64,000 nucleotides of DNA from Candidatus Binatia bacterium (GCA_963666315.2 CAXXHG010000030.1:1-64000); one strand, 5' to 3'. Positions 1 through 64,000 are shown, counted from the first letter of the stretch. Notes: generated by a model from the sequence alone, not told the origin. A program made the numbers and translations.

Positions 1-129
1 TTCCTACCAACTTGTCTATCATGCGTTTTATTTTCGCTCCATACCCTGCCCCTCTGGTGTGGCCGTTGCGGTCCAGCCCGTGCCTCTATATCGCCTTTAA
101 TTTTGCCCCTCCCACCGTAAGCGCACCAA

Positions 130-158
130 ACCATAATGGATATCCATCCCCCTGTCAA
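130..158 (-). promoter_or_regulatory. sigma70-type promoter with palindromic spacer, for a gene running off the left edge
   Basis: Minus strand TTGACA-N17-TATGGT; perfect palindrome ATGGATATCCAT (136-147) in the spacer. Confidence 0.55.
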
Positions 159-175
159 GCCACACTTTATGCCTA

Positions 176-664
176 TCATAGGCCCTTTTTACCGACCGTG
201 TAGCCCGGCCCTGTTGGTTGTACGTTCCGATACCACTGCCCGTCTTCCAGGCGCACCCAGTCTTCGTGGATTTTCATCGAAAGCGGAAGATCTCCCATCG
301 CCGGGAGGATGAGTTGGTATTGCACGTCCACCTTTACCTGCGCCTTGTTTTCGTGTTTGTCAACCACGTCAATGCTGTACGCTTTGTATTTGAGGGTCGG
401 TGCCCGCGCGCGCACATATTGCGTCACGGTCATCTCTCCACTATGTGCATAGGTTTCGTAGGTATAGGCTGCAATGTCATCCCCCTGGATACGCGCTTCC
501 CAAAATGCTTGCACTCGTTGTTGTAGCGACTGCGCACCCAGCGTGGTCTGCTCAGACTGGCACGATCCGAGGAGTACAGACAGTATGACGAATCCACATA
601 CGGAGCCTCGCCCAGCGGACTGATAACACAAGGACACCCCCATCAACGCATGCTCTCTTCCCAC
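176..664 (-). CDS. hypothetical lipoprotein (possible NTF2-like fold)
   Basis: 162-aa ORF; hydrophobic stretch ending LLGSC (lipobox-like); C-terminal W-x4-DGQWY; start uncertain. Confidence 0.6.
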   Translation of the reverse strand: MGREHALMGVSLCYQSAGRGSVCGFVILSVLLGSCQSEQTTLGAQSLQQRVQAFWEARIQGDDIAAYTYETYAHSGEMTVTQYVRARAPTLKYKAYSIDVVDKHENKAQVKVDVQYQLILPAMGDLPLSMKIHEDWVRLEDGQWYRNVQPTGPGYTVGKKGL

Positions 665-684
665 CCTTTCAAGGATTGGGAATC

Positions 685-714
685 ATTGTAGTTTAAGGCC
701 GGACAAGGTGTCAA
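685..714 (-). promoter_or_regulatory. sigma70-type promoter of the lipoprotein gene
   Basis: Minus strand TTGACA-N18-TACAAT about 20 nt upstream of the ORF. Confidence 0.6.
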
Positions 715-863
715 GTCTAAATTCCTTATCGTGTCTCGATGGTAACGCTGACCAGAGGTGCTCCAAGCGTCGCTAGCCCAGCATACAGTTCGCTCATCGT
801 CAATGGTCGGCCGACCAGTTGGCTTGAATCATGCATCTGACTCAGAAACTCTATTTGTGACAT

Positions 864-1916
864 TCACAAGCGTGAAGAGATACTTCCAGCCAAAACGGTA
901 TCCTGAATATGGCCTTGTGGATCATATACTTTGCCATCCATACCAAGAAAGACAAGTGCCCCCGTCGTCTTATAAAAGGGGACCGATCCGGCAGGCAGCC
1001 CGGTCGGCACACGCCCATCCCAGGCCGGCAGGGCCGCATTGGCAGCCGTGTCATACCAGGCCGGCAGGCTGGTACCAGGCACGATTTTCCCCTGACTAAA
1101 ACCATACGGCGAATTCCGCAGCGCCAGCGCGGCCTGGGCCTGGCGAGCCCCGTGACTTTCGAAATAGAGCGGATACGGATCTTGCGGCGCACCGCTAGAG
1201 TCAATCGAGAGTCCTCGCACTTCACTTACAGTGAGTGGCCAGCCTGCTTGGGAGACGTTTGTTTGGACCGCAGCCATAGCATCAGCCACACTCATGCCGT
1301 TGGCATCCGCGACCGCGGACCCGAACGTGTTGTCGCGGATATAGCCGGCAGTATCCCACACCGTGCCATTCGAAGCCAACCAGCCCAGGCTACTGCTGGC
1401 GGTATAAAAAGGCACCGCGTTAGTGGGCACGCCTGGGGGCGTATTGCCATCCCAGCTTGGAATGCGGGCCGGATCGATCACGCCGGTCGGGTCATCCAGC
1501 CCGACCCAGTTGGGCACATTTGTCCCAAGCGCGACTTGGCCAGCGTGGATTCCCTGCTGAGGAATCTCCACGTCATACGCATAAATGTCCGACCACAATC
1601 CGTTTCCGTAAGGAGGCTCAGGGAGTTGACTACTCGGCGACGGGGCCGAAGTACCGTCCGGGGAAGAGACGGGGTCCGGATGGCTGGGAGGCGTTTGGTC
1701 AGCAGGTGCACCCGCGACTGCGGGTGCTGTTGGGCTGGTATTGGAAGAGCTTCCCCCTGCTCGTGCATCCTCAAGGAGCCCCTGTACGAGTGCGGTGAGC
1801 ATGTCTGCAAAGTCCTTTTGCAGTTCATCTAGAAAGGGTTGCAGCACTTTTTCTAGATCTTGACTCGGAATCGACACGCTTGGACTAGTACCAATCGGAC
1901 TGGTTTGGCTTAGCAT
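864..1916 (-). CDS. hypothetical protein with Pro/Ser-rich linker and two copies of an ~75-aa unknown domain
   Basis: GGAGG RBS before ATG at 1916; repeats PSWDGNTPPGVPTNAVPFY...GTVWD and PAWDGRVPTGLPAGSVPFY...GKVYD. Confidence 0.75.
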   Translation of the reverse strand: MLSQTSPIGTSPSVSIPSQDLEKVLQPFLDELQKDFADMLTALVQGLLEDARAGGSSSNTSPTAPAVAGAPADQTPPSHPDPVSSPDGTSAPSPSSQLPEPPYGNGLWSDIYAYDVEIPQQGIHAGQVALGTNVPNWVGLDDPTGVIDPARIPSWDGNTPPGVPTNAVPFYTASSSLGWLASNGTVWDTAGYIRDNTFGSAVADANGMSVADAMAAVQTNVSQAGWPLTVSEVRGLSIDSSGAPQDPYPLYFESHGARQAQAALALRNSPYGFSQGKIVPGTSLPAWYDTAANAALPAWDGRVPTGLPAGSVPFYKTTGALVFLGMDGKVYDPQGHIQDTVLAGSISSRL

Positions 1917-1957
1917 AATACCTCCCGCGGCCAGGGCTCTGGCCTGCTCCGGTAAAA

Positions 1958-1973
1958 AGCAAAAGCAGTGCCA
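1958..1973 (-). promoter_or_regulatory. sigma54 (-24/-12) promoter
   Basis: Minus strand TGGCAC-TGCTT-TTGCT, exact match to TGGCAC-N5-TTGCW, about 40 nt upstream of ATG 1916. Confidence 0.75.
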
Positions 1974-2374
1974 GAGAAACGGGCAGTATAGCGGAGTAAA
2001 GAGGCTGGCTTCTGGCTCGGCCCATGCAGGCAATGTATGCAGTGGAAAATTTTGCCGGGCATAAGCTGCCGTATTGGCTCCAGATTAGCCTCACCACCCA
2101 AACATGAAGGAATCTGTAGTGAGCAAACCGCTCTTTGAGGAGAATGCGCGCTTCCCGAGCAATCTAATGAACGCGCTGTCTTCCAGGCACGCGCGGACAT
2201 AAGCAAGACCTGGGTTATTGTCAATTCCTTAGGGAAGGGCAATGCCGGGGGGGGGGACCTCCAGGATTTAGGAGGGCGAGGCAGCGCTACAACCACATAT
2301 CTCCGAAAATAGTGTGAAACAAAAAAGACTATCAGCCATATAGAGACTTTCTGGACTAATCTACAAGCACCCTT

Positions 2375-3827
2375 CTACTCTTTCCCAATCCGGGCCATTT
2401 TGCTCGCGTACTCACGCACCCGCTGCCAGTCGTATTCACGATACAGCTGCATCTTTTCGGCTTCCATGGAGCCTTCAGCGTGCAAGGCAAGCACGGCATT
2501 GTAGCCACCAAAGTCAGAAGTCGTAATGTCCTGAATCAGATTAATGACCTGGAGCCGCTCCTTGCCCGAGGTACCCTTCTTGCCCTTCATATATTTCTCA
2601 ATCAGTGGCCCGGTTTCTTCGCTGCGGAGATCTTCAACTGCGGGTGCAGTCACCAGAATACCACCGGCCAGGTCCTGGACGTGGGAGAGGGCTTGATGAA
2701 AACCGGCGGCAAAATGGTGCTTGGCAATATTCACCGTGGGTGGGTTGGGGATGACCATACCGCGGTCGGTGGAGCGGGCTTTTATGCACGCCATATGGGT
2801 CAGTGCGCGAGTGGTCTCGGCATAGCTGGCCAGCCAGAATAGCTTTTCCTTTACGTGCGCGGCCTTCTCGATGCCGTTGTATTCGGCCATGAGCCGCGCC
2901 GCGCCAGCCAAAAGATCGAGGAATGGCAGTTTATACGAAATCGCAGTCAGGCGATGATACTCAACGAACGACAAGTGCCATCGGACCGGCAAACGGCCAT
3001 TCGCCCTTCAAGAAAATGCGTTCGTTGGGAACAAACACATCATCAAAAATGGTCAGCGTTTCCGTCATTTTGACGGCTGAGCTGACCGGATGATCAAAGC
3101 TATTGCGTTGGGTGTATGACCCGTAGCCACTCATTAAGAGCTTGAGACCTGTGGTGTCGAGCGGAATAGCAAATGAGACCGCGTAGTCTTTGTCCTCTGC
3201 ACCCATGGCGCGAGTCGGCAGTACGATCATCTCGTTGACGTGTGTGGTGTTCGAGGTATGCATCTTGGCTCCACGCACGACAATGCCGTCGGATCGTTCT
3301 TCGACAATGCGCAGATAGAGATCCGGATCTTCTTGTTCCGAAGGGCGCAGCGCCCGGTCACCTTTGGTATCGGTCTGAGCCAGGGCAAAGCTGACGTCGT
3401 CTTTACAGCAATAGTCGTAAAAGGCTTTGACTCGTTGATAATAGGACGTCCCACACGCCGCATCTACTTTTTGAGAAGTCCGCAGCAGGCCAAACAGCGC
3501 ATCACTGCCCACCACTTTAGCCAGAACGACGAGCGCCCCGCCTTCCCGACAGGCTGTTTCAATCAACTCACTCCGTTTGAGCAATTGTTCGGCATTCTGA
3601 GGCGGCAAGAAATAGCGGCTCATTTCCTCGCCCGTGTCAGAATTTTGTACTACAGCGAGATCCCGAAATTCCGGGTCGTGCATAAGGCGATAGTCGGTGG
3701 CTTCGTGATCAATGGCGGTCTGGATGAGTGGATGCTGGGTGACATCAGTAAGACGCTGGCCACGAAAATACACCAGTCGGTCATCTTTCAGGCTTTCTTT
3801 GTATTGCTCGACCGTACGTAGCGGCAT
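2375..3827 (-). CDS. 4-hydroxyphenylacetate 3-hydroxylase (HpaB)/4-hydroxybutyryl-CoA dehydratase family flavoprotein; frameshift near 2970
   Basis: ORFs 2961-3827 and 2375-2992 are consecutive halves; motifs AQTDTKGDR, GIVVRGAKMHTS, FDDVFVPNERIF, QDLAGG, HAEGS. Confidence 0.85.
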
Positions 3828-3875
3828 AGAATAATCCTCTCTCTCAACACGTTACGCTCACTTCTCATAATCGTC

Positions 3876-4247
3876 ATGCATCCAAAGCTCAAGGACGCTA
3901 TTCGGCTTTTTAATCGCCGAGAATACTTTAACTGCCACCAAGTGCTTGAAGAGATCTGGCACGAAGCAGCCGGCGAGGACAAAGTCTTCTACGAAGCCTT
4001 GATTCGTTTAGCGACCGGCCTGCATCTGCGCTTCAACCGTGGCGGCTCACAAGGCGCGATTAACCTGTTGACCCAATCCCTCATGCGGCTAGAAGACTTT
4101 CGTCCGACATCGCACGGCATTGATGTCGCCCGTCTGTATCAGGAGATTGACACCCACGTCGCGGACCTCAAAGCAGACGAAAAATCCAAGGCCGGCTTCT
4201 TCGAGCGCTGGAAAGTACCCCGCATTTACTTTGCCGATGAGTCTTAG
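3876..4247 (+). CDS. DUF309 family protein
   Basis: LFNRREYFNCHQVLEEIW signature. Confidence 0.85.
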   Translation: MHPKLKDAIRLFNRREYFNCHQVLEEIWHEAAGEDKVFYEALIRLATGLHLRFNRGGSQGAINLLTQSLMRLEDFRPTSHGIDVARLYQEIDTHVADLKADEKSKAGFFERWKVPRIYFADES

Positions 4248-4783
4248 CGCTGCAGCTGATCAAGCGTATACGTCCCAGCCGTGGGCTCTAACTCGCCTTC
4301 GAACGACTCCATAATCCGCGCCACCATGCCTTAGATACCGATCGCCAGCGCAAGCTCGACCATTTGGCGTGGGCCCAAATCTTTCTCTAAGGCTTGAAAA
4401 GTTTCTTGTGATGCTTTGACATTTTGTGTCACTTCATCGGTAAAGCGTAAGACTCGCTTTTCCAAGTCGTTAAAGGCTGCGGCTCCTTGGGGGATCGCTT
4501 CGACCTGTTCGTCCGTGACTCCCGTCTCTTTGGCAATTGGGACGTGCTGGGTCCATTCATAATTGGCCCCAGTTAGATGCGCTACTCGCAAAATAGCCAG
4601 CTCACGCAGGTGGGCATCCAGCTCTTGCTTGGTCGGAATGGATAGACCAAAAGACAGCAGCGGTAAGGCATTATTCGGCGCATTCAGGAACATGCGCATA
4701 ATATTGAGTGGCGGTAATTTTTCTGCTGCCGTGCGGACTTTTTCTGGGAGGTCTTCAATATTTGGGTAGGGTATACGAGCCAT
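4244..4783 (-). CDS. carboxymuconolactone decarboxylase/AhpD-like family protein; in-frame TAA at 4331-4333
   Basis: MARIPY start; RELAILRVAHLTGANYEWTQH motif; frame continues GMVARIMESFEGELEP after the stop. Confidence 0.8.
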
Positions 4784-4918
4784 GGGCTCTCCTTTAGGTA
4801 GGCATAAAATAGGCACCGACCCTAACGTGCAGAGACGCCAGAAGTCAATGCGCGCACCCCTTTCCTGGGTTGTCGATCTAATCCTTATGAGTCCTCGCCC
4901 AGTCCTTCTTTTTCCAAG

Positions 4919-4948
4919 TTGACCATGCTCATATGACTATAGTAGGCT
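4919..4948 (+). promoter_or_regulatory. promoter/operator of TA operon
   Basis: TTGACC-N18-TAGGCT with palindrome TCATATGA in the spacer. Confidence 0.4.
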
Positions 4949-4976
4949 AAGAGTCGAAAGACGAGGGGGGGTCCGT

Positions 4977-5204
4977 ATGGATAAAAATATCTCTGCGAGT
5001 CAGTTCAAAATTCACTGTTTAGCTATACTCGACGAAATCGCAAAGTCTGGCGTACCTCTGATTGTTACCAAACGTGGAAAACCCGTCGCCAAACTCGTCC
5101 CGATTGATGCTTCCGGACCACCCGACCTTCTTGGCAGTGTCCACTACAAACGAGAAGCCGATCTTCTTGCCCCGGTTGATGAATCTTGGGAAGCCGACCA
5201 GTGA
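4977..5204 (+). CDS. Phd/YefM family antitoxin
   Basis: ISASQFKIHCLAILDE...IVTKRGKPVAKLVP. Confidence 0.9.
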   Translation: MDKNISASQFKIHCLAILDEIAKSGVPLIVTKRGKPVAKLVPIDASGPPDLLGSVHYKREADLLAPVDESWEADQ

Positions 5205-5590
5205 TTATCCTCGATACTCACACCTGGATTTGGTTAGTCAGCGACCCATCAAAGCTATCACAAAAGGCCCATGCTGCTATTCATTATGCACAAACAATTG
5301 GAGTCTGCCCAATCAGCTGTTGGGAAATCGCAACGAAGGTTGCCCAAGGAAAGCTTATACTCGACCGAGAAGTCCAGGTATGGGTTCAGCAAGCCGTTGC
5401 CCGACCGCATGTCACTCTAACAGCGATATCGGCAGAGATTGCCATCACCGCCGGCCAACTTGGACAACAAGGGCTTCATGGAGATCCGGCTGATCGGCTT
5501 ATTACTGCAACCGCGATGGAGCATGGAGCCGAATTGGTGACAAAGGACAAAAACTTGCGCGACTTCGCCCTGGTCCGAACGGTCTGGTAA
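5201..5590 (+). CDS. vapC: VapC/PIN-domain toxin
   Basis: ILDTHTWIW, SCWEI, HGDPADRLI, LVTKD; GTGA overlap with the antitoxin stop. Confidence 0.9.
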   Translation: MIILDTHTWIWLVSDPSKLSQKAHAAIHYAQTIGVCPISCWEIATKVAQGKLILDREVQVWVQQAVARPHVTLTAISAEIAITAGQLGQQGLHGDPADRLITATAMEHGAELVTKDKNLRDFALVRTVW

Positions 5591-5684
5591 GGCGCATTTG
5601 TGTCTGTAGACAGGCTTCTCCTCTGGTTCCCCACCGTTCCAATCTCGGTTACACTCCCACCTCCCGTAAGGAGTGGAAGCAGCG

Positions 5685-6758
5685 ATGAGTATCCAGATCC
5701 CCATAACCCACATTGAGAAATCAAAACCAAAAGCGCGCGACCAAGAACTCGGCTTTGGCCAAGTTTTCACCGACCATATGTTCCTCATGGACGGCGTGGC
5801 AGACACAGGCTGGTCCAATCCGCGCATCGTGCCGTATGGGCCTCTCTCACTGGAGCCGGCGACGGTGGCTTTACACTATGCCCAGACTATTTTTGAGGGG
5901 CTCAAAGCCTATCGCTCGCCTGAAGACAAAATTCTTCTCTTCCGTCCCGATCAGAACATTGCACGCTTCAACCGGTCAGCCGCTCGGCTGTGTGTGCCAC
6001 CAATTGACGCAGAACTCTTTCTTTCAGCGCTCAAACAACTCGTGGCATTGGACCACGACTGGGTGCCCCGGGCGCCAGGAACCTCGCTCTATATCCGGCC
6101 GGTTGCCTTTGCCCGCGACCCTGACCTGCGCGTGCGGCCTTCCTCTACATACCAATTCTTCATCATCCTCTCACCCGTTGGCGCCTATTATGCACAGGGC
6201 TTTAAGCCACTCCGTATTCGTGTTGAGGACCACTATATCCGCTCCGTGCGGGGGGGAACTGGAGCAGCGAAGACAGCAGGCAACTATGCCGGCAGTCTGC
6301 TCGCCGGCGAAGACGCGCATCAAGAAGGTTTTGCCCAAGTCCTGTGGCTGGATGGCGTGGAGCAAAAATACATTGAGGAAGTCGGCTCAATGAATATCGC
6401 TTTTGTGATTGACGATGAGCTGGTGACTCCGCCAATTACCGGCACCATCCTCGAAGGAGTCACACGCGCCTCCATGCTCCAGCTTGCCAAAGACTTTGGG
6501 ATGAAGGTGGCTGAACGGCCGATTACGATCACTGAAGTGTTTAGCGCTGCACGTAATGGACAACTCCGCGAGGCATTTGGTGCAGGAACGGCTGCGGTCA
6601 TTTCACCTGTGGGCGAGCTGTCGTATCAAGGCGAAAATATTATTATCAATGACGGCAAAGTCGGCCCGCTGGCGCAACGTCTCTTCGATGAATTGTCAAC
6701 TATTCAGCGAGGTATCAAACCGGATCACCACGGCTGGATGGTGGAAGTCGATTCGTAG
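5685..6758 (+). CDS. ilvE: branched-chain amino acid aminotransferase
   Basis: LHYAQTIFEGLKAY, LYIRP, AKTAGNY, EEVGSMN, ILEGVTR, GTAAVISPVG. Confidence 0.95.
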   Translation: MSIQIPITHIEKSKPKARDQELGFGQVFTDHMFLMDGVADTGWSNPRIVPYGPLSLEPATVALHYAQTIFEGLKAYRSPEDKILLFRPDQNIARFNRSAARLCVPPIDAELFLSALKQLVALDHDWVPRAPGTSLYIRPVAFARDPDLRVRPSSTYQFFIILSPVGAYYAQGFKPLRIRVEDHYIRSVRGGTGAAKTAGNYAGSLLAGEDAHQEGFAQVLWLDGVEQKYIEEVGSMNIAFVIDDELVTPPITGTILEGVTRASMLQLAKDFGMKVAERPITITEVFSAARNGQLREAFGAGTAAVISPVGELSYQGENIIINDGKVGPLAQRLFDELSTIQRGIKPDHHGWMVEVDS

Positions 6759-6957
6759 CTGGCCCAGGTCATCCCAGAATATCAGCCTGCAACTCAACAG
6801 ACCGGTATCTATTCCATTTTGCCTATTTTGCCCATTTTGTAAAACTTACAAAACTTGCGGACTTTGTGGGCTTTGTGGATCGATAGTCAGTCGCCAACCT
6901 TGCGGCTCTTAGCGGAATTTGTTTAATTCGCTCATATTCTACACACAGGAGGACAGC

Positions 6958-7263
6958 ATGGCCGATTTTGTCAAAGTGGCCTCGAGCAGCGACATCCCGG
7001 CAGGCGAAGGCCGATGTTTCGAGGTAAATGACCAACAGGTGGCGATTTTTAACGTCGATGGCACCTTCTACGCGTTAGAGAACGTCTGCCCGCACCAGGG
7101 TGGCCCATTAGGGGAAGGCGAATTGGACGGGACAACGGTCACGTGCCCGTGGCATGCCTGGGATTTTGATGTGACAACGGGCGAAAACAGCGAAGACCCC
7201 GACGAAAAGCAAGAAACCTATGAAGTCAAGATTGACGGAGATGATGTACTGGTAGCTGTATAA
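6958..7263 (+). CDS. Rieske [2Fe-2S] ferredoxin
   Basis: CPHQGG and CPWH motifs; AGGAGG RBS. Confidence 0.92.
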   Translation: MADFVKVASSSDIPAGEGRCFEVNDQQVAIFNVDGTFYALENVCPHQGGPLGEGELDGTTVTCPWHAWDFDVTTGENSEDPDEKQETYEVKIDGDDVLVAV

Positions 7264-7283
7264 GTCGCAGATCATTACAAATT

Positions 7284-8360
7284 ATGGCGCTTTTTAAACG
7301 CATGTTAGCAGAAGACCACGAACAGGTGGTCTTCTGCACGGATCGCACTGCCGGCCTGACGGCCATTATTGCCATCCACGACACCACCCTGGGTCCGTCA
7401 TTGGGTGGCATCCGTATGCGCACCTATGCCAGCGAAGAGGACGCAGTCACGGACGCACTTCGCCTTGCTCAGGCTATGACGTATAAAGCGTCCTTGGCGG
7501 GCTTGGAGTACGGCGGCGGGAAAGCCGTGGTGATTGCCAATGAGACAGCCACCAGTAGAGAGATTTTGTTCCGGGCGCTGGGCCGCGCAATAGAATCTCT
7601 AGCCGGCCGCTATATTCCTACCGAAGACATGGGCACGACCATAGCCGATATTGAATACGTGCTTGCAGAGAGTCATTTCGGCGTGGGGCGGGCGGAAGTG
7701 TTTGGCGGTGGGGACGATCCATCACCCATGACAGCGTGGGGGATTTTTTGCGGCCTGCGGGCATGTCTTGAAGAAACAGACGGTACAACCGAATTTCAAG
7801 GACTGAGCGTCGCATTGCCAGGTCTGGGGAAAGTCGGCTATGCCCTGGCGAAATATCTGCATGAAGCCGGAGCACGATTGCTCGTCGCGGATGTGGATGC
7901 AACCCGGACGCAAAAGGCCGAAGCCGAGTTGAATGCGCAGATCGTTGATCCACACCAGATTCTCACCCAGCAGTGCGACATTCTCGCGCCGTGTGCGGCT
8001 GGTGGCATTTTCAATCAAGACACCATCCCACAGCTCAAGTGCCGCATTATTGGTGGTGGGGCGAATAACCAGTTATTGACTGACGCTGACGGAGACGCAC
8101 TCCTGGCGCGGGGTATTCTGTACGCTCCCGACTTTGCCATCAATGCGGGCGGGCTGATCAATGTGGCCGATGAATTGGGGCCAGGTGGCTATCGTCGCGA
8201 GAGAGCAAAAGCCAAGGCCGAGCAAATATACACGACTCTCAAAACTCTTTTCGCACAGGCCAAGCAGCGAGACATCCCTCCCCACCGCTTGGCTGTCACT
8301 CTTGCCCAAGAGCGCATCCAGGCCGTACGGCAGTTGCGTGGCCTCAATACGGCTTCGTGA
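7284..8360 (+). CDS. Glu/Leu/Phe/Val dehydrogenase (leucine dehydrogenase-like)
   Basis: IAIHDTTLGPSLGGIR, GGGKAV, GLGKVG, GGANNQL, APDFAINAGGLI. Confidence 0.92.
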   Translation: MALFKRMLAEDHEQVVFCTDRTAGLTAIIAIHDTTLGPSLGGIRMRTYASEEDAVTDALRLAQAMTYKASLAGLEYGGGKAVVIANETATSREILFRALGRAIESLAGRYIPTEDMGTTIADIEYVLAESHFGVGRAEVFGGGDDPSPMTAWGIFCGLRACLEETDGTTEFQGLSVALPGLGKVGYALAKYLHEAGARLLVADVDATRTQKAEAELNAQIVDPHQILTQQCDILAPCAAGGIFNQDTIPQLKCRIIGGGANNQLLTDADGDALLARGILYAPDFAINAGGLINVADELGPGGYRRERAKAKAEQIYTTLKTLFAQAKQRDIPPHRLAVTLAQERIQAVRQLRGLNTAS

Positions 8361-8414
8361 TGGTGTCGTTCTCTGACCTTCCTTCCTCAAGGGCTCTTTG
8401 CTAGCCTGCACAGT

Positions 8415-9503
8415 ATGAAAAGTGCACTGTCCGCATGGCTAGAAAGCCAGGGTACCCCCCTGACTGATGATCGCGGTGTTGAACTGCCTAGCACCTTTAC
8501 GAATGCCCAAGACGAGTACACGGCTGTGTGCGAAAAGGCGGGGCTGATTGATCTGTCCTTTCGCATTCAGGTGAAACTCACAGGTGCAGATCGGGCAGAC
8601 TTTCTCCAGGGCATGCTGTCGAATGATATCAAAGCCTTACGGCCCGGTGACGGCTGCCCGGCAACACTGCTCACAGAACAGGGCCGCATTGTCGCCGACT
8701 TGCGCGTGTATACACGTGAGTCAGCCATTCTTCTCGACATGGATGCCCGCATCACAGACAAGACTATCGAGGCGCTGGATCGCTTTCTTATCGCCGACGA
8801 CGTGGAGATCGAAGACCTGAGTGCGCAGCAGGTAACAGTTGCTGTGCAGGGTCCCGCTGCAGCAGATGCCCTGTCAGCAGCTGGGCTCTCCTCTTTGCCG
8901 GAAAAAGATTTGCAGCATCAGGAGGCCACTCTGGCCGAGGCCTCCATTCGGATTATCCGTTCCGACCAGACAGGCAAAGGAGGATATGAGCTCCATATTC
9001 CAAACGATCAAGCAGCGCACGTCTGGCAGGCTCTGTCTCAAATCGACGGGATTCTTCCGACTGGCCAGAGAGCACTGAATATACTGCGGGTTGAGGCAGG
9101 CATTCCGTGGTATGGGTTGGATATGGACGAAAACAGGATTGTACTGGAAGTCGGTCTGGACCAAGCCATTAGTCTCAATAAAGGCTGCTATCTGGGACAA
9201 GAAGTCGTAGAGCGGGTGTCGGCTCGCGGGCACATGAATCGTCGGCTGTGTGGATTGCTGTTACAAAATACTAGCCAAGATGGGGCCTTGCCCACGGCAT
9301 TGCCTACCAAGGGTGGTAAGCTCTTCCATGATGCAAAAGAAGTCGGCTGGATTACGAGTGTCGTGACATCGCCGAGGATGGGCCGGCCCATTGCTTTGGG
9401 CTATGTCCGGCATGAATATATAGAGCCGGGCACCCAGCTCAAGATTGACAGACCAGGGACAGGCATGATAGCGGAAGTGACCAAGTTACCGTTTCTACAG
9501 TAA
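8415..9503 (+). CDS. GcvT/YgfZ folate-binding aminomethyltransferase-family protein
   Basis: LRVEAGIP and KGCYLGQE motifs. Confidence 0.9.
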   Translation: MKSALSAWLESQGTPLTDDRGVELPSTFTNAQDEYTAVCEKAGLIDLSFRIQVKLTGADRADFLQGMLSNDIKALRPGDGCPATLLTEQGRIVADLRVYTRESAILLDMDARITDKTIEALDRFLIADDVEIEDLSAQQVTVAVQGPAAADALSAAGLSSLPEKDLQHQEATLAEASIRIIRSDQTGKGGYELHIPNDQAAHVWQALSQIDGILPTGQRALNILRVEAGIPWYGLDMDENRIVLEVGLDQAISLNKGCYLGQEVVERVSARGHMNRRLCGLLLQNTSQDGALPTALPTKGGKLFHDAKEVGWITSVVTSPRMGRPIALGYVRHEYIEPGTQLKIDRPGTGMIAEVTKLPFLQ

Positions 9504-9540
9504 ATATTGCTCGTACGAGTAGATGTAACAGGAGGGATAG

Positions 9541-9681
9541 ATGGCACAACTCGGCAAACGATACATGTGTGAAGAGTGCGGGACTGAGGTCCTGTGCAAC
9601 AAACCCGGCGACGGCGCGTTGAGCTGCTGCGACAAAGACATGCCGCTCAAGGAAGCCAAGCCGCTCCCGTCGTCTGACTAA
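9541..9681 (+). CDS. 46-aa desulforedoxin-like Cys4 mini-protein with C-terminal KPLPSSD (not in ORF track)
   Basis: Manual translation MAQLGKRYMCEECGTEVLCNKPGDGALSCCDKDMPLKEAKPLPSSD; AGGAGG RBS; CxxC-x15-CC. Confidence 0.88.
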   Translation: MAQLGKRYMCEECGTEVLCNKPGDGALSCCDKDMPLKEAKPLPSSD

Positions 9682-9711
9682 TACAGCTCTTAGCAACGAG
9701 CATTCATGCTA

Positions 9712-9744
9712 AGAGGAGCGAGGGAAACCTCGCTCCTTCTTTTT
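9712..9744 (+). terminator. Rho-independent terminator
   Basis: AGGAGCGAGG-GAAA-CCTCGCTCCT followed by T tract. Confidence 0.8.
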
Positions 9745-9784
9745 GTGCACTGGACTTCATTGCTATTACACTCAGGCGAGATTC

Positions 9785-11341
9785 ATGCCCTCACCTGCCC
9801 ATACTGCCGATCTTCTTCTCTACGCCGGGCACATCCTCACCCTCGATCCGACCCGGCCTCGGGCGGAAGCGGTTGCTATTGCTGATGGAACGATCCTTGC
9901 GCTTGGTACCGAGCAAGAGCTCCGACCCCTTGTCTCGCAAAAAACACAGACATTGCCCTGCACGGGACATACAGTTTTACCCGGCTTTATCGATCCACAC
10001 CTGCATCTCTTTGCCTGGGCGAGCCGCTACGGTGGAGCCGATCTGAGTACGGCTCAGTCTATCCCCGCAATCCAACATCTGCTCAAGGCACGGCTGGCGA
10101 ACCTGAGGCATATCGGTTCACAAGAATGGCTGCGCGGGTATGGCTACGATGAGTTCTTTCTGACCCCCAAGCGCCATCCGAACCGGCATGACCTGGACGC
10201 CGTCACAACTGACCATCCGATTATCTTACGCCATCGGACCGGCCACGCTGCGGTATTGAATAGCACGGCGCTCCAGCGGGTCGGGATTGATGTCGACTTC
10301 ACGCCGCCTGACGGCGGAAAGATCGAACGGAGTTCGAATGGCGAAGCAACAGGCGTGGTGTATGAGCTCGAGGCCTTCCTGCGGACAGTCATGCCTCCGT
10401 TGTCTTCACAGGAATTTCAATCTGGAGTGAGAACAGTCAGCGCTGCACTCCTCAGACAAGGCATCTGCGCTTTTCATGACGCGGGTGCAGGCAACACACT
10501 GGCTGACTTGGAGCGCTTCTCTCAATTGCGCTCTGACGGGACGCTCCTCCCACACACGACGGTCATGGTGGGCATTGACGCTTTCTCTCAAGTCCTGGAT
10601 GCGAAATGCGAACCCTTCCGCCAACAGGGTCAGGTCCGTCTCGGCAGTATTAAAATCATGCTGCATGAAAGCGGGGGCGATTTGTATCCACACCCTGAGG
10701 ATCTTGCCGAAATGGTCTGGCAGGTCCATCAACACGGCTTTCAGGTTGCCATACACGCGGTCGAGGAATCGCCCGTCTGCGCAGCGCTTGAAGCGATTCA
10801 GCAGGCACAACGTCGTTTGCCTCGTTCCGATCAACGGCACCGGATTGAACACTGCACCCTGTGCCCACCACCCCTGCTCGACGCCTTGGCACAGACGGGG
10901 AGTGTTGTGGTCATGCAACCCGGCTTTCTCCATTTCTATGGAGACAAGTATGTCGCTGAGATTGATCCGGAATTGCACGAGTGGTTGTACCGGATAAAGA
11001 GCTTTCAGGATCGAGGTATTCCCGTGGTGGGAAGTTCAGACTGCCCGATTGCTCCGCAAACACCATTAGCAGCACTGCAAGCCGCAATGACGCGTCAATC
11101 TCAAACCGGTATTTCCCTCAATCCTGCCGAACGACTCTCCCTGTCTGGGGCGATAGCCCTTTTCACAAGCGCTGGGGCGTGGGTGGGGTTTGAAGAACAT
11201 CAAGCTGGCAGAATCATACCTGGAATGCGTGCAGATCTGGTTGTCCTGGATTGCGATTTGACAACGCTTCCACCTGAATCCCTAAGCAGTGCCACCGTCC
11301 AAACAACAATCATTGACGGGCAGGTTGTGTATTCGGCATAA
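9785..11341 (+). CDS. amidohydrolase (YtcJ-like, Amidohydro_3)
   Basis: PGFIDPHLH, AIHAV, RHRIEH, GSSDCP, GMRADLVVLD. Confidence 0.9.
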   Translation: MPSPAHTADLLLYAGHILTLDPTRPRAEAVAIADGTILALGTEQELRPLVSQKTQTLPCTGHTVLPGFIDPHLHLFAWASRYGGADLSTAQSIPAIQHLLKARLANLRHIGSQEWLRGYGYDEFFLTPKRHPNRHDLDAVTTDHPIILRHRTGHAAVLNSTALQRVGIDVDFTPPDGGKIERSSNGEATGVVYELEAFLRTVMPPLSSQEFQSGVRTVSAALLRQGICAFHDAGAGNTLADLERFSQLRSDGTLLPHTTVMVGIDAFSQVLDAKCEPFRQQGQVRLGSIKIMLHESGGDLYPHPEDLAEMVWQVHQHGFQVAIHAVEESPVCAALEAIQQAQRRLPRSDQRHRIEHCTLCPPPLLDALAQTGSVVVMQPGFLHFYGDKYVAEIDPELHEWLYRIKSFQDRGIPVVGSSDCPIAPQTPLAALQAAMTRQSQTGISLNPAERLSLSGAIALFTSAGAWVGFEEHQAGRIIPGMRADLVVLDCDLTTLPPESLSSATVQTTIIDGQVVYSA

Positions 11342-11350
11342 AGAAGACCT

Positions 11351-12059
11351 ATGCCCTCTCCCGCTGTCCTGTACGAAAAGGATGGGCCGTTGGCGGTTGT
11401 CAGCCTGAATCGGCCCACCATGCGCAACGCCTATAACGTCGAGATGCGGGACGATCTGTATGAGATTCTTCAGGCGGTTCGAGACGATCCCGAGGTTCGG
11501 GTCATGATCTTGCGCGGGGAGGGTCCGGGCCTTCTCGACCGGTGGAGATGTGTCGGAGTTCGGCTCAGCCCCCTCCCCGGTTCGGGCCCGAGAGGTACGC
11601 TGGCGCCGCGACAACTGGGGCACGCTGCTCCATTTGCCACAACCGACTATTGCGGCCGTCCACGGTTATACAGTCGGCGGCGGGATGGAAATGGCACTGC
11701 TGTGCGATATATGCATAGCAGCCGATGACACGGTTTTCTTTTTACCGGAAACCAGCCTGGGTATGATTCCTGGTGTGGCCGGGACCCAGACGGCGCCACG
11801 GGCAATCGGGTTAGGCTGGGCCCTGGATATGGTCCTCACTGGACGGCAAGTGAAGGCGGACGAAGCCCTGCAAATCGGCTTGGCAAATCAGGTGGTTCCT
11901 CGGGCCACCCTCTTGACGGCAGCCAAATCTCTGGCATACACACTGTCCCGTTATGATCCAAAGGTCGTAGCCCTGGCAAAACGGGCCGTCCGACAGGGGG
12001 GAGACTTGAGCTTGTCTGACGGATTACGACTGGAACAAAATCTATTTGCAATGGTGTAA
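11351..12059 (+). CDS. enoyl-CoA hydratase/isomerase; frameshift near 11530
   Basis: LNRPTMRNA in ORF 11351; IAAVHGYTVGGGMEMALLCD and LPETSLGMIPG in ORF 11550. Confidence 0.88.
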
Positions 12060-12068
12060 GGAGGGACA

Positions 12069-13624
12069 ATGAACACGTCACAGTTCATCGGCATTCCCGG
12101 CATGCTGTTTCCCGATCAGGAAATCCTGGCGTTTGAAGGCAAAAGGATGACCTATGGAGAGCTCGTGGATCGGATTAAGCGGCTGGCCAGCAGTTTGCGC
12201 GACCAGGGTATTCAGGCGGGCGACCGGGTGGCCATCCTGCAGACCAACTGCATTCAATACATCGAAGCCTATTATGCCACGGCGACCCTGGGGGCTACCT
12301 TTGTGCCGCTGAACTATCGCGCCAAACCGCCCGAACTGGAGTATATGATCACGGCGGCCAACACCAAGATCCTGTTTATAGGCGATCGTTATATTGATCA
12401 GGTCAGTCAGCTCAAACCAAATCTAGGCTGTGTCGAAAATACGTCACGCTCGAGACGCGGCGTGACGACATGCTGCACTACGACGATCTTATCGAACAGG
12501 GTTCGCCTGACATCGAGGAAGCCGAAGTAGAGGAGGACGACCTGTCCATCCTGATGTATACCAGCGGCACAACCTCCCTCCCCAAGGGCGTCATGCTCAC
12601 CTACGGTGGGTTTACCAATTATGTCATCGGTACTGTAGAAATGGCCGATGGGACGCCACGCGGCACCTCACTGCTGTGCGCCCCGCTCTACCACATCGCC
12701 GGCACCATGAATATTATGACCGCGCTCTGGAACGGTAGGAAGATCGCCGTCCTGCGCCAATTCGATACCAAAGAGTGGCTCAAGACCGTCCAGAGTGAGC
12801 AGGTGTCGCACGCCTTCGTCGTCCCAACAATGCTGAAGCAGCTCATCGACCATCCAGACTTTTCTCAATACGATCTGTCCAGCCTGCAGAACCTGTCGTA
12901 CGGCGGTGCGCCCATGGCGTTTCCGGTCATTCGCAAAGCCATCGATCTCTTTCCCGATTCGACCGGCTTTGTGAATGCCTTTGGCCAGACTGAAACCAAC
13001 TCGACCCTGACAGTGCTCGGTCCAGCGGATCACAAACTGAACGGTCCTCCGGAAGAAGTCGAGCGCAACCTCAAGCGTTTGACCTCAGTCGGCCTGCCGC
13101 TGCCGGACGTGCAAGTCCGCGTTCTCGACGAGGACAGCAAAGAACTGCCCGCCAATGAAATTGGCGAAGTCGTCATTCGCACCCCTCGCGTAATGAAGGG
13201 CTATGCCAACCAAGAGAGTGCCACAGCCGCGCTCTTGGATGAAAACGGCTGGCTGCATACCCGTGACATGGGCTATATCGATGAAGACGGCTATGTCTAT
13301 CTCGTTGGTCGCAAGGACGACATCATCATTCGCGGGGGTGAAAATATCGCGCCAGCTGAAATAGAGGCGGTCCTGCACGCCCACCCAGCCATTGACGAAG
13401 CCGCCATCATAGGCGCGCCGGACGAGGATTTTGGTCAGAAAATCGTTGCCTTTGTTGCGCTCAAACCCGGCCAGTCCGCAACCGCAGACGATGTGAGCGA
13501 TTTTTGTAAGGAACGACTGGCAAGTTTCAAAAAACCCGAGGAGATTAATTTCATCGACGAGTTACCCAAGAACCCGCTGGGCAAAGTTCTCAAGAAAGAA
13601 CTCAAAGCCCTCTATGAGGCATAA
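12069..13624 (+). CDS. long-chain acyl-CoA ligase (AMP-binding); frameshift near 12440
   Basis: YTSGTTSLPKG, FGQTE, GWLHTRDMG, RGGENI, PKNPLGKV. Confidence 0.92.
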
Positions 13625-13704
13625 AAAAAGGACGCTCATAACAAGAAGTCTCGGGGTAAAACCAAGAGACCTCCGCATAAGACCTTTTTTGTGAGGACCG
13701 GTTT

Positions 13705-14466
13705 GTGTCCGATCTGATATACGAAAAGCGCGGTAAGGTGGCGTGGCTCCGCTTATCCTGTCCAGACCAGGGCAATCGGCTCACACCGGCAATGGACCAG
13801 GAATTGGCCGCCGTCTGCCAGGCAGTCGAAGACGACGATGCTATCGAAATTGGCGTACTGACAGGCTCAGCGGACATTTTTTGCGAGGGGCTTACACAGA
13901 GCGCGGCGACTGCCCAGGATATTCGTCAGCAGTTTGGCCGCCTGCAGGCTGTTGAAGCGCTTGCGGCATTGACCAAACCGACGCTTGCTGTTCTGAACGG
14001 AAATGCGTTCGGCATCGGTCTTGAGTTGGCCTTAGGCTGCGATCTTCGCCTCGCGGTCTCTACTGCAGAGTTCGGCTTGACCCAGATTACTGAAAACCTC
14101 ATTCCTTTCGGCGGCGGGACACAACGCCTGCCGCGTATTGTGGGACAGGCAAAGGCGCTTGAAATGATTCTGACCGGCAAAAAGGTGGACGCGAACGAAG
14201 CCCACCGTATCGGCCTGGTCAGCGCAGTGGTGGCAGCGGATGATCTTTCTCCCTGTGTTGACGAAGTCCTGTCTGGTCTGTTAGGCAAAGGCCCCATCGC
14301 CTTACGACTGGGTAAAGAAGCCGTACATAAGGCGATGGACCTGACGCTGGATCAAGGGATTCGGCTGGAAGAAGATCTATACGTTCTTCTCCAGACTACC
14401 CAGGATCGAGCAGAAGGCGTAAAATCTTTTTTAGCAAAACGCAAGCCCAGGTTTACTGGACGCTAA
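13705..14466 (+). CDS. enoyl-CoA hydratase/isomerase
   Basis: GIGLELALGCDLR, PFGGGTQRLPR, EGVKSFLAKRKP; Q at the usual second catalytic Glu position (FGLTQ). Confidence 0.9.
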   Translation: MSDLIYEKRGKVAWLRLSCPDQGNRLTPAMDQELAAVCQAVEDDDAIEIGVLTGSADIFCEGLTQSAATAQDIRQQFGRLQAVEALAALTKPTLAVLNGNAFGIGLELALGCDLRLAVSTAEFGLTQITENLIPFGGGTQRLPRIVGQAKALEMILTGKKVDANEAHRIGLVSAVVAADDLSPCVDEVLSGLLGKGPIALRLGKEAVHKAMDLTLDQGIRLEEDLYVLLQTTQDRAEGVKSFLAKRKPRFTGR

Positions 14467-14489
14467 GATAAAAATAGGAGGACAGTAGT

Positions 14490-14606
14490 ATGCCAAACCA
14501 ACTCGGTAAAATGTATTTGTGTGGCAGTTGTGGTGCACAGGTTATCGTGACCAAAGGTGGAGATGGAGCAGTCAAGTGTTGCGGCGCTGAGATGCAGAAA
14601 AAATAG
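14490..14606 (+). CDS. 38-aa desulforedoxin-like Cys4 mini-protein (not in ORF track)
   Basis: Manual translation MPNQLGKMYLCGSCGAQVIVTKGGDGAVKCCGAEMQKK; AGGAGG RBS; CxxC-x15-CC. Confidence 0.88.
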   Translation: MPNQLGKMYLCGSCGAQVIVTKGGDGAVKCCGAEMQKK

Positions 14607-14669
14607 GCCGGCGCTGGAGTGGCCCCTCCCTGGACAGGTCGCTCCGAAGAGAGTGGGCAAAAGTATCGA

Positions 14670-14702
14670 AAAAGGGCAACCGCATGCGGGCGCCCTTTTT
14701 TT
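14670..14702 (+). terminator. Rho-independent terminator
   Basis: AAAAAGGGC...GCCCTTTTTTT stem-loop. Confidence 0.75.
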
Positions 14703-14835
14703 ATCACGCCTGTAGCGAAATAGCTTGAGAAACGGCGTGTTGCCAAAACCGGCCTTGCAAGAACGATTTCCGCTCGATACCATAACGTGGACTGCTAGAG
14801 TCTATTAATAGTCATGGCCAAGAGAGGTCTAAGCG

Positions 14836-15144
14836 ATGCCGGACGGCGTTCCCCCTATCTCTACAGACGAAATTCAGTCCCATATTGTTGAAGCTCTGCC
14901 TGACGCACAGGTACACATCCGCGACTACACGGGTGGCGGCGACCATTACGAAGCCGTTGTCGTGTCTTCGGCGTTTGACGGAAAAAATGCTGTGGCACGG
15001 CACCGATTGGTGTATGGAGCCCTTCAGGATGCCATGGTTGAGCGTATTCACGCGTTGACACTCAAGACTATGACACCCCAAGAATTCGAGGCCGATGCTC
15101 AGAACTCGGGGCTGGTGAATATCGAAACGAACAAAACGTCGTAA
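14836..15144 (+). CDS. bolA: BolA/IbaG family protein
   Basis: GGGDHY, FDGKNAVARHRLVY, IHALTLKT. Confidence 0.92.
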   Translation: MPDGVPPISTDEIQSHIVEALPDAQVHIRDYTGGGDHYEAVVVSSAFDGKNAVARHRLVYGALQDAMVERIHALTLKTMTPQEFEADAQNSGLVNIETNKTS

Positions 15145-15175
15145 AACACGCGCATAAGTTACAAGGAGAAAAAAT

Positions 15176-15520
15176 ATGGAAGATGCTGCTCACCTCAACG
15201 ATGCTGTTCATACCCACATTGATGAGACCGTGAAAAACAATAAAGTCCTGATCTATATGAAGGGCAATCGGGCCTTTCCGATGTGTGGCTTCTCAGCCGC
15301 AACAATTCAAATCTTTGACTCTTTCGGCATCCCGTATGAGACGGTCGACGTGCTGCAGGATCCCTCCATCCGGGACGGAATCAAACGCTATTCCAATTGG
15401 CCGACCGTTCCTCAGATCTACCTGAATGGCGAGTTCGTTGGTGGCTCCGATATCATCCAAGAAATGCACTCACGTGGGGAGTTAGAGCCTCTCGTTCGAG
15501 CGGCGGTTGAAGCAGACTAA
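15176..15520 (+). CDS. grxD: monothiol glutaredoxin Grx4
   Basis: PMCGFS, WPTVPQ, FVGGSDI; adjacent to bolA. Confidence 0.95.
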   Translation: MEDAAHLNDAVHTHIDETVKNNKVLIYMKGNRAFPMCGFSAATIQIFDSFGIPYETVDVLQDPSIRDGIKRYSNWPTVPQIYLNGEFVGGSDIIQEMHSRGELEPLVRAAVEAD

Positions 15521-15558
15521 AATTCCACGTCCCTCTTTCTTTCTCCTTTCTTCAAATA

Positions 15559-15586
15559 GTAAGGGCGCAGCATACTGCGCCCTTAC
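15559..15586. repeat. palindrome (GTA[G/A]-type REP or bidirectional terminator) between convergent genes
   Basis: GTAAGGGCGCAG-CATA-CTGCGCCCTTAC. Confidence 0.6.
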
Positions 15587-15634
15587 TTTATTTTGTGTTC
15601 TCTCATTAGGAGAGAACTGTTCGTTCTCTCGCTC

Positions 15635-16624
15635 CTATCTTGAAACTGCCACCCCCCACGGCCGGTCACCAACGTCGATCATTTTCAGCACGGTATCAGT
15701 TGTGGTGTCTATCACCGCAACCGTATTAGACCGACCGGCTGTTACGTATAGTTTCTTTCCATCCGGCGTGAGCGCCGTCCACCACACGCGCGTGCCTTCA
15801 ATCGGAATGGTCTTTATGACCGTGTTCGTTTTCGGATCAATAATGCGCACATCGTTTGATCGGCCATGGGCAACATAAATCTTTGAGCCATCGGGCAGAA
15901 TCGAGATACCGACTGGACGTTCGCCCATCTGGATCGTCTCAGCAACAGCCAATGCAGTTGTTCGAATAACAGACACCGTTCCGGTCCGCTCATTGCTCAC
16001 ATACACCCATCTTCCATCTGGCGTAAAAGCAACCCCACGCGGATTCTCACCGACTTTGACAGACGCAAGCACCGTCCTTTTCGCCGTATCAATAACTGTC
16101 ACATCGTGCGACGTTTCGTTCGGGATCATTGCCAGGCGCCCATCGGGAGAGAGCACCACGGTTTCGGGCTCTATGCCCGCAGTCACAATAGCGAAAAGCG
16201 TGTTGGAGCTAAGCTCAAAGACGCGCATCTCGCCTGCGTTCTCATTGACCACGTATAACAGTTTGCCATCCGGACTGAGATCTATGCCTTCAGGATCTAC
16301 GCCTACAGAGAACGTATCAACCACCTTATTCGTCGCAGCATCGATGACCGAGACGTCATTCGAGTTCCCATTCGCAATATACACGAGCGTATTGTCAGGT
16401 GAGATCACAACTCCACGTGGACGTTGCCCGACTTCCACTTTGGCCACGACCTCATCCGTCTTGGTATCGATCACCCACACATCGTTCGATTTCTCATGCG
16501 TCACATAGGCAAACGGCTGGGCGAAAACGGAAGACGAAAGAGCAAAAGGCAAAAAGCACACAGCAAAGGGGAGTGTCTGAGAGAAACTCCGGCGGAACAT
16601 CTTTACCAGGCTGAGTGTTGTCAT
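15635..16624 (-). CDS. YVTN-repeat beta-propeller (PQQ-catabolism associated), secreted
   Basis: Repeated xYVxN..SNxVxVID blades; signal peptide ending VFA. Confidence 0.88.
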   Translation of the reverse strand: MTTLSLVKMFRRSFSQTLPFAVCFLPFALSSSVFAQPFAYVTHEKSNDVWVIDTKTDEVVAKVEVGQRPRGVVISPDNTLVYIANGNSNDVSVIDAATNKVVDTFSVGVDPEGIDLSPDGKLLYVVNENAGEMRVFELSSNTLFAIVTAGIEPETVVLSPDGRLAMIPNETSHDVTVIDTAKRTVLASVKVGENPRGVAFTPDGRWVYVSNERTGTVSVIRTTALAVAETIQMGERPVGISILPDGSKIYVAHGRSNDVRIIDPKTNTVIKTIPIEGTRVWWTALTPDGKKLYVTAGRSNTVAVIDTTTDTVLKMIDVGDRPWGVAVSR

Positions 16625-16633
16625 GAGCCCTCC

Positions 16634-17083
16634 CTATTCATGAGCCGGAACAGCAGCTTTTTCGCATGCTGTTCCAGGGGCCGTTGCGGCAATATCCTCT
16701 TTGCACTGCGAGGCAGATCGAACATAGGCAAGGATTTGCCACAGCATGTCATCCGGCAATTGTCCGGCAAAGCCGACCATCTCGGTCTTGGGCACGCCAT
16801 CGCTTACCACGTTGAACATTTCAGCGTCCGTGCCCTTGCCGTTTTTCCATTCACAATCAAATAAGTTGGGGCATTTCCCATCCCGATCAGCCCCGGCTTT
16901 CACATGACAATAGCCCGCACATACCGCCTCAAAGAGCATCTGGCCCTCGGCAATAGCAGCCGCATCACCCGCAACAGGATTCGTCTGCGCCTCATCGGCG
17001 TACCCCGCCGTAGGAGCAGAGGAGCCAAGCAGAATGACGCTCGCCAACAGAACACCGGACAGGCTTTTCATATTCCTCCTCAT
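16634..17083 (-). CDS. periplasmic c-type cytochrome (XoxG/PedF position) with CX3CH motif
   Basis: Signal peptide; AIAEGQMLFEAVCAGYCH; distal Met in GVPKTEMVGF; WQILAYVRS. Confidence 0.75.
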   Translation of the reverse strand: MRRNMKSLSGVLLASVILLGSSAPTAGYADEAQTNPVAGDAAAIAEGQMLFEAVCAGYCHVKAGADRDGKCPNLFDCEWKNGKGTDAEMFNVVSDGVPKTEMVGFAGQLPDDMLWQILAYVRSASQCKEDIAATAPGTACEKAAVPAHE

Positions 17084-18003
17084 TTCTTTGTCTTTGCCGC
17101 TTCGCGTGAAAGTTTAAACATGTCCATCACGTCGTACGCCTTCTTAAATGGCGCATAAAAGGGAATTCCATAGTACGCGGCAATAGTCTGAAGATCCCCA
17201 GAATTTCTCAGTTTGGTCAGCGCTGCGTCAATGTCGGCACGCAAGGCTGCATCCTCTTTGCGGGTAGCAACATGTTCATTCCAGCGCGCGACCGAGAGTG
17301 GTTCAGCCGTGGCAAAAGTAAGCTTCGCCTCAGGGTGGTTCTTCGCGTACCAGCCCGCGGTTGGTCCCCATAGGAAGGCGAGCTCAGCTTCTTCTTGTAT
17401 GAGTGCGTCTAGCGCTTCCTCGGTTGAGAAAAACGTCCGCATGGGGAGCTTGAGAGACTCAAGAATAAAGCCGGCAATGGTTTGGGCTTGGACCGCAACT
17501 GCTTGCTGCTCAACCTCGTGCAAGGAAGCCGGCGTCTGGCCCTCGCGACCGACGAGTTCGAAGGCTGCCCCATAGTAGGCGAGTCCCAGTGTGACCTGAG
17601 GTGACTCGCGTACCGCGTCCCGGCCCGGCACGCTCAAAATCGCGTCACATTCGTTTTTTGACAAACGACGCAACGGAAAATCACTCTCGTCAACTTCGGT
17701 GATGCGTTCCTCATGTTTGACCCAGACAGGAACCAACGTTCGTCCCAGTGTCTTGGCAAGGGCCTGGGCCACCTCAAAATCAAACCCTTTTTCTTCCTGC
17801 TGAGTAGAAAAAGGCAGATTATTTGCCAGCAAGCACACGCGCAGCTGCGACGAGGGGCCGGCAAACAACTGCGCCGGAATCATTGAGAAAAAGAGCAAGA
17901 AAAAGAGACTTGCGCCTGGAGCGACTCTACTCTCCAGGCGCGAGAGCCCGGCGGTCACTCCAGTCGAGACGAAAGGGTGCAGAAAAATATACGACGTTCT
18001 CAC
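17080..18003 (-). CDS. XoxJ/MxaJ-like periplasmic substrate-binding protein
   Basis: LRVCLLANNLPFS, GFDFEVA, LWGPTAGWY; directly downstream of the PQQ dehydrogenase. Confidence 0.85.
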   Translation of the reverse strand: MRTSYIFLHPFVSTGVTAGLSRLESRVAPGASLFFLLFFSMIPAQLFAGPSSQLRVCLLANNLPFSTQQEEKGFDFEVAQALAKTLGRTLVPVWVKHEERITEVDESDFPLRRLSKNECDAILSVPGRDAVRESPQVTLGLAYYGAAFELVGREGQTPASLHEVEQQAVAVQAQTIAGFILESLKLPMRTFFSTEEALDALIQEEAELAFLWGPTAGWYAKNHPEAKLTFATAEPLSVARWNEHVATRKEDAALRADIDAALTKLRNSGDLQTIAAYYGIPFYAPFKKAYDVMDMFKLSREAAKTKK

Positions 18004-18009
18004 TCCAGC

Positions 18010-19893
18010 TTACTCCGGTAGCGCAAACACCAGCAAGGCGCTGCCCTTACTCGTGAGTGGTGGCTCGCCCACCAGCGTGACAGCCAAACCGCCGCCACCA
18101 CTGGGGATCGCGACATATTGCCGGCCCCCGGCTTTATACGTCACAGGCTGGGCGCGCATAGAGGAGCCAGTCTGGAATTTCCACAGCAGCTCACCAGTCG
18201 CGTCATCAAAGGCCAGCGCATAGCCTTCCAGATTTCCCGTAAAGACCAGGCCACCAGCAGTAGCCAGCGTGCCACCCATCATGGGGTATGCATCTTGATA
18301 GCGCCATTTGATCTCACCCGTTGACGGATCAATGGCCGACAGGTGACCGTAGGAAGATCCATCATCCCCCTGGGTTTTGCCCGGACCGCCACCCCAGAAC
18401 GGGATGCCCTTAATGAAGATAGACGCTGATTTTGTCATCTGCCAACAGCTCTCAACAGTGGGCACATACATGAGCTGAGTCAGCGGGCTATAGGCTGCAG
18501 TATAGGAACCGTTTTTCCCGCCTACCGAACCGGGACAAATGAACTCTTGCCCTTCTGCAGTTGGGACATATTTGGGGTCAACAATCGGCCGACCCACTTC
18601 ATCAAGGCCCTTCGACCAGTTCAGCTTATCAACGTATTGGGTGCCGTGAAGATATTTTCCCGAAGAGCGGTCCAGCACATACAAATAGCCGTTACGATTG
18701 GGCTGAGCCAACGCTTTGACGATTTCTCCGCTGCGTTCAACATTGATGAGAAATAAATCAGTATTGCCGTCATAGTCCCAGATGTCATGCGGCGTAAACT
18801 GGAAGTACCACTTAATCTCACCAGTGTCCGGATCGAGAGCGAGGACGGAGTCAGTGTATAAATTGTCGCCCTTGCGGATATCACCGTTCCAGTCAGGAGA
18901 GGTGTTCCCCGTCGCCCAATAGAGAAGATTCTGATCCGGGTCATACGATCCAGTCACCCAAGTCGGACCACCACCATGCTTCCAGGAATCGCCGGACCAG
19001 GTCTCGGCGCCCTTCTCACCTTTGTCCGGGATCGTATAGCGGCGCCATTTGCGTTCGCCAGTGTTAATGTCGTAAGCATCAATATAACCACGGATGCCAT
19101 ACTCCCCGCCGGCAATACCGACGATGAGCTTGTCCCGAACGACGAGCGGAGCAACCGTTGAGCTAAACCCGTTAGCATAGTGGTCCATCTCGGTGTTCCA
19201 CACCACCGCGCCGGTCTTACGGTTCAGGGCAATCACACGAGCGTCAAGGGTGGCCATAAAGACTTTGTCTCCGGCAATAGCTGCACCCTTATTCGACGGT
19301 CCACAGCAAACGCGCATGTCATCCGGCAACTGGTGGTCGTAGCGCCATAAGAGCTCGCCGGTCACCGCGTCGAGCGCAAAGAGGTGGTTATATGCGGAAG
19401 TCAGATAGATAATCCCATCCGCAACAATGGGAGACGCCTGCATCTGGGCGGGTATTCCGGTTTGGAACATCCAGGCCGCTTTCATGTCCTTCACGTTGTC
19501 GCGATTGATGTCGGTTAATGGGCTGAAGCGCCAGCCGGCATAATTACCACCATACATGAGCCAGTAGGCAGGATCGTTGGTACCCTGGAGCAAGTGCTCC
19601 TGGGTAACCGGTAGGAAGTCATAGTCGTCAGTCTTGCCTTTTGAGGTGTGCTGATCGTCAGCATCTATCTCAATATGCTCGACATGCTCAGCATGCTCGA
19701 CATGCTCAGCATGCTCAATATGCTCAGCTTCTTCCGCCTTGGCCTCACTTTTGTGTGTGGCTGGTGCGGCTTCTGCAGGTTCCAATTGATCGCCCGTACG
19801 CCCGCCTACGGCATACGCGTCAACCGTCACGCACAACACAGCGGCTAAAAAGCTCGCACCGATAAGGACTGTTTGCAGCCAAGAATTCCGCAT
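18010..19893 (-). CDS. PQQ-dependent alcohol dehydrogenase, predicted lanthanide-dependent
   Basis: Vicinal CC (RVCCGP), GGEYGIRG, WATGN, TPHDIWDYDG with D-x-D; W-docking motifs; AGGAGG RBS before ATG 19893; signal peptide. Confidence 0.93.
   Translation of the reverse strand: MRNSWLQTVLIGASFLAAVLCVTVDAYAVGGRTGDQLEPAEAAPATHKSEAKAEEAEHIEHAEHVEHAEHVEHIEIDADDQHTSKGKTDDYDFLPVTQEHLLQGTNDPAYWLMYGGNYAGWRFSPLTDINRDNVKDMKAAWMFQTGIPAQMQASPIVADGIIYLTSAYNHLFALDAVTGELLWRYDHQLPDDMRVCCGPSNKGAAIAGDKVFMATLDARVIALNRKTGAVVWNTEMDHYANGFSSTVAPLVVRDKLIVGIAGGEYGIRGYIDAYDINTGERKWRRYTIPDKGEKGAETWSGDSWKHGGGPTWVTGSYDPDQNLLYWATGNTSPDWNGDIRKGDNLYTDSVLALDPDTGEIKWYFQFTPHDIWDYDGNTDLFLINVERSGEIVKALAQPNRNGYLYVLDRSSGKYLHGTQYVDKLNWSKGLDEVGRPIVDPKYVPTAEGQEFICPGSVGGKNGSYTAAYSPLTQLMYVPTVESCWQMTKSASIFIKGIPFWGGGPGKTQGDDGSSYGHLSAIDPSTGEIKWRYQDAYPMMGGTLATAGGLVFTGNLEGYALAFDDATGELLWKFQTGSSMRAQPVTYKAGGRQYVAIPSGGGGLAVTLVGEPPLTSKGSALLVFALPE
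19672..19725 (-). repeat. 6 x 9-nt coding tandem repeat, (E-H-[I/A/V])6
   Basis: ATGCTC recurs at 19675, 19684, 19693, 19702, 19711 and 19720 on the + strand. Confidence 0.95.
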
Positions 19894-20216
19894 ATCTTTC
19901 CCTCCTTTACGTGCAAAAATACCACGTAAAACCCAGGCATAGCGCGGTCGAAAAGTACTTGCTTTTCGGTAGCCGGTCAAGGAAGGCAGCCAAACGAAAT
20001 ACCTCGAAGTGAGGACCTCTTGCGTCCTCAACCCGGCCTCAACCTCATCTCATCTGCAGCTCGGAATGCCGCTTTTCTTCCCGCCTGGAAACACAAGGAA
20101 GAATAAAAAATTTCATTCTTTCCTGCATCACCTTGTCAGCTCGAACACTCTGCTATACATCTATACATCCTCAGACACAACAAGAGACGGAAACTGAGGA
20201 AAGAGCAAAGAGGAGC

Positions 20217-21095
20217 ATGAGGAGCATTATGACACAGCATCCCTTCTCAGGTTGTCACTGTGGTACTCTCCTGTTGAGCACCTTGCTTCTCTTCGGTGGG
20301 TGCGGAGGACAAGACGACCCAGATCAAATCGTGCAAAAAATGTCGGCCAAGCAGGAGAGCCCGCCACTCTCCAAGACCCATGCTCCCGAGCCCGGACCTG
20401 CCTCGCCTCCCCCGACTGAGCCGGCATCGTCCCCTCAACCAGAAGCCGCTGGTAGCGGGACTATTGTTGGCCGGATTCTTTTCGATGCAGAGGCTCCGCA
20501 ACGGCAGCCGCTGATCGTCAGCAAAGATACTGCAGTCTGCGGTCAAACAGAGAAATTTTTCGAATCGCTTCTTGTCGGACCGGACAAAGGCATCAAGAAC
20601 ACGGTAGTCTTTTTACGGGATGTCGCTGGCGGAAAACAATTTCCGACTTCAAAAGCACAGTCTGGCCATCCCACCATCGACCAGACTGGCTGCATCTATG
20701 ACCCACATGTGCTCCTCGTTCAGGCAGGGGCAACCGTCGATATTAAAAACAGCGACGGCATTTTGCACAACATCCACACCTATAGCGAGCAAAATCCAGC
20801 CTTTAATATGGCCCAGCCAAAGTTTCAGAAAGTTATCTCGAAGACCTTCCACCAGCCAGAAATCATTCGCGTAACCTGTGACGTTCACGCCTGGATGACG
20901 GCGTGGCTTGTTGTCCAAGACCATCCCTATTATGCCCTCACTGATGAAACCGGGGCATTTCAACTCACCGACGTCCCGTCAGGCGAGTATACACTCAAAG
21001 TATGGCATGAGGAGCTAGGCGAACGGACTATCGCATTGACGGTCACTGCGGGCCAAGAAGCGCCGGTTGAGATAACACTCTCCCGTGCTGGCTGA
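20217..21095 (+). CDS. lipoprotein with cupredoxin-like and carboxypeptidase-regulatory-like domains
   Basis: Lipobox LFGGC; Pro-rich linker; IDQTGCIYDPHV, HNIH, CDVHAWM, TDETGAF...VPSGEY. Confidence 0.8.
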   Translation: MRSIMTQHPFSGCHCGTLLLSTLLLFGGCGGQDDPDQIVQKMSAKQESPPLSKTHAPEPGPASPPPTEPASSPQPEAAGSGTIVGRILFDAEAPQRQPLIVSKDTAVCGQTEKFFESLLVGPDKGIKNTVVFLRDVAGGKQFPTSKAQSGHPTIDQTGCIYDPHVLLVQAGATVDIKNSDGILHNIHTYSEQNPAFNMAQPKFQKVISKTFHQPEIIRVTCDVHAWMTAWLVVQDHPYYALTDETGAFQLTDVPSGEYTLKVWHEELGERTIALTVTAGQEAPVEITLSRAG

Positions 21096-21159
21096 AGAGA
21101 AACATATGGGATATAGGGGGTGCCCTTGCGCGTGCGAGTCGCGAGCGTGACTATTCTCT

Positions 21160-21750
21160 ATGCGGTTCCCTTTGCAGGCCTTGCCACCGTTTCGGATTAT
21201 TCTGCTCTTTATAGTAGTGCCGGCCGCGCTGTCAGCCACACTCTATCAGCCCGATGTGAGCGGTGGCGTCTGGCGTGAGGGCAAAGCCGCCTGGTGGGAT
21301 GTGAAACTACTCGACTGGGGGTTGACGGGCTGGGGGCACGCCCCAAGACAACCCATCGCGTTCAGCCATAAACTGCACGCGGGCGACTATAGCCTGGACT
21401 GCCTATACTGTCACAGCGCAGCTCGAGTCTCCCCGTCTGCCCATGTTCCGCCCGTACAAATGTGTATGGGCTGTCACAAAAAGAAAACGGAAAATCTGGA
21501 AATACAAAAAATTCAGGCCTACTGGAAAAACCAAGAGCCCATACCCTGGATACGGGTCCACACGCTTCCGGCGTTTACCCGCTTTAATCACAAGAGGCAT
21601 GTCCGGGCCGGTGTCGAGTGCCAGTCGTGTCACGGCGCGGTTCAAAAAATGCAACGGGTTGAACAGGTCTCGTCGCTCAAGATGGGTTGGTGTATCACCT
21701 GCCATGAGGAAAATCAGGTAAGCAGAGACTGCCTCATCTGCCACTACTGA
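21160..21750 (+). CDS. actA: alternative complex III pentaheme cytochrome c
   Basis: Five CxxCH motifs (CLYCH, CMGCH, CQSCH, CITCH, CLICH); QPIAFSHKLH; MGWC. Confidence 0.9.
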   Translation: MRFPLQALPPFRIILLFIVVPAALSATLYQPDVSGGVWREGKAAWWDVKLLDWGLTGWGHAPRQPIAFSHKLHAGDYSLDCLYCHSAARVSPSAHVPPVQMCMGCHKKKTENLEIQKIQAYWKNQEPIPWIRVHTLPAFTRFNHKRHVRAGVECQSCHGAVQKMQRVEQVSSLKMGWCITCHEENQVSRDCLICHY

Positions 21751-21776
21751 GGACGGAGTGCATGAAAGAGTTTGCA

Positions 21777-24700
21777 ATGGAGAATGGACTCGATAGACGG
21801 GATTTTCTGAAACTGCTCGGGGTAAGCGCTGCCGCTCCCATGGCGAGCTGTGCCTCAAAGCCGGTTGAAACAATCATTCCGTATGTCATTCAGCCGGAAG
21901 AAATCACTCCGGGTGTGGCGACCTATTACGCCACCGTCTGTCAGGAGTGTCCGGCAGGTTGCGGCATGCTGGTCCGGACCAGAGAAGGCCGGGCCGTCAA
22001 AGTCGAAGGCAACCCATCCCACCCGGTCAACCGGGGCGCCTTGTGCGCGCGTGGCCAAGCGTCGCTGCAAGGACTCTATAACCCTGATCGTATCCGTCAG
22101 CCGCTGCAGCGGAATGAAGCCGGAGACTTCGTACCAATTTCTTGGGCCGAAGCGGAAACGCTGCTGGTCAAACAGCTCCACAGGGTCCGTGAAGAAGGCA
22201 AAGCCGACACAATCAGCTTTGTATCCGGCCAACTCCCCGACAGCGTATATAGCCTTGTCACAAAGTGGCTTGCAGCGCTGGGTTCACATCACCAGGTAAC
22301 ATATGAGCCGTTCGGTTATGAGGCACTGCGCAAAGCCGGCCAGTTGTGCTTTAGCCAGTCGTCCATTCCCACGTACGACATAGCCAAAGCCCGCTTCTTG
22401 GTCAGCTTCGGTGCTGATTTTTTGGAAACCTGGCTGTCTCCCGTAGGCTATGCCAAGGCATTTGGACAGATGCACAGTGCAGCAAATGCTCAAGCCGCCA
22501 AACAGGCGGGAAGATTTGTTCAGGTCGAACCCCGGCTGTCCCTCACTGGGGCAAATGCCGATGAATGGCTGGCCATTAAGCCCGGCAGGGAAGCCTTTCT
22601 CGCGTTAGGCATGGCCCGCCTTATTGTGGAAGACGGCCCAGCTGCATCCATTTCTGTCCAAGAAAAAGAACAGCTCGCTACTCTCCTGAAACCATACACA
22701 CCGGAACACGTTGCCGAGCTGACAGAAATCTCGGTTGAGACCATTCGCCGCTTGGCTCGGGAATTCACGAGCCAGAGCCCCAGTCTTGCCATTGGGGGTG
22801 GAGTAGCGGCCAGTTCTCGGGAAGAGACGGCCACGCTAATCGCCGTTCATCTGCTGAATTATGTAGCTGGGAATATTGGCCGGACCGTCCATTTTCATTC
22901 GCCAAGCAGCCCGACATCCCAGACTAACTCCTATAGCGCCCTTTTGGCATTGATCGAAGAGATGGAGCGGGGAGAAGTCCCCCTGCTCTTCCTGGCCAAC
23001 ACGAACCCGGCGTTCAGCCTGCCGCCATCTGCGGGCTTTGCAGATGCCCTAGAAAAAGTCTCCTTTGTCGTTAGCTTTTCGTCGTTCCTCGATGAGACGA
23101 CCGAACATGCCCATCTCGTGCTACCGGACCACACACCGTTGGAGAGCTGGGGAGATGTCCGCCCCGCAGCCGGAGTATATGGACTGCTGCAACCAGTCAT
23201 GCAGCCGGTGTTTGAAACGCAGGCACTGGGCGACACTCTCCTGTCTGTTGCCGCCCAGGTTGATGGGCAGTTTTCAGAGTCTCTGTCGTGGAAGAGCTTC
23301 TTTGAATACTTGCAGGCGTCTTGGCAAGAACTCTATGGCAAACGCGGCGAAACAACCACCTTTGAAACGTTCTGGCAGCAATCGCTTCAGAACGGCGGCG
23401 TTTGGGAGAACGCTGAGGATACTTCGGTTCAACTCTCCTCAGCAGTATTTGACATAGTATTTTCCAAACCCCAATTCGACGGCTCAGGCGAAGATGCCTT
23501 GACGTTCATTGCCTATCCCTCTTCTCGCTATTTCGACGGCCGCGGAGCCAATAAACCGTGGCTGCAAGAGTTGCCCGATCCCATGACACAAGCAGTCTGG
23601 GATTCGTGGCTTGAGATCCATCCTGAAACAGCCGCACGACTTGGCATTGCCGAGGGAGATCGGCTCAGCGTGACTTCGCCACACGGGACAGTCGAGGCAG
23701 CCGCGTATTTCTATGACGGTCTCCGTCGAGACAGCGTGGCGATGCCGATAGGCCAGGGACATACCAGCTACGGTCGCTATGCGCAGGGACAGGGAGCCAA
23801 CCCAGTTAACTTGCTAGCCGCACAACCAGAAAAAGCCTCCGGCAGCTTTTCGTGGCTTTCAACCACGGTCCAACTGACACGCACCGGCAAACGCGCCCCG
23901 CTGGTGACAACCGACGGCAGTCGCCAGCAGCTTGGTCGGGGCATCGCTCAAGTTACTGATGAGCATACTGAGCACCCCGAATCACATACAGAAGAACATT
24001 CCGTCGAACATGCCGTGTATGACATGTACCCTGCACTCAAGTACGATACATATCGCTGGGGGATGAGCATTGATCTCGCAGCCTGTATCGGTTGTGGCGC
24101 ATGTGTCACGGCGTGTTATGCGGAAAACAATATTCCAGTCGTCGGCAAAGACGCGGTCGCCCAAGGCCGGGAAATGTCGTGGCTGCGTATTGAACGCTAC
24201 TTCGAAGACTCTTCAGTCGTAGACCCCTCAGTCGAAGACTCCTCAGGAGAAGAGCGTGCGCCGGAAACGCGCTTCGCGCCTATGCTATGCCAGCACTGCG
24301 GCAATGCTCCGTGCGAGCCGGTCTGTCCCGTGTATGCGACCTATCATAATCCGGAAGGGCTCAACGCGCAGATCTATAACCGCTGTGTCGGCACGCGCTA
24401 CTGCGCCAATAACTGCCCGTATAAAGTCCGCCGCTTCAACTGGGTTGAGGCCGACTGGCCGCAACCATTACATCTCCAGCTCAATCCTGATGTGACGATA
24501 CGCGAACCGGGCGTGATGGAGAAATGCACCTTCTGTGTACAACGCATTCAAGAGGGGAAAGACCACGCAAAAGACGAAGACCGCCTCGTCCCGCGATGGT
24601 GAAGTCACGCCCGCCTGCGCCCAGACCTGTCCCACGCAAGCCATTACGTTCGGCAATCTGAAAGACCCTGACAGTCGGGTTTCTCAGAACTCTCACGGGT

Positions 24701-24783
24701 CACGGGCGTATAAAGTCTTAGCAGAACTGAATACGAAACCGGCTATTACGTACCTCAAGAAGGTCCGGCGTCGTCCCGAATAA
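21777..24783 (+). CDS. actB: alternative complex III molybdopterin-oxidoreductase-like/4Fe-4S subunit; frameshift near 24590
   Basis: Tat motif DRRDFLK; ANKPWLQELPDP; CIGCGAC, CQHC..APCEPVCP, EKCTFC; final PACAQTCP in ORF 24535-24783. Confidence 0.92.
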
Positions 24784-24791
24784 CATTACTC

Positions 24792-26191
24792 ATGCAGACT
24801 CATCTCAGCTATATCCAGGTCAATCGCGACCTGCTGAAAAGTCTTCTCAGCTCACCAACCCGCATCTGGTACACCGTGCTCGGCTGCGATCTGGTCGTAC
24901 TGGCTTTTGGGGCGTACTGCTGGAGCTATCAGATCCAGGCAGGACTGGGTGTGACCGGCCTAGCCCATCCCGTCGGCTGGGGCGTGTATATCACAAATTT
25001 TGTTTTCTGGGTCGGCATTGCCCACTCCGGTACGCTGATCTCAGCCGTTCTCTTTTTATTTCGGGCGCGCTGGCGCACGGCTATTGCCCGCAGCGCAGAG
25101 GCCATGACGATTTTTGCAGTCATGACTGCCGGCCTGTTTCCTATCATCCACCTCGGACGGGCATGGAACTTCTACTGGCTGCTGCCCTATCCCAACCAAC
25201 GCCAACTGTGGGTCAATTTTCAGTCCCCCCTGGTCTGGGACGCGTTTGCGATCTCGACGTATTTTGCCGTCAGCTTGATGTTTTGGTACATCGGCCTGGT
25301 ACCCGACCTCGCAGCCGCCCGCGACCGCACCGCAGGCCTGCGCCGGAAGCTCTACAGCGTCTTCTCTTTGGGTTGGCAGGGGACGGACCGTCAGTGGCAC
25401 CACTATCTGAGTGCCTATGCCTTTTTTGCCGCGCTGGCGACTCCCCTCGTGGTGTCCGTCCATAGTGTGGTGTCGTGGGGACTTTGCCATGACCCTCGTG
25501 CCGGGCTGGCATAGCACTATCTTTGCTCCGTATTTTGTCGCTGGGGCTATTTTCTCCGGGCTCGCCATGGTCCTGACCTTGCTCATTCCGCTGCGCAAGA
25601 TCTTTGGCTTAGAGGCCTATATCACCGACTATCACTTCGACAATCTAGGCAAGCTCATTATTCTCACCTCGTTGATCCTGACCTACGCCTACGCCAGCGA
25701 ATTTTTTGTTGCCTGGTATAGCGCCAACCCGTATGAGCGCAGCATCTTTTGGTACCGCGCGGCCGGCGACTATGCGCCACTCTTCTGGCTGATGCTGACC
25801 TGCAACTGCGCGATACCCATGCTGCTGTGGCGGAAGTCAATTCGGACGCATACTTTATGGCTATTTGGGATTTCATTGCTGATCAATGTGGGCATGTGGC
25901 TGGAGCGGTTTGTCATTATCGTCAGCTCGTTGTCGCATGAGTTTGATCCTTCCGCCTGGGGCCTGTACCAGCCCTCGTGGGTTGAGGTCGGCATAACGGT
26001 CGGGAGCTTTGCTTGGTTCTTGCTGTGGTTCTTGCTGTTTGTGAAATTCCTTCCCTTGGTATCTTTAGCCGAAGTCAAAGAGCATCTGCCACAGCCGCAA
26101 ACAGCACCTCAGCCGGCCCAGCCGGAACTACCCGCCAGTCCACAGCCGCTCACCGGGCGTGGATCAGGCCAAGGATGGGGCAAAAGATTAG
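24792..26191 (+). CDS. actC: alternative complex III NrfD-family membrane subunit; frameshift near 25480; end inferred
   Basis: NFVFWVGIAHSGTLISA, SPLVWD, SVHSVVSW/DFA, GWHSTIFAPYFVAGAIFSG, GMWLERF. Confidence 0.88.
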
Positions 26192-26691
26192 GAATGGTCG
26201 GCATCTTCACCCAGCTCGACAAATTGACCGCCTCGATCACGGCTCTGCGGCGAAGCGGGTATACAAATTTCAATGTAGTGTCACCATTCCCCAGCCATGA
26301 GATTCAGGCCGCACTCGGCAAACGCACAAGTCCAATTCGGTATTTTACCCTCATAGGCAGTTTGCTCGGGTGTGCAGTCGGCTTCGCCCTACCGACATAC
26401 ACCGCGCTGGACTGGCCGCTACAGACCAGCGCCAAGCCGATTGTTGCCTTGCCGGCCTTTGCCATTATCGCGTTTGAACTGACTATTCTTTTTGGTGCGC
26501 TGGCCACCTTCATCGGACTACTCCTAAACGCACGACTTCCATCTCGTTCGGTTGCTATCACACATGACCCACGTTTTTCAGAAGATTGCTTTGGGCTGCT
26601 GGTCCCATGTACGGCCGAGCAAACCTCGGCAGTCAGACACGCACTCACCTCTGGCGGCGCACAGGAAGTATATGACCAAGGCGTTTCATAA
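26175..26691 (+). CDS. actD: alternative complex III subunit D (DUF3341); reads in frame with actC in this sequence
   Basis: SPFPSH, DWPLQTSAKP, FELTILF, DPRFSEDCF, GAQEV. Confidence 0.82.
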
Positions 26692-26747
26692 GCTTCTCGT
26701 AGTACCGTGTCTAGGTCGAAACTATGCACGTCCGCGCGTTCCTGCTG

Positions 26748-26817
26748 CGACGGGGCTCAGCACGAACGAGGCTTGGACCCAGACTCTTTTGCCGTTCGCC
26801 CTGAGCTTGTCGAAGGG
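26748..26817. repeat. inverted REP-like pair inside the act operon
   Basis: CGACGGGGCTCAGCACGAACG ... CGTTCGCCCTGAGCTTGTCG; related copy at 28706-28758. Confidence 0.65.
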
Positions 26818-26896
26818 GTACGGTGCCGCTACGATATCCGGCTTCAACGTAGACACGGTAGTAGGGCGCGTCCCACGCACCCTAAAATGTAGGGGC

Positions 26897-27442
26897 ATGC
26901 ACGCTTTCCTGCACTGGGGGCGCCTCCTCTCGTTCTCTATTGGTTTATTTTTTCTCAGCGTTCCGGCTGCCCATACCTTGCCCTGGAATGACGATATGTA
27001 TTGGCAGCCTGAGCTGGAAGCAGGAACGGCTGCTCGGGCGCCCGCAGCACACAGCGTCCCGACAACGGGCATCGAGCCACCCATATCGTCGCGTATCACC
27101 GACCGCATCAAGGCAGGCATCACACTGCGCAACCCGGTGAAGGCAACGGCGCAGTCGATTCAGAACGGCGCAGCTTTGTATCGAATTTATTGCACGCCGT
27201 GCCATGGCCCGCAGGCTAAGGGGGACGGGATCATGGTGGGGAAGGTTGTGCCGTCATCGAATTTACATACGGACCGGATGAAAAACCAAAAAGACGGCTA
27301 TCTGTATGCCACTATCCGTAGCGGTGGATTTATTATGCCGTCGTATCAACATGCCCTCTCGACACGAGAACGCTGGGATATTGTGAATTACGTGCGTCAG
27401 TTACAGCAAGACCTCCAGCAGCTTCAGCAACCACAACAATGA
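26897..27442 (+). CDS. actE: alternative complex III monoheme cytochrome c
   Basis: DMYWQP, CTPCHG, DGYLYATI, MPSY, RWDIVNYVR. Confidence 0.85.
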   Translation: MHAFLHWGRLLSFSIGLFFLSVPAAHTLPWNDDMYWQPELEAGTAARAPAAHSVPTTGIEPPISSRITDRIKAGITLRNPVKATAQSIQNGAALYRIYCTPCHGPQAKGDGIMVGKVVPSSNLHTDRMKNQKDGYLYATIRSGGFIMPSYQHALSTRERWDIVNYVRQLQQDLQQLQQPQQ

Positions 27443-28677
27443 CAATGAGCACCGAGACTGCAACAGCCGCCGCTAGCCCTCTGCCTGCCCGGTGCTCAGG
27501 TTGCCTGACATTCGGCCTGTGGGGTCTTGTGGGTCTCGGCGTTGTCACGTTTCTGATTGGGATTGCGGGAGAGCATGCCCAACGTGCCTGGCAGGCGTAT
27601 CTCGTGAATTGGCTGTTTTGGTCCGGGCTGGCCCTCAGTGGGCTGACCTTTACCGCCCTCCTTCAAATCACAAAAGCTGAATGGGCAGGACAGTTACGTC
27701 AGCTCGCCGAGGCACTCGGCGCCTTTCTACCGGTTTCGTTTTTCCTCCTTATCCTGCTCTTCGTGGGCAGCGAGCAGCTTTTTCCGTGGATTCTCGAGCC
27801 CGTTCCCGCCAAACAGGTCTGGCTGAATAAGCCGTTCCTCATTATTCGCAACCTGCTCGGCGTGAGCGTGCTGTACGGCTGTGGCCTGGCCTTGCTGCAC
27901 GCTGCACTCCGAGCACATGGGAGTCTGGCAACACAGCAAACGTCGGGTTGGCTATACAGTGTGATTGCAGCTTTCTCTTCTCAAGAAAAGGCAAAAGATA
28001 CAGAGGCGGGAACACGCACGCTCACTGTCCTCTCGCCGATTTTTATTTTTCTGTATGCAATTCTTTTTAGCTTGATTGCTTTTGATTTGGTCATGTCCTT
28101 AGAGCCGCATTGGCTCAGCACTCTGTTTGGGCTCTATTTCTGCATTGGCAATCTCTACGCCGGGCTCGGAGCGCTGGCTGTTATTGCCGTTATTGCGCGT
28201 TCATCTTTCGGTCTACCGGCACTCTTCCCGCCTGAACGTGCGCATGATCTTGGCAAATTGATTTTTGGTTTTTGCATACTCTGGACCTATTTGTTTTGGT
28301 GCCAGTACTTGACGATTTGGTATGGCAATCTGCCTGAGGAAACCGGCTTTCTCCTAGTCCGGCTGCATAAAGAACCGTGGACGGATATAAGTTTTGTCGT
28401 GCTGCTACTCACCTTCCTAACTCCCTTCCCCCTCCTGCTTCTCCAATGGGTGAAGCGTACGCCAGCTGTTCTTGCTGTGGTAAGCCTCATCATTGTCGTG
28501 GGCATGTGGCTCGAACGCTATATATTGGTCGTGCCTTCGATCTGGCATGAGCACTCGCTTCCGCTGGGGTGGATTGAGTTAGGAGTGCTGGTCGGCTTCT
28601 TTGCACTTTTCACACTCGCATTTTTGACTTTCATGCGAGCGTTTCCGCTGGCGACTCCTCCTACAGCCGAGCTATGA
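27439..28677 (+). CDS. actF: alternative complex III membrane subunit F
   Basis: About 10 TM segments; DLVMSLEPHWLSTLFG, HDLGKL, QYLTIWYGNLPEET. Confidence 0.9.
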   Translation: MTMSTETATAAASPLPARCSGCLTFGLWGLVGLGVVTFLIGIAGEHAQRAWQAYLVNWLFWSGLALSGLTFTALLQITKAEWAGQLRQLAEALGAFLPVSFFLLILLFVGSEQLFPWILEPVPAKQVWLNKPFLIIRNLLGVSVLYGCGLALLHAALRAHGSLATQQTSGWLYSVIAAFSSQEKAKDTEAGTRTLTVLSPIFIFLYAILFSLIAFDLVMSLEPHWLSTLFGLYFCIGNLYAGLGALAVIAVIARSSFGLPALFPPERAHDLGKLIFGFCILWTYLFWCQYLTIWYGNLPEETGFLLVRLHKEPWTDISFVVLLLTFLTPFPLLLLQWVKRTPAVLAVVSLIIVVGMWLERYILVVPSIWHEHSLPLGWIELGVLVGFFALFTLAFLTFMRAFPLATPPTAEL

Positions 28678-28705
28678 TATAGGCGGCAGGACAAAAAAAT
28701 TCAGG

Positions 28706-28758
28706 CCGTTTGTCCTGAGCGTAGCGTTAGCGAGGCCTGTCCTGAGTGCAGTCGAAGG
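28706..28758. repeat. REP-like direct units (GTCCTGAG...GTCGAAGG)
   Basis: CCGTTTGTCCTGAGCGTAGCG and CTGTCCTGAGTGCAGTCGAAGG; similar to 26793-26817. Confidence 0.55.
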
Positions 28759-28766
28759 ATCGAAGG

Positions 28767-29435
28767 ATGCATCTCTTCTTTGACCTGGATGGAACCCTGA
28801 CCAATCCGCGGCTCGGCATCGTGCGCTGTTTTCAGTATGCGCTGAAAGTCATGCAACGTACGGTGTGGAGTGGCAATGCATTAGAGCAATTCATCGGCCC
28901 TCCACTGCCTGAGTCTTTTGGGAAAATTCTTGAGATCGCCGATCAAGCGTTGATTGACGCAGGCGTACGATTATATCGTAAGCGCTTTGCCAAAGAGGGA
29001 CTGTTCGAGAATGAAGTATACCCGGACATCCCTGAGACCCTGGCAGCTCTCCGGGACGACGGTTTCGACGTGTTCGTCGTTACTTCCAAACCGCAAGTCT
29101 TTGCCGATCAGATCGTCCAGCACTTCGCGCTGGATCAGTATTTCCGGCGCGTGTACGGCTCAGAACTGTCCGGCGAACGTGCCACCAAGCCGGATCTTAT
29201 TCGCTACGTCCTTGAGCAAGAACAAATCTCAGCAAAACAAGTGGTTATGATCGGTGATCGCTCACACGATATTCTTGGTGCTCGTACAAACGGACTACGA
29301 TCAATTGGTGTTTTGTGGGGTTTTGGTTCGCGGGTAGAGCTTCAGGATGCTGGGGCAGATGAGATTGTTGCGTCGGTAGAAGAACTATTGATCTGTGTGG
29401 AGGTATTAGGAAAAGAACTGGCCCGGTTGAAGTGA
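28767..29435 (+). CDS. HAD-family phosphatase
   Basis: FDLDGTL, VTSK, MIGDRSHD. Confidence 0.9.
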   Translation: MHLFFDLDGTLTNPRLGIVRCFQYALKVMQRTVWSGNALEQFIGPPLPESFGKILEIADQALIDAGVRLYRKRFAKEGLFENEVYPDIPETLAALRDDGFDVFVVTSKPQVFADQIVQHFALDQYFRRVYGSELSGERATKPDLIRYVLEQEQISAKQVVMIGDRSHDILGARTNGLRSIGVLWGFGSRVELQDAGADEIVASVEELLICVEVLGKELARLK

Positions 29436-29494
29436 AAGAAGAAGAGCCGGGAGGTCAAAATTGACTAATGGTTTCGGATAGTTAAGGTGAGGGT

Positions 29495-29734
29495 ATGAGT
29501 GCAGAAAAAGACGTACAAAATGGAGGACGCGACATGCTGCGCATTGAGCTTGAGCAGGTGGACGACGGCCGTTGGATTGCCGAAATCCCCGACTTGGCGG
29601 GGGTCATGGCCTATGGAGCCACGACGGAGGAGGTCAAGGCTAAGGTTGAGGCGCTTGCACTTCGCACCCTTGCGGACCGACTTGACCACGGCGAAACCGT
29701 GCCCGAGCTCGGAGAGCTCTTTGTCACCGCATGA
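29495..29734 (+). CDS. hicB: HicB-family antitoxin
   Basis: EQVDDGRWIAEIPDLAGVMAYG; TTGACT-N16-TAAGGT upstream. Confidence 0.88.
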   Translation: MSAEKDVQNGGRDMLRIELEQVDDGRWIAEIPDLAGVMAYGATTEEVKAKVEALALRTLADRLDHGETVPELGELFVTA

Positions 29735-29943
29735 GTACGTGGCGATCGTCACGGGCTCGTCGTGTTCTTGCCGCCCTAAACCGAATAGGCTGGGCGATCA
29801 AACGCCGATCCGGCTCTCACCGCGTACTTGAACGAGAGGGCTGGCCTAATTTTGTATTCGCGTTCCATGATCGTGAAGAAATCGGCCCCAAAATGTTAGC
29901 ACGTATCGCACGTCATACCGGGCTCACTCCCGACGATCTATAA
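29731..29943 (+). CDS. hicA: HicA-family toxin
   Basis: IGWAIKRRSGSH, FAFHDREEIGPKML; ATGA overlap. Confidence 0.9.
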   Translation: MSTWRSSRARRVLAALNRIGWAIKRRSGSHRVLEREGWPNFVFAFHDREEIGPKMLARIARHTGLTPDDL

Positions 29944-30005
29944 CAACAGCCAAGACCGCAAAGAACGGCAGAATAAGATTGACAGCAAGACCGTAGGAGG
30001 ACCTT

Positions 30006-30965
30006 ATGGCGCTCTCAGTCCAAACGGAAAAATTCCGGTTCAGCCAAGCACTTCGGGACGGTGTTGTCGGCAAGCGGGTACTCATAACCAGAGCCGGTAA
30101 GGACGGTGGCCTCGGCCAGGCATTCGCCCTCTCGGCTGGGCTGAACGGTGCTGCTTCGGTCGGCGTACACTTCCATCGCAGCTACGTTGATGGATTCGAT
30201 TTGGTCCAAGTGCTGCGCAACGCAGGCGTCAACGCGCTTCCGGTGCAGGCTGATGTCACCAATATGGGCGATCTGTGGGCGACCCGAAGTTATGTCATCG
30301 AACAAATGGGCGGCCTGCCACCGAATTTAGTAATCTGCAACTCGGGCCTGACCGAAAAGGGCTATTCATTTGGACGCGCATTGCGTTAGATTGAAAACGA
30401 ACCCTTGGCCATGCGGCGGGCACGGGTGCGTCAGCATTTCATCGATAATCTAGAAGAATCACGCCTTGTCGTTGATACCAAAATAGACGGCTTTATTGCG
30501 TCAACCCATCTCTGGGCAGGCGAGGCCGTTTACCATGAAGAAGAGCTTCAGCTGGTCTATGTTTCCTCACGCCAGGCCATCGACCCCGGCGCATCGGTTC
30601 CCGGCTATGTCATAAGCTACTGGGCCGTGCTCAAGCTCCACGAGGTCTTAACCGTCAATCTCGGACGTAACGCAAAATTCGTTACGGCTGCGTCCATCCT
30701 CCTGCCCTTCATACGCACGAGCATAACGGACGCATATGCCGAGAATCCCAAGGTCTTTGGTCGCTGGCAACCGCGTATGCTGGAAACGCACGAGGCGGCA
30801 GAGGCGTTCATGCAGCTCCTCGCCCGTCCCAAAGACGAGCTCGATCAGGGTATGTTCGAGCTATTGGTGGATGGAAGCGTAGAAGAAACCCGCGTAACCT
30901 GGAAAAAGGTCCACCTTGATCTCCGTGAAGAGCCTTTGGATTGGAGCGAAACTTCACCGCTTTAA
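30006..30965 (+). CDS. atypical SDR-like oxidoreductase; in-frame TAG at 30387-30389
   Basis: Rossmann start VLITRAGKDGGLG, VQADVT, ICNSG; ORFs 30006 and 30405 share a frame; AGGAGG RBS. Confidence 0.7.
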
Positions 30966-31148
30966 TATTAGTAAGGCGAGACCTTCAGATCATTATCCGG
31001 GTTGCATTTCTGTTCGTTTCGATCCATACTACACAATTCTTCCTGCCAGTTCGGCTCATAGTGATAACCCATATCAATATGGCTGTAACAGGTAGGACTC
31101 ACTCCACGTCGCCTCAAACCGATGTGGATCGACCAAGAGGAGGTCATC

Positions 31149-31529
31149 ATCGGTACTAAGGTTTTTGTTGGGAACTTGAGCTATGACACCACGCAGAGTG
31201 AGCTCGACACTCTTTTTTCTGAAATTGGTGAGCTCATCGAAGTCTTCCTCCCGACCGACCGTGAAACCGGTCGGCCAAGAGGATTCGCATTCGTCGAATT
31301 TACAGACGCCGCGTCTATTCCGGCAGCCGTCGAACGGTTTGATGGCTACGAACTCGGAGGAAGAGCCATCCGTGTGAACGAGGCAGAAGACCGCCCACAG
31401 CGACGTCCCTCGAATTTTTCTAGTGACAGGGACCGACCATTTGAACGACCAAGAGGCGGACCAAGGGGCGGAGGGGCAAAGCCCAAGGGCAGTCGGCGCA
31501 ATCTTCGTCGTGGGAAGCGGAGCTTATAA
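31149..31529 (+). CDS. RRM RNA-binding protein (start uncertain: ATC 31149 or ATG 31122)
   Basis: RNP2 VFVGNL, RNP1 RGFAFVEF; Arg/Gly-rich tail. Confidence 0.92.
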   Translation: MGTKVFVGNLSYDTTQSELDTLFSEIGELIEVFLPTDRETGRPRGFAFVEFTDAASIPAAVERFDGYELGGRAIRVNEAEDRPQRRPSNFSSDRDRPFERPRGGPRGGGAKPKGSRRNLRRGKRSL

Positions 31530-31550
31530 GCCCCAATTCCATACGTTGAG

Positions 31551-31580
31551 AAAGGCGGGTCGTGAGACTCGCTTTTTTTA
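31551..31580 (+). terminator. Rho-independent terminator
   Basis: AAAGGCGGGTC-GTGA-GACTCGCTTTTTT. Confidence 0.75.
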
Positions 31581-31618
31581 TTGCTTGCTCAATGGATTAA
31601 GGGATAATGGAGGGAAGT

Positions 31619-32389
31619 ATGCTTCAGGTCTTTTCCATGCCGGTTGGATTTCTCGAGTTCGACACCAGAATATTTTTTCCTCAAGACAAGCAGGGTGAAC
31701 AGCTTATCATTCCGGTGCCGAGCTATTTGATTACCCATCCCAAGGGCAATGTGGTCTTTGACACAGGCGTGCACTGTCAGTGCATGGACGACCCCGAAGG
31801 CCGCTTGGGTGACATCGCCAAGACCTTTATCCCTCGCGCAAAGCCAGGCGAAGAGATTGTCAGTCAGCTGGCCAAGTTCAAGCTCACCCCTGACGACATT
31901 ACCTATGTCATCAACTCGCACTTCCACTTTGATCACGCGGGCGGAAACGAGTTCTTTCCCAAGTCAACCTTCTTGGTGCAGAAAAATGAATTAGACGCGT
32001 CCAAAGATCCGAAACTGGCGAAAAAGTCGTTCTTCGACCCCAAAGACTATAACCATCCACTCACCTACCAACCTGTGGATGGCGAAATGGATATTTTCGG
32101 CGACGGCACTCTGGTCCTCTTCCCCACTCACGGACACACCCCTGGTCACCAATCTTTGCGCATTCGGGTCACAAAAGGGACAGACATCGTGGTGACAGGA
32201 GATGCATGTTACACCAAGCGCAATATGGATGAAAACATGCTACCATCTATTTCAGTCAACGAGGACGAAATGTACCGTTCGCTTGGTGTCTTACGCGATC
32301 TTCGAGATAAACAGGGGTCTACGATTATCTACGGCCACGACCTCAACCAGTGGCACGAAATCCCACACGCCCCTGAGCCTCTGGGCTAA
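31619..32389 (+). CDS. N-acyl homoserine lactonase family metallo-beta-lactamase-fold hydrolase
   Basis: SHFHFDHAGG, GHTPGHQS, GDACY, GHD. Confidence 0.85.
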   Translation: MLQVFSMPVGFLEFDTRIFFPQDKQGEQLIIPVPSYLITHPKGNVVFDTGVHCQCMDDPEGRLGDIAKTFIPRAKPGEEIVSQLAKFKLTPDDITYVINSHFHFDHAGGNEFFPKSTFLVQKNELDASKDPKLAKKSFFDPKDYNHPLTYQPVDGEMDIFGDGTLVLFPTHGHTPGHQSLRIRVTKGTDIVVTGDACYTKRNMDENMLPSISVNEDEMYRSLGVLRDLRDKQGSTIIYGHDLNQWHEIPHAPEPLG

Positions 32390-32395
32390 GACCTC

Positions 32396-32746
32396 CTATC
32401 CGTTCTCCAGCCACGTCTTCCATATCTCCGGACAATGTCCAACGGTGGCCTCTCTGCCGTTACGGACTATCGGAGTCCGGACGAGGAGTGGATCTTCCAG
32501 CAACAGCGTTTCGATCCTGCCCCCATTCAATGAGGCATGGGCGAGCCCCTTCGCAACAAAACGAGGCCCTGAACGGTCAATCAATTCCGTGAGTGGGACG
32601 CGCGCAGCTACCGACCGGAGTTCACCCTTGGACAACCCTTTTTGACTCAGATCAACGAACTGAAAACGAATCTGCCGTTCCTTAAAAAATCGCTGGGCTT
32701 TCCGCGAGTCGGAACACTTCTTGAGACCGAAAATTTGGATATTCAT
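32396..32746 (-). CDS. ArsC/Spx family protein
   Basis: MNIQIFGLKKCSDSRKAQRFFKER; LVRTPIVR. Confidence 0.88.
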   Translation of the reverse strand: MNIQIFGLKKCSDSRKAQRFFKERQIRFQFVDLSQKGLSKGELRSVAARVPLTELIDRSGPRFVAKGLAHASLNGGRIETLLLEDPLLVRTPIVRNGREATVGHCPEIWKTWLENG

Positions 32747-32770
32747 TGCCTTGGACCCTCTGTTCTTGGT

Positions 32771-32871
32771 GCCTATCTGAATAACCATAGGCACCCGGTT
32801 CTGTCATTCTGAGCGCAGCGAAGAATCTCTCCCCTAGTCGTGGAGTTGGGATGTTTCGCTGCGCTCAAAAT
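32771..32871 (+). repeat. partial copy of a palindromic MITE/REP-like element
   Basis: GCCTATCTGAATAACC and TGTCATTCTGAGCGCAGCGAAGAATCTC...GATGTTTCGCTGCGCTCA; matches 45177-45306 in reverse. Confidence 0.75.
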
Positions 32872-33043
32872 TCTCGCAGAGAAAATTCTCTTAGCTTCTT
32901 GCAAAAAAGTCAAATCTCTGTCTATTGTAAAGTTACGAAGACCGCAGTAAACTGGTTGAACTTATTTTTCGGGCCATTTGAGCCTGGACAAGCCTATTAT
33001 GGTACGGTAGAGTATGTGGAGCAAAATAAGGAGGGACATCATC

Positions 33044-33121
33044 ATGACATGGGAAAAACCTGAATTTACCGAAGTGAGAATGGACGCCGAAATCAGCATG
33101 TACATTCTCGTTTCCGAGTAA
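33044..33121 (+). CDS. pqqA: PQQ precursor peptide (not in ORF track)
   Basis: MTWEKPEFTEVRMDAEISMYILVSE: W-x-K-P and E-x3-Y motifs; AGGAGG RBS; upstream of pqqB. Confidence 0.93.
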   Translation: MTWEKPEFTEVRMDAEISMYILVSE

Positions 33122-33143
33122 TTCCCTTATACAGGATTGCTTT

Positions 33144-33184
33144 TAACGGGCTTCCCCATCTTCAGGGAGAAGCCCGTTTTTTTA
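33144..33184 (+). terminator. hairpin/terminator between pqqA and pqqB
   Basis: AACGGGCTTC...GAAGCCCGTTTTTTT. Confidence 0.75.
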
Positions 33185-33220
33185 TCAACCGTCCGACTTT
33201 TTTGGAAGAGGGGCGATAGA

Positions 33221-34141
33221 GTGCGAGTCCGCGTACTAGGCTCAGGAGCTGGGGGAGGCTTTCCACAGTGGAACTGCAACTGCGATCATTGCCGCGGACT
33301 GCGCGCCGGGACTCTCAACGCCAAGCCGCGCGCTCAGTCGGCAATTGTCATCAGTGCCGATAACAAGCGCTGGTACCTCATCAATGCCGGCCCGGACATT
33401 CGCCAACAAATCGGGATGTTTGATGGTCTGGCCCCACGAGACGTTCCACGCCATACGCCTATTCAGGCAGTTTTGCTAACCAACGCCGAAGTTGACCACA
33501 TTGCCGGGCTATTGACCCTTAGAGAATCCCAGCCGCTCTATCTGTACTCCACTCAGCAGGTCCACGGCTGGATCATGGAGACCAATTCGATCTTTCAGAC
33601 CGTTTGTGGCCCCCCCCGCTGCACCTGGAAGACGGTCGAGCTGTCCGGCCAGCACGATCTGATCGGCGTTGATGAAAAACCCAGCGGTATCCGGTACGAA
33701 GCGTTTACTGTGCCGGGCCGCGCGCCGGCCTATCTCCTAGGAAAAGTCGATGATTGGAGCGAGGCGTCCATAGGCTATAAATTTATTGATACACAGACTG
33801 GCCGCTCACTCGTCTACCTGCCGGGGGTACGCCAGGTTGATGATACGGTCAAAGCTCGACTCAGCGACTGCGATGTATTCTTTCTCGATGGCACGTGCTG
33901 GACTGACGAGGAAATGATTGTTGTTGGACTGGCTCAGAAAACATCATTTTCGATGGGCCATGTCCCGATCAGTGGGTCCGAAGGCAGTTTGGAAAAACTC
34001 GCCGACGTCCGGAATGTACGCAAGATCTATACGCACCTGAATAACACCAACCCGCTGGTCATCGAGGATTCCCCACAACGTCGTGCAGCCGAAGAAGCCG
34101 GTTGGGAAGTTGCGTTTGATGGCATGGACTTCGAGGTGTGA
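33221..34141 (+). CDS. pqqB: PQQ biosynthesis protein B
   Basis: LGSGAGGGFPQWNCNC, DHIAGLLTLRE, DGTCW, MGH, HLNNTNP. Confidence 0.95.
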   Translation: MRVRVLGSGAGGGFPQWNCNCDHCRGLRAGTLNAKPRAQSAIVISADNKRWYLINAGPDIRQQIGMFDGLAPRDVPRHTPIQAVLLTNAEVDHIAGLLTLRESQPLYLYSTQQVHGWIMETNSIFQTVCGPPRCTWKTVELSGQHDLIGVDEKPSGIRYEAFTVPGRAPAYLLGKVDDWSEASIGYKFIDTQTGRSLVYLPGVRQVDDTVKARLSDCDVFFLDGTCWTDEEMIVVGLAQKTSFSMGHVPISGSEGSLEKLADVRNVRKIYTHLNNTNPLVIEDSPQRRAAEEAGWEVAFDGMDFEV

Positions 34142-34144
34142 GCA

Positions 34145-34917
34145 GTGAGCACGACACGCACAGCAGATTTAGCAGAACATCCGGAACATCCAGCACAGCC
34201 CGTCTTAAGCCCCGAGGAGTTTACGCAACGACTCCGAGCCATAGGCGCACAGGGGTATCATGACAAACACCCTTTTCATGTGTTGATGCATGCCGGCAAG
34301 CTGAGCAAGCGAACAGCTTCGGGCCTGGATCGAGAATCGTTTCTACTATCAGTCTATGATCCCCAGAAAAGATGCGGCCATCATGGCCCGCATCACCGAT
34401 CCAGATGTCCGGCGCGCATGGATACAGCGTATTCTTGATCACGACGGCCGTGGCAGCGATCCAGGCGGTATTCATAAATGGCTGGTGCTGGGTGAAGCAG
34501 CCGGACTCCCACGCGAAGACGTGGCCAGCTTTCGGTATGTTCTACCTGGGGTAACGCTTTGCGGTTGATGCCTATCTCACCCTTGTGCAGAGCCATTCCT
34601 TAATGTTGGCCATTGCCTCCTCACTGACCGAGCTTTTTGCACCCGCGCTTATGGCCCAACGACTCCCCGCCTTTGATGAACACTATCCCTGGGTCAAAAA
34701 AAAAGGCTTAGAGTATTTTCGGGTGCGACTTGAGCAAGCCCCACGTGATGTTGAGTATGGCCTGGATTATGTGATCAAGTACTGTCCGACCCGAGAGCAT
34801 CAAGAACAGGCTGTGGCTGCGCTCAGGACGAAATGTAATATTTTGTGGAGTCTGCTTGACGCCGTATACTATGCCCATGTCAGTCCCGGCTTCAAACCAC
34901 CCTTCTGGGAGGGATAG
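34145..34917 (+). CDS. pqqC: PQQ synthase; two frameshifts (~34310, ~34560)
   Basis: YHDKHPFH; [15 protein letters not shown]; [21 protein letters not shown] spread over three ORFs. Confidence 0.9.
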
Positions 34918-34953
34918 GCAAGTTTCTCGCCAACACAAGAAGGATTATCTGTA

Positions 34954-35256
34954 ATGGTTGACAGGCCACACAGACTGGACTCTTGGCAACCCCGCTTGGC
35001 CTCAAAAGCCCGCTTGCGCTGGGACAAGGTAGAGAAGCAATACATGCTGGTCTTCCCCGAAGCCGCACTCATGCTCAACCCAACGGCGGCAGAAGTGCTC
35101 AAGCTGTGTGACGGCGACCGCAGCGTCCCTGACATCATTGATACCTTGTATGAGAAATTCGCTGAGACAAAGCGCGAGCAAATTGAAGAACATGTCGTCG
35201 AATTGCTCACTCGCATCCATGACCGTGGTCTGTTAGAGACTGAGTCGGAGTCTTAA
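34954..35256 (+). CDS. pqqD: PQQ biosynthesis peptide chaperone
   Basis: [23 protein letters not shown]. Confidence 0.92.
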
Positions 35257-35257
35257 C

Positions 35258-36389
35258 ATGAGTCCGCCGCGTCCTTATACCGTTGTTGCCGAACTCTCTT
35301 ACCGCTGTCCGCTGAAATGTGTCTATTGTTCAAACCCGATTGAATTCCATACCATGCTGGGATGAACTCAGCACGGAGCAGTGGTGCCAGACTTTCACCG
35401 AAGCTGCCGATCTCGGTGTGATTCAGCTCCACTTTTCAGGCGGCGAGCCGCTGGTGCGTAAAGACATGCTGCCCCTGATTCGTCACGCCCATGCGTGCGA
35501 TCTATACACCAATCTCATCACCGGCGGGACGTTGTTAGATGAGGTCCAGCTCAAAGAATTTAAGACTGCCGGGCTCGAACATATTCAGTTGAGTATCCAA
35601 GATACTGACCGGAAAACGGCGGATACGATTGCCGGCATGCCGTCGTATGACAAGAAACTGGCCGTTGCTGATTCGATAAGAAAGCTCGGCTTTCCGCTGA
35701 CGATTAACATCAATTTGCATCGCCTGAATATTGACCGAGTGCCGGAGATCATTACCCAGGCCGCCGAGCTGGGTGCACAAAGACTGGAGCTAGCCAATAC
35801 CCAGTACTACGCCTGGGCCTTGGAAAACCGTGGGGCACTCATGCCGACGCGTGAGCAATATGACCGGGCGGAACAGCTCGCGCGGGAGGCTCGCAAGCGC
35901 TATCAGGGCACGATGGAAATCGTCTTTGTCAAAATCGACTACTTCGGCGATCGGCCCAAAGCCTGTTCCGGCGGCTGGGCGCGCAGTTATATGGTCATCA
36001 CGCCCACAGGAGAAGTCTTGCCCTGTCATGCCGCGCACGCGATTCCTCACCTCACCTTTGAGAGCGTGAAAGACAAATCCCTCACCGAGATCTGGCAAGA
36101 CTCACCTGCGCTGAATGCCTATCGTGGTGAGGACTGGATGCAGGAGCCATGTCGTAGCTGTGAGCAGCGAACGGTCGATTTTGGCGGCTGCCGTTGCCAG
36201 GCATTTCTGCTGACGGGAGATGCGGCGGCAACAGATCCAGTCTGTGGCCTCTCGCCCTTGCATGACGTCGTGATTAAGGCAGCCCAAGAAGCCCCACAGG
36301 AAAGCACCGATCTCGTGTACCGCGACCTGCGCACCAGCCGGCGCCTCTCTACACAATCCACCCATGCCACTGACGCCGCTCGCTCATGA
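35258..36389 (+). CDS. pqqE: PqqA peptide cyclase, radical SAM/SPASM; frameshift near 35355
   Basis: Manual N-terminus [27 protein letters not shown] (CX3CX2C); [23 protein letters not shown]. Confidence 0.93.
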
Positions 36390-36961
36390 GTGAAGCGCAG
36401 CCACATACGGCCGGCTCGCCCGGAAAAGACCAAGAAAAAGGAAAGAAGCGCATGAATGCCGGCATTCTCATCCTGGGCGGCCTCACTTTGGCGCTGGCCA
36501 TCATTGCCTTTATCAAAAGCCCCGACCTGCCCCTCAAAGGTCTTCAGTCTGGTTTTAGCCTCCTGCAACAGGTCTGGCTACCCTTGCTGCTCGGGTTCTG
36601 TTTTGCCGGATTTTTTAACGTCCTGCTTCCGCGTGAAGTCTTGGTTAAATGGATGGGCGAACAGTCCGGCACTAAGGGGATCTTGCTGGGCTGGCTCATC
36701 GGACTCGTGATGCCGGGTGGACCCTATGTAGTATTCCCAATAGCCGCTTCGTTGATTAAACAAGGCGTTGCCGTGGGTCCTTTGCTGGCCTTTATTACGG
36801 CCAAAACCCTGCTTTCCCCAACGCGATTATTGATCTGGGAAATCCCGTTTCTGGGCTGGCCGTTTACGGCCGCCCGGTTCCTGCCGAGCATTCTATTTCC
36901 GCCGATTATCGGTATCATCGGCCAGCGGCTGTTTAATATCTTCTCACGCTGGGCGGGTTAG
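36386..36961 (+). CDS. predicted permease (DUF318-like)
   Basis: Hydrophobic; PGGPYVVFPIAASL; ATGA overlap with pqqE. Confidence 0.75.
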   Translation: MSEAQPHTAGSPGKDQEKGKKRMNAGILILGGLTLALAIIAFIKSPDLPLKGLQSGFSLLQQVWLPLLLGFCFAGFFNVLLPREVLVKWMGEQSGTKGILLGWLIGLVMPGGPYVVFPIAASLIKQGVAVGPLLAFITAKTLLSPTRLLIWEIPFLGWPFTAARFLPSILFPPIIGIIGQRLFNIFSRWAG

Positions 36962-36980
36962 TCTGGGTCGTTAACTTTCC

Positions 36981-37460
36981 GTGCAAATGCGTCCGCTCGC
37001 CCTTACAATCATCCGCGATAGTGACTTGTCGGACGAGGAAACTCGATTCGTTGTCGCCTGGGAGAGCAAATTCTTCGGCAGTGAGTCTGCCGGAGCAAAC
37101 CTGAGCCGGGCGGCCGTCCAGTGGCGAATTTTGGCGCGATGTGGCGATGCTCTCGTCGGTCACGCGGCAATCTCGGACATACGGGTTTCGATCAATGACG
37201 CCTTTCCTACGGCCATGGCAATTGGTGGCTTGTTCACCCATTCTGAATTCCAAGGCCAGGGCATCGGTAACAAAATCATGGATGCCGCCGAACGCTTCGT
37301 TTTCGCTGACAGGGGAGCGGAACTCATACTGCCGTTTTGCCTGGCCTCCCTGCGCGAGTTTTATAGCGAAAGAGGATGAAACGTCGTCACTGAGCCCGTG
37401 CTACTCGAACAAACAAACGACTGGGTCGTGTGGAACGAAACGACGATGGGCTTATCCTAG
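36981..37460 (+). pseudogene. GNAT acetyltransferase with in-frame TGA at 37377-37379
   Basis: FQGQGIG motif A; FYSERG* continues NVVTEPVLLEQ where Trp is expected. Confidence 0.65.
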
Positions 37461-37549
37461 ACCGGCCTCAAAATTGATGACGCCTCGGTCCGTGTGTATG
37501 CCTGCCATCCGCTCCGGGTGGGGAAGGCAGTAGAAGCGCGAGAGCTATG

Positions 37550-37608
37550 AGCGAACGTAATCGCTCACGCGAGCCGTCTTTCGGCGTCGGGTGGAGCGCA
37601 AGCTAGGC
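37550..37608 (-). mobile_element. degenerate solitary integron attC-like site (59 bp)
   Basis: Minus strand GCCTAGC...GCGCTCCACCCGACGCCG-AAAGA-CGGCTCGCGTGAGCG...GTTCGCT; imperfect hairpin with bulged bases. Confidence 0.5.
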
Positions 37609-37984
37609 AGGCGCCTCTCCCTGCTGCAGCTTCGCCCAGTCATATTCTATGTACGCACCAGTCTTTCTGGCTTGTTCTACTCCAAAGAGCCGGCTCACCA
37701 CAGTCTGGCCTCACGCAGGTCGGCCATGGTCAGGTTAGCCTCAAACAGGTCGGTCCGGCGTGCCCAGCAGTTCATCCACGAGAAGCGTATTCTCGTCTAA
37801 AGTTTCTCGGGAAATCCCGCGATTATTCGTGAATGGGTTACGCTTATGGCCGCACCAAAACGAAGGCTGGACAGACAAGCTGCTTGTGGCGTATTCTGGC
37901 CGCCCGTGCACCTCCTATCGAGGCGATTGCGTGGAGGCGTTGCAGACACCCCTGTATAACCCGAGATCCTGCAAGGAGAGTTTC

Positions 37985-38828
37985 ATGACAAGGCGATCAT
38001 CCGTACTACGAGGAGCAGTTCTCAGCTTTATCTCCGTTTGGCGTCGCGACACAGGCGTCACTCAGCGAGCAGGGGGGCTCTCCCACATGAGGGCCGACGC
38101 TTCACGGGGTGCGCTCACCCCATTCATTACCCTCGTTAGATATCGACGGCGATGGCTTCAGCATCTGCAACGGCGACTGTGACGACAAGGATCCGAATGT
38201 CAACCCCGCCATCGCCGAAATCTGCAGCGACGGCATCGATAACAACTGCAACGACGTCATTGATGAAGGCTGCGGGCCAAATAATACGCCGCCCTTGGCG
38301 TCATTCGGCTCCACCTGTACGAGCCTTTCGTGCACCTTCACGGACAGCTCGACTGACACTGACGGGACGATCGTGTCCTGGTCGTGGGATTTCGGTTACG
38401 AGACGACGGCTACTATTCAGAACCCGAGTCATAGCTACGCGGCGGCTGGAACCTACGACGTGACACTTACGGTAATCGACAACGGCGGAACCCAGAGCGT
38501 CCCCACGTCGCAGCCAGTGACTGTAAACGAGCCGCTGGAAGAGCTAACCGTGAGTGGCATAGATCCGAATACGGTGCAGTTGCCCGCCTCCATTTTCGTC
38601 GCGACAATCGCCGGGACCGGGTTTGCCGCTAATGCGAACGTAAGCTTGAGCAATGGCGCAGGTCCGGCGCCCAAAGTGACGAGTGTGAGCGTTGAAAACT
38701 CGACGACCATCACGGCGACGATGACCTTTAAGAACGGCGGCCCGCAGCAGCCGAGGGTATGGGATCTGACCGTAACGGTAGGCGGAATGAGCGCGCCCCT
38801 CCAAAATGCACTCACGGTGTTGCCCTAG
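37985..38828 (+). pseudogene. secreted protein with Cys/Asp-rich (MopE-related) motif, PKD domain and IPT/TIG-like domain; N-terminus disrupted
   Basis: AGGAG RBS and ATG 37985; frameshift ~38035 and TGA 38088; DGDG..GDCDD.DP..EIC.DGIDNNCN; WSWDFG..HSYAAAGTYDVTLTV. Confidence 0.65.
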
Positions 38829-39009
38829 GAAGTTTTCTGGAATTCGGGCCGAGGGGACAAAGGTACCAAAGGTAAAACGAAGGATATTATCGCTTATTGT
38901 TAGATAACCTACACTCCAATAAGCTGACGGGTCTCCAGCAAAGACAGGAAGAGATGTTCGTTGAGACGTTCATCTCGTAACGATCTAGTGCGATCCGGCT
39001 AGGGCTGGA

Positions 39010-40149
39010 TTACGCTGGAGACTTGGACTTGGCTCCAAGCCCCTCAAACCAGGGCAATACAATGGTCTCGTTGATGGAGTAGGGATAGGCGTGTCCCCAG
39101 TCTGGCAACTCCTGATAGGTCACGTCGTAGCCGAGTTTTACGAACACGTCTTTGACCTGCCGTGTCACCTCGATAGGGAAAATGGGATCCCGCCCACCGT
39201 GCACGATCAAGATCGGCAAGTCTTTGCCTTGACCACGTCTGATGAGGTGATCAACAGCCGGATGGATGCGGCCGGCTACCGGCGCTATACCCGCAAACAG
39301 ATCCGCATAGGCCAGTCCCAGAACGTATGTAAAAATCCCTCCATCCGAAAAGCCGGTCAGATAGATCCGACTGCGGTCTACTGCATAGATCTGCCAGACC
39401 TCCTCCAACATCATCCGGATAGAGCGACGGTCCAGCGCGGGATTCGGCGCAATACCAGGCAAGCGGATGGCCGACCACGTTTCCCTATTCGATTTGGGCG
39501 ACAGCACCATATACCCTTTGCTCTTTGCCGCCCGTAACCAAGTCAAAATATAGTCATCGTCTCGGCTGTATCCACTGTGCAGGCAGACAATAAGAGGCCA
39601 CTGTTTTTGGGGTGTGTAATTCTCGGGGACGTATAGTGAGTAGGCCGAGCGTGAGTCTTCACGCTCTGTCCGCATCATACCCACGGGGACCTCTAGCCCT
39701 GGAGTCCGGGTTTCCAACGCGGCAAGAGAAGGTAGGGCATCAGGCAGGACCCAGTATTGCTGCAGGATCGGCAGCTCAGCCCGTAACTCGTACAGGAGAT
39801 GTTTGCCCAGACAGAGTTCATGCCGGCCCTTCAAGAAATCCATGCCGGATTCTTGTCCGGTAAAAAGCAAAAAGAAACGATAGGAATTGGCGCAATGCTC
39901 AATCGCTTTGGTAAATTTTTCGTGGAAGTCTTGCAATCCCCCGGGTGGAGAAAGCGCGGCAAGATTAGAAAGATCAGTCTTCAGCCCACCGAACAACTCA
40001 CCCACAGCGTCCTGCAACTGTGCGTTCTGCTCGGCAAGCCGGGAAACAAACATCTTTTCCTGATGTGTTTCGATCGTACGTAGAAAATCCAGCAGTTTTT
40101 CCTCCACCTGCTGGATACCAGCCGTGTATTGGTTATTCCCGGCTTCCAT
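39010..40149 (-). CDS. alpha/beta hydrolase (phospholipase/carboxylesterase-like) with helical N-terminal domain
   Basis: YSLYVPENY, GFSDGG, HGGRDPIF, WGHAY. Confidence 0.85.
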   Translation of the reverse strand: MEAGNNQYTAGIQQVEEKLLDFLRTIETHQEKMFVSRLAEQNAQLQDAVGELFGGLKTDLSNLAALSPPGGLQDFHEKFTKAIEHCANSYRFFLLFTGQESGMDFLKGRHELCLGKHLLYELRAELPILQQYWVLPDALPSLAALETRTPGLEVPVGMMRTEREDSRSAYSLYVPENYTPQKQWPLIVCLHSGYSRDDDYILTWLRAAKSKGYMVLSPKSNRETWSAIRLPGIAPNPALDRRSIRMMLEEVWQIYAVDRSRIYLTGFSDGGIFTYVLGLAYADLFAGIAPVAGRIHPAVDHLIRRGQGKDLPILIVHGGRDPIFPIEVTRQVKDVFVKLGYDVTYQELPDWGHAYPYSINETIVLPWFEGLGAKSKSPA

Positions 40150-40174
40150 CGCTCCCCTTTTTTTTCGATGTGCC

Positions 40175-40336
40175 TAAGAACGCCTAACAAAACTACTTAG
40201 TGTACGTTGTCAGCGCTCCAGCCCGGCCCTCCCTGGATTCCCGTTTCCACGGGAATGACAGTCGTTGTTGTGTCATACCTGCTTTCGCAGGTATCCAGGC
40301 CCACTGAACAAGACGGAGTTTAGTTAGTGGCTCTAA
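40175..40336. repeat. composite palindromic element (ATTCCC-N8-GGGAAT-type REP pair within imperfect outer IRs)
   Basis: CCTGGATTCCCGTTTCCACGGGAATGACA...TGTCATACCTGCTTTCGCAGGTATCCAGG; outer CTAACAAAACT / AGTTTAGTTAG. Confidence 0.7.
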
Positions 40337-40369
40337 AGTGTCATACCCGCGACGCTTCCGTCAGCATGG

Positions 40370-41698
40370 CTAGCCAGCCAGCATGGCCAGCAGCCCACTG
40401 CCGACCTGAACCGCAACTAGCTTCTTGAGAGGCAAGACTTCAATATGACTCTCTGCTTCTATCTGCTTGATCCGTAGCTCCACCTGTGCACGAATTTCTT
40501 CTGCCCAACCCGCTTCCCCGGCCTCCTTCGCTAAACGATACACTTCACCCAGATACAGGGCGGGATGCAAACTGCGGCACACTGTTGCATCAAATGCCTG
40601 GGCATGAGTCGCTTCTTCTTCATAGGCAGACGATGCTTCGAGCTGTCTGCGCTGCGCAACCAGACGCTTGGGCGTTCGTTGCACATAATCAGACACAGAT
40701 CGAAAGAGACGCGAGGAGGGAAGTCTACCCCTGAGAGTCGAAAAATACGTCTCAATGAGCGCGAGTGTTTCTTCAATACGATTCAGCCCTTCAGCCATGG
40801 CGCCACGACGCGAGATGCCTGCTGGTCTTGTATCTTCCAGCGCAGGGTCGGTGAAATAGGGCAGTTCACACACCAGCGACAATGCCTCTGGAACCAGCTG
40901 TTTGAGGTAGTCGGCTGAACTCGTCCCGGTCGTGATGAGTGAGGCTGGATCTTCATCCAGATGCTGGGCCATAAAATCGTAGCTTTCTTGCACTCCAAAG
41001 AATGGATACACCGCCTGAGTCCAGGCTTGAATATACGGCACCTCGGGTTCGCCCTGGTGAAGCGCTAAGCCTTGGTCGGCAACAAGCTGTTGTAGCTGAG
41101 TAAAGAGCCGAGGAAAACACTGCGAGGCATAGAAATATACACCACAAAAGCTGGCGTTATGCAGCGAGTAGCAGAAGCTGGGGCGGTAGTTGTGCATAAG
41201 CTGCATAACGACCTGGGTTTCAGCTGGCGGAGTAGAAAAGTGCAGTGTTTTGTAGTCAATAGGAAAGCCCCACTCCACCTGCTCTTGGGCCATACAACGA
41301 TAATAGTTGAGGGCATATTGGAGCGGAGAAAATGCACCTTTGAGCCAGCCTTCGTTCAGCGCCAACCCATCCGGGTCGCTCACTTTGACAATAAGAAAAG
41401 TGTAGTCAAACCGCTCCCTGAGGTCGGGCCGCTCACATAACAAACGGCTCAGGAATTCCAGACTGAGAGTACCAATGGGTTCATTGGGGTGTGGGACCCC
41501 GAGAAAAAGAGCGACACGTGAGCCGCGTCCGATGGTCAGCAGTTCGATCGGGCGTCCATCCGTAGACACACCTATCTTTTGGAGTTGCGCGATCTCTGGA
41601 AACTCTTCAACGAGTTCGACGGAACTATTATGTAGTTCCTCTGAGGTCAGGAACTCTTGATAATCAGGGATGGTCTGGAGAATGCCCGCGAGATCCAT
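40370..41698 (-). CDS. M14 zinc carboxypeptidase family protein
   Basis: HPNE zinc motif, DPDG, YSLHN, CELPY. Confidence 0.85.
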   Translation of the reverse strand: MDLAGILQTIPDYQEFLTSEELHNSSVELVEEFPEIAQLQKIGVSTDGRPIELLTIGRGSRVALFLGVPHPNEPIGTLSLEFLSRLLCERPDLRERFDYTFLIVKVSDPDGLALNEGWLKGAFSPLQYALNYYRCMAQEQVEWGFPIDYKTLHFSTPPAETQVVMQLMHNYRPSFCYSLHNASFCGVYFYASQCFPRLFTQLQQLVADQGLALHQGEPEVPYIQAWTQAVYPFFGVQESYDFMAQHLDEDPASLITTGTSSADYLKQLVPEALSLVCELPYFTDPALEDTRPAGISRRGAMAEGLNRIEETLALIETYFSTLRGRLPSSRLFRSVSDYVQRTPKRLVAQRRQLEASSAYEEEATHAQAFDATVCRSLHPALYLGEVYRLAKEAGEAGWAEEIRAQVELRIKQIEAESHIEVLPLKKLVAVQVGSGLLAMLAG

Positions 41699-41875
41699 TA
41701 TTCACTCATGCCCTAAGGCAGGAATCCGGTCAATCAGTATTCTCATCTCCTTGACAGGCAAGAAAGAGTCATGTTTCTCTGCTGCAACTATGAAGACGAG
41801 CAAGGATTCCTATTGTTTCTTCAAAGGGAGATGTTCCTAGCGCAGGATACACCCACTCAGGAAGAGAAAGCAGAT

Positions 41876-42102
41876 ATGGCCCTAGCAAGTGTACAGGAAT
41901 ACCTTAAAATCCTACCGGTCGTGAAACGTTCTCCCCAAGGATCGATCTGGTCTTCATATGAAGCTGAGGATGACGTCCTCTAGGTCAACTTTCGGAAACC
42001 AAGTCAGGCGACAGATAGCGAACTCACCGATGATGATGTGATTCTTCGTTATAACGGGAAGAGATCATTGGATTGACAATTCTCCACGCAGGTAAACGAT
42101 AA
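41876..42102 (+). pseudogene. DUF2283 family protein (TA-associated) with in-frame TAG and frameshift; remnant of partner gene upstream
   Basis: SYEAEDDVL*VNF..ATDSELTDDDVILRY../EIIGLTILHA; upstream fragment ending RKRKQIWP* overlaps the ATG. Confidence 0.65.
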
Positions 42103-42120
42103 GAACGCTCATAATCTTAC

Positions 42121-43428
42121 ATGGAAGACACACAAGCGACTTCTACTGAAAAGACAGCAGCTAGGCGAGAAGACGACAGCCAATTCACCCGCTTCCTCAA
42201 AACACTCGGCCCAGGTTTACTCTTTGCGAGCACGGCTATCGGCGTCTCCCATTTGGTCCAGTCCACACGGGCTGGAGCAACTTACGGCTACGCACTGCTG
42301 TGGGCGATTCTGATTGCCAATCTCCTGAAATACCCGTCGTTTGAGTATGGCTCACGTTATGCCAACGCTACGGGAGAAAGTCTGATTGACGGCTATGGGC
42401 GATTCGGCAAATGGGCACTGTATTTATATCTGTTCATAACCGTCACCCCGATGTTCATCATCATCGTCGCCGCGGTCAGCTTTACCACGGCGGGCCTGCT
42501 GAACAATCTGCTCGCGCTGACTATTCCTGCCAGCACTACATCGCTCTTCCTGTTTGCTGTGTGTGTCGGCATTTTATTGATCGGCAAGTACAGCGCTCTG
42601 GACAGCCTGATCAAAGTCATTATGCACAGTTCTGTTTATTTCTCGACTATCGTTGCTTTTGTCCTGACGCTCTTGCGTGGCCCTATCGCTCCCCTCACAT
42701 TTTACTCATCTGAAATCTGGTCGGTAACTGGCTTTGCCTTTCTGATTGCGCTCATGGGCTGGATGCCGGCTCCAGTAGACCTCTCAGCGCTGAACAGCCT
42801 GTGGACGCTCGAGCGCATCAAACAGACCGGATACAAGCCGACCATGCGAGAGACGCTGCTGGATTTTAATATTTCTTACGCAATGACTGCGGTTCTTGCC
42901 GTGTGTTTTATGACCCTGGGTGCCTTCATCATGTATGGCTCAGGCCACTCATTCTCCAACCAAAGCGGCACCCAGTTCACGAACGAGGTCGTCCGGCTCT
43001 ACACCACCACACTGGGCGACTGGAGCTATATTATTATTGCTTCTTCGGCCTTTTCAGTCATGTTTAGCACGACCCTAGTACTCTTCGATGGCTACGCCAG
43101 AGCCATGGACCGTACCTGGGCGCTCCTGTTTTCCAACGGCCAGAACAGCCGGACGGTCTATAACGCGTGGCTTATCATTGGTGCGATTGGTGGCTACCTG
43201 ATTATTACTCAGTTCCTGACGAATTTTACAACGCTCATTGATCTGGCTACGGTTATCTCGTTCCTGGTGGCACCGATCATTGCGATTGCGAATCATCGTC
43301 TTGTCTTCAGCTCGCATATGCCGCGCGAAGCGCATCCACCGCGTTGGCTGAAGCTGCTCAGCTACGCAGGCATCGTCTTTTTAGTCGTCTTCACCCTGAT
43401 CTATATTGGTATGCGGGTTCTGAACTAG
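42121..43428 (+). CDS. Nramp-related divalent metal transporter
   Basis: LGPGLLFASTAIGVSHLVQSTRAGA; GWMPAP; about 11 TM segments. Confidence 0.85.
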   Translation: MEDTQATSTEKTAARREDDSQFTRFLKTLGPGLLFASTAIGVSHLVQSTRAGATYGYALLWAILIANLLKYPSFEYGSRYANATGESLIDGYGRFGKWALYLYLFITVTPMFIIIVAAVSFTTAGLLNNLLALTIPASTTSLFLFAVCVGILLIGKYSALDSLIKVIMHSSVYFSTIVAFVLTLLRGPIAPLTFYSSEIWSVTGFAFLIALMGWMPAPVDLSALNSLWTLERIKQTGYKPTMRETLLDFNISYAMTAVLAVCFMTLGAFIMYGSGHSFSNQSGTQFTNEVVRLYTTTLGDWSYIIIASSAFSVMFSTTLVLFDGYARAMDRTWALLFSNGQNSRTVYNAWLIIGAIGGYLIITQFLTNFTTLIDLATVISFLVAPIIAIANHRLVFSSHMPREAHPPRWLKLLSYAGIVFLVVFTLIYIGMRVLN

Positions 43429-43459
43429 CTCAGCTAGCTCAGCCGACGTCGGGTGGTCT

Positions 43460-44176
43460 CTAGAAATTCTCCAGCGACGGGCGGATATCAAACTCATGCA
43501 TCCAAGTATCGCGTGGCTGGGCAACGGCCTGGGCGACCACCCGAGCTATAGAGCGCGCATCGAGCATGCCCGATTTGACTTCCCGAGACTCGCCTAACGG
43601 TATGCTGTCTATGCCGCCATCGATAATCACGTGGAAAACGTGTATCCCCTGCGGGCCGAACTCGCGGGCGTTGCATTGCGCCAGGGCACGTAGCGCAAAT
43701 TTCCCAGGCGCAAAGCCTGAAGATTTTGCATAGCCTTTGACTGAACTCGTCGCCCCGATATAGACCACCGTTCCCCCGCCATGGGCGAGCATGTCAGGGA
43801 TGGCCTGTTTGGCACACAGGAAAGGGCCAACCGCCTGTCCGTGCAGACTCCGCTCAAACTGCTGCGCGGAAAGATCAAGGAAAGAGCCGCGTTTTGCACC
43901 TCCTCCGGCGTTTGCAATCAGGAGCTGGACGGGACCCAGTTCGTCTCGGACACGGGCAAAAACCGCGTCGACCTGAGCCTGATCGGTAATATCTGTCGCC
44001 CAAAATTTACACCGTTCGGCCAGGGTGCCAAGCGCCGTCTGAATGTCGTCGAGCGAGTGTTGATTACGAGCCAGACCGACAACCCGGTAGCCTTCTTGAG
44101 CAAAGGTCTCCACAAAACGTGCACCAATACCTTGGCCAACACCAGCAATAACGGCAACGGGATCATTCTGAGCCAT
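43460..44176 (-). CDS. SDR family oxidoreductase
   Basis: GVGQGIG, ANAG, GATSS, KFALRALAQ, HVIIDG. Confidence 0.9.
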   Translation of the reverse strand: MAQNDPVAVIAGVGQGIGARFVETFAQEGYRVVGLARNQHSLDDIQTALGTLAERCKFWATDITDQAQVDAVFARVRDELGPVQLLIANAGGGAKRGSFLDLSAQQFERSLHGQAVGPFLCAKQAIPDMLAHGGGTVVYIGATSSVKGYAKSSGFAPGKFALRALAQCNAREFGPQGIHVFHVIIDGGIDSIPLGESREVKSGMLDARSIARVVAQAVAQPRDTWMHEFDIRPSLENF

Positions 44177-44292
44177 ACAGTCTCCTCCTCTCTCATTAGT
44201 CCTGGCCGGGACAGTCCTAGACAGTACCCCAGGCTCCGGTCTGATGCCATGCCGGTTTTTACTTTTCTCTCTACACCAGATAAGGATGACTC

Positions 44293-45174
44293 GTGGAACC
44301 AGGACAACGCACCTCGCACGTTATTGATGAAGTCGAAGCCGCTAGCTGGGTCGAAGATGGTATGATCATAGCCGTGGGCTCTCCCCCGCCCATGACACTG
44401 CTGCGTCAGATTATCCGGCGTGGGGTGCAAGACCTCACGCTTGTTGATGCGGGCATGTCGCTCGACATGTTGATCGCAGCCGGCTGTGTCAAAAAGGTTG
44501 TCAGCTACTACGCGAGTGGAGGCTTTGGCGTTCCGGTTGCACCCGCGTTTCGGCATGCGGCTGAACGGGGGGAAATAGAAATTTGGGAATGCGAAGAAGG
44601 CATCCTAACCGCCGGTCTGCAAGCCGCAGCTCAATTGCTGCCTTTCCTGCCTTGGCGTGGCGGAGTGGGCACCTCATTGCCTGAGGTCAATCCGGACCTC
44701 AAGGTTTTCACCGATCCAATCAACGGCGAAACACTCCTGGCCGTGCCGCCCATCAAGCCGGATGTCGCCCTGTTGCATGCCGCGATTTCTGATGTTTATG
44801 GCAATGTCCAACACGTGGGCGGACCGGGCTGGATTGATCTGTTCATGCACCGCGCAGCGGATCGAACTATCGTCCAAGTAGAGAAGGTGGTGTCGAACGA
44901 AGAAATTCGTAAAGATCCGTGGGCAACGACGGTTGCTGGCGCAGATGCGATTGTGCGTGTCCCGTACGGCGCGCATCCATTCTATAGCCGCGGCTATTAC
45001 GTCCAGGACAATGCTCATCTCAAGCGCTATCTGGATGCCTCAGTCGCAGCCGCAAAAGGGGACACAGACGCGTTGACCGCCTACCTCTCACAATACTGTC
45101 GAGAGCCCGAAACGCATGTCGACTATCTGGAGCAGATCGGAATTAAGCAATTGCTGGAGTTGCATGAGTATTAA
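44293..45174 (+). CDS. CoA-transferase subunit A (glutaconate CoA-transferase-like)
   Basis: DMLIAAGCV, LPFLPWRGGVGT, PDVALLHA..DVYGN, PYGAHP. Confidence 0.88.
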   Translation: MEPGQRTSHVIDEVEAASWVEDGMIIAVGSPPPMTLLRQIIRRGVQDLTLVDAGMSLDMLIAAGCVKKVVSYYASGGFGVPVAPAFRHAAERGEIEIWECEEGILTAGLQAAAQLLPFLPWRGGVGTSLPEVNPDLKVFTDPINGETLLAVPPIKPDVALLHAAISDVYGNVQHVGGPGWIDLFMHRAADRTIVQVEKVVSNEEIRKDPWATTVAGADAIVRVPYGAHPFYSRGYYVQDNAHLKRYLDASVAAAKGDTDALTAYLSQYCREPETHVDYLEQIGIKQLLELHEY

Positions 45175-45176
45175 TT

Positions 45177-45306
45177 GCCTATCCGAATAACGGTTTCACG
45201 GTGTCATGTTGAGCGCAACGAAACATCTCAACTCCGCGACAAAGACAGAGATTCTTCGCTACGCTCAGAATGACAGAGCCGGGCGCCTAGGGTTATTCGG
45301 ATAGCC
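45177..45306. mobile_element. ~130-bp MITE/REP-like element between the CoA-transferase subunits
   Basis: Outer IR CTATCCGAATAAC / GTTATTCGGATAG; inner palindrome TGTCATGTTGAGCGCAACGAAACATCTC...GAGATTCTTCGCTACGCTCAGAATGACA. Confidence 0.72.
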
Positions 45307-45358
45307 TCTAATTGCGAGAGACAGCGTCTCGGAGAGACAGCGTCTCAAGGGACAGACT

Positions 45359-46156
45359 ATGCCGAGTGATTTTTCTCCCCAAGAACTGATGGCGGTTTTT
45401 CTTGCCCGCGACTTGAAAGACAGCGAGCATCTCATGGTCGGCGTGGCCATGCCCATTGTTGAGGCCGCCGTGCGCTTAGCGCATCTTATGCATGGCCCGA
45501 ATATGGAGCTGATCTTTTTTGGCACGCGGATGAATGTTGCCGACATATACTCCCTGCCCATGCCTGCCTTTGGCTGGGACAATCGGGTCGTACGTTGGGC
45601 CGAGTCGTTCAGCGATACCGGTCACCGTTTTGACAACGTCAAGCACTGGCACAAACGCGTCTTCTTTATTGGCGGAGTACAGGTTGACCCACATGGCAAT
45701 ACCAATCTGATTGGCGTGGGCCCGGACTATTCCAAGCTGCGTTTTCGTGGTCCTGGTTCGGTCGGTACTCCGACGCTCAGCACCCACGTCGGGCGCTATT
45801 ATATTGTCCTCAACTCCCATAATCCCCGCTTACTGGTTGAGCACTGCGATTATATTAGCGCCTATGGCTGGGGCAGCGGCGGCGCGGATGCCCGTAAAAA
45901 GATGAACATTCCCGGCGGAGGACCGAAGTATTGCGTCACACCACTATGCGTCATGGATTTTGACGAAGAAGACAAATACATGCGGTTGTATGCATTGCAC
46001 CCTGGCGTGACGGAAGAGCAAGTGCGAGCCCAAACCGGCTTTACACTCAAGACCCCGCGCCAAATTCCGACCACCCCAGCCCCCACACAGGAAGAGCTTC
46101 ATGTTTTACGAACGCGCGTTGATCCTGAAGGTCGTCTTCGCAAGAGGGCAAGATGA
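45359..46156 (+). CDS. CoA-transferase subunit B
   Basis: GGVQVDPHGNTN, GPGSVG, VTPLCVMDF, HPGVT..V..QTGF. Confidence 0.88.
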   Translation: MPSDFSPQELMAVFLARDLKDSEHLMVGVAMPIVEAAVRLAHLMHGPNMELIFFGTRMNVADIYSLPMPAFGWDNRVVRWAESFSDTGHRFDNVKHWHKRVFFIGGVQVDPHGNTNLIGVGPDYSKLRFRGPGSVGTPTLSTHVGRYYIVLNSHNPRLLVEHCDYISAYGWGSGGADARKKMNIPGGGPKYCVTPLCVMDFDEEDKYMRLYALHPGVTEEQVRAQTGFTLKTPRQIPTTPAPTQEELHVLRTRVDPEGRLRKRAR

Positions 46157-46575
46157 GAAGAGGAGAAGATAATTATTAAAGTGCGGGCATTACCCTCTAT
46201 GAGGGAATACCCGAGTTCCTGCGTTCTCGCCTTGGAATAGCCCCCCCAACTCCTGCCCAGAAGCGACAAGGGCCGAGTTTGGCCCAAGATCTATCCCGCT
46301 GACCTGTCCGCCTACTGGGCTGTCCCCTACATTAAAAAAGAAAAGGTCATCACCCCTCCCACCCGACTCCCAGCCTTATGCTGAGACAATCGGGTAGTCG
46401 GTGCTAAAAACCTTTTTCCCTCACAAAACTTCGTCTGAGGATTTTAGTTTTGCAGAATTGGTGCCGAATCACTCTTAGAAAGGTGGGTTCATTCTGCCCC
46501 AAAACGGCTAAGGGCAAATGAGGACAATCCACCCCAGGAGAGGGACGGCAAGTCGTCGTCTCAAAAATAGTGCTT

Positions 46576-49338
46576 ATGTTGTTGCTTACTAGCCTCATTC
46601 TCATTCCGCTCTTATGCACCCTCATTCCTGTGCCGGAGCGTTTGCATGCCTCGCTCCGAAAGTGGGTTGCAGTGATTCCAGCACTGCAGTTCCTCATCCT
46701 GCTCAGCCTGTGGCCCGAGGTCCAGGCCGGAGAAAAGCTGGTGTATGCCTGGGCATGGCTGCCGGAGATGGGCTTCCATCTCAGCGTGGCGCTTGACGGA
46801 CTGAGCTGGCTGTTCGCCTGCCTGATCTCCGGGATGGGCATTCTCGTCTTTTATTACACGGCGTCCTATCTGGAAGGCGATCCACGCCTGTTTCGGCTGT
46901 ATCGTTTTCTGCTGTTATTCAACAGCGCCATGATGGGCGTAGTGTTAGCCGACAATCTGGTCCTGCTGTTCGTCTTTTGGGAACTGACCAGTGTTGCCTC
47001 ATTCCTGCTGATTGGCTTCAACTCGGAGCGCAAAGCGGCCTGCGAGGGGGCAAGCAAAGCCTTGCTCATCACCGGCAGCGGTGGCCTGGTCATGCTCATG
47101 GGCGTTTTTCTGACCTAGGCCGACACCGGCACGTTTGAGCTCTCAACCCTGCTGACCGAACACCCGCATATCTCGACCGCAGCCGGACTGTGTTTCTTAG
47201 TCGGCGCTTTCACCAAGTCCGCTCAGGTTCCGTTCCACATTTGGTTGCCATCGGCTATGGAAGCGCCTACTCCGGTGAGTGCCTATCTCCACGCAGCGAC
47301 CATGGTCAAAGCCGGCATTTATCTGGTCGCGCGTTTGACACCGCTGTTTTCAGCCGACCCAGTGTGGTCGCCTCTGGTCACAGGCATTGGTCTTGTCACC
47401 CTCCTCTGGGGCGGTGTGCTGGCTTGCAAACAAACCGATTTGAAGGGCCTCTTGGCCAACTCCACCGTCAGCCAACTCGGACTGATTATGGCGCTCTTGG
47501 GCGTGCATACTAAACTCGCTCTGACCGCCGCCATTTTACACATCGTCAACCATGGCGCGTTTAAGGGCGCGCTCTTCCTCACTGCCGGTGCAGTTGATCA
47601 TGCCACTGGTACCCGCGATCTGCGCAAGCTGGGCGGACTGTATGCAATGATACCGCTGACTGCCATAGCAGCAACACTTGCAGCCCTGTCTATGGCCGGG
47701 ATACCACCCCTGGGAGGGTTTGTCAGCAAAGAATTGTTCTACGAGGCCATGCTCGAATACGGCGCCTTGCCGATTATTATTTCTGTTGCCGGAAGCTGTT
47801 TCACGCTTCTGTACTCCGCCATCTTTTTCTACGGTATCTTCTTTGGGAAAGCGCCTGAGTCGGGTAGTGAAGAGCCTGTCGATGCGCATGGCCATGCGGC
47901 GCATCAGAGTGGACATGCTGCGCACGAAACAGAGTTCGGCCTGCTCCTGCCGATTATGGTGCTGAGCGGCATTGTGGTGCTGTTTGGGCTTATGCCCGGG
48001 ATACCCGGGGCACTGATCAGCCCAGCAGTCAGGACCTTTTTGCAGGGTCATGAACCGCATCTGCACCTCGCGCTGTGGCATGGATTGAGCCCAGCCCTCG
48101 GCTTGAGCGCGATTACCGTAGCCATTGGTGCAGCGGCCTTTTTCATGCGCCCGATGTTCCTGCCTCGACTACGAACTATCCAAGCTGTGTACTCCTGCAA
48201 CCGTGCCTATACCGACGGCATTGCCGGTTTTAACCGCATGGTGCTCGGGCTGCGCAAACTGTATATGACCGGCAGTATCACCGACTATATCCGCTATATT
48301 TTACTCGTTCTGCTCATCGCAACCGGCATTCCACTCGGCCAGTTTTTCGGTGTGACTGCCTTCGAGCCGGACACCTCCAGCGCCATGCCGGACGAAATCG
48401 GTCTGGCCATACTCATGGCAATGGGCGAAATTGCGTGCTGCTTCTTGCAGTCACGCATTCTGCTTTTACTCGCACTAGGCCTGATCGGCGCACTGGTGAG
48501 CGTATTCTTTATCTTATTCAGCGCCCCAGACCTGGCACTCACCCAAATCATTGTTGAAGCAATCACCTTAGTCCTCTTCCTGTTGGTCTTCCGTTTCTTC
48601 ACCCGGGTTGATCCCGCCAGGAGCGCGCGCACTAAAACGCCTTTCAATATCGGGCTCAGTGTCGCCACTGGAGCACTCGTCGCGCTGCTACTGTTGGCCG
48701 CCAATATCGGCCAACTCTATCCTTCGGGGGTCACCCCGTTCTTTTTCGACAACAGCTACGTGCTGGCAGGCGGCAAAAACGTGGTGAACGTTATTTTGGT
48801 CGACTTTCGGGGTTATAACACCACGGGTGAGATCACGGTATTCAGCGTGGCTGCGCTCGCTGTTTTTGCCCTGGCCAAACTTGGCCCTCGGCCTGCCGCA
48901 CCAGCGCTGGGAGGAACGGTGCCGGCCTCCTCGCCCATCCTCCAGGCAATGGCTCGGCTGACCTTGCACCTCATGCTGCTGTTCTCGGTCTATCTGTTGC
49001 TGCGTGGCCATAACGAACCGGGCGGCGGGTTTATTGCCGGCATGCTGACCTCTCTCGCCATCATTCTACAAATGGTCGCGTTTGATCTGGAGTCGTTTAA
49101 GAAAGAAATTCCGTGGAGCCCGCTTAGGATTGTGTTCTCCGGCCTCACACTGTCAGCCATCACCGGGACTGGCGCCTTGGTCTTTGGTCAGCCGTTTATG
49201 ACCAGCGCCTTTGGCCATTTTCATCTGCCGCTGCTGGGCGATATCGAGCTGGCCAGCGCCATGTTTTTCGACATTGGCGTATACCTCGTAGTCGTGGGGA
49301 CCACGCTAGCGATTATTCGGACTATTGCTGAGGAGTAA
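46576..49338 (+). CDS. mrpA: Mrp Na+/H+ antiporter subunit A (AB fusion); in-frame TAG at 47116-47118
   Basis: FWELTSVASFLLIG, TKSAQVPFHIWLPSAMEAPTPVSAYLHAATMVKAG, NVILVDFRG, GHNEPGGGF. Confidence 0.92.
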
Positions 49339-49354
49339 TACACAGGAATACCCC

Positions 49355-49687
49355 ATGGATCTCATAATTATTGGCGTCGTCGGCGTCTTGTTTAGCTGTG
49401 GCACCTATTTGTTGCTGCACTCCAATCTACTCCGGATCATTATTGGCCTGTCGCTGTTCTCACACGGCACCAACCTCGCCCTTCTGCTCTCGGGCGGCCT
49501 GAAACGCGGCGGACCGCCGCTGCTGTCAACGCCGGCCCCGTATACGGATCCATTGCCCCAGGCACTCGTGCTGACCGCCATTGTCATCAGCTTTGGCATG
49601 ACTGCCTTTGCCGTGGTGCTCGCCTACCGTACCAAACAAGTGTATGGCTCGAATGAGATTGAGGAACTCGCCGGAGGCGAAGAGTGA
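49355..49687 (+). CDS. mrpC: Mrp antiporter subunit C
   Basis: DPLPQALVLTAIVISF. Confidence 0.95.
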   Translation: MDLIIIGVVGVLFSCGTYLLLHSNLLRIIIGLSLFSHGTNLALLLSGGLKRGGPPLLSTPAPYTDPLPQALVLTAIVISFGMTAFAVVLAYRTKQVYGSNEIEELAGGEE

Positions 49688-51195
49688 ATACCGAATTATT
49701 TATTCTCTTTGTCATGGCCCCGCTGTTTACGGCGGTGGTCTTGTTCGCCTTAGGCAAACATCGCATAACCCAGCGCTGTATCAGCTTGGGGGTCGTCATC
49801 GGGCTGTGGATTTTTTCTATCGCTGCCCTCATCTATGTCTTGCAGAACGGCATTGTGGTCCTGCGCATGGGCAATTGGCACGCGCCTTACGGGATCACCC
49901 TGGTCGCTGATGTACTCGGCATGACCATGGTGACGCTCAATATGACGATAGCCCTGGCGGTCACCCTGTTCTCACTGCCGACTGTGGATGTGAAGCGCCA
50001 GGATCACTTCTATTATCCGCTCTTTTTTATCCTGCTGATGGGCGTGAACGGCGCCTTTCTGACTGGAGATATTTTCAATCTGTTTGTCTTCTTTGAGATT
50101 TTATTGATTGCCTCCTACGCTTTGATGGTACTCGGCTCGGAACCCGGCCAACTGCGCGAGACGCTCAAATACCTGTTCGTCAACATGATCGCCTCAACCT
50201 TCTTTCTGATCGGCTTGGCCATGCTGTACCGAACTATGGGGACGCTCAATATGGCGGACCTGGCCCTCAAAGTGCAAATGTTGCCCTACTCTGACGGCAC
50301 CTTGCTCACTGTACTCGCCATGGTGTTCCTGTTTGTCTTCGGCACCAAGGCGGCCATCTTTCCGCTGTACTTCTGGCTGCCCGGCCCCTATTTTCCGCCG
50401 CCATCCGGCATTAGCGCGTATTTTGGCGGCATTCTGACCAAGGTCGGCGTGTATGCCATCTTTCGGACCTTTACCCTGATCTTCTGCCACAATCCTGGCG
50501 TGACCCACGAACTGCTATTGGTCATCGCTGCCTTGACCATGATTCTGGGAGTGTTTGGTGCCATTTCACAAATGGATATGAAACGCATTTCGTCCTACCA
50601 CATCATCAGCCAGATTGGATATATGATCCTGGGCATCGGCCTGTTCACCACCCAAGCTCTGGCAGGCGCACTGTTCTATATCATCCATCATGTCATCGTT
50701 AAATCGACCCTCTTCCTCGTATCGGGTGTGGTCCAGATGACCACCGGGACGACTCATCTGAAGAAGATCGGTGGTTTGCAGGCCCGTTCGTAGTTCTTGA
50801 GCGCCCTATTCCTCATTGCCGCACTCAGTCTGGCGGGGATCCCACCGCTGAGCGGCTTTTTCAGTAAGTTTATTATTCTTCAAGAAGGCGTTCAGCTTGG
50901 TCGCTACGGCTATGTTGCTATCGGTCTGGTGTGCAGACTGCTGACCATTTTTTCTATGCTGAAGATCTGGAACGGCGTGTTCTGGGGCGAGCAGACGGGA
51001 GAGATTCGTCAGGTCTCAATGCCTATGCTGCTCCCCGGCGTTATCCTGCTGGTTGCACTCACGGTCGGCATCGGCCTGTTTCCCCACGTGATCTACGGCG
51101 TGGTTGAAGTCGCTGCAGAGCAAATGATCAGTCCGGATGCCTATATCGAAGCCGTGCTCGGCTCTGACTCGCTCACACAGGTCGCAAAATTATGA
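49684..51195 (+). CDS. mrpD: Mrp antiporter subunit D; in-frame TAG at 50791-50793
   Basis: TGDIFNLFVFFEI, GTLNMADL, TKVGVYA, GIPPLSGF. Confidence 0.92.
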
Positions 51196-51668
51196 TTCAG
51201 CATTTCTTCCTCAATTGTGGTCTGGCCTTTGTCTGGTGCTTGCTGCAGGGCGCAGTCACCCTGCAGCAATTCATCATCGGCTATCTCATCAGTGTGGGCA
51301 TCATGCTGTTCTTTGTCCGCATTTTCCAAGAACAGCTGTATTTCCGCCAAGTGGCATGTGCGCTGAAGCTTCTGGGTTCGTTTCTTAAGGAGCTTTTAGT
51401 TGCCAACTGGCGAGTCGCCAAGAAAGTGCTCTCCCCTGAGATCAACGTCCAGTCCGGCATGATCGCCTATCCGTTAGGACTCAAGAGTGACATTCTGATT
51501 ACCCTGCTGGCCAATATCATCACTCTGACTCCAGGAACGTTGTCGGTCGAAATATCAGATGATCGCAAATTTCTGTTTATTCATGTCTTGGATATTGCCG
51601 ATCCGGAAAAAGAAAAGCAGTCTATCAAGGACAGTTTTGAACACTACCTCCTGAGGATGGCCCAATGA
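51192..51668 (+). CDS. mrpE: Mrp antiporter subunit E
   Basis: ANIITLTPGTL. Confidence 0.93.
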   Translation: MIQHFFLNCGLAFVWCLLQGAVTLQQFIIGYLISVGIMLFFVRIFQEQLYFRQVACALKLLGSFLKELLVANWRVAKKVLSPEINVQSGMIAYPLGLKSDILITLLANIITLTPGTLSVEISDDRKFLFIHVLDIADPEKEKQSIKDSFEHYLLRMAQ

Positions 51669-51946
51669 TCAACGCGGTTACATTATTTGTCCTGTTCGGA
51701 ATTTCGGTGTGTATTGCGCTCAGCGCCTACCGCGCATTCATCGGCCCCACGATCCCTGATCGGGTTATTGCGTTGGACAACATCACCACCAATATCGTGG
51801 CCGCCATTGTCGTCTTTGCGATTCGGGCGGAACAAGCGATGTATATCGATGCGGCTTTAGTCATCACCCTGCTGTCCTTTCTCACCACTGTCTCTTTGGC
51901 CAAATATCTGCTGAGCGGAACAGTGATCGATGGAACTGCTTATTAG
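51665..51946 (+). CDS. mrpF: Mrp antiporter subunit F
   Basis: GPTIPDRVIALD. Confidence 0.93.
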   Translation: MINAVTLFVLFGISVCIALSAYRAFIGPTIPDRVIALDNITTNIVAAIVVFAIRAEQAMYIDAALVITLLSFLTTVSLAKYLLSGTVIDGTAY

Positions 51947-52394
51947 TGGCTTTTTACTAGCTGGATTATTCTTCTTACTGACGGGAGCCTTGGGCCTGTT
52001 ACGGCTGAAGGACGTCTACTCGCGTATGCACGCGACCACCAAGAGCACCACCCTGGGTGTTGCCGGCATGGTCCTGGCCGCGTTGTTCAGCATGCGTGCC
52101 TTAGGGCTCTCATCTGGACTCAAGGAGACGCTCACTTTGTTCTTCCTCTTTCTGACCGCACCGGTTGGCGCCCATATGATCGCCCGGACCGCATACCGGT
52201 CGGGTATTCCGCTGTGGAAAGGTGGCGTGATCGACGAAATGAAGGCGTGGCAAGATGGAACTTTAGACGATCCGAACCAGCCAGCTAGTCCGGCAGACCC
52301 TGTTAGTCCTGTTGATATTGACGGTCCGCAAGAGGCTCCGGCCCAATCCCCTGATTCTGATCAAATGCCTTCCGAAGAAGAAGTTTACCTGTAG
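51930..52394 (+). CDS. mrpG: Mrp antiporter subunit G
   Basis: DVYSRMHATTKSTTLG, LTAPVGAH. Confidence 0.93.
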   Translation: MELLISGFLLAGLFFLLTGALGLLRLKDVYSRMHATTKSTTLGVAGMVLAALFSMRALGLSSGLKETLTLFFLFLTAPVGAHMIARTAYRSGIPLWKGGVIDEMKAWQDGTLDDPNQPASPADPVSPVDIDGPQEAPAQSPDSDQMPSEEEVYL

Positions 52395-52592
52395 TAGTTT
52401 TTATTTTCCATTAGCATTTCTGATCTATCCTGCTCTCTATAGCCGCGCGTTTCCCACACCCGTGGCCCTTTACTCTTCTTGTAGAAGCGTTTATCTTCCC
52501 CGCGTGCCGTTACGGGTGTCGCCTTCGTGCGTCTTTTCACCGTGCGCAGGGCATAAATCCAACATTCGTCAGTACGAGGAGGGAAGGAAGAA

Positions 52593-54635
52593 ATGTTTAT
52601 TAATTCCGTCGTCGCGGTGATTCTCGGCCTTGTCGGGCTCGCCGTTGCGTTCAAGATCTATAAGGATGTAGCCAGCCAACCTGCGGGTAATGAACGCATG
52701 CAAGAGATTGCCGATGCTATCCATGAAGGCGCCATGGCCTTCCTCAAGCGTGAATACCAAATCTTGAGTATCTTTGTCTTAGCCGTCTTTGGCTTACTGG
52801 CTTGGAAAATCGCCGTTCCAACGGGTGTTGCCTTTCTCGCTGGTGCGGGTTGTTCCGTGCTGGCCGGCTATTTGGGCATGCATGCGGCCACAAAGGCGAA
52901 TGTGCGTACGTCACAGGCAGCCATGGCGGAAGGCGAAGGCGCTGCTCTCCTCGTCGCCTTTAATGGAGGCGCGGTGATGGGTCTCGCAGTCGCTAGCCTG
53001 GGTTTGCTGGGTGTGGGTACCCTGCTGGGCCTATACTCCGATCCGGAAACCTCAAAATACATCAGCGGCTTTGCCATGGGTGCCAGCTCTATTGCGCTGT
53101 TTGCTCGTGTCGGCGGTGGCATTTACACCAAAGCTGCCGATGTCGGCAGTGACTTGGTCGGAAAAATTGAGGCCGGCATTCCCGAAGATGACCCGCGCAA
53201 CCCTGGCGTCATCGCCGATAACGTGGGCGACAACGTGGGTGACGTAGCCGGTATGGGCGCGGATATTTTTGAATCCTATGTCGGCTCGATTATCGCCACT
53301 ATCGCGATTGGTGCTACAGCCTACGGCGCGTCATTAACAACATTGGGGAGTGAAGGCGCTGAAGAAGGCGCGGTCCGGAGCGCTTTAATGGCCCTGCCTC
53401 TGAGTATGGCAGCGGTTGGCCTCCTGGCTTCCTTTCTCGGCATCTTCTCAATGAAAGTCCTGAAAGACTCAGGACCGCAGAACGCGCTGCGCTATTCAAC
53501 CTTTATTGCCGCTGGCGCGTTCCTTGTGGCAGCATTCATTCTTATTCTCGTCTTCCCTGTCGCTACTGGAATTTTCTGGGCCGTTACGTCCGGCTGCATC
53601 GTGGGAATCGGGATTGGTCTGATCACGGAATATTATACATCCGCCGCACCAGTGCTCCGAGTCGCTGAGGCGTGCAAGACGGGCTCCGCCACAACTATCA
53701 TCCATGGTATGGCGGTCGGCTTGGAAAGCTGTGCCCTGCCCGTCCTCGCGATATGTCTTGCCATCTTTATTGCCAACCACTTTGCCGGCATATATGGCAT
53801 CGGTATTGCCGGAGTCGGCATGCTGGCTACCGTCGGCGTAACCATGACTGTGGACGCCTACGGCCCGGTTGCAGACAATGCTGGCGGTATTTCCGAAATG
53901 GCCAAGCTCGGTCCTGAAGTCCGCAAGATCACGGATGGCTTAGATGCGTTGGGCAATACGACGGCCGCTATTGGTAAGGGTTTTGCCATTGGTTCTGCCG
54001 CGCTCACCGCACTCGCCCTGTTCGCCGCATTTACCCAAACCGTTGGCCAAGCCCGAGGAGAACCTCTGCAAATCATTATAACCGATCCCATCGTGATGAT
54101 TGGACTGTTCCTGGGAGGCATTCTACCCTTCTTCATTGGCGCCCTGACCATGACCGCGGTGGGACGCGCTGCCGGTCAGATGGTGGATGAAATCCGGCGC
54201 CAGTTCCGCGAAATCCCTGGCCTGCTTGAAGGCAAGGAAGGCGTAAAGCCTGATACAGCCCGGTGTGTGGATATCTCCACTACTGCCGCGCTCAAAGAAA
54301 TGATCCTGCCCGGTCTGACCGCGGTTATCGCGCCGGTCTTAGTTGGTTTGGTTCTTGGCGCAGCCGCCCTGGGTGGTATGCTGGTCGGCGCAACTGTGAC
54401 AGGCGTCCTGCTTGCTCTGCTTATGGCCAATGCCGGCGGCGTCTGGGACAATGCGAAGAAAGCGATTGAAAGGGGCGATATCGAGGGTGAAGGCAAAGGC
54501 TCGGAAGCCCATAAGGCTGCCGTGGTCGGTGACACGGTTGGCGATCCGTTCAAAGATACCTCAGGTCCCTCGATGAACATCCTGATTAAGCTGATGTCTA
54601 TCGTGGCCCTAGTGATCGCACCGCTGTTGGTTTAA
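52593..54635 (+). CDS. hppA: membrane pyrophosphatase, K+-dependent Na+-translocating type
   Basis: [57 protein letters not shown]. Confidence 0.93.
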
Positions 54636-54653
54636 GCGTCCAACATTCGTTAC

Positions 54654-54691
54654 AAGGGCGGGTCTCGTACGTCTCGTACCCGCCCTTTTTT
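54654..54691 (+). terminator. Rho-independent terminator
   Basis: AAGGGCGGGT...ACCCGCCCTTTTTT. Confidence 0.75.
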
Positions 54692-54850
54692 GTTGTGCGA
54701 CTCTGGACACGTAGCGCATGTAGGGGAGTACTGAATACGTCCATATAGTGGTCCCGCTCCAAGATCGAGGGGGTACACACAAGAGAGGATGACGATAAGC
54801 TACTCACCTTCTCTGAAAGTTTTCTCCTCTATATTGAGATGAAACCACGG

Positions 54851-55697
54851 TTAGAGCTTCATTATTTTTCGGAGGACGAAATCCATGACACGGTCCGGAA
54901 CTACTGCGTTTAGAGAGAGGAGCAACTTGGCATCGAGACCTACTCGATACCGGATCTTGGGCCGTCGGGAAAAGAGTGCATGACAAATGGCCTCAACAAC
55001 TTTTTCAGGGGCGGTTGCCATTCCCCGGAATTGCTCTGTCGCGGCAATGAGGCCACTTCCGATTCGCCTATAAGTTTCTGCGCCGTCCCCTGCGACCCGA
55101 GCTACCGCGTCGTCGGCAGTGGTTCTTAGTACATCTAACATTCGAGTCGCCGTCCCACCAGGCTCGACAACCGAGACCTTCGCGCCAAAAGGATGCAACT
55201 CTCTGCGTAAAGAATCCGCCGCTGCTTCGAGAGCAAACTTTGACGCACAATACGGACCCGTCATGGGATACCCCACTTGCCCGCCAATGGTGCTGATGAA
55301 GATGATGCGACCTTTGGCTCTCCGTACATACGGGACTGCCCGATGGGTGATACTGACGTGACCGAAGAAGTTGACGTCAAACTGCTGTTTCCAGAGGTCA
55401 ACCGGCGTGAATTCGAACGCGCCCCACTGGACGGTACCAGCGTTGTTCACTACCCCGTATAGCCCACTGTCTTCGAATATCGGTGCGTAAACGTAAAAAG
55501 AACTTGTCCAACGATGCTTCGTCAGTAATATCAAAAAACACTGGCTCCACGTTTTGGGGAACGGTAGCTAACAGCTCATTCGCCGCATCTTGGTTACGCA
55601 CTCCGGCGAGGACCTTGTAGCCGTCATGAGCGAGACGAATGGCAGTCGCCCGACCAATCCCGGATGAGGCGCCCGATATCAGAATGGTTTTTTGCAA
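54851..55697 (-). CDS. SDR family oxidoreductase; frameshift near 55480
   Basis: ISGASSGIG in ORF 55398; NNAG and YCASK in ORF 54851; AGGAG RBS before TTG 55697. Confidence 0.88.
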
Positions 55698-55779
55698 TGG
55701 AGGCTCCTTAGAGTGATGCTGGGTTACGTGACACTGACCCGGCCTACAAGAGTTTGCAGCCCAAGACAAGTCTGGAGCA

Positions 55780-57525
55780 TCACATCGCATCCTTATTAAT
55801 CAACCCTTTCGCATCATCACCCCACGGCGGGAGTTCCACGTTGGCCGGAACCTCGACCAGCAGCAGATGGTGGTTGCCCTTCGGACCCGTGCCTGCACTG
55901 GTATCAACGAGGCGGAGCGGTTCTGCGAGTCCGACTGTTTTGATCCGTTCCCATTCTTCTTCCCACACCAGAATGAAATACGTTGTCTTCGGCGTTCCTC
56001 GCGGCAGATAAAAGGGAATACGCCGGTCGGCATAATACAACGCTCCGCTATCAAAGCTCCGATAGAAAAATAAACGCTGTTCCCCCGCCTGTTCGACCAC
56101 GCGACCCATAAAAGGCCGAAAGGTCCGGGCGGCGGCAATGGTGGGCTGAATAACATGGTTAATAAGCAGAAAGATGCTCGTGGTGAATACGACCAGCGCG
56201 CCAAAGACACGCTCCCAGGCCTGGCGACGAAGTCCCCAGCTGAGCAAGATCATTGCACCACCCACGCCCAAGAACCACAGGCCAAATGCTACGGGATGAT
56301 CGGCCACGATTCCGGTAAAAAGCGGCAGATTACTCTGATCTTTCGGATGAAGAAACGGTCGAATGATACCAAGGGGGTCAAGCCCAGCAGCTTGAGCGAT
56401 AACGCCGAGTATGGCCAGCCCAACAACTCCGAGGCACACAGAGCCCATAGCCTGCATAAGTTGGAGAAAACCACGCGGCAGGTCGATTGCTCCTTGACGT
56501 AGTTCTTGCCACCATGCACCGAGCAGCAGGGCAATCGCCGGATAGATCGGCAGAATGTAGACAGAACGTTTACTGCTTGAAACAGAATAGAAGAGGAAAA
56601 TCGTTGCAATCCACACGATCAGATACGTAAAATTCCTCTCAGCCCAACGCTGCCGACACTGATACAGAAAATAGATAAGCGCAGGAAAGAAAAAGCTCCA
56701 GGGAGCCATGCCCAGAAACAGATTCGGAATGAAATAGTAGAAGGGATGCGTATGCCCGGCTCCAGCTGACCCGCTGGAAACAAATCGCAGCACGTTTTCT
56801 TTCATAATCTGCTTGGCAAAAAACTCCTCACCACCCTGCCAGAGCGCCAGAGCGTACCAGGAACCGGCGACAGCGACGAAAAGCAGTCCACCCGAGATAA
56901 GGTGTAAACGGCGCAGAAAGCGCACATCACGCCGCAGGCAGAGAAAAACACCTATCGTCAATACGGGCAGCAGCGCTCCGATCGGGCCCTTTGCCAGTGT
57001 CGCCAGACCAAGCAGGGAGAAAAACCCCAACGCTGCGGCCCAACTCACCACTTCTTTCCGATACAGCGACCAAAAGGCAAAAAAGGCGGCCAGCATGAAG
57101 ACGGTCAGCGTCATGTCTACCCGGGCCGTTGTTGCCGCGCGAACCCATTCGAAACTGGTGGCAAGCGTCAGGCTGGCAAACAGCCCGGCTTCCACCCCCC
57201 AGAGCACAACGCCGATCCGATAGGTCATGAGAACGCCCAGCAGGGCCAATAGTGCAGACGGGAGACGAATGGTCAGCTCACTGAGCTGGCCGAAGACAAG
57301 AGCAATCAAGGTACCTAACCAGTGAAAGAGAGGCGGTTTCGAAGGAATAAGATGCCCGTTGCGTAGGGGCAGAATCCACTCACCGTTATGGTAGATCTCC
57401 CAAACAACCGTGGCTTCACGCGGCTGGCCTTTTGTGTAAAAGGGAACGTCCCCTAGTCCCCATACATACACTAGGATGCCAAAGAGAATGAGAGAAAAAG
57501 CAATGAAAATAGTGCGTTGTTGCAA
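55780..57525 (-). CDS. ArnT-like glycosyltransferase (GT39/GT83)
   Basis: KPPLFHW, RLPSA, ARVDM, LAKGP, HPFYYF, KRSVYILP. Confidence 0.9.
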   Translation of the reverse strand: MQQRTIFIAFSLILFGILVYVWGLGDVPFYTKGQPREATVVWEIYHNGEWILPLRNGHLIPSKPPLFHWLGTLIALVFGQLSELTIRLPSALLALLGVLMTYRIGVVLWGVEAGLFASLTLATSFEWVRAATTARVDMTLTVFMLAAFFAFWSLYRKEVVSWAAALGFFSLLGLATLAKGPIGALLPVLTIGVFLCLRRDVRFLRRLHLISGGLLFVAVAGSWYALALWQGGEEFFAKQIMKENVLRFVSSGSAGAGHTHPFYYFIPNLFLGMAPWSFFFPALIYFLYQCRQRWAERNFTYLIVWIATIFLFYSVSSSKRSVYILPIYPAIALLLGAWWQELRQGAIDLPRGFLQLMQAMGSVCLGVVGLAILGVIAQAAGLDPLGIIRPFLHPKDQSNLPLFTGIVADHPVAFGLWFLGVGGAMILLSWGLRRQAWERVFGALVVFTTSIFLLINHVIQPTIAAARTFRPFMGRVVEQAGEQRLFFYRSFDSGALYYADRRIPFYLPRGTPKTTYFILVWEEEWERIKTVGLAEPLRLVDTSAGTGPKGNHHLLLVEVPANVELPPWGDDAKGLINKDAM

Positions 57526-57623
57526 AGCAGTCTACTTGATGGCCAACTTAAAGGCTCACTTGCTAGCCCACTTGGTGGCGATGTAAATGCTCGCCGATGA
57601 AGCAGCGCGGGTTAGGCTGTCCT

Positions 57624-59552
57624 TCAGCTTTCGTCCCTGTCTTCACTTGTTGTCGAGTCAGGATCATCCGCAGAATCACTCGCTGAATCATCCTGAGGAG
57701 TTTCTCCGTCTTTCTCAAGCTGCTCAAGCTGCTGGGGCTGAAACTGCTGAGACTCAGGCAGAGGACCCTCGTCCGGAGGACTATCGTTAGCCTCACTCTG
57801 CTCCGCACTTTGTTCCATTTGGTCGTTCTGCCCGTTGTTTTGCTGAGGGAGTAAGGCAGCCAGGACAAGCCGATGTTTCTTATCCGGGCCTTGCCCTTCA
57901 CTCGTGACAAGTCGTTCTAGGTGCGGATAGGTTCCGGCCAGGTCCGGCCAGTCTTTTTCGCGTACTAAAAGATAGAGCGGCGCATCGACGTTGTGCCCAT
58001 CTTCCTCGGACAGTTGCGCTTGCGAATAGTCCGCAATATGTCTACCGGCATAGAAAATCGCCCCATAGTCAGACGCATCTTGGTAAAAATAGAGCGGCGC
58101 ATCTTGCACGGTTGAGCGCACGCCGAGCATAAAGGGTTTATACGTCCGCTCCTGGGCAATCAGGGGATGAAAGAGAGCATTCGTAAAATACAACGACGCA
58201 GAGATCGAAACCGTGAGTGCGGTAAAGACCGACATCCATTGGTCCCGCTTGAATCCCCACACATACCAGCCGGTCGCAAACAGGAGCAAAACAATCCAGA
58301 TAAAAATTACGCCAAATTGACTCTGCAGACTGTGTGCGATCAGGGGCAAATTGGCCCGATCTCTTGGATGCAGGAAAGGCGATATCATATGGTCCAAGTC
58401 AAAACCTATTCCGTGCACAATTAACACCAGGAGAACCAGCACCCCAACGCTACACAGGGCAAACGCACAAGCACGTGCCACTCGCTTGATCAACGGAGCT
58501 ATCGCCCGAGAGCCCTCGGTCAACTCCTGCCACCACAGGCCGAGCAGCAAAGCCAGGGCCGGATACACCGGCAGAATATAATTGCTCCGTTTGCCGGAAG
58601 CGAGGGAAAAGAAGAGCAATTCTACCCCGATCCAGACTAATAAATACAGCCGCTTCTTATCCTGCCATTCATCCCGTGCCCGATACAGGAAAATTCCTAC
58701 AGCGGGAAAAAACAAGCTCCAGGGTAACATGCCGACACACAGCGTTGGCAGGTAGTACCAAAATGCATGCTCCCGACTAGGGCCGCCTTGCTCGCTAGAG
58801 AAAAACCGAAAAATATTCTCGTCAAGGATTTGGCGCTGGAAAAACTCATCCCCGCCTTGCATGAATGCGAGCAGATACCACGAGGCCGCAATACTGCCCG
58901 TGATCACTAACCCTTCTACAAGGCGCATACGGCGCAGAAAGGCTAACTCTCTCGTCAGCCACAGAAAGGTTCCAACAACCACACTCGGCAAGAGAAGGCC
59001 CAGCGGCCCTTTTGCTAGGGCAGCGAAACCGACACTGCAGTAAAAGAGGACAAGAGTATGGTGTTGGGTAGCGCGTTCTTGGAACACGCGAAAGAAAAGG
59101 AACAGGGAAGAAGTAAGAAAGAAAAGCAGGACCATATCGCTCCGGGCATAGATCGACCAGCGCACCCACTCTGGAGACGTGGTCAAAATCAGTGCGGCCA
59201 GCAGGCCGATCCGCCAATTCCATACGGCTCGCCCAAAGAAGAAGGTATAGAGCACGGTCGCCGTGGCGAATAAGGCCGATGGAAATCGTACCCAAAATTC
59301 ACTCACCTGCCCGACGACGAGGGAGAAAAATGCACCGATCCAATGAAAAAGCGGCGGTTTGAGCGGCAGTTCCGTCCCATTGCGCAAGGGCAGAATCCAG
59401 CCCCCACCGTTCACCATCTCCCAGACTATCAAAGCTTCTTTCGATTCTTCGTAGTTGTAGAAGGGAATACGCCCCAAATCCAAAAAATAGAGTAGACAGC
59501 AAAGAAGGAGGAGACCGACAACGATCTGTCGGGTCCGCTGCGCTTCATTCAT
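57624..59552 (-). CDS. ArnT-like glycosyltransferase (GT39/GT83) with acidic low-complexity tail
   Basis: KPPLFHW, RFPSA, ARSDM, LAKGP, KRSNYILP; paralog of the adjacent gene. Confidence 0.9.
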   Translation of the reverse strand: MNEAQRTRQIVVGLLLLCCLLYFLDLGRIPFYNYEESKEALIVWEMVNGGGWILPLRNGTELPLKPPLFHWIGAFFSLVVGQVSEFWVRFPSALFATATVLYTFFFGRAVWNWRIGLLAALILTTSPEWVRWSIYARSDMVLLFFLTSSLFLFFRVFQERATQHHTLVLFYCSVGFAALAKGPLGLLLPSVVVGTFLWLTRELAFLRRMRLVEGLVITGSIAASWYLLAFMQGGDEFFQRQILDENIFRFFSSEQGGPSREHAFWYYLPTLCVGMLPWSLFFPAVGIFLYRARDEWQDKKRLYLLVWIGVELLFFSLASGKRSNYILPVYPALALLLGLWWQELTEGSRAIAPLIKRVARACAFALCSVGVLVLLVLIVHGIGFDLDHMISPFLHPRDRANLPLIAHSLQSQFGVIFIWIVLLLFATGWYVWGFKRDQWMSVFTALTVSISASLYFTNALFHPLIAQERTYKPFMLGVRSTVQDAPLYFYQDASDYGAIFYAGRHIADYSQAQLSEEDGHNVDAPLYLLVREKDWPDLAGTYPHLERLVTSEGQGPDKKHRLVLAALLPQQNNGQNDQMEQSAEQSEANDSPPDEGPLPESQQFQPQQLEQLEKDGETPQDDSASDSADDPDSTTSEDRDES

Positions 59553-59591
59553 GCAGCACCTCGAGTGTTGCACGTCTCAAGATATGCCCCA

Positions 59592-59861
59592 CTATGACGA
59601 GGCACCGCCTCGTCTGAGCACCCGGAAGTCGGCAAGCAGTTGGCCTACGCGCTCTTGCTCGGAGTTATACCGCCTCATCCCCAGGAATAATCTGACGAGT
59701 TCGTCTTCACCCGCTTCTTCGACCGGCTGCAATACCTTCAGCAACTCATCGACCAAATGAGGGAATTTCTCGCTCGGGATATAATAATGCGCCCAACCGA
59801 ATTCGCAGTGACGGTGAAGAATCTTGGCAATCATTTTTTCTAAGTTTTCCTGTCTAGCCAT
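59592..59861 (-). CDS. hypothetical protein
   Basis: 89-aa ORF with AGGAGG RBS, co-oriented upstream of the ArnT pair. Confidence 0.65.
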   Translation of the reverse strand: MARQENLEKMIAKILHRHCEFGWAHYYIPSEKFPHLVDELLKVLQPVEEAGEDELVRLFLGMRRYNSEQERVGQLLADFRVLRRGGASS

Positions 59862-59973
59862 GACTGCGCTTCCTCCTGTACGCGACGCGCCGATACCTTA
59901 ATAACTCTCAGGGTTTGAGTCAAGGAGAATCCCCCCTTTCCTATTCCCCCGGTTTCTGCCACAAGAGCCGACA

Positions 59974-60732
59974 ATGCCGAAAGCTCCACAACCCCTGCCA
60001 AAAGCTCCGCAGCGCTCCAAAAAGCGCAAAAAGCGGATGGGCAATCCACGCATTGCTCATCCGGCAACGATCCGCGCCCTTCAGCGCCGCCTCATTGCCT
60101 GGTACAAGCGGCATGGACGAGATTTACCCTGGCGCCGCACGCGTGACCCATACGCGATTCTCGTCTCTGAGGTCATGCTGCAGCAAACCCAGGTCCAACG
60201 GGCTCTGCTGTACTATGAGAAATTCTTGGAAAAGTATCCCACTGCAGAAGAACTTGCCAAGGCGGACGAACCCCAAGTGCGTGAGGCCTGGGAAGGGTTG
60301 GGCTATTATGCCCGGGCGCGCAACCTCCAACGTACGACCCAACAGATCGTCATCCAATATAAGGGCAAGTTTCCGCGCAAACCAGAAGAACTCGCAAAAC
60401 TACCAGGAATCGGCCCCTATACCGCAGGGGCGGTATCGAGTTTCGCCTTCCATAAGGATGCGGCGATTCTTGATACCAATGCAGGCCGTGTTCTGCAACG
60501 ATTTTTTGCACTCGGCCCACGCCAACAAACGCCGCATTTTCTATGGATAGTCGCCCGTCAGGTTACTCCCCCAGGGCAAGCCCACCTCTTCAATCAGGCC
60601 ATTATGGATATTGGGGCAACAATCTGTACCGCACGCACGCCCCATTGTCCCAAGTGCCCACTCCGCCCGGTGTGTCGGAGTGTCGATACGGCGAGTTCCT
60701 CAAATTCTGCAAGTTCTACAGGCTTGGTTTGA
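59974..60732 (+). CDS. mutY: A/G-specific adenine glycosylase, short form
   Basis: RDLPWR, SEVMLQQT, GLGYYARARNL, LPGIGPYTA, CX6CX2CX5C. Confidence 0.9.
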   Translation: MPKAPQPLPKAPQRSKKRKKRMGNPRIAHPATIRALQRRLIAWYKRHGRDLPWRRTRDPYAILVSEVMLQQTQVQRALLYYEKFLEKYPTAEELAKADEPQVREAWEGLGYYARARNLQRTTQQIVIQYKGKFPRKPEELAKLPGIGPYTAGAVSSFAFHKDAAILDTNAGRVLQRFFALGPRQQTPHFLWIVARQVTPPGQAHLFNQAIMDIGATICTARTPHCPKCPLRPVCRSVDTASSSNSASSTGLV

Positions 60733-60757
60733 CGCTCTCTGGGTTCTCCCGTATACT
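60729..60757 (+). promoter_or_regulatory. sigma70-type promoter for kdsB-pyrG-kdsA
   Basis: TTGACG-N17-TATACT. Confidence 0.65.
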
Positions 60758-60810
60758 AGCCTCCCAACGGCCCGGGATCTTCACTAGGCGGGCCATGAGG
60801 TTACCCGAGC

Positions 60811-64000
<3,190 letters not shown>

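Follow-up and report, generated by a model that had tools for sequence, protein, structure and literature searches.

The window, a 64,000-nt stretch of DNA from a Candidatus Binatia bacterium, contains two very short paralogous genes, here called Dx1 and Dx2, which encode proteins of 46 and 38 aa and stand at either end of four co-oriented enzyme genes (Table 1). Both ORFs, each with an AGGAGG ribosome-binding site, were re-found where the original prediction, made from the sequence alone, had placed them, and Pfam and ORF analysis agree with it that an amidohydrolase, two crotonases, and an acyl-CoA ligase lie in between. As also predicted, the two translations share a motif (LGK.Y.C..CG...V...K.G.G...CC...M) and the tail KEAKPLPSSD is restricted to Dx1. 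The four metal cysteines (CxxC ... CC) are complete in both proteins. Dx1 and Dx2 exceed the gathering cut-off (23 bits) of PF06397, with 28.7 and 26.0 bits, respectively, and a scan of the whole 4.99-Mb genome with this model returned Dx1 (27.7 bits), Dx2 (24.1 bits), and no third match. Neither reaches the 36.05 cut-off of NCBIfam TIGR00319 (desulf_FeS4), in which they differ from desulforedoxin (21.7 and 19.3 bits).

Table 1. Features at the Dx1–Dx2 locus, with positions counted from the first letter of the window
Feature	Position	Strand	Basis
YgfZ-like folate-binding protein (GCV_T + GCV_T_C), context gene	8415..9503	+	Pfam; 37 nt upstream of Dx1
AGGAGG ribosome-binding site of Dx1	9530..9535	+	direct sequence reading
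Dx1, 46-aa protein of predicted desulforedoxin fold, C-terminal tail KEAKPLPSSD	9541..9681	+	PF06397, homologues, purifying selection
Terminator-like hairpin and T-run 3' of Dx1	9713..9748	+	scan and fold
Amidohydro_3 metal-dependent hydrolase, optional cluster member	9785..11341	+	PF07969, 270 bits
Crotonase A (enoyl-CoA hydratase family), interrupted by a single spurious base at 11527	11351..12059	+	ECH_1
ANL-family acyl-CoA ligase, split by one missing A after 12435	12069..13624	+	AMP-binding + AMP-binding_C
Crotonase B (enoyl-CoA hydratase family)	13705..14466	+	ECH_1, 165 bits; nearest PDB 5zai, 3-hydroxypropionyl-CoA dehydratase
AGGAGG ribosome-binding site of Dx2	14476..14481	+	direct sequence reading
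Dx2, 38-aa protein of predicted desulforedoxin fold, tailless	14490..14606	+	PF06397, homologues, purifying selection
Terminator-like hairpin, then T7, 3' of Dx2	about 14668..14701	+	fold
BolA (14836-15144) and CGFS-type monothiol glutaredoxin, Grx (15176-15520), context only	14836..15520	+	Pfam

The terminators announced downstream of each small gene are present as hairpins. The one 3' of Dx1 has a folding energy of -28.8 kcal/mol (z -4.98, with none of 200 shuffles equally stable), which bears out the caveat that a terminator separates this gene from the enzymes. The one 3' of Dx2 was seen by folding, a simple terminator scan having picked up the Dx1 hairpin alone.

Dx1 and Dx2 are genuine genes, both under purifying selection. 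There are 136 homologue clusters for Dx1 (46-47 aa, with an identical tail) and 24 for Dx2 (36-39 aa), and homologues in other genomes are annotated as protein-coding, under the names "hypothetical protein" or "desulforedoxin". Codon differences among 80 Dx1 loci number 1712 at the third position versus 619 and 458 at the others, with 1325 synonymous versus 696 non-synonymous changes. For Dx2, across 50 loci, the corresponding figures are 911 versus 305 and 153, and 688 versus 373.

Two of the enzyme genes, encoding crotonase A and the ligase, are frameshifted in the window. These frameshifts are assembly errors, because read contigs otherwise identical to the window have one base fewer at 11527 and an extra A after 12435, and because the orthologues are intact (235-239 aa for crotonase A and 517-518 aa for the ligase). 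The nearest PDB entries are EchA8 and 3-hydroxypropionyl-CoA dehydratase for crotonase A, and FadD5 (283 bits) for the ligase, in which PF00501 and PF13193 are both present. The amidohydrolase, whose sole PDB relative is the uncharacterised 3icj, is listed as an ORF from a TTG at 9743; the in-frame ATG at 9785 matches orthologue N termini and lies 3' of the hairpin. Its place in the cluster holds for the window and most Binatia, but it is an optional member, absent from 7 of 63 full-length Binatia loci, where crotonase A directly adjoins Dx1, and no regular neighbour in other groups.

Two halves of one small protein

Dx2 represents the N-terminal half, and Dx1 the C-terminal half, of a single small two-domain protein. 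They are neighbouring genes in seven genomes from other classes of the phylum, and in Actinomycetota, sphingomonads, and many metagenomes there is a fused form of about 100 aa that ends in K-P-L-P-S-S-D. Many of the best 150 of 504 relatives in a 50%-identity library are two-domain fusions of 80-120 aa, and nearly all of a further 150 "longer" matches measure 82-111 aa. The N half of the fusions is nearer Dx2 in 12 of 15 cases and the C half nearer Dx1 in 13 of 15. The original prediction that the two proteins form a pair thus agrees with their adjacency in sister classes, their fusion in many phyla, and the mapping of the fused halves, and the actinobacterial two-domain KPLPSSD proteins that it mentioned, beside AMP ligases, do exist and were found on plasmids.

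Structural models of relatives, taken to represent the window proteins, show a predicted desulforedoxin fold for each half. In the model of the fused relative P0146 (pLDDT 84.3, pTM 0.71), a domain superposes on desulforedoxin 1dxg_A with a TM score of 0.93 and an rmsd of 0.5 Å over 35 columns, and the model of P0225 matches 1cfw_A with Z 3.6 and an rmsd of 0.6 Å over 36 residues. In fold (rmsd 0.5-0.6 Å over 35-36 residues), PF06397 membership, and the CxxC...CC site, Dx1 and Dx2 therefore resemble desulforedoxin from Desulfovibrio gigas (PDB 1DXG/1CFW) and the N-terminal domain of desulfoferrodoxin. On the other hand, desulforedoxin is a homodimer, whereas here two unlike halves, encoded by distinct paralogues, would pair or are fused; the Dx1 half extends into a conserved tail of 10 residues that closes with PLPSSD; the cysteines are gone in about half of the tail-bearing family; and the genes adjoin acyl-CoA enzymes rather than superoxide reductase or redox partners.

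Judged by its sequences, the hallmark of the family is the tail, not the four metal cysteines. Conservation of PSSD, which had been named as a test, is complete in Binatia, the tail being found at all 80 loci (KPLPSSD at 72, KALPSSD at 8) in 59 distinct 21-nt DNA versions. The terminal Asp is found in 114 of 146 diverse representatives (consensus K-E/Q-A/P-K/R-P-L-P-S-S-D) and, without exception, in 49 aligned fusions. The basic GKR(Y) motif is nearly invariant as well. The Fe(Cys)4 site, by contrast, did not stand as a conserved feature: just 53 of the 114 diverse tail-bearing relatives retain it, whole clades without the cysteines still hold both the tail and the ligase neighbour, and Cys-less fusions have no Pfam match at all. 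In one Binatia genome (G143), a Cys-less fusion takes the place of the pair and lies near a znuABC-like operon. This location, and the fact that many relatives have lost the cysteines, argue for a metal that is likely structural rather than redox.

These observations bear on whether the pair is a true desulforedoxin, which would carry electrons or donate iron by means of its Fe(Cys)4 site, together with YgfZ, BolA, Grx, or an oxygen-detoxifying system. Such a role would suit the intact cysteines and PF06397 matches of both window proteins, and the neighbouring genes in Binatia, where YgfZ is upstream of Dx1 in 76 of 79 loci (with at least 1.3 kb upstream) and BolA and Grx are present in 21 of 60 (with at least 7.5 kb downstream). 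However, YgfZ was not found at the pair's loci in other classes of the phylum, and none of YgfZ, BolA, and Grx adjoins the pair outside Binatia or on plasmids. As had been anticipated, a search of the genome (92% complete) for the superoxide reductase domain PF01880 gave no match. With the cysteines dispensed with so often, a redox role is unlikely, and we regard this explanation as very improbable.

Linkage to an acyl-CoA ligase subfamily, and its exceptions

The pair shows strong linkage to one acyl-CoA ligase subfamily. Of 63 Binatia loci in which the downstream sequence extends for 5.5 kb or more, 60 contain both an intact ligase ORF and a separately encoded Dx2, and in two more the ligase is fragmented. 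Four loci from other classes (L093, L094, L096, and L097) have the order crotonase B, crotonase A, ligase, Dx2, Dx1. On plasmids of Rhodococcus, Mycobacterium, Streptomyces, Sphingomonas, and Sphingobium, the fused gene is 2-60 nt from a same-strand ligase in nine of the ten loci examined, and in metagenomes a ligase starts just 3' of the fused gene in 60 of the 70 loci where 300 nt or more of downstream sequence is available (median gap about 14 nt). The linked ligases form one subfamily on sequence similarity: with the Binatia ligase as reference, plasmid ligases score 295-332 bits versus 125-187 bits for the four paralogues in the window genome, and in three of five plasmids the linked ligase outscores all others in a set of 12-20 paralogues. 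The plasmid loci lie in ordinary clusters for acyl-CoA catabolism, which contain dehydrogenases, thiolases, and hydratases.

This linkage has exceptions. In one genome (G152), a two-subunit class I CoA-transferase occupies the ligase slot, the Dx pair and two crotonases being retained, and the best-matching ligase from the rest of the genome is only 38% identical. At L109, a metagenome locus, a double family III CoA-transferase lies 20 nt 3' of the fused gene. The predicted linkage to the enzymes is therefore conserved with ligase and crotonases, except that at these two loci the ligase is swapped for a CoA-transferase. Among 27 metagenome loci flanked on each side by 1.7 kb or more, six have no adjacent ligase, and the same is true of one of the ten plasmid loci (H16). 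Conversely, five ligases on the same plasmids, with similar scores against the Binatia ligase, have no small gene listed alongside. In G143, the operon lacks both small genes and the fused copy is on another contig, so that, if it serves the operon, it would act in trans.

Candidate roles for the pair

Our preferred reading, offered tentatively and given slightly less than an even chance, is that the pair is a non-catalytic partner that docks through its tail on an acid-activating enzyme, by analogy with MbtH. In this organism, Dx2 and Dx1 would form a heterodimer with a structural, dispensable Cys4 metal site. The pair would physically bind the enzyme that converts the carboxylic acid of the pathway to its CoA thioester, normally a ligase of one particular ANL subfamily, with the free K-P-L-P-S-S-D-COOH tail as the docking element, and would thereby influence ligase activity. 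The two crotonases would next process the acyl-CoA, the amidohydrolase contributing an optional upstream or side step.

MbtH-like proteins are non-catalytic, have about 70 aa, and are encoded beside ANL-superfamily adenylating enzymes (NRPS adenylation domains); they are required by some paralogous enzymes and not others, and can act in trans. The gene pattern is of the same kind here, an adenylate-forming enzyme lying alongside (60/63, 9/10, and 60/70 loci) and the small gene being present beside some ligases and absent beside similar paralogues. The two systems are nevertheless unrelated in sequence and fold. PF06397 is the sole Pfam match of Dx1 and Dx2, with none to the MbtH family, MbtH has no counterpart of the C-terminal tail, and the putative partner of the Dx pair is an acyl-CoA ligase rather than an NRPS A domain.

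The terminator between Dx1 and the enzymes in the window counts against the docking-partner reading. So do G152, L109, H16, G143, the 6 of 27 metagenome loci, and the five lone ligases. With a CoA-transferase in the ligase's place, a pure ligase-binding adaptor would need either to recognise enzymes unrelated to one another or to act in trans, and a shared chemical target fits such a replacement better than a shared docking surface. The small protein might be a covalent carrier or substrate, the carboxylate of its terminal Asp being activated by ligase or CoA-transferase to an adenylate or CoA thioester. It would then be a scaffold for chemistry, comparable to LysW and to the peptides that serve as scaffolds in pearlin pathways, and the amidohydrolase, where present, would release the product. 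The C-terminal Asp is the one invariant residue of the family, both replacements make CoA thioesters from carboxylates as the ligase does, family III CoA-transferases flank the small gene at three of the ten plasmid loci, and the amidohydrolase is 3' of Dx1 in most Binatia loci. LysW, the amino-group carrier protein, is likewise tiny: its globular part binds metal through a Cys4 site, and its acidic C-terminal tail ends in a carboxylate that serves as the functional group, an architecture resembling that of Dx1. However, LysW is partnered by an ATP-grasp ligase (LysX) and is recognised by the enzymes of its pathway, whereas Pfam finds in the Dx operon only the amidohydrolase, two crotonases, and ANL ligase; neither an ATP-grasp enzyme nor any other type known to load a carrier is among them, and the neighbours are CoA-dependent. 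Crotonase substrates are CoA thioesters, CoA is itself the carrier in the catabolic clusters found outside the phylum, the amidohydrolase is optional, and we know of no ANL enzyme that adenylates a protein C terminus. On balance, we consider a covalent carrier doubtful.

The exceptions also raise the question whether the pair serves the pathway rather than the ligase, binding the crotonases or the acyl-CoA product, or regulating the cluster, e.g. as a scaffold, a channelling or acyl-CoA-binding factor, or a small cluster regulator. In G152, the pair stays with both crotonases despite the ligase replacement, crotonase matches occur at 18 of the 27 well-flanked metagenome loci, and a convergent crotonase directly adjoins the small gene at several ligase-less ones; the basic GKR(Y) motif could also fit. 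Against this, a crotonase-family gene is found in four of the ten plasmid loci, in the stretch shown, versus a ligase in nine, the gaps to the ligase are typical of translationally coupled genes, and Pfam gives no indication of a DNA-binding or sensor domain. We regard a pathway-level partner as rather improbable.

Whether docking partner or carrier, the near-invariant tail and the near-constant ligase neighbour suggest that acyl-CoA ligases have a helper or carrier of a new kind. The small-protein family is widespread and unstudied, and we found no family model or paper describing the tail-bearing split or fused protein. Proteins of the DUF35/ChsH2 type, with a zinc ribbon and an OB fold, are likewise small rubredoxin-like accessory proteins encoded beside an acyl-CoA enzyme in similar catabolic clusters, but they belong to another family (PF12172/PF01796), have an SCP-x thiolase as partner, and carry no conserved C-terminal tail. 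Such proteins occur in several of the loci that contain the fused small gene.

Layout of the operon and coding status of the two small genes

The two desulforedoxin-fold mini-proteins of the window, Dx1 (which ends in a KPLPSSD tail) and the tailless Dx2, are encoded at either end of an acyl-CoA operon. Both genes have AGGAGG 5-8 nt ahead of their ATG, and each is followed by a hairpin and a T-run. Across 80 loci, Dx1 shows 1712 differences at third codon positions versus 619 and 458 at the other two, with 1325 synonymous and 696 non-synonymous codon changes; the corresponding values for Dx2 across 50 loci are 911 versus 305 and 153, with 688 synonymous and 373 non-synonymous changes. Judged by this pattern of change, Dx1 and Dx2 are real genes. 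The original prediction had placed two mini-genes, each with AGGAGG and a terminator, at the ends of the operon, and the sequence, the hairpins and the codon statistics all bear this out. Both proteins exceed the Pfam PF06397 cut-off but miss the stricter NCBIfam TIGR00319 cut-off, and there are no other PF06397 matches in the genome (4.99 Mb, 92% complete). The claim that superoxide reductase is absent also stood, no such domain being found in this 92%-complete genome.

Features of the operon and its immediate flanks in the window
Feature	Position	Strand	Basis
YgfZ-like protein	8415-9503	+	Pfam
Dx1, 46 aa	9541-9681	+	PF06397, 28.7 bits
Amidohydro_3 hydrolase	about 9785-11341	+	Pfam
Crotonase A	11351-12059	+	Pfam; two overlapping ORFs in the window
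ANL acyl-CoA ligase	12069-13624	+	Pfam; two overlapping ORFs in the window
Crotonase B	13705-14466	+	Pfam
Dx2, 38 aa	14490-14606	+	PF06397, 26.0 bits
BolA	14836-15144	+	Pfam
CGFS glutaredoxin	15176-15520	+	Pfam

The orthologues of crotonase A (235-239 aa) and of the ligase (517-518 aa) are single ORFs, and the window departs from its closest orthologue by one inserted base and one deleted base. Independently assembled contigs from public runs, some of them otherwise identical to the window, have one base fewer at 11527 in crotonase A and an extra A after 12435 in the ligase. Because these read contigs correct both sites, the two frameshifts are errors of the assembly consensus, which rules out that the split crotonase and ligase are true pseudogenes. 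HpaB, whose N and C halves fall in different ORFs, and an ActC/NrfD-like gene seem to be likewise split (2378-3827 and 24792-26688). Contigs of one metatranscriptome, 90-99% alike, span parts of the operon, among them 14417-14566, which takes in the start of Dx2; because they show no transcript ends and DNA carry-over is possible, we do not claim that the operon is expressed. The crotonases and the ligase match only generic short-chain or fatty-acyl relatives, and the sole structural match of the amidohydrolase is uncharacterised.

Genes for Fe-S handling flank the operon on both sides (YgfZ-like upstream, BolA and a CGFS monothiol glutaredoxin downstream), and it looks as if the operon is set within an Fe-S maintenance neighbourhood. 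YgfZ is found upstream throughout Binatia, a name used here for the clade to which the closest public loci belong, most of them so labelled (Candidatus Binatia) by their submitters; BolA and the glutaredoxin are kept only in closer relatives. We rejected the idea that the small pair belongs with these three genes, since as neighbours they are confined to Binatia. Further downstream (18013-28674), the window encodes a PQQ-dependent dehydrogenase together with a cytochrome c and a solute-binding protein; next come a multihaem cytochrome, a molybdopterin oxidoreductase-4Fe-4S fusion and NrfD/ActD-type subunits (alternative complex III-like).

Split, adjacent and fused forms of the small protein

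The small protein is widespread: Binatia and their sister classes, Actinomycetota, sphingomonads and many metagenomes all contain it. When 1.84 billion representatives were searched exhaustively, 504 matched, and the genome scan alone gave 547 confirmed stretches; public databases label these proteins 'hypothetical protein'. Many relatives have 80-120 aa and consist of two such domains joined by a linker, with the tail on the second. After removal of the tail, the C half is nearer to Dx1 in 13 of 15 fusions and the N half nearer to Dx2 in 12 of 15. Seven genomes from other classes of the same phylum carry Dx2 and Dx1 as adjacent genes, in that order. The predicted fold of a fused relative (pLDDT 84.3, pTM 0.71) is uncertain only in the linker, and one of its domains superposes on desulforedoxin 1dxg with an rmsd of 0.5 Å over 35 columns. 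Because the coexistence of split, adjacent and fused states is a classical sign that two halves act together, we infer, with good support from these comparisons, that Dx2 and Dx1 form a heterodimer in the window organism.

In a third architecture, the tail-bearing domain is preceded not by the Dx2-like half but by an unrelated helix-hairpin-helix N-domain of ~65 aa (public relatives P0203, P0211, P0221, P0225, P0238, P0262, P0265 and P0271). A tblastn search for this form gave no match on the plasmids, and a model of it (pLDDT 74.9) matches the PDB only via the Dx domain, with a best Z of 2-3.4 for the N-domain. Another relative, P0295 (408 aa), is a public gene call that fuses a Dx1-like N-terminus to an Amidohydro_3 domain, which probably reflects read-through or a frameshift where Dx1 meets the amidohydrolase.

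The tail and the neighbouring acid-activating enzyme

Two further parts of the original prediction, conservation of the PSSD tail and linkage to the ligase, held up when loci were compared. All 80 of 80 Binatia loci encode KPLPSSD (72) or KALPSSD (8), using 59 distinct versions of the 21 nt of tail DNA. Homologues of Dx1, 46-47 aa long, form 136 clusters, every one with LKEAKPLPSSD; those of Dx2, 36-39 aa long, form 24, and NCBI names one of these 'desulforedoxin'. Among the 146 new representatives listed from the exhaustive search, 114 have Asp at the C-terminus (consensus K-E/Q-A/P-K/R-P-L-P-S-S-D), and the CxxC...CC site of the tail-bearing domain is kept in only 53 of these 114. Of the 32 with another C-terminus, many resemble read-through gene calls, and a few are sub-clades with tails SE, AAF or VG. 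Two-domain relatives with one of these endings instead of SSD are P0154, P0206, P0189, P0201, P0208, P0269, P0173, P0233 and P0259.

The Binatia gene order (YgfZ, Dx1, amidohydrolase where present, crotonase A, ligase, crotonase B, Dx2) is kept down to 31-60% enzyme identity. Of the 63 Binatia loci with at least 5.5 kb downstream, 60 have both an intact ORF for the ligase and a separate Dx2; in the other three, the ligase is in pieces (two loci) or both ligase and Dx2 are missing (locus L075). The amidohydrolase is absent in 7/63 and a remnant in one, and there Dx1 adjoins crotonase A directly. Four loci from the phylum's other classes have a rearranged order (crotonase B, crotonase A, ligase, Dx2, Dx1), and the presence of the same five genes in another order argues for selection on linkage rather than inherited synteny. 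On plasmids of Rhodococcus, Mycobacterium, Streptomyces, Sphingomonas and Sphingobium, for which 10 loci out of 19 matching records were examined, nine of the ten have a co-oriented acyl-CoA ligase 2-60 nt from the fused gene, which may stand on either side of the enzyme; in the exceptional locus, it sits amid hydrolases and FAD oxidoreductases. In metagenome loci, where our counts cover one clade of Cys-less fusions, the ligase begins just downstream in 60 of the 70 with at least 300 nt of downstream sequence (median gap ~14 nt), and in 21 of the 27 flanked on each side by at least 1.7 kb.

Few enzymes of soil and sediment bacteria are duplicated as often as acyl-CoA ligases, and single Rhodococcus, Mycobacterium and Sphingomonas plasmids carry 12-20 of them. 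Against the Binatia ligase, plasmid ligases adjoining the small gene score 295-332 bits (35-38% identity), compared with 125-187 bits for the four ligase paralogues of the window genome itself and 283 bits for FadD5, the best solved structure. Ranked among the 3-20 ANL paralogues of its plasmid, the linked ligase is the best match in three of five plasmids; in one it comes second, and in the other it is fourth but within 7 bits. Five plasmid ligases with similar scores have no small gene listed beside them, a weak negative because the plasmid gene tables are incomplete. By sequence similarity, the linked ligases are a subfamily, yet one that is not exclusive to the small gene.

The ligase is sometimes exchanged for another enzyme. 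In genome G152, a two-subunit class I CoA-transferase occupies the ligase slot (locus L095, 6456-7906, minus strand), Dx2-Dx1 follow as usual, and the best ligase elsewhere in the genome is 38% identical. In metagenome locus L109, an 825-aa double family III CoA-transferase (4329-6803, plus strand) lies 20 nt after the fused gene. Both cases look like non-orthologous displacement of the activating enzyme. Family III CoA-transferases also adjoin the small gene in three plasmid loci. What is constant seems to be a CoA thioester made from a carboxylate, most often by the ligase of this subfamily.

Candidate role and the metal site

The most economical reading, which we favour tentatively and with somewhat less than even confidence, is that the small protein is a non-catalytic partner of the acid-activating enzyme, on which its free, invariant tail would act as a docking element. 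This role would be like that of MbtH, the small partner of adenylating enzymes, although the folds are unrelated. A complex prediction for Dx2, Dx1 and the ligase, with the ligase as scored partner, gave scores of 0.04 and 0.09, where the mark is 0.32, and is counted neither way. If the small protein is an activator, it would be the acyl-CoA-ligase counterpart of MbtH and would matter for heterologous expression of such enzymes.

The invariance of the terminal Asp and the replacement of the ligase by CoA-transferases in G152 and L109 also speak for another reading, which we regard as unlikely, where the terminal Asp carboxylate is itself activated (as adenylate or CoA thioester) by the ligase or CoA-transferase and the protein is a covalent acyl scaffold. 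Such a carrier would be similar to LysW/pearlin, but would rely on an ANL enzyme, would sit in acyl-CoA clusters that otherwise look ordinary, and would extend across several phyla; with the tail as substrate, it would represent a new type of protein-borne carrier. A convergent crotonase is the nearest neighbour of the small gene in four or five metagenome loci, and a partnership with the crotonases, or a role in acyl-CoA binding or regulation, ranks lower again in our estimation.

The fold is known; what seems to be undescribed is the tail, the split/fused pairing and the link with acyl-CoA ligases. We found no relevant paper on the small protein in a search that left most subscription journals outside, and this is therefore no proof that nothing is in print; two papers on oxygen tolerance in Clostridioides difficile that came up are unrelated.

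Whole clades without any metal cysteine have nonetheless retained the GKRY motif, the tail and the neighbouring ligase. The Cys-less forms matched no model in Pfam or NCBIfam, and in the protein atlas a Cys-less fusion falls only in 'hypothetical protein' clusters, commonest in Actinomycetota. Because neither the cysteines nor the YgfZ, BolA and glutaredoxin neighbours are conserved, we consider it very improbable that the protein is a true redox desulforedoxin or has a role with the flanking Fe-S genes.

The complete Binatia genome G143 has an operon of YgfZ, amidohydrolase, crotonase, ligase and crotonase without Dx1 or Dx2, and a single fused, Cys-less copy with a KPLPSSD tail on another contig (loci L100, 6058-6438, minus strand, and L103). 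Upstream of this copy lie znuA-, znuC- and znuB-like genes, separated from it by one unassigned ORF. In zinc-sparing responses, Cys-less paralogues replace zinc-ribbon proteins, and the G143 copy is possibly such a replacement. This one case suggests a structural metal, not redox iron. Within the family, versions of a single fold with and without metal form a natural series. An extra Cys in the motif 'LC(T/N)K', kept in some Cys-less forms, was considered as a catalytic thiol and rejected; the position is Cys in 77 of 114 tail-bearing relatives and Val in a sizeable minority.
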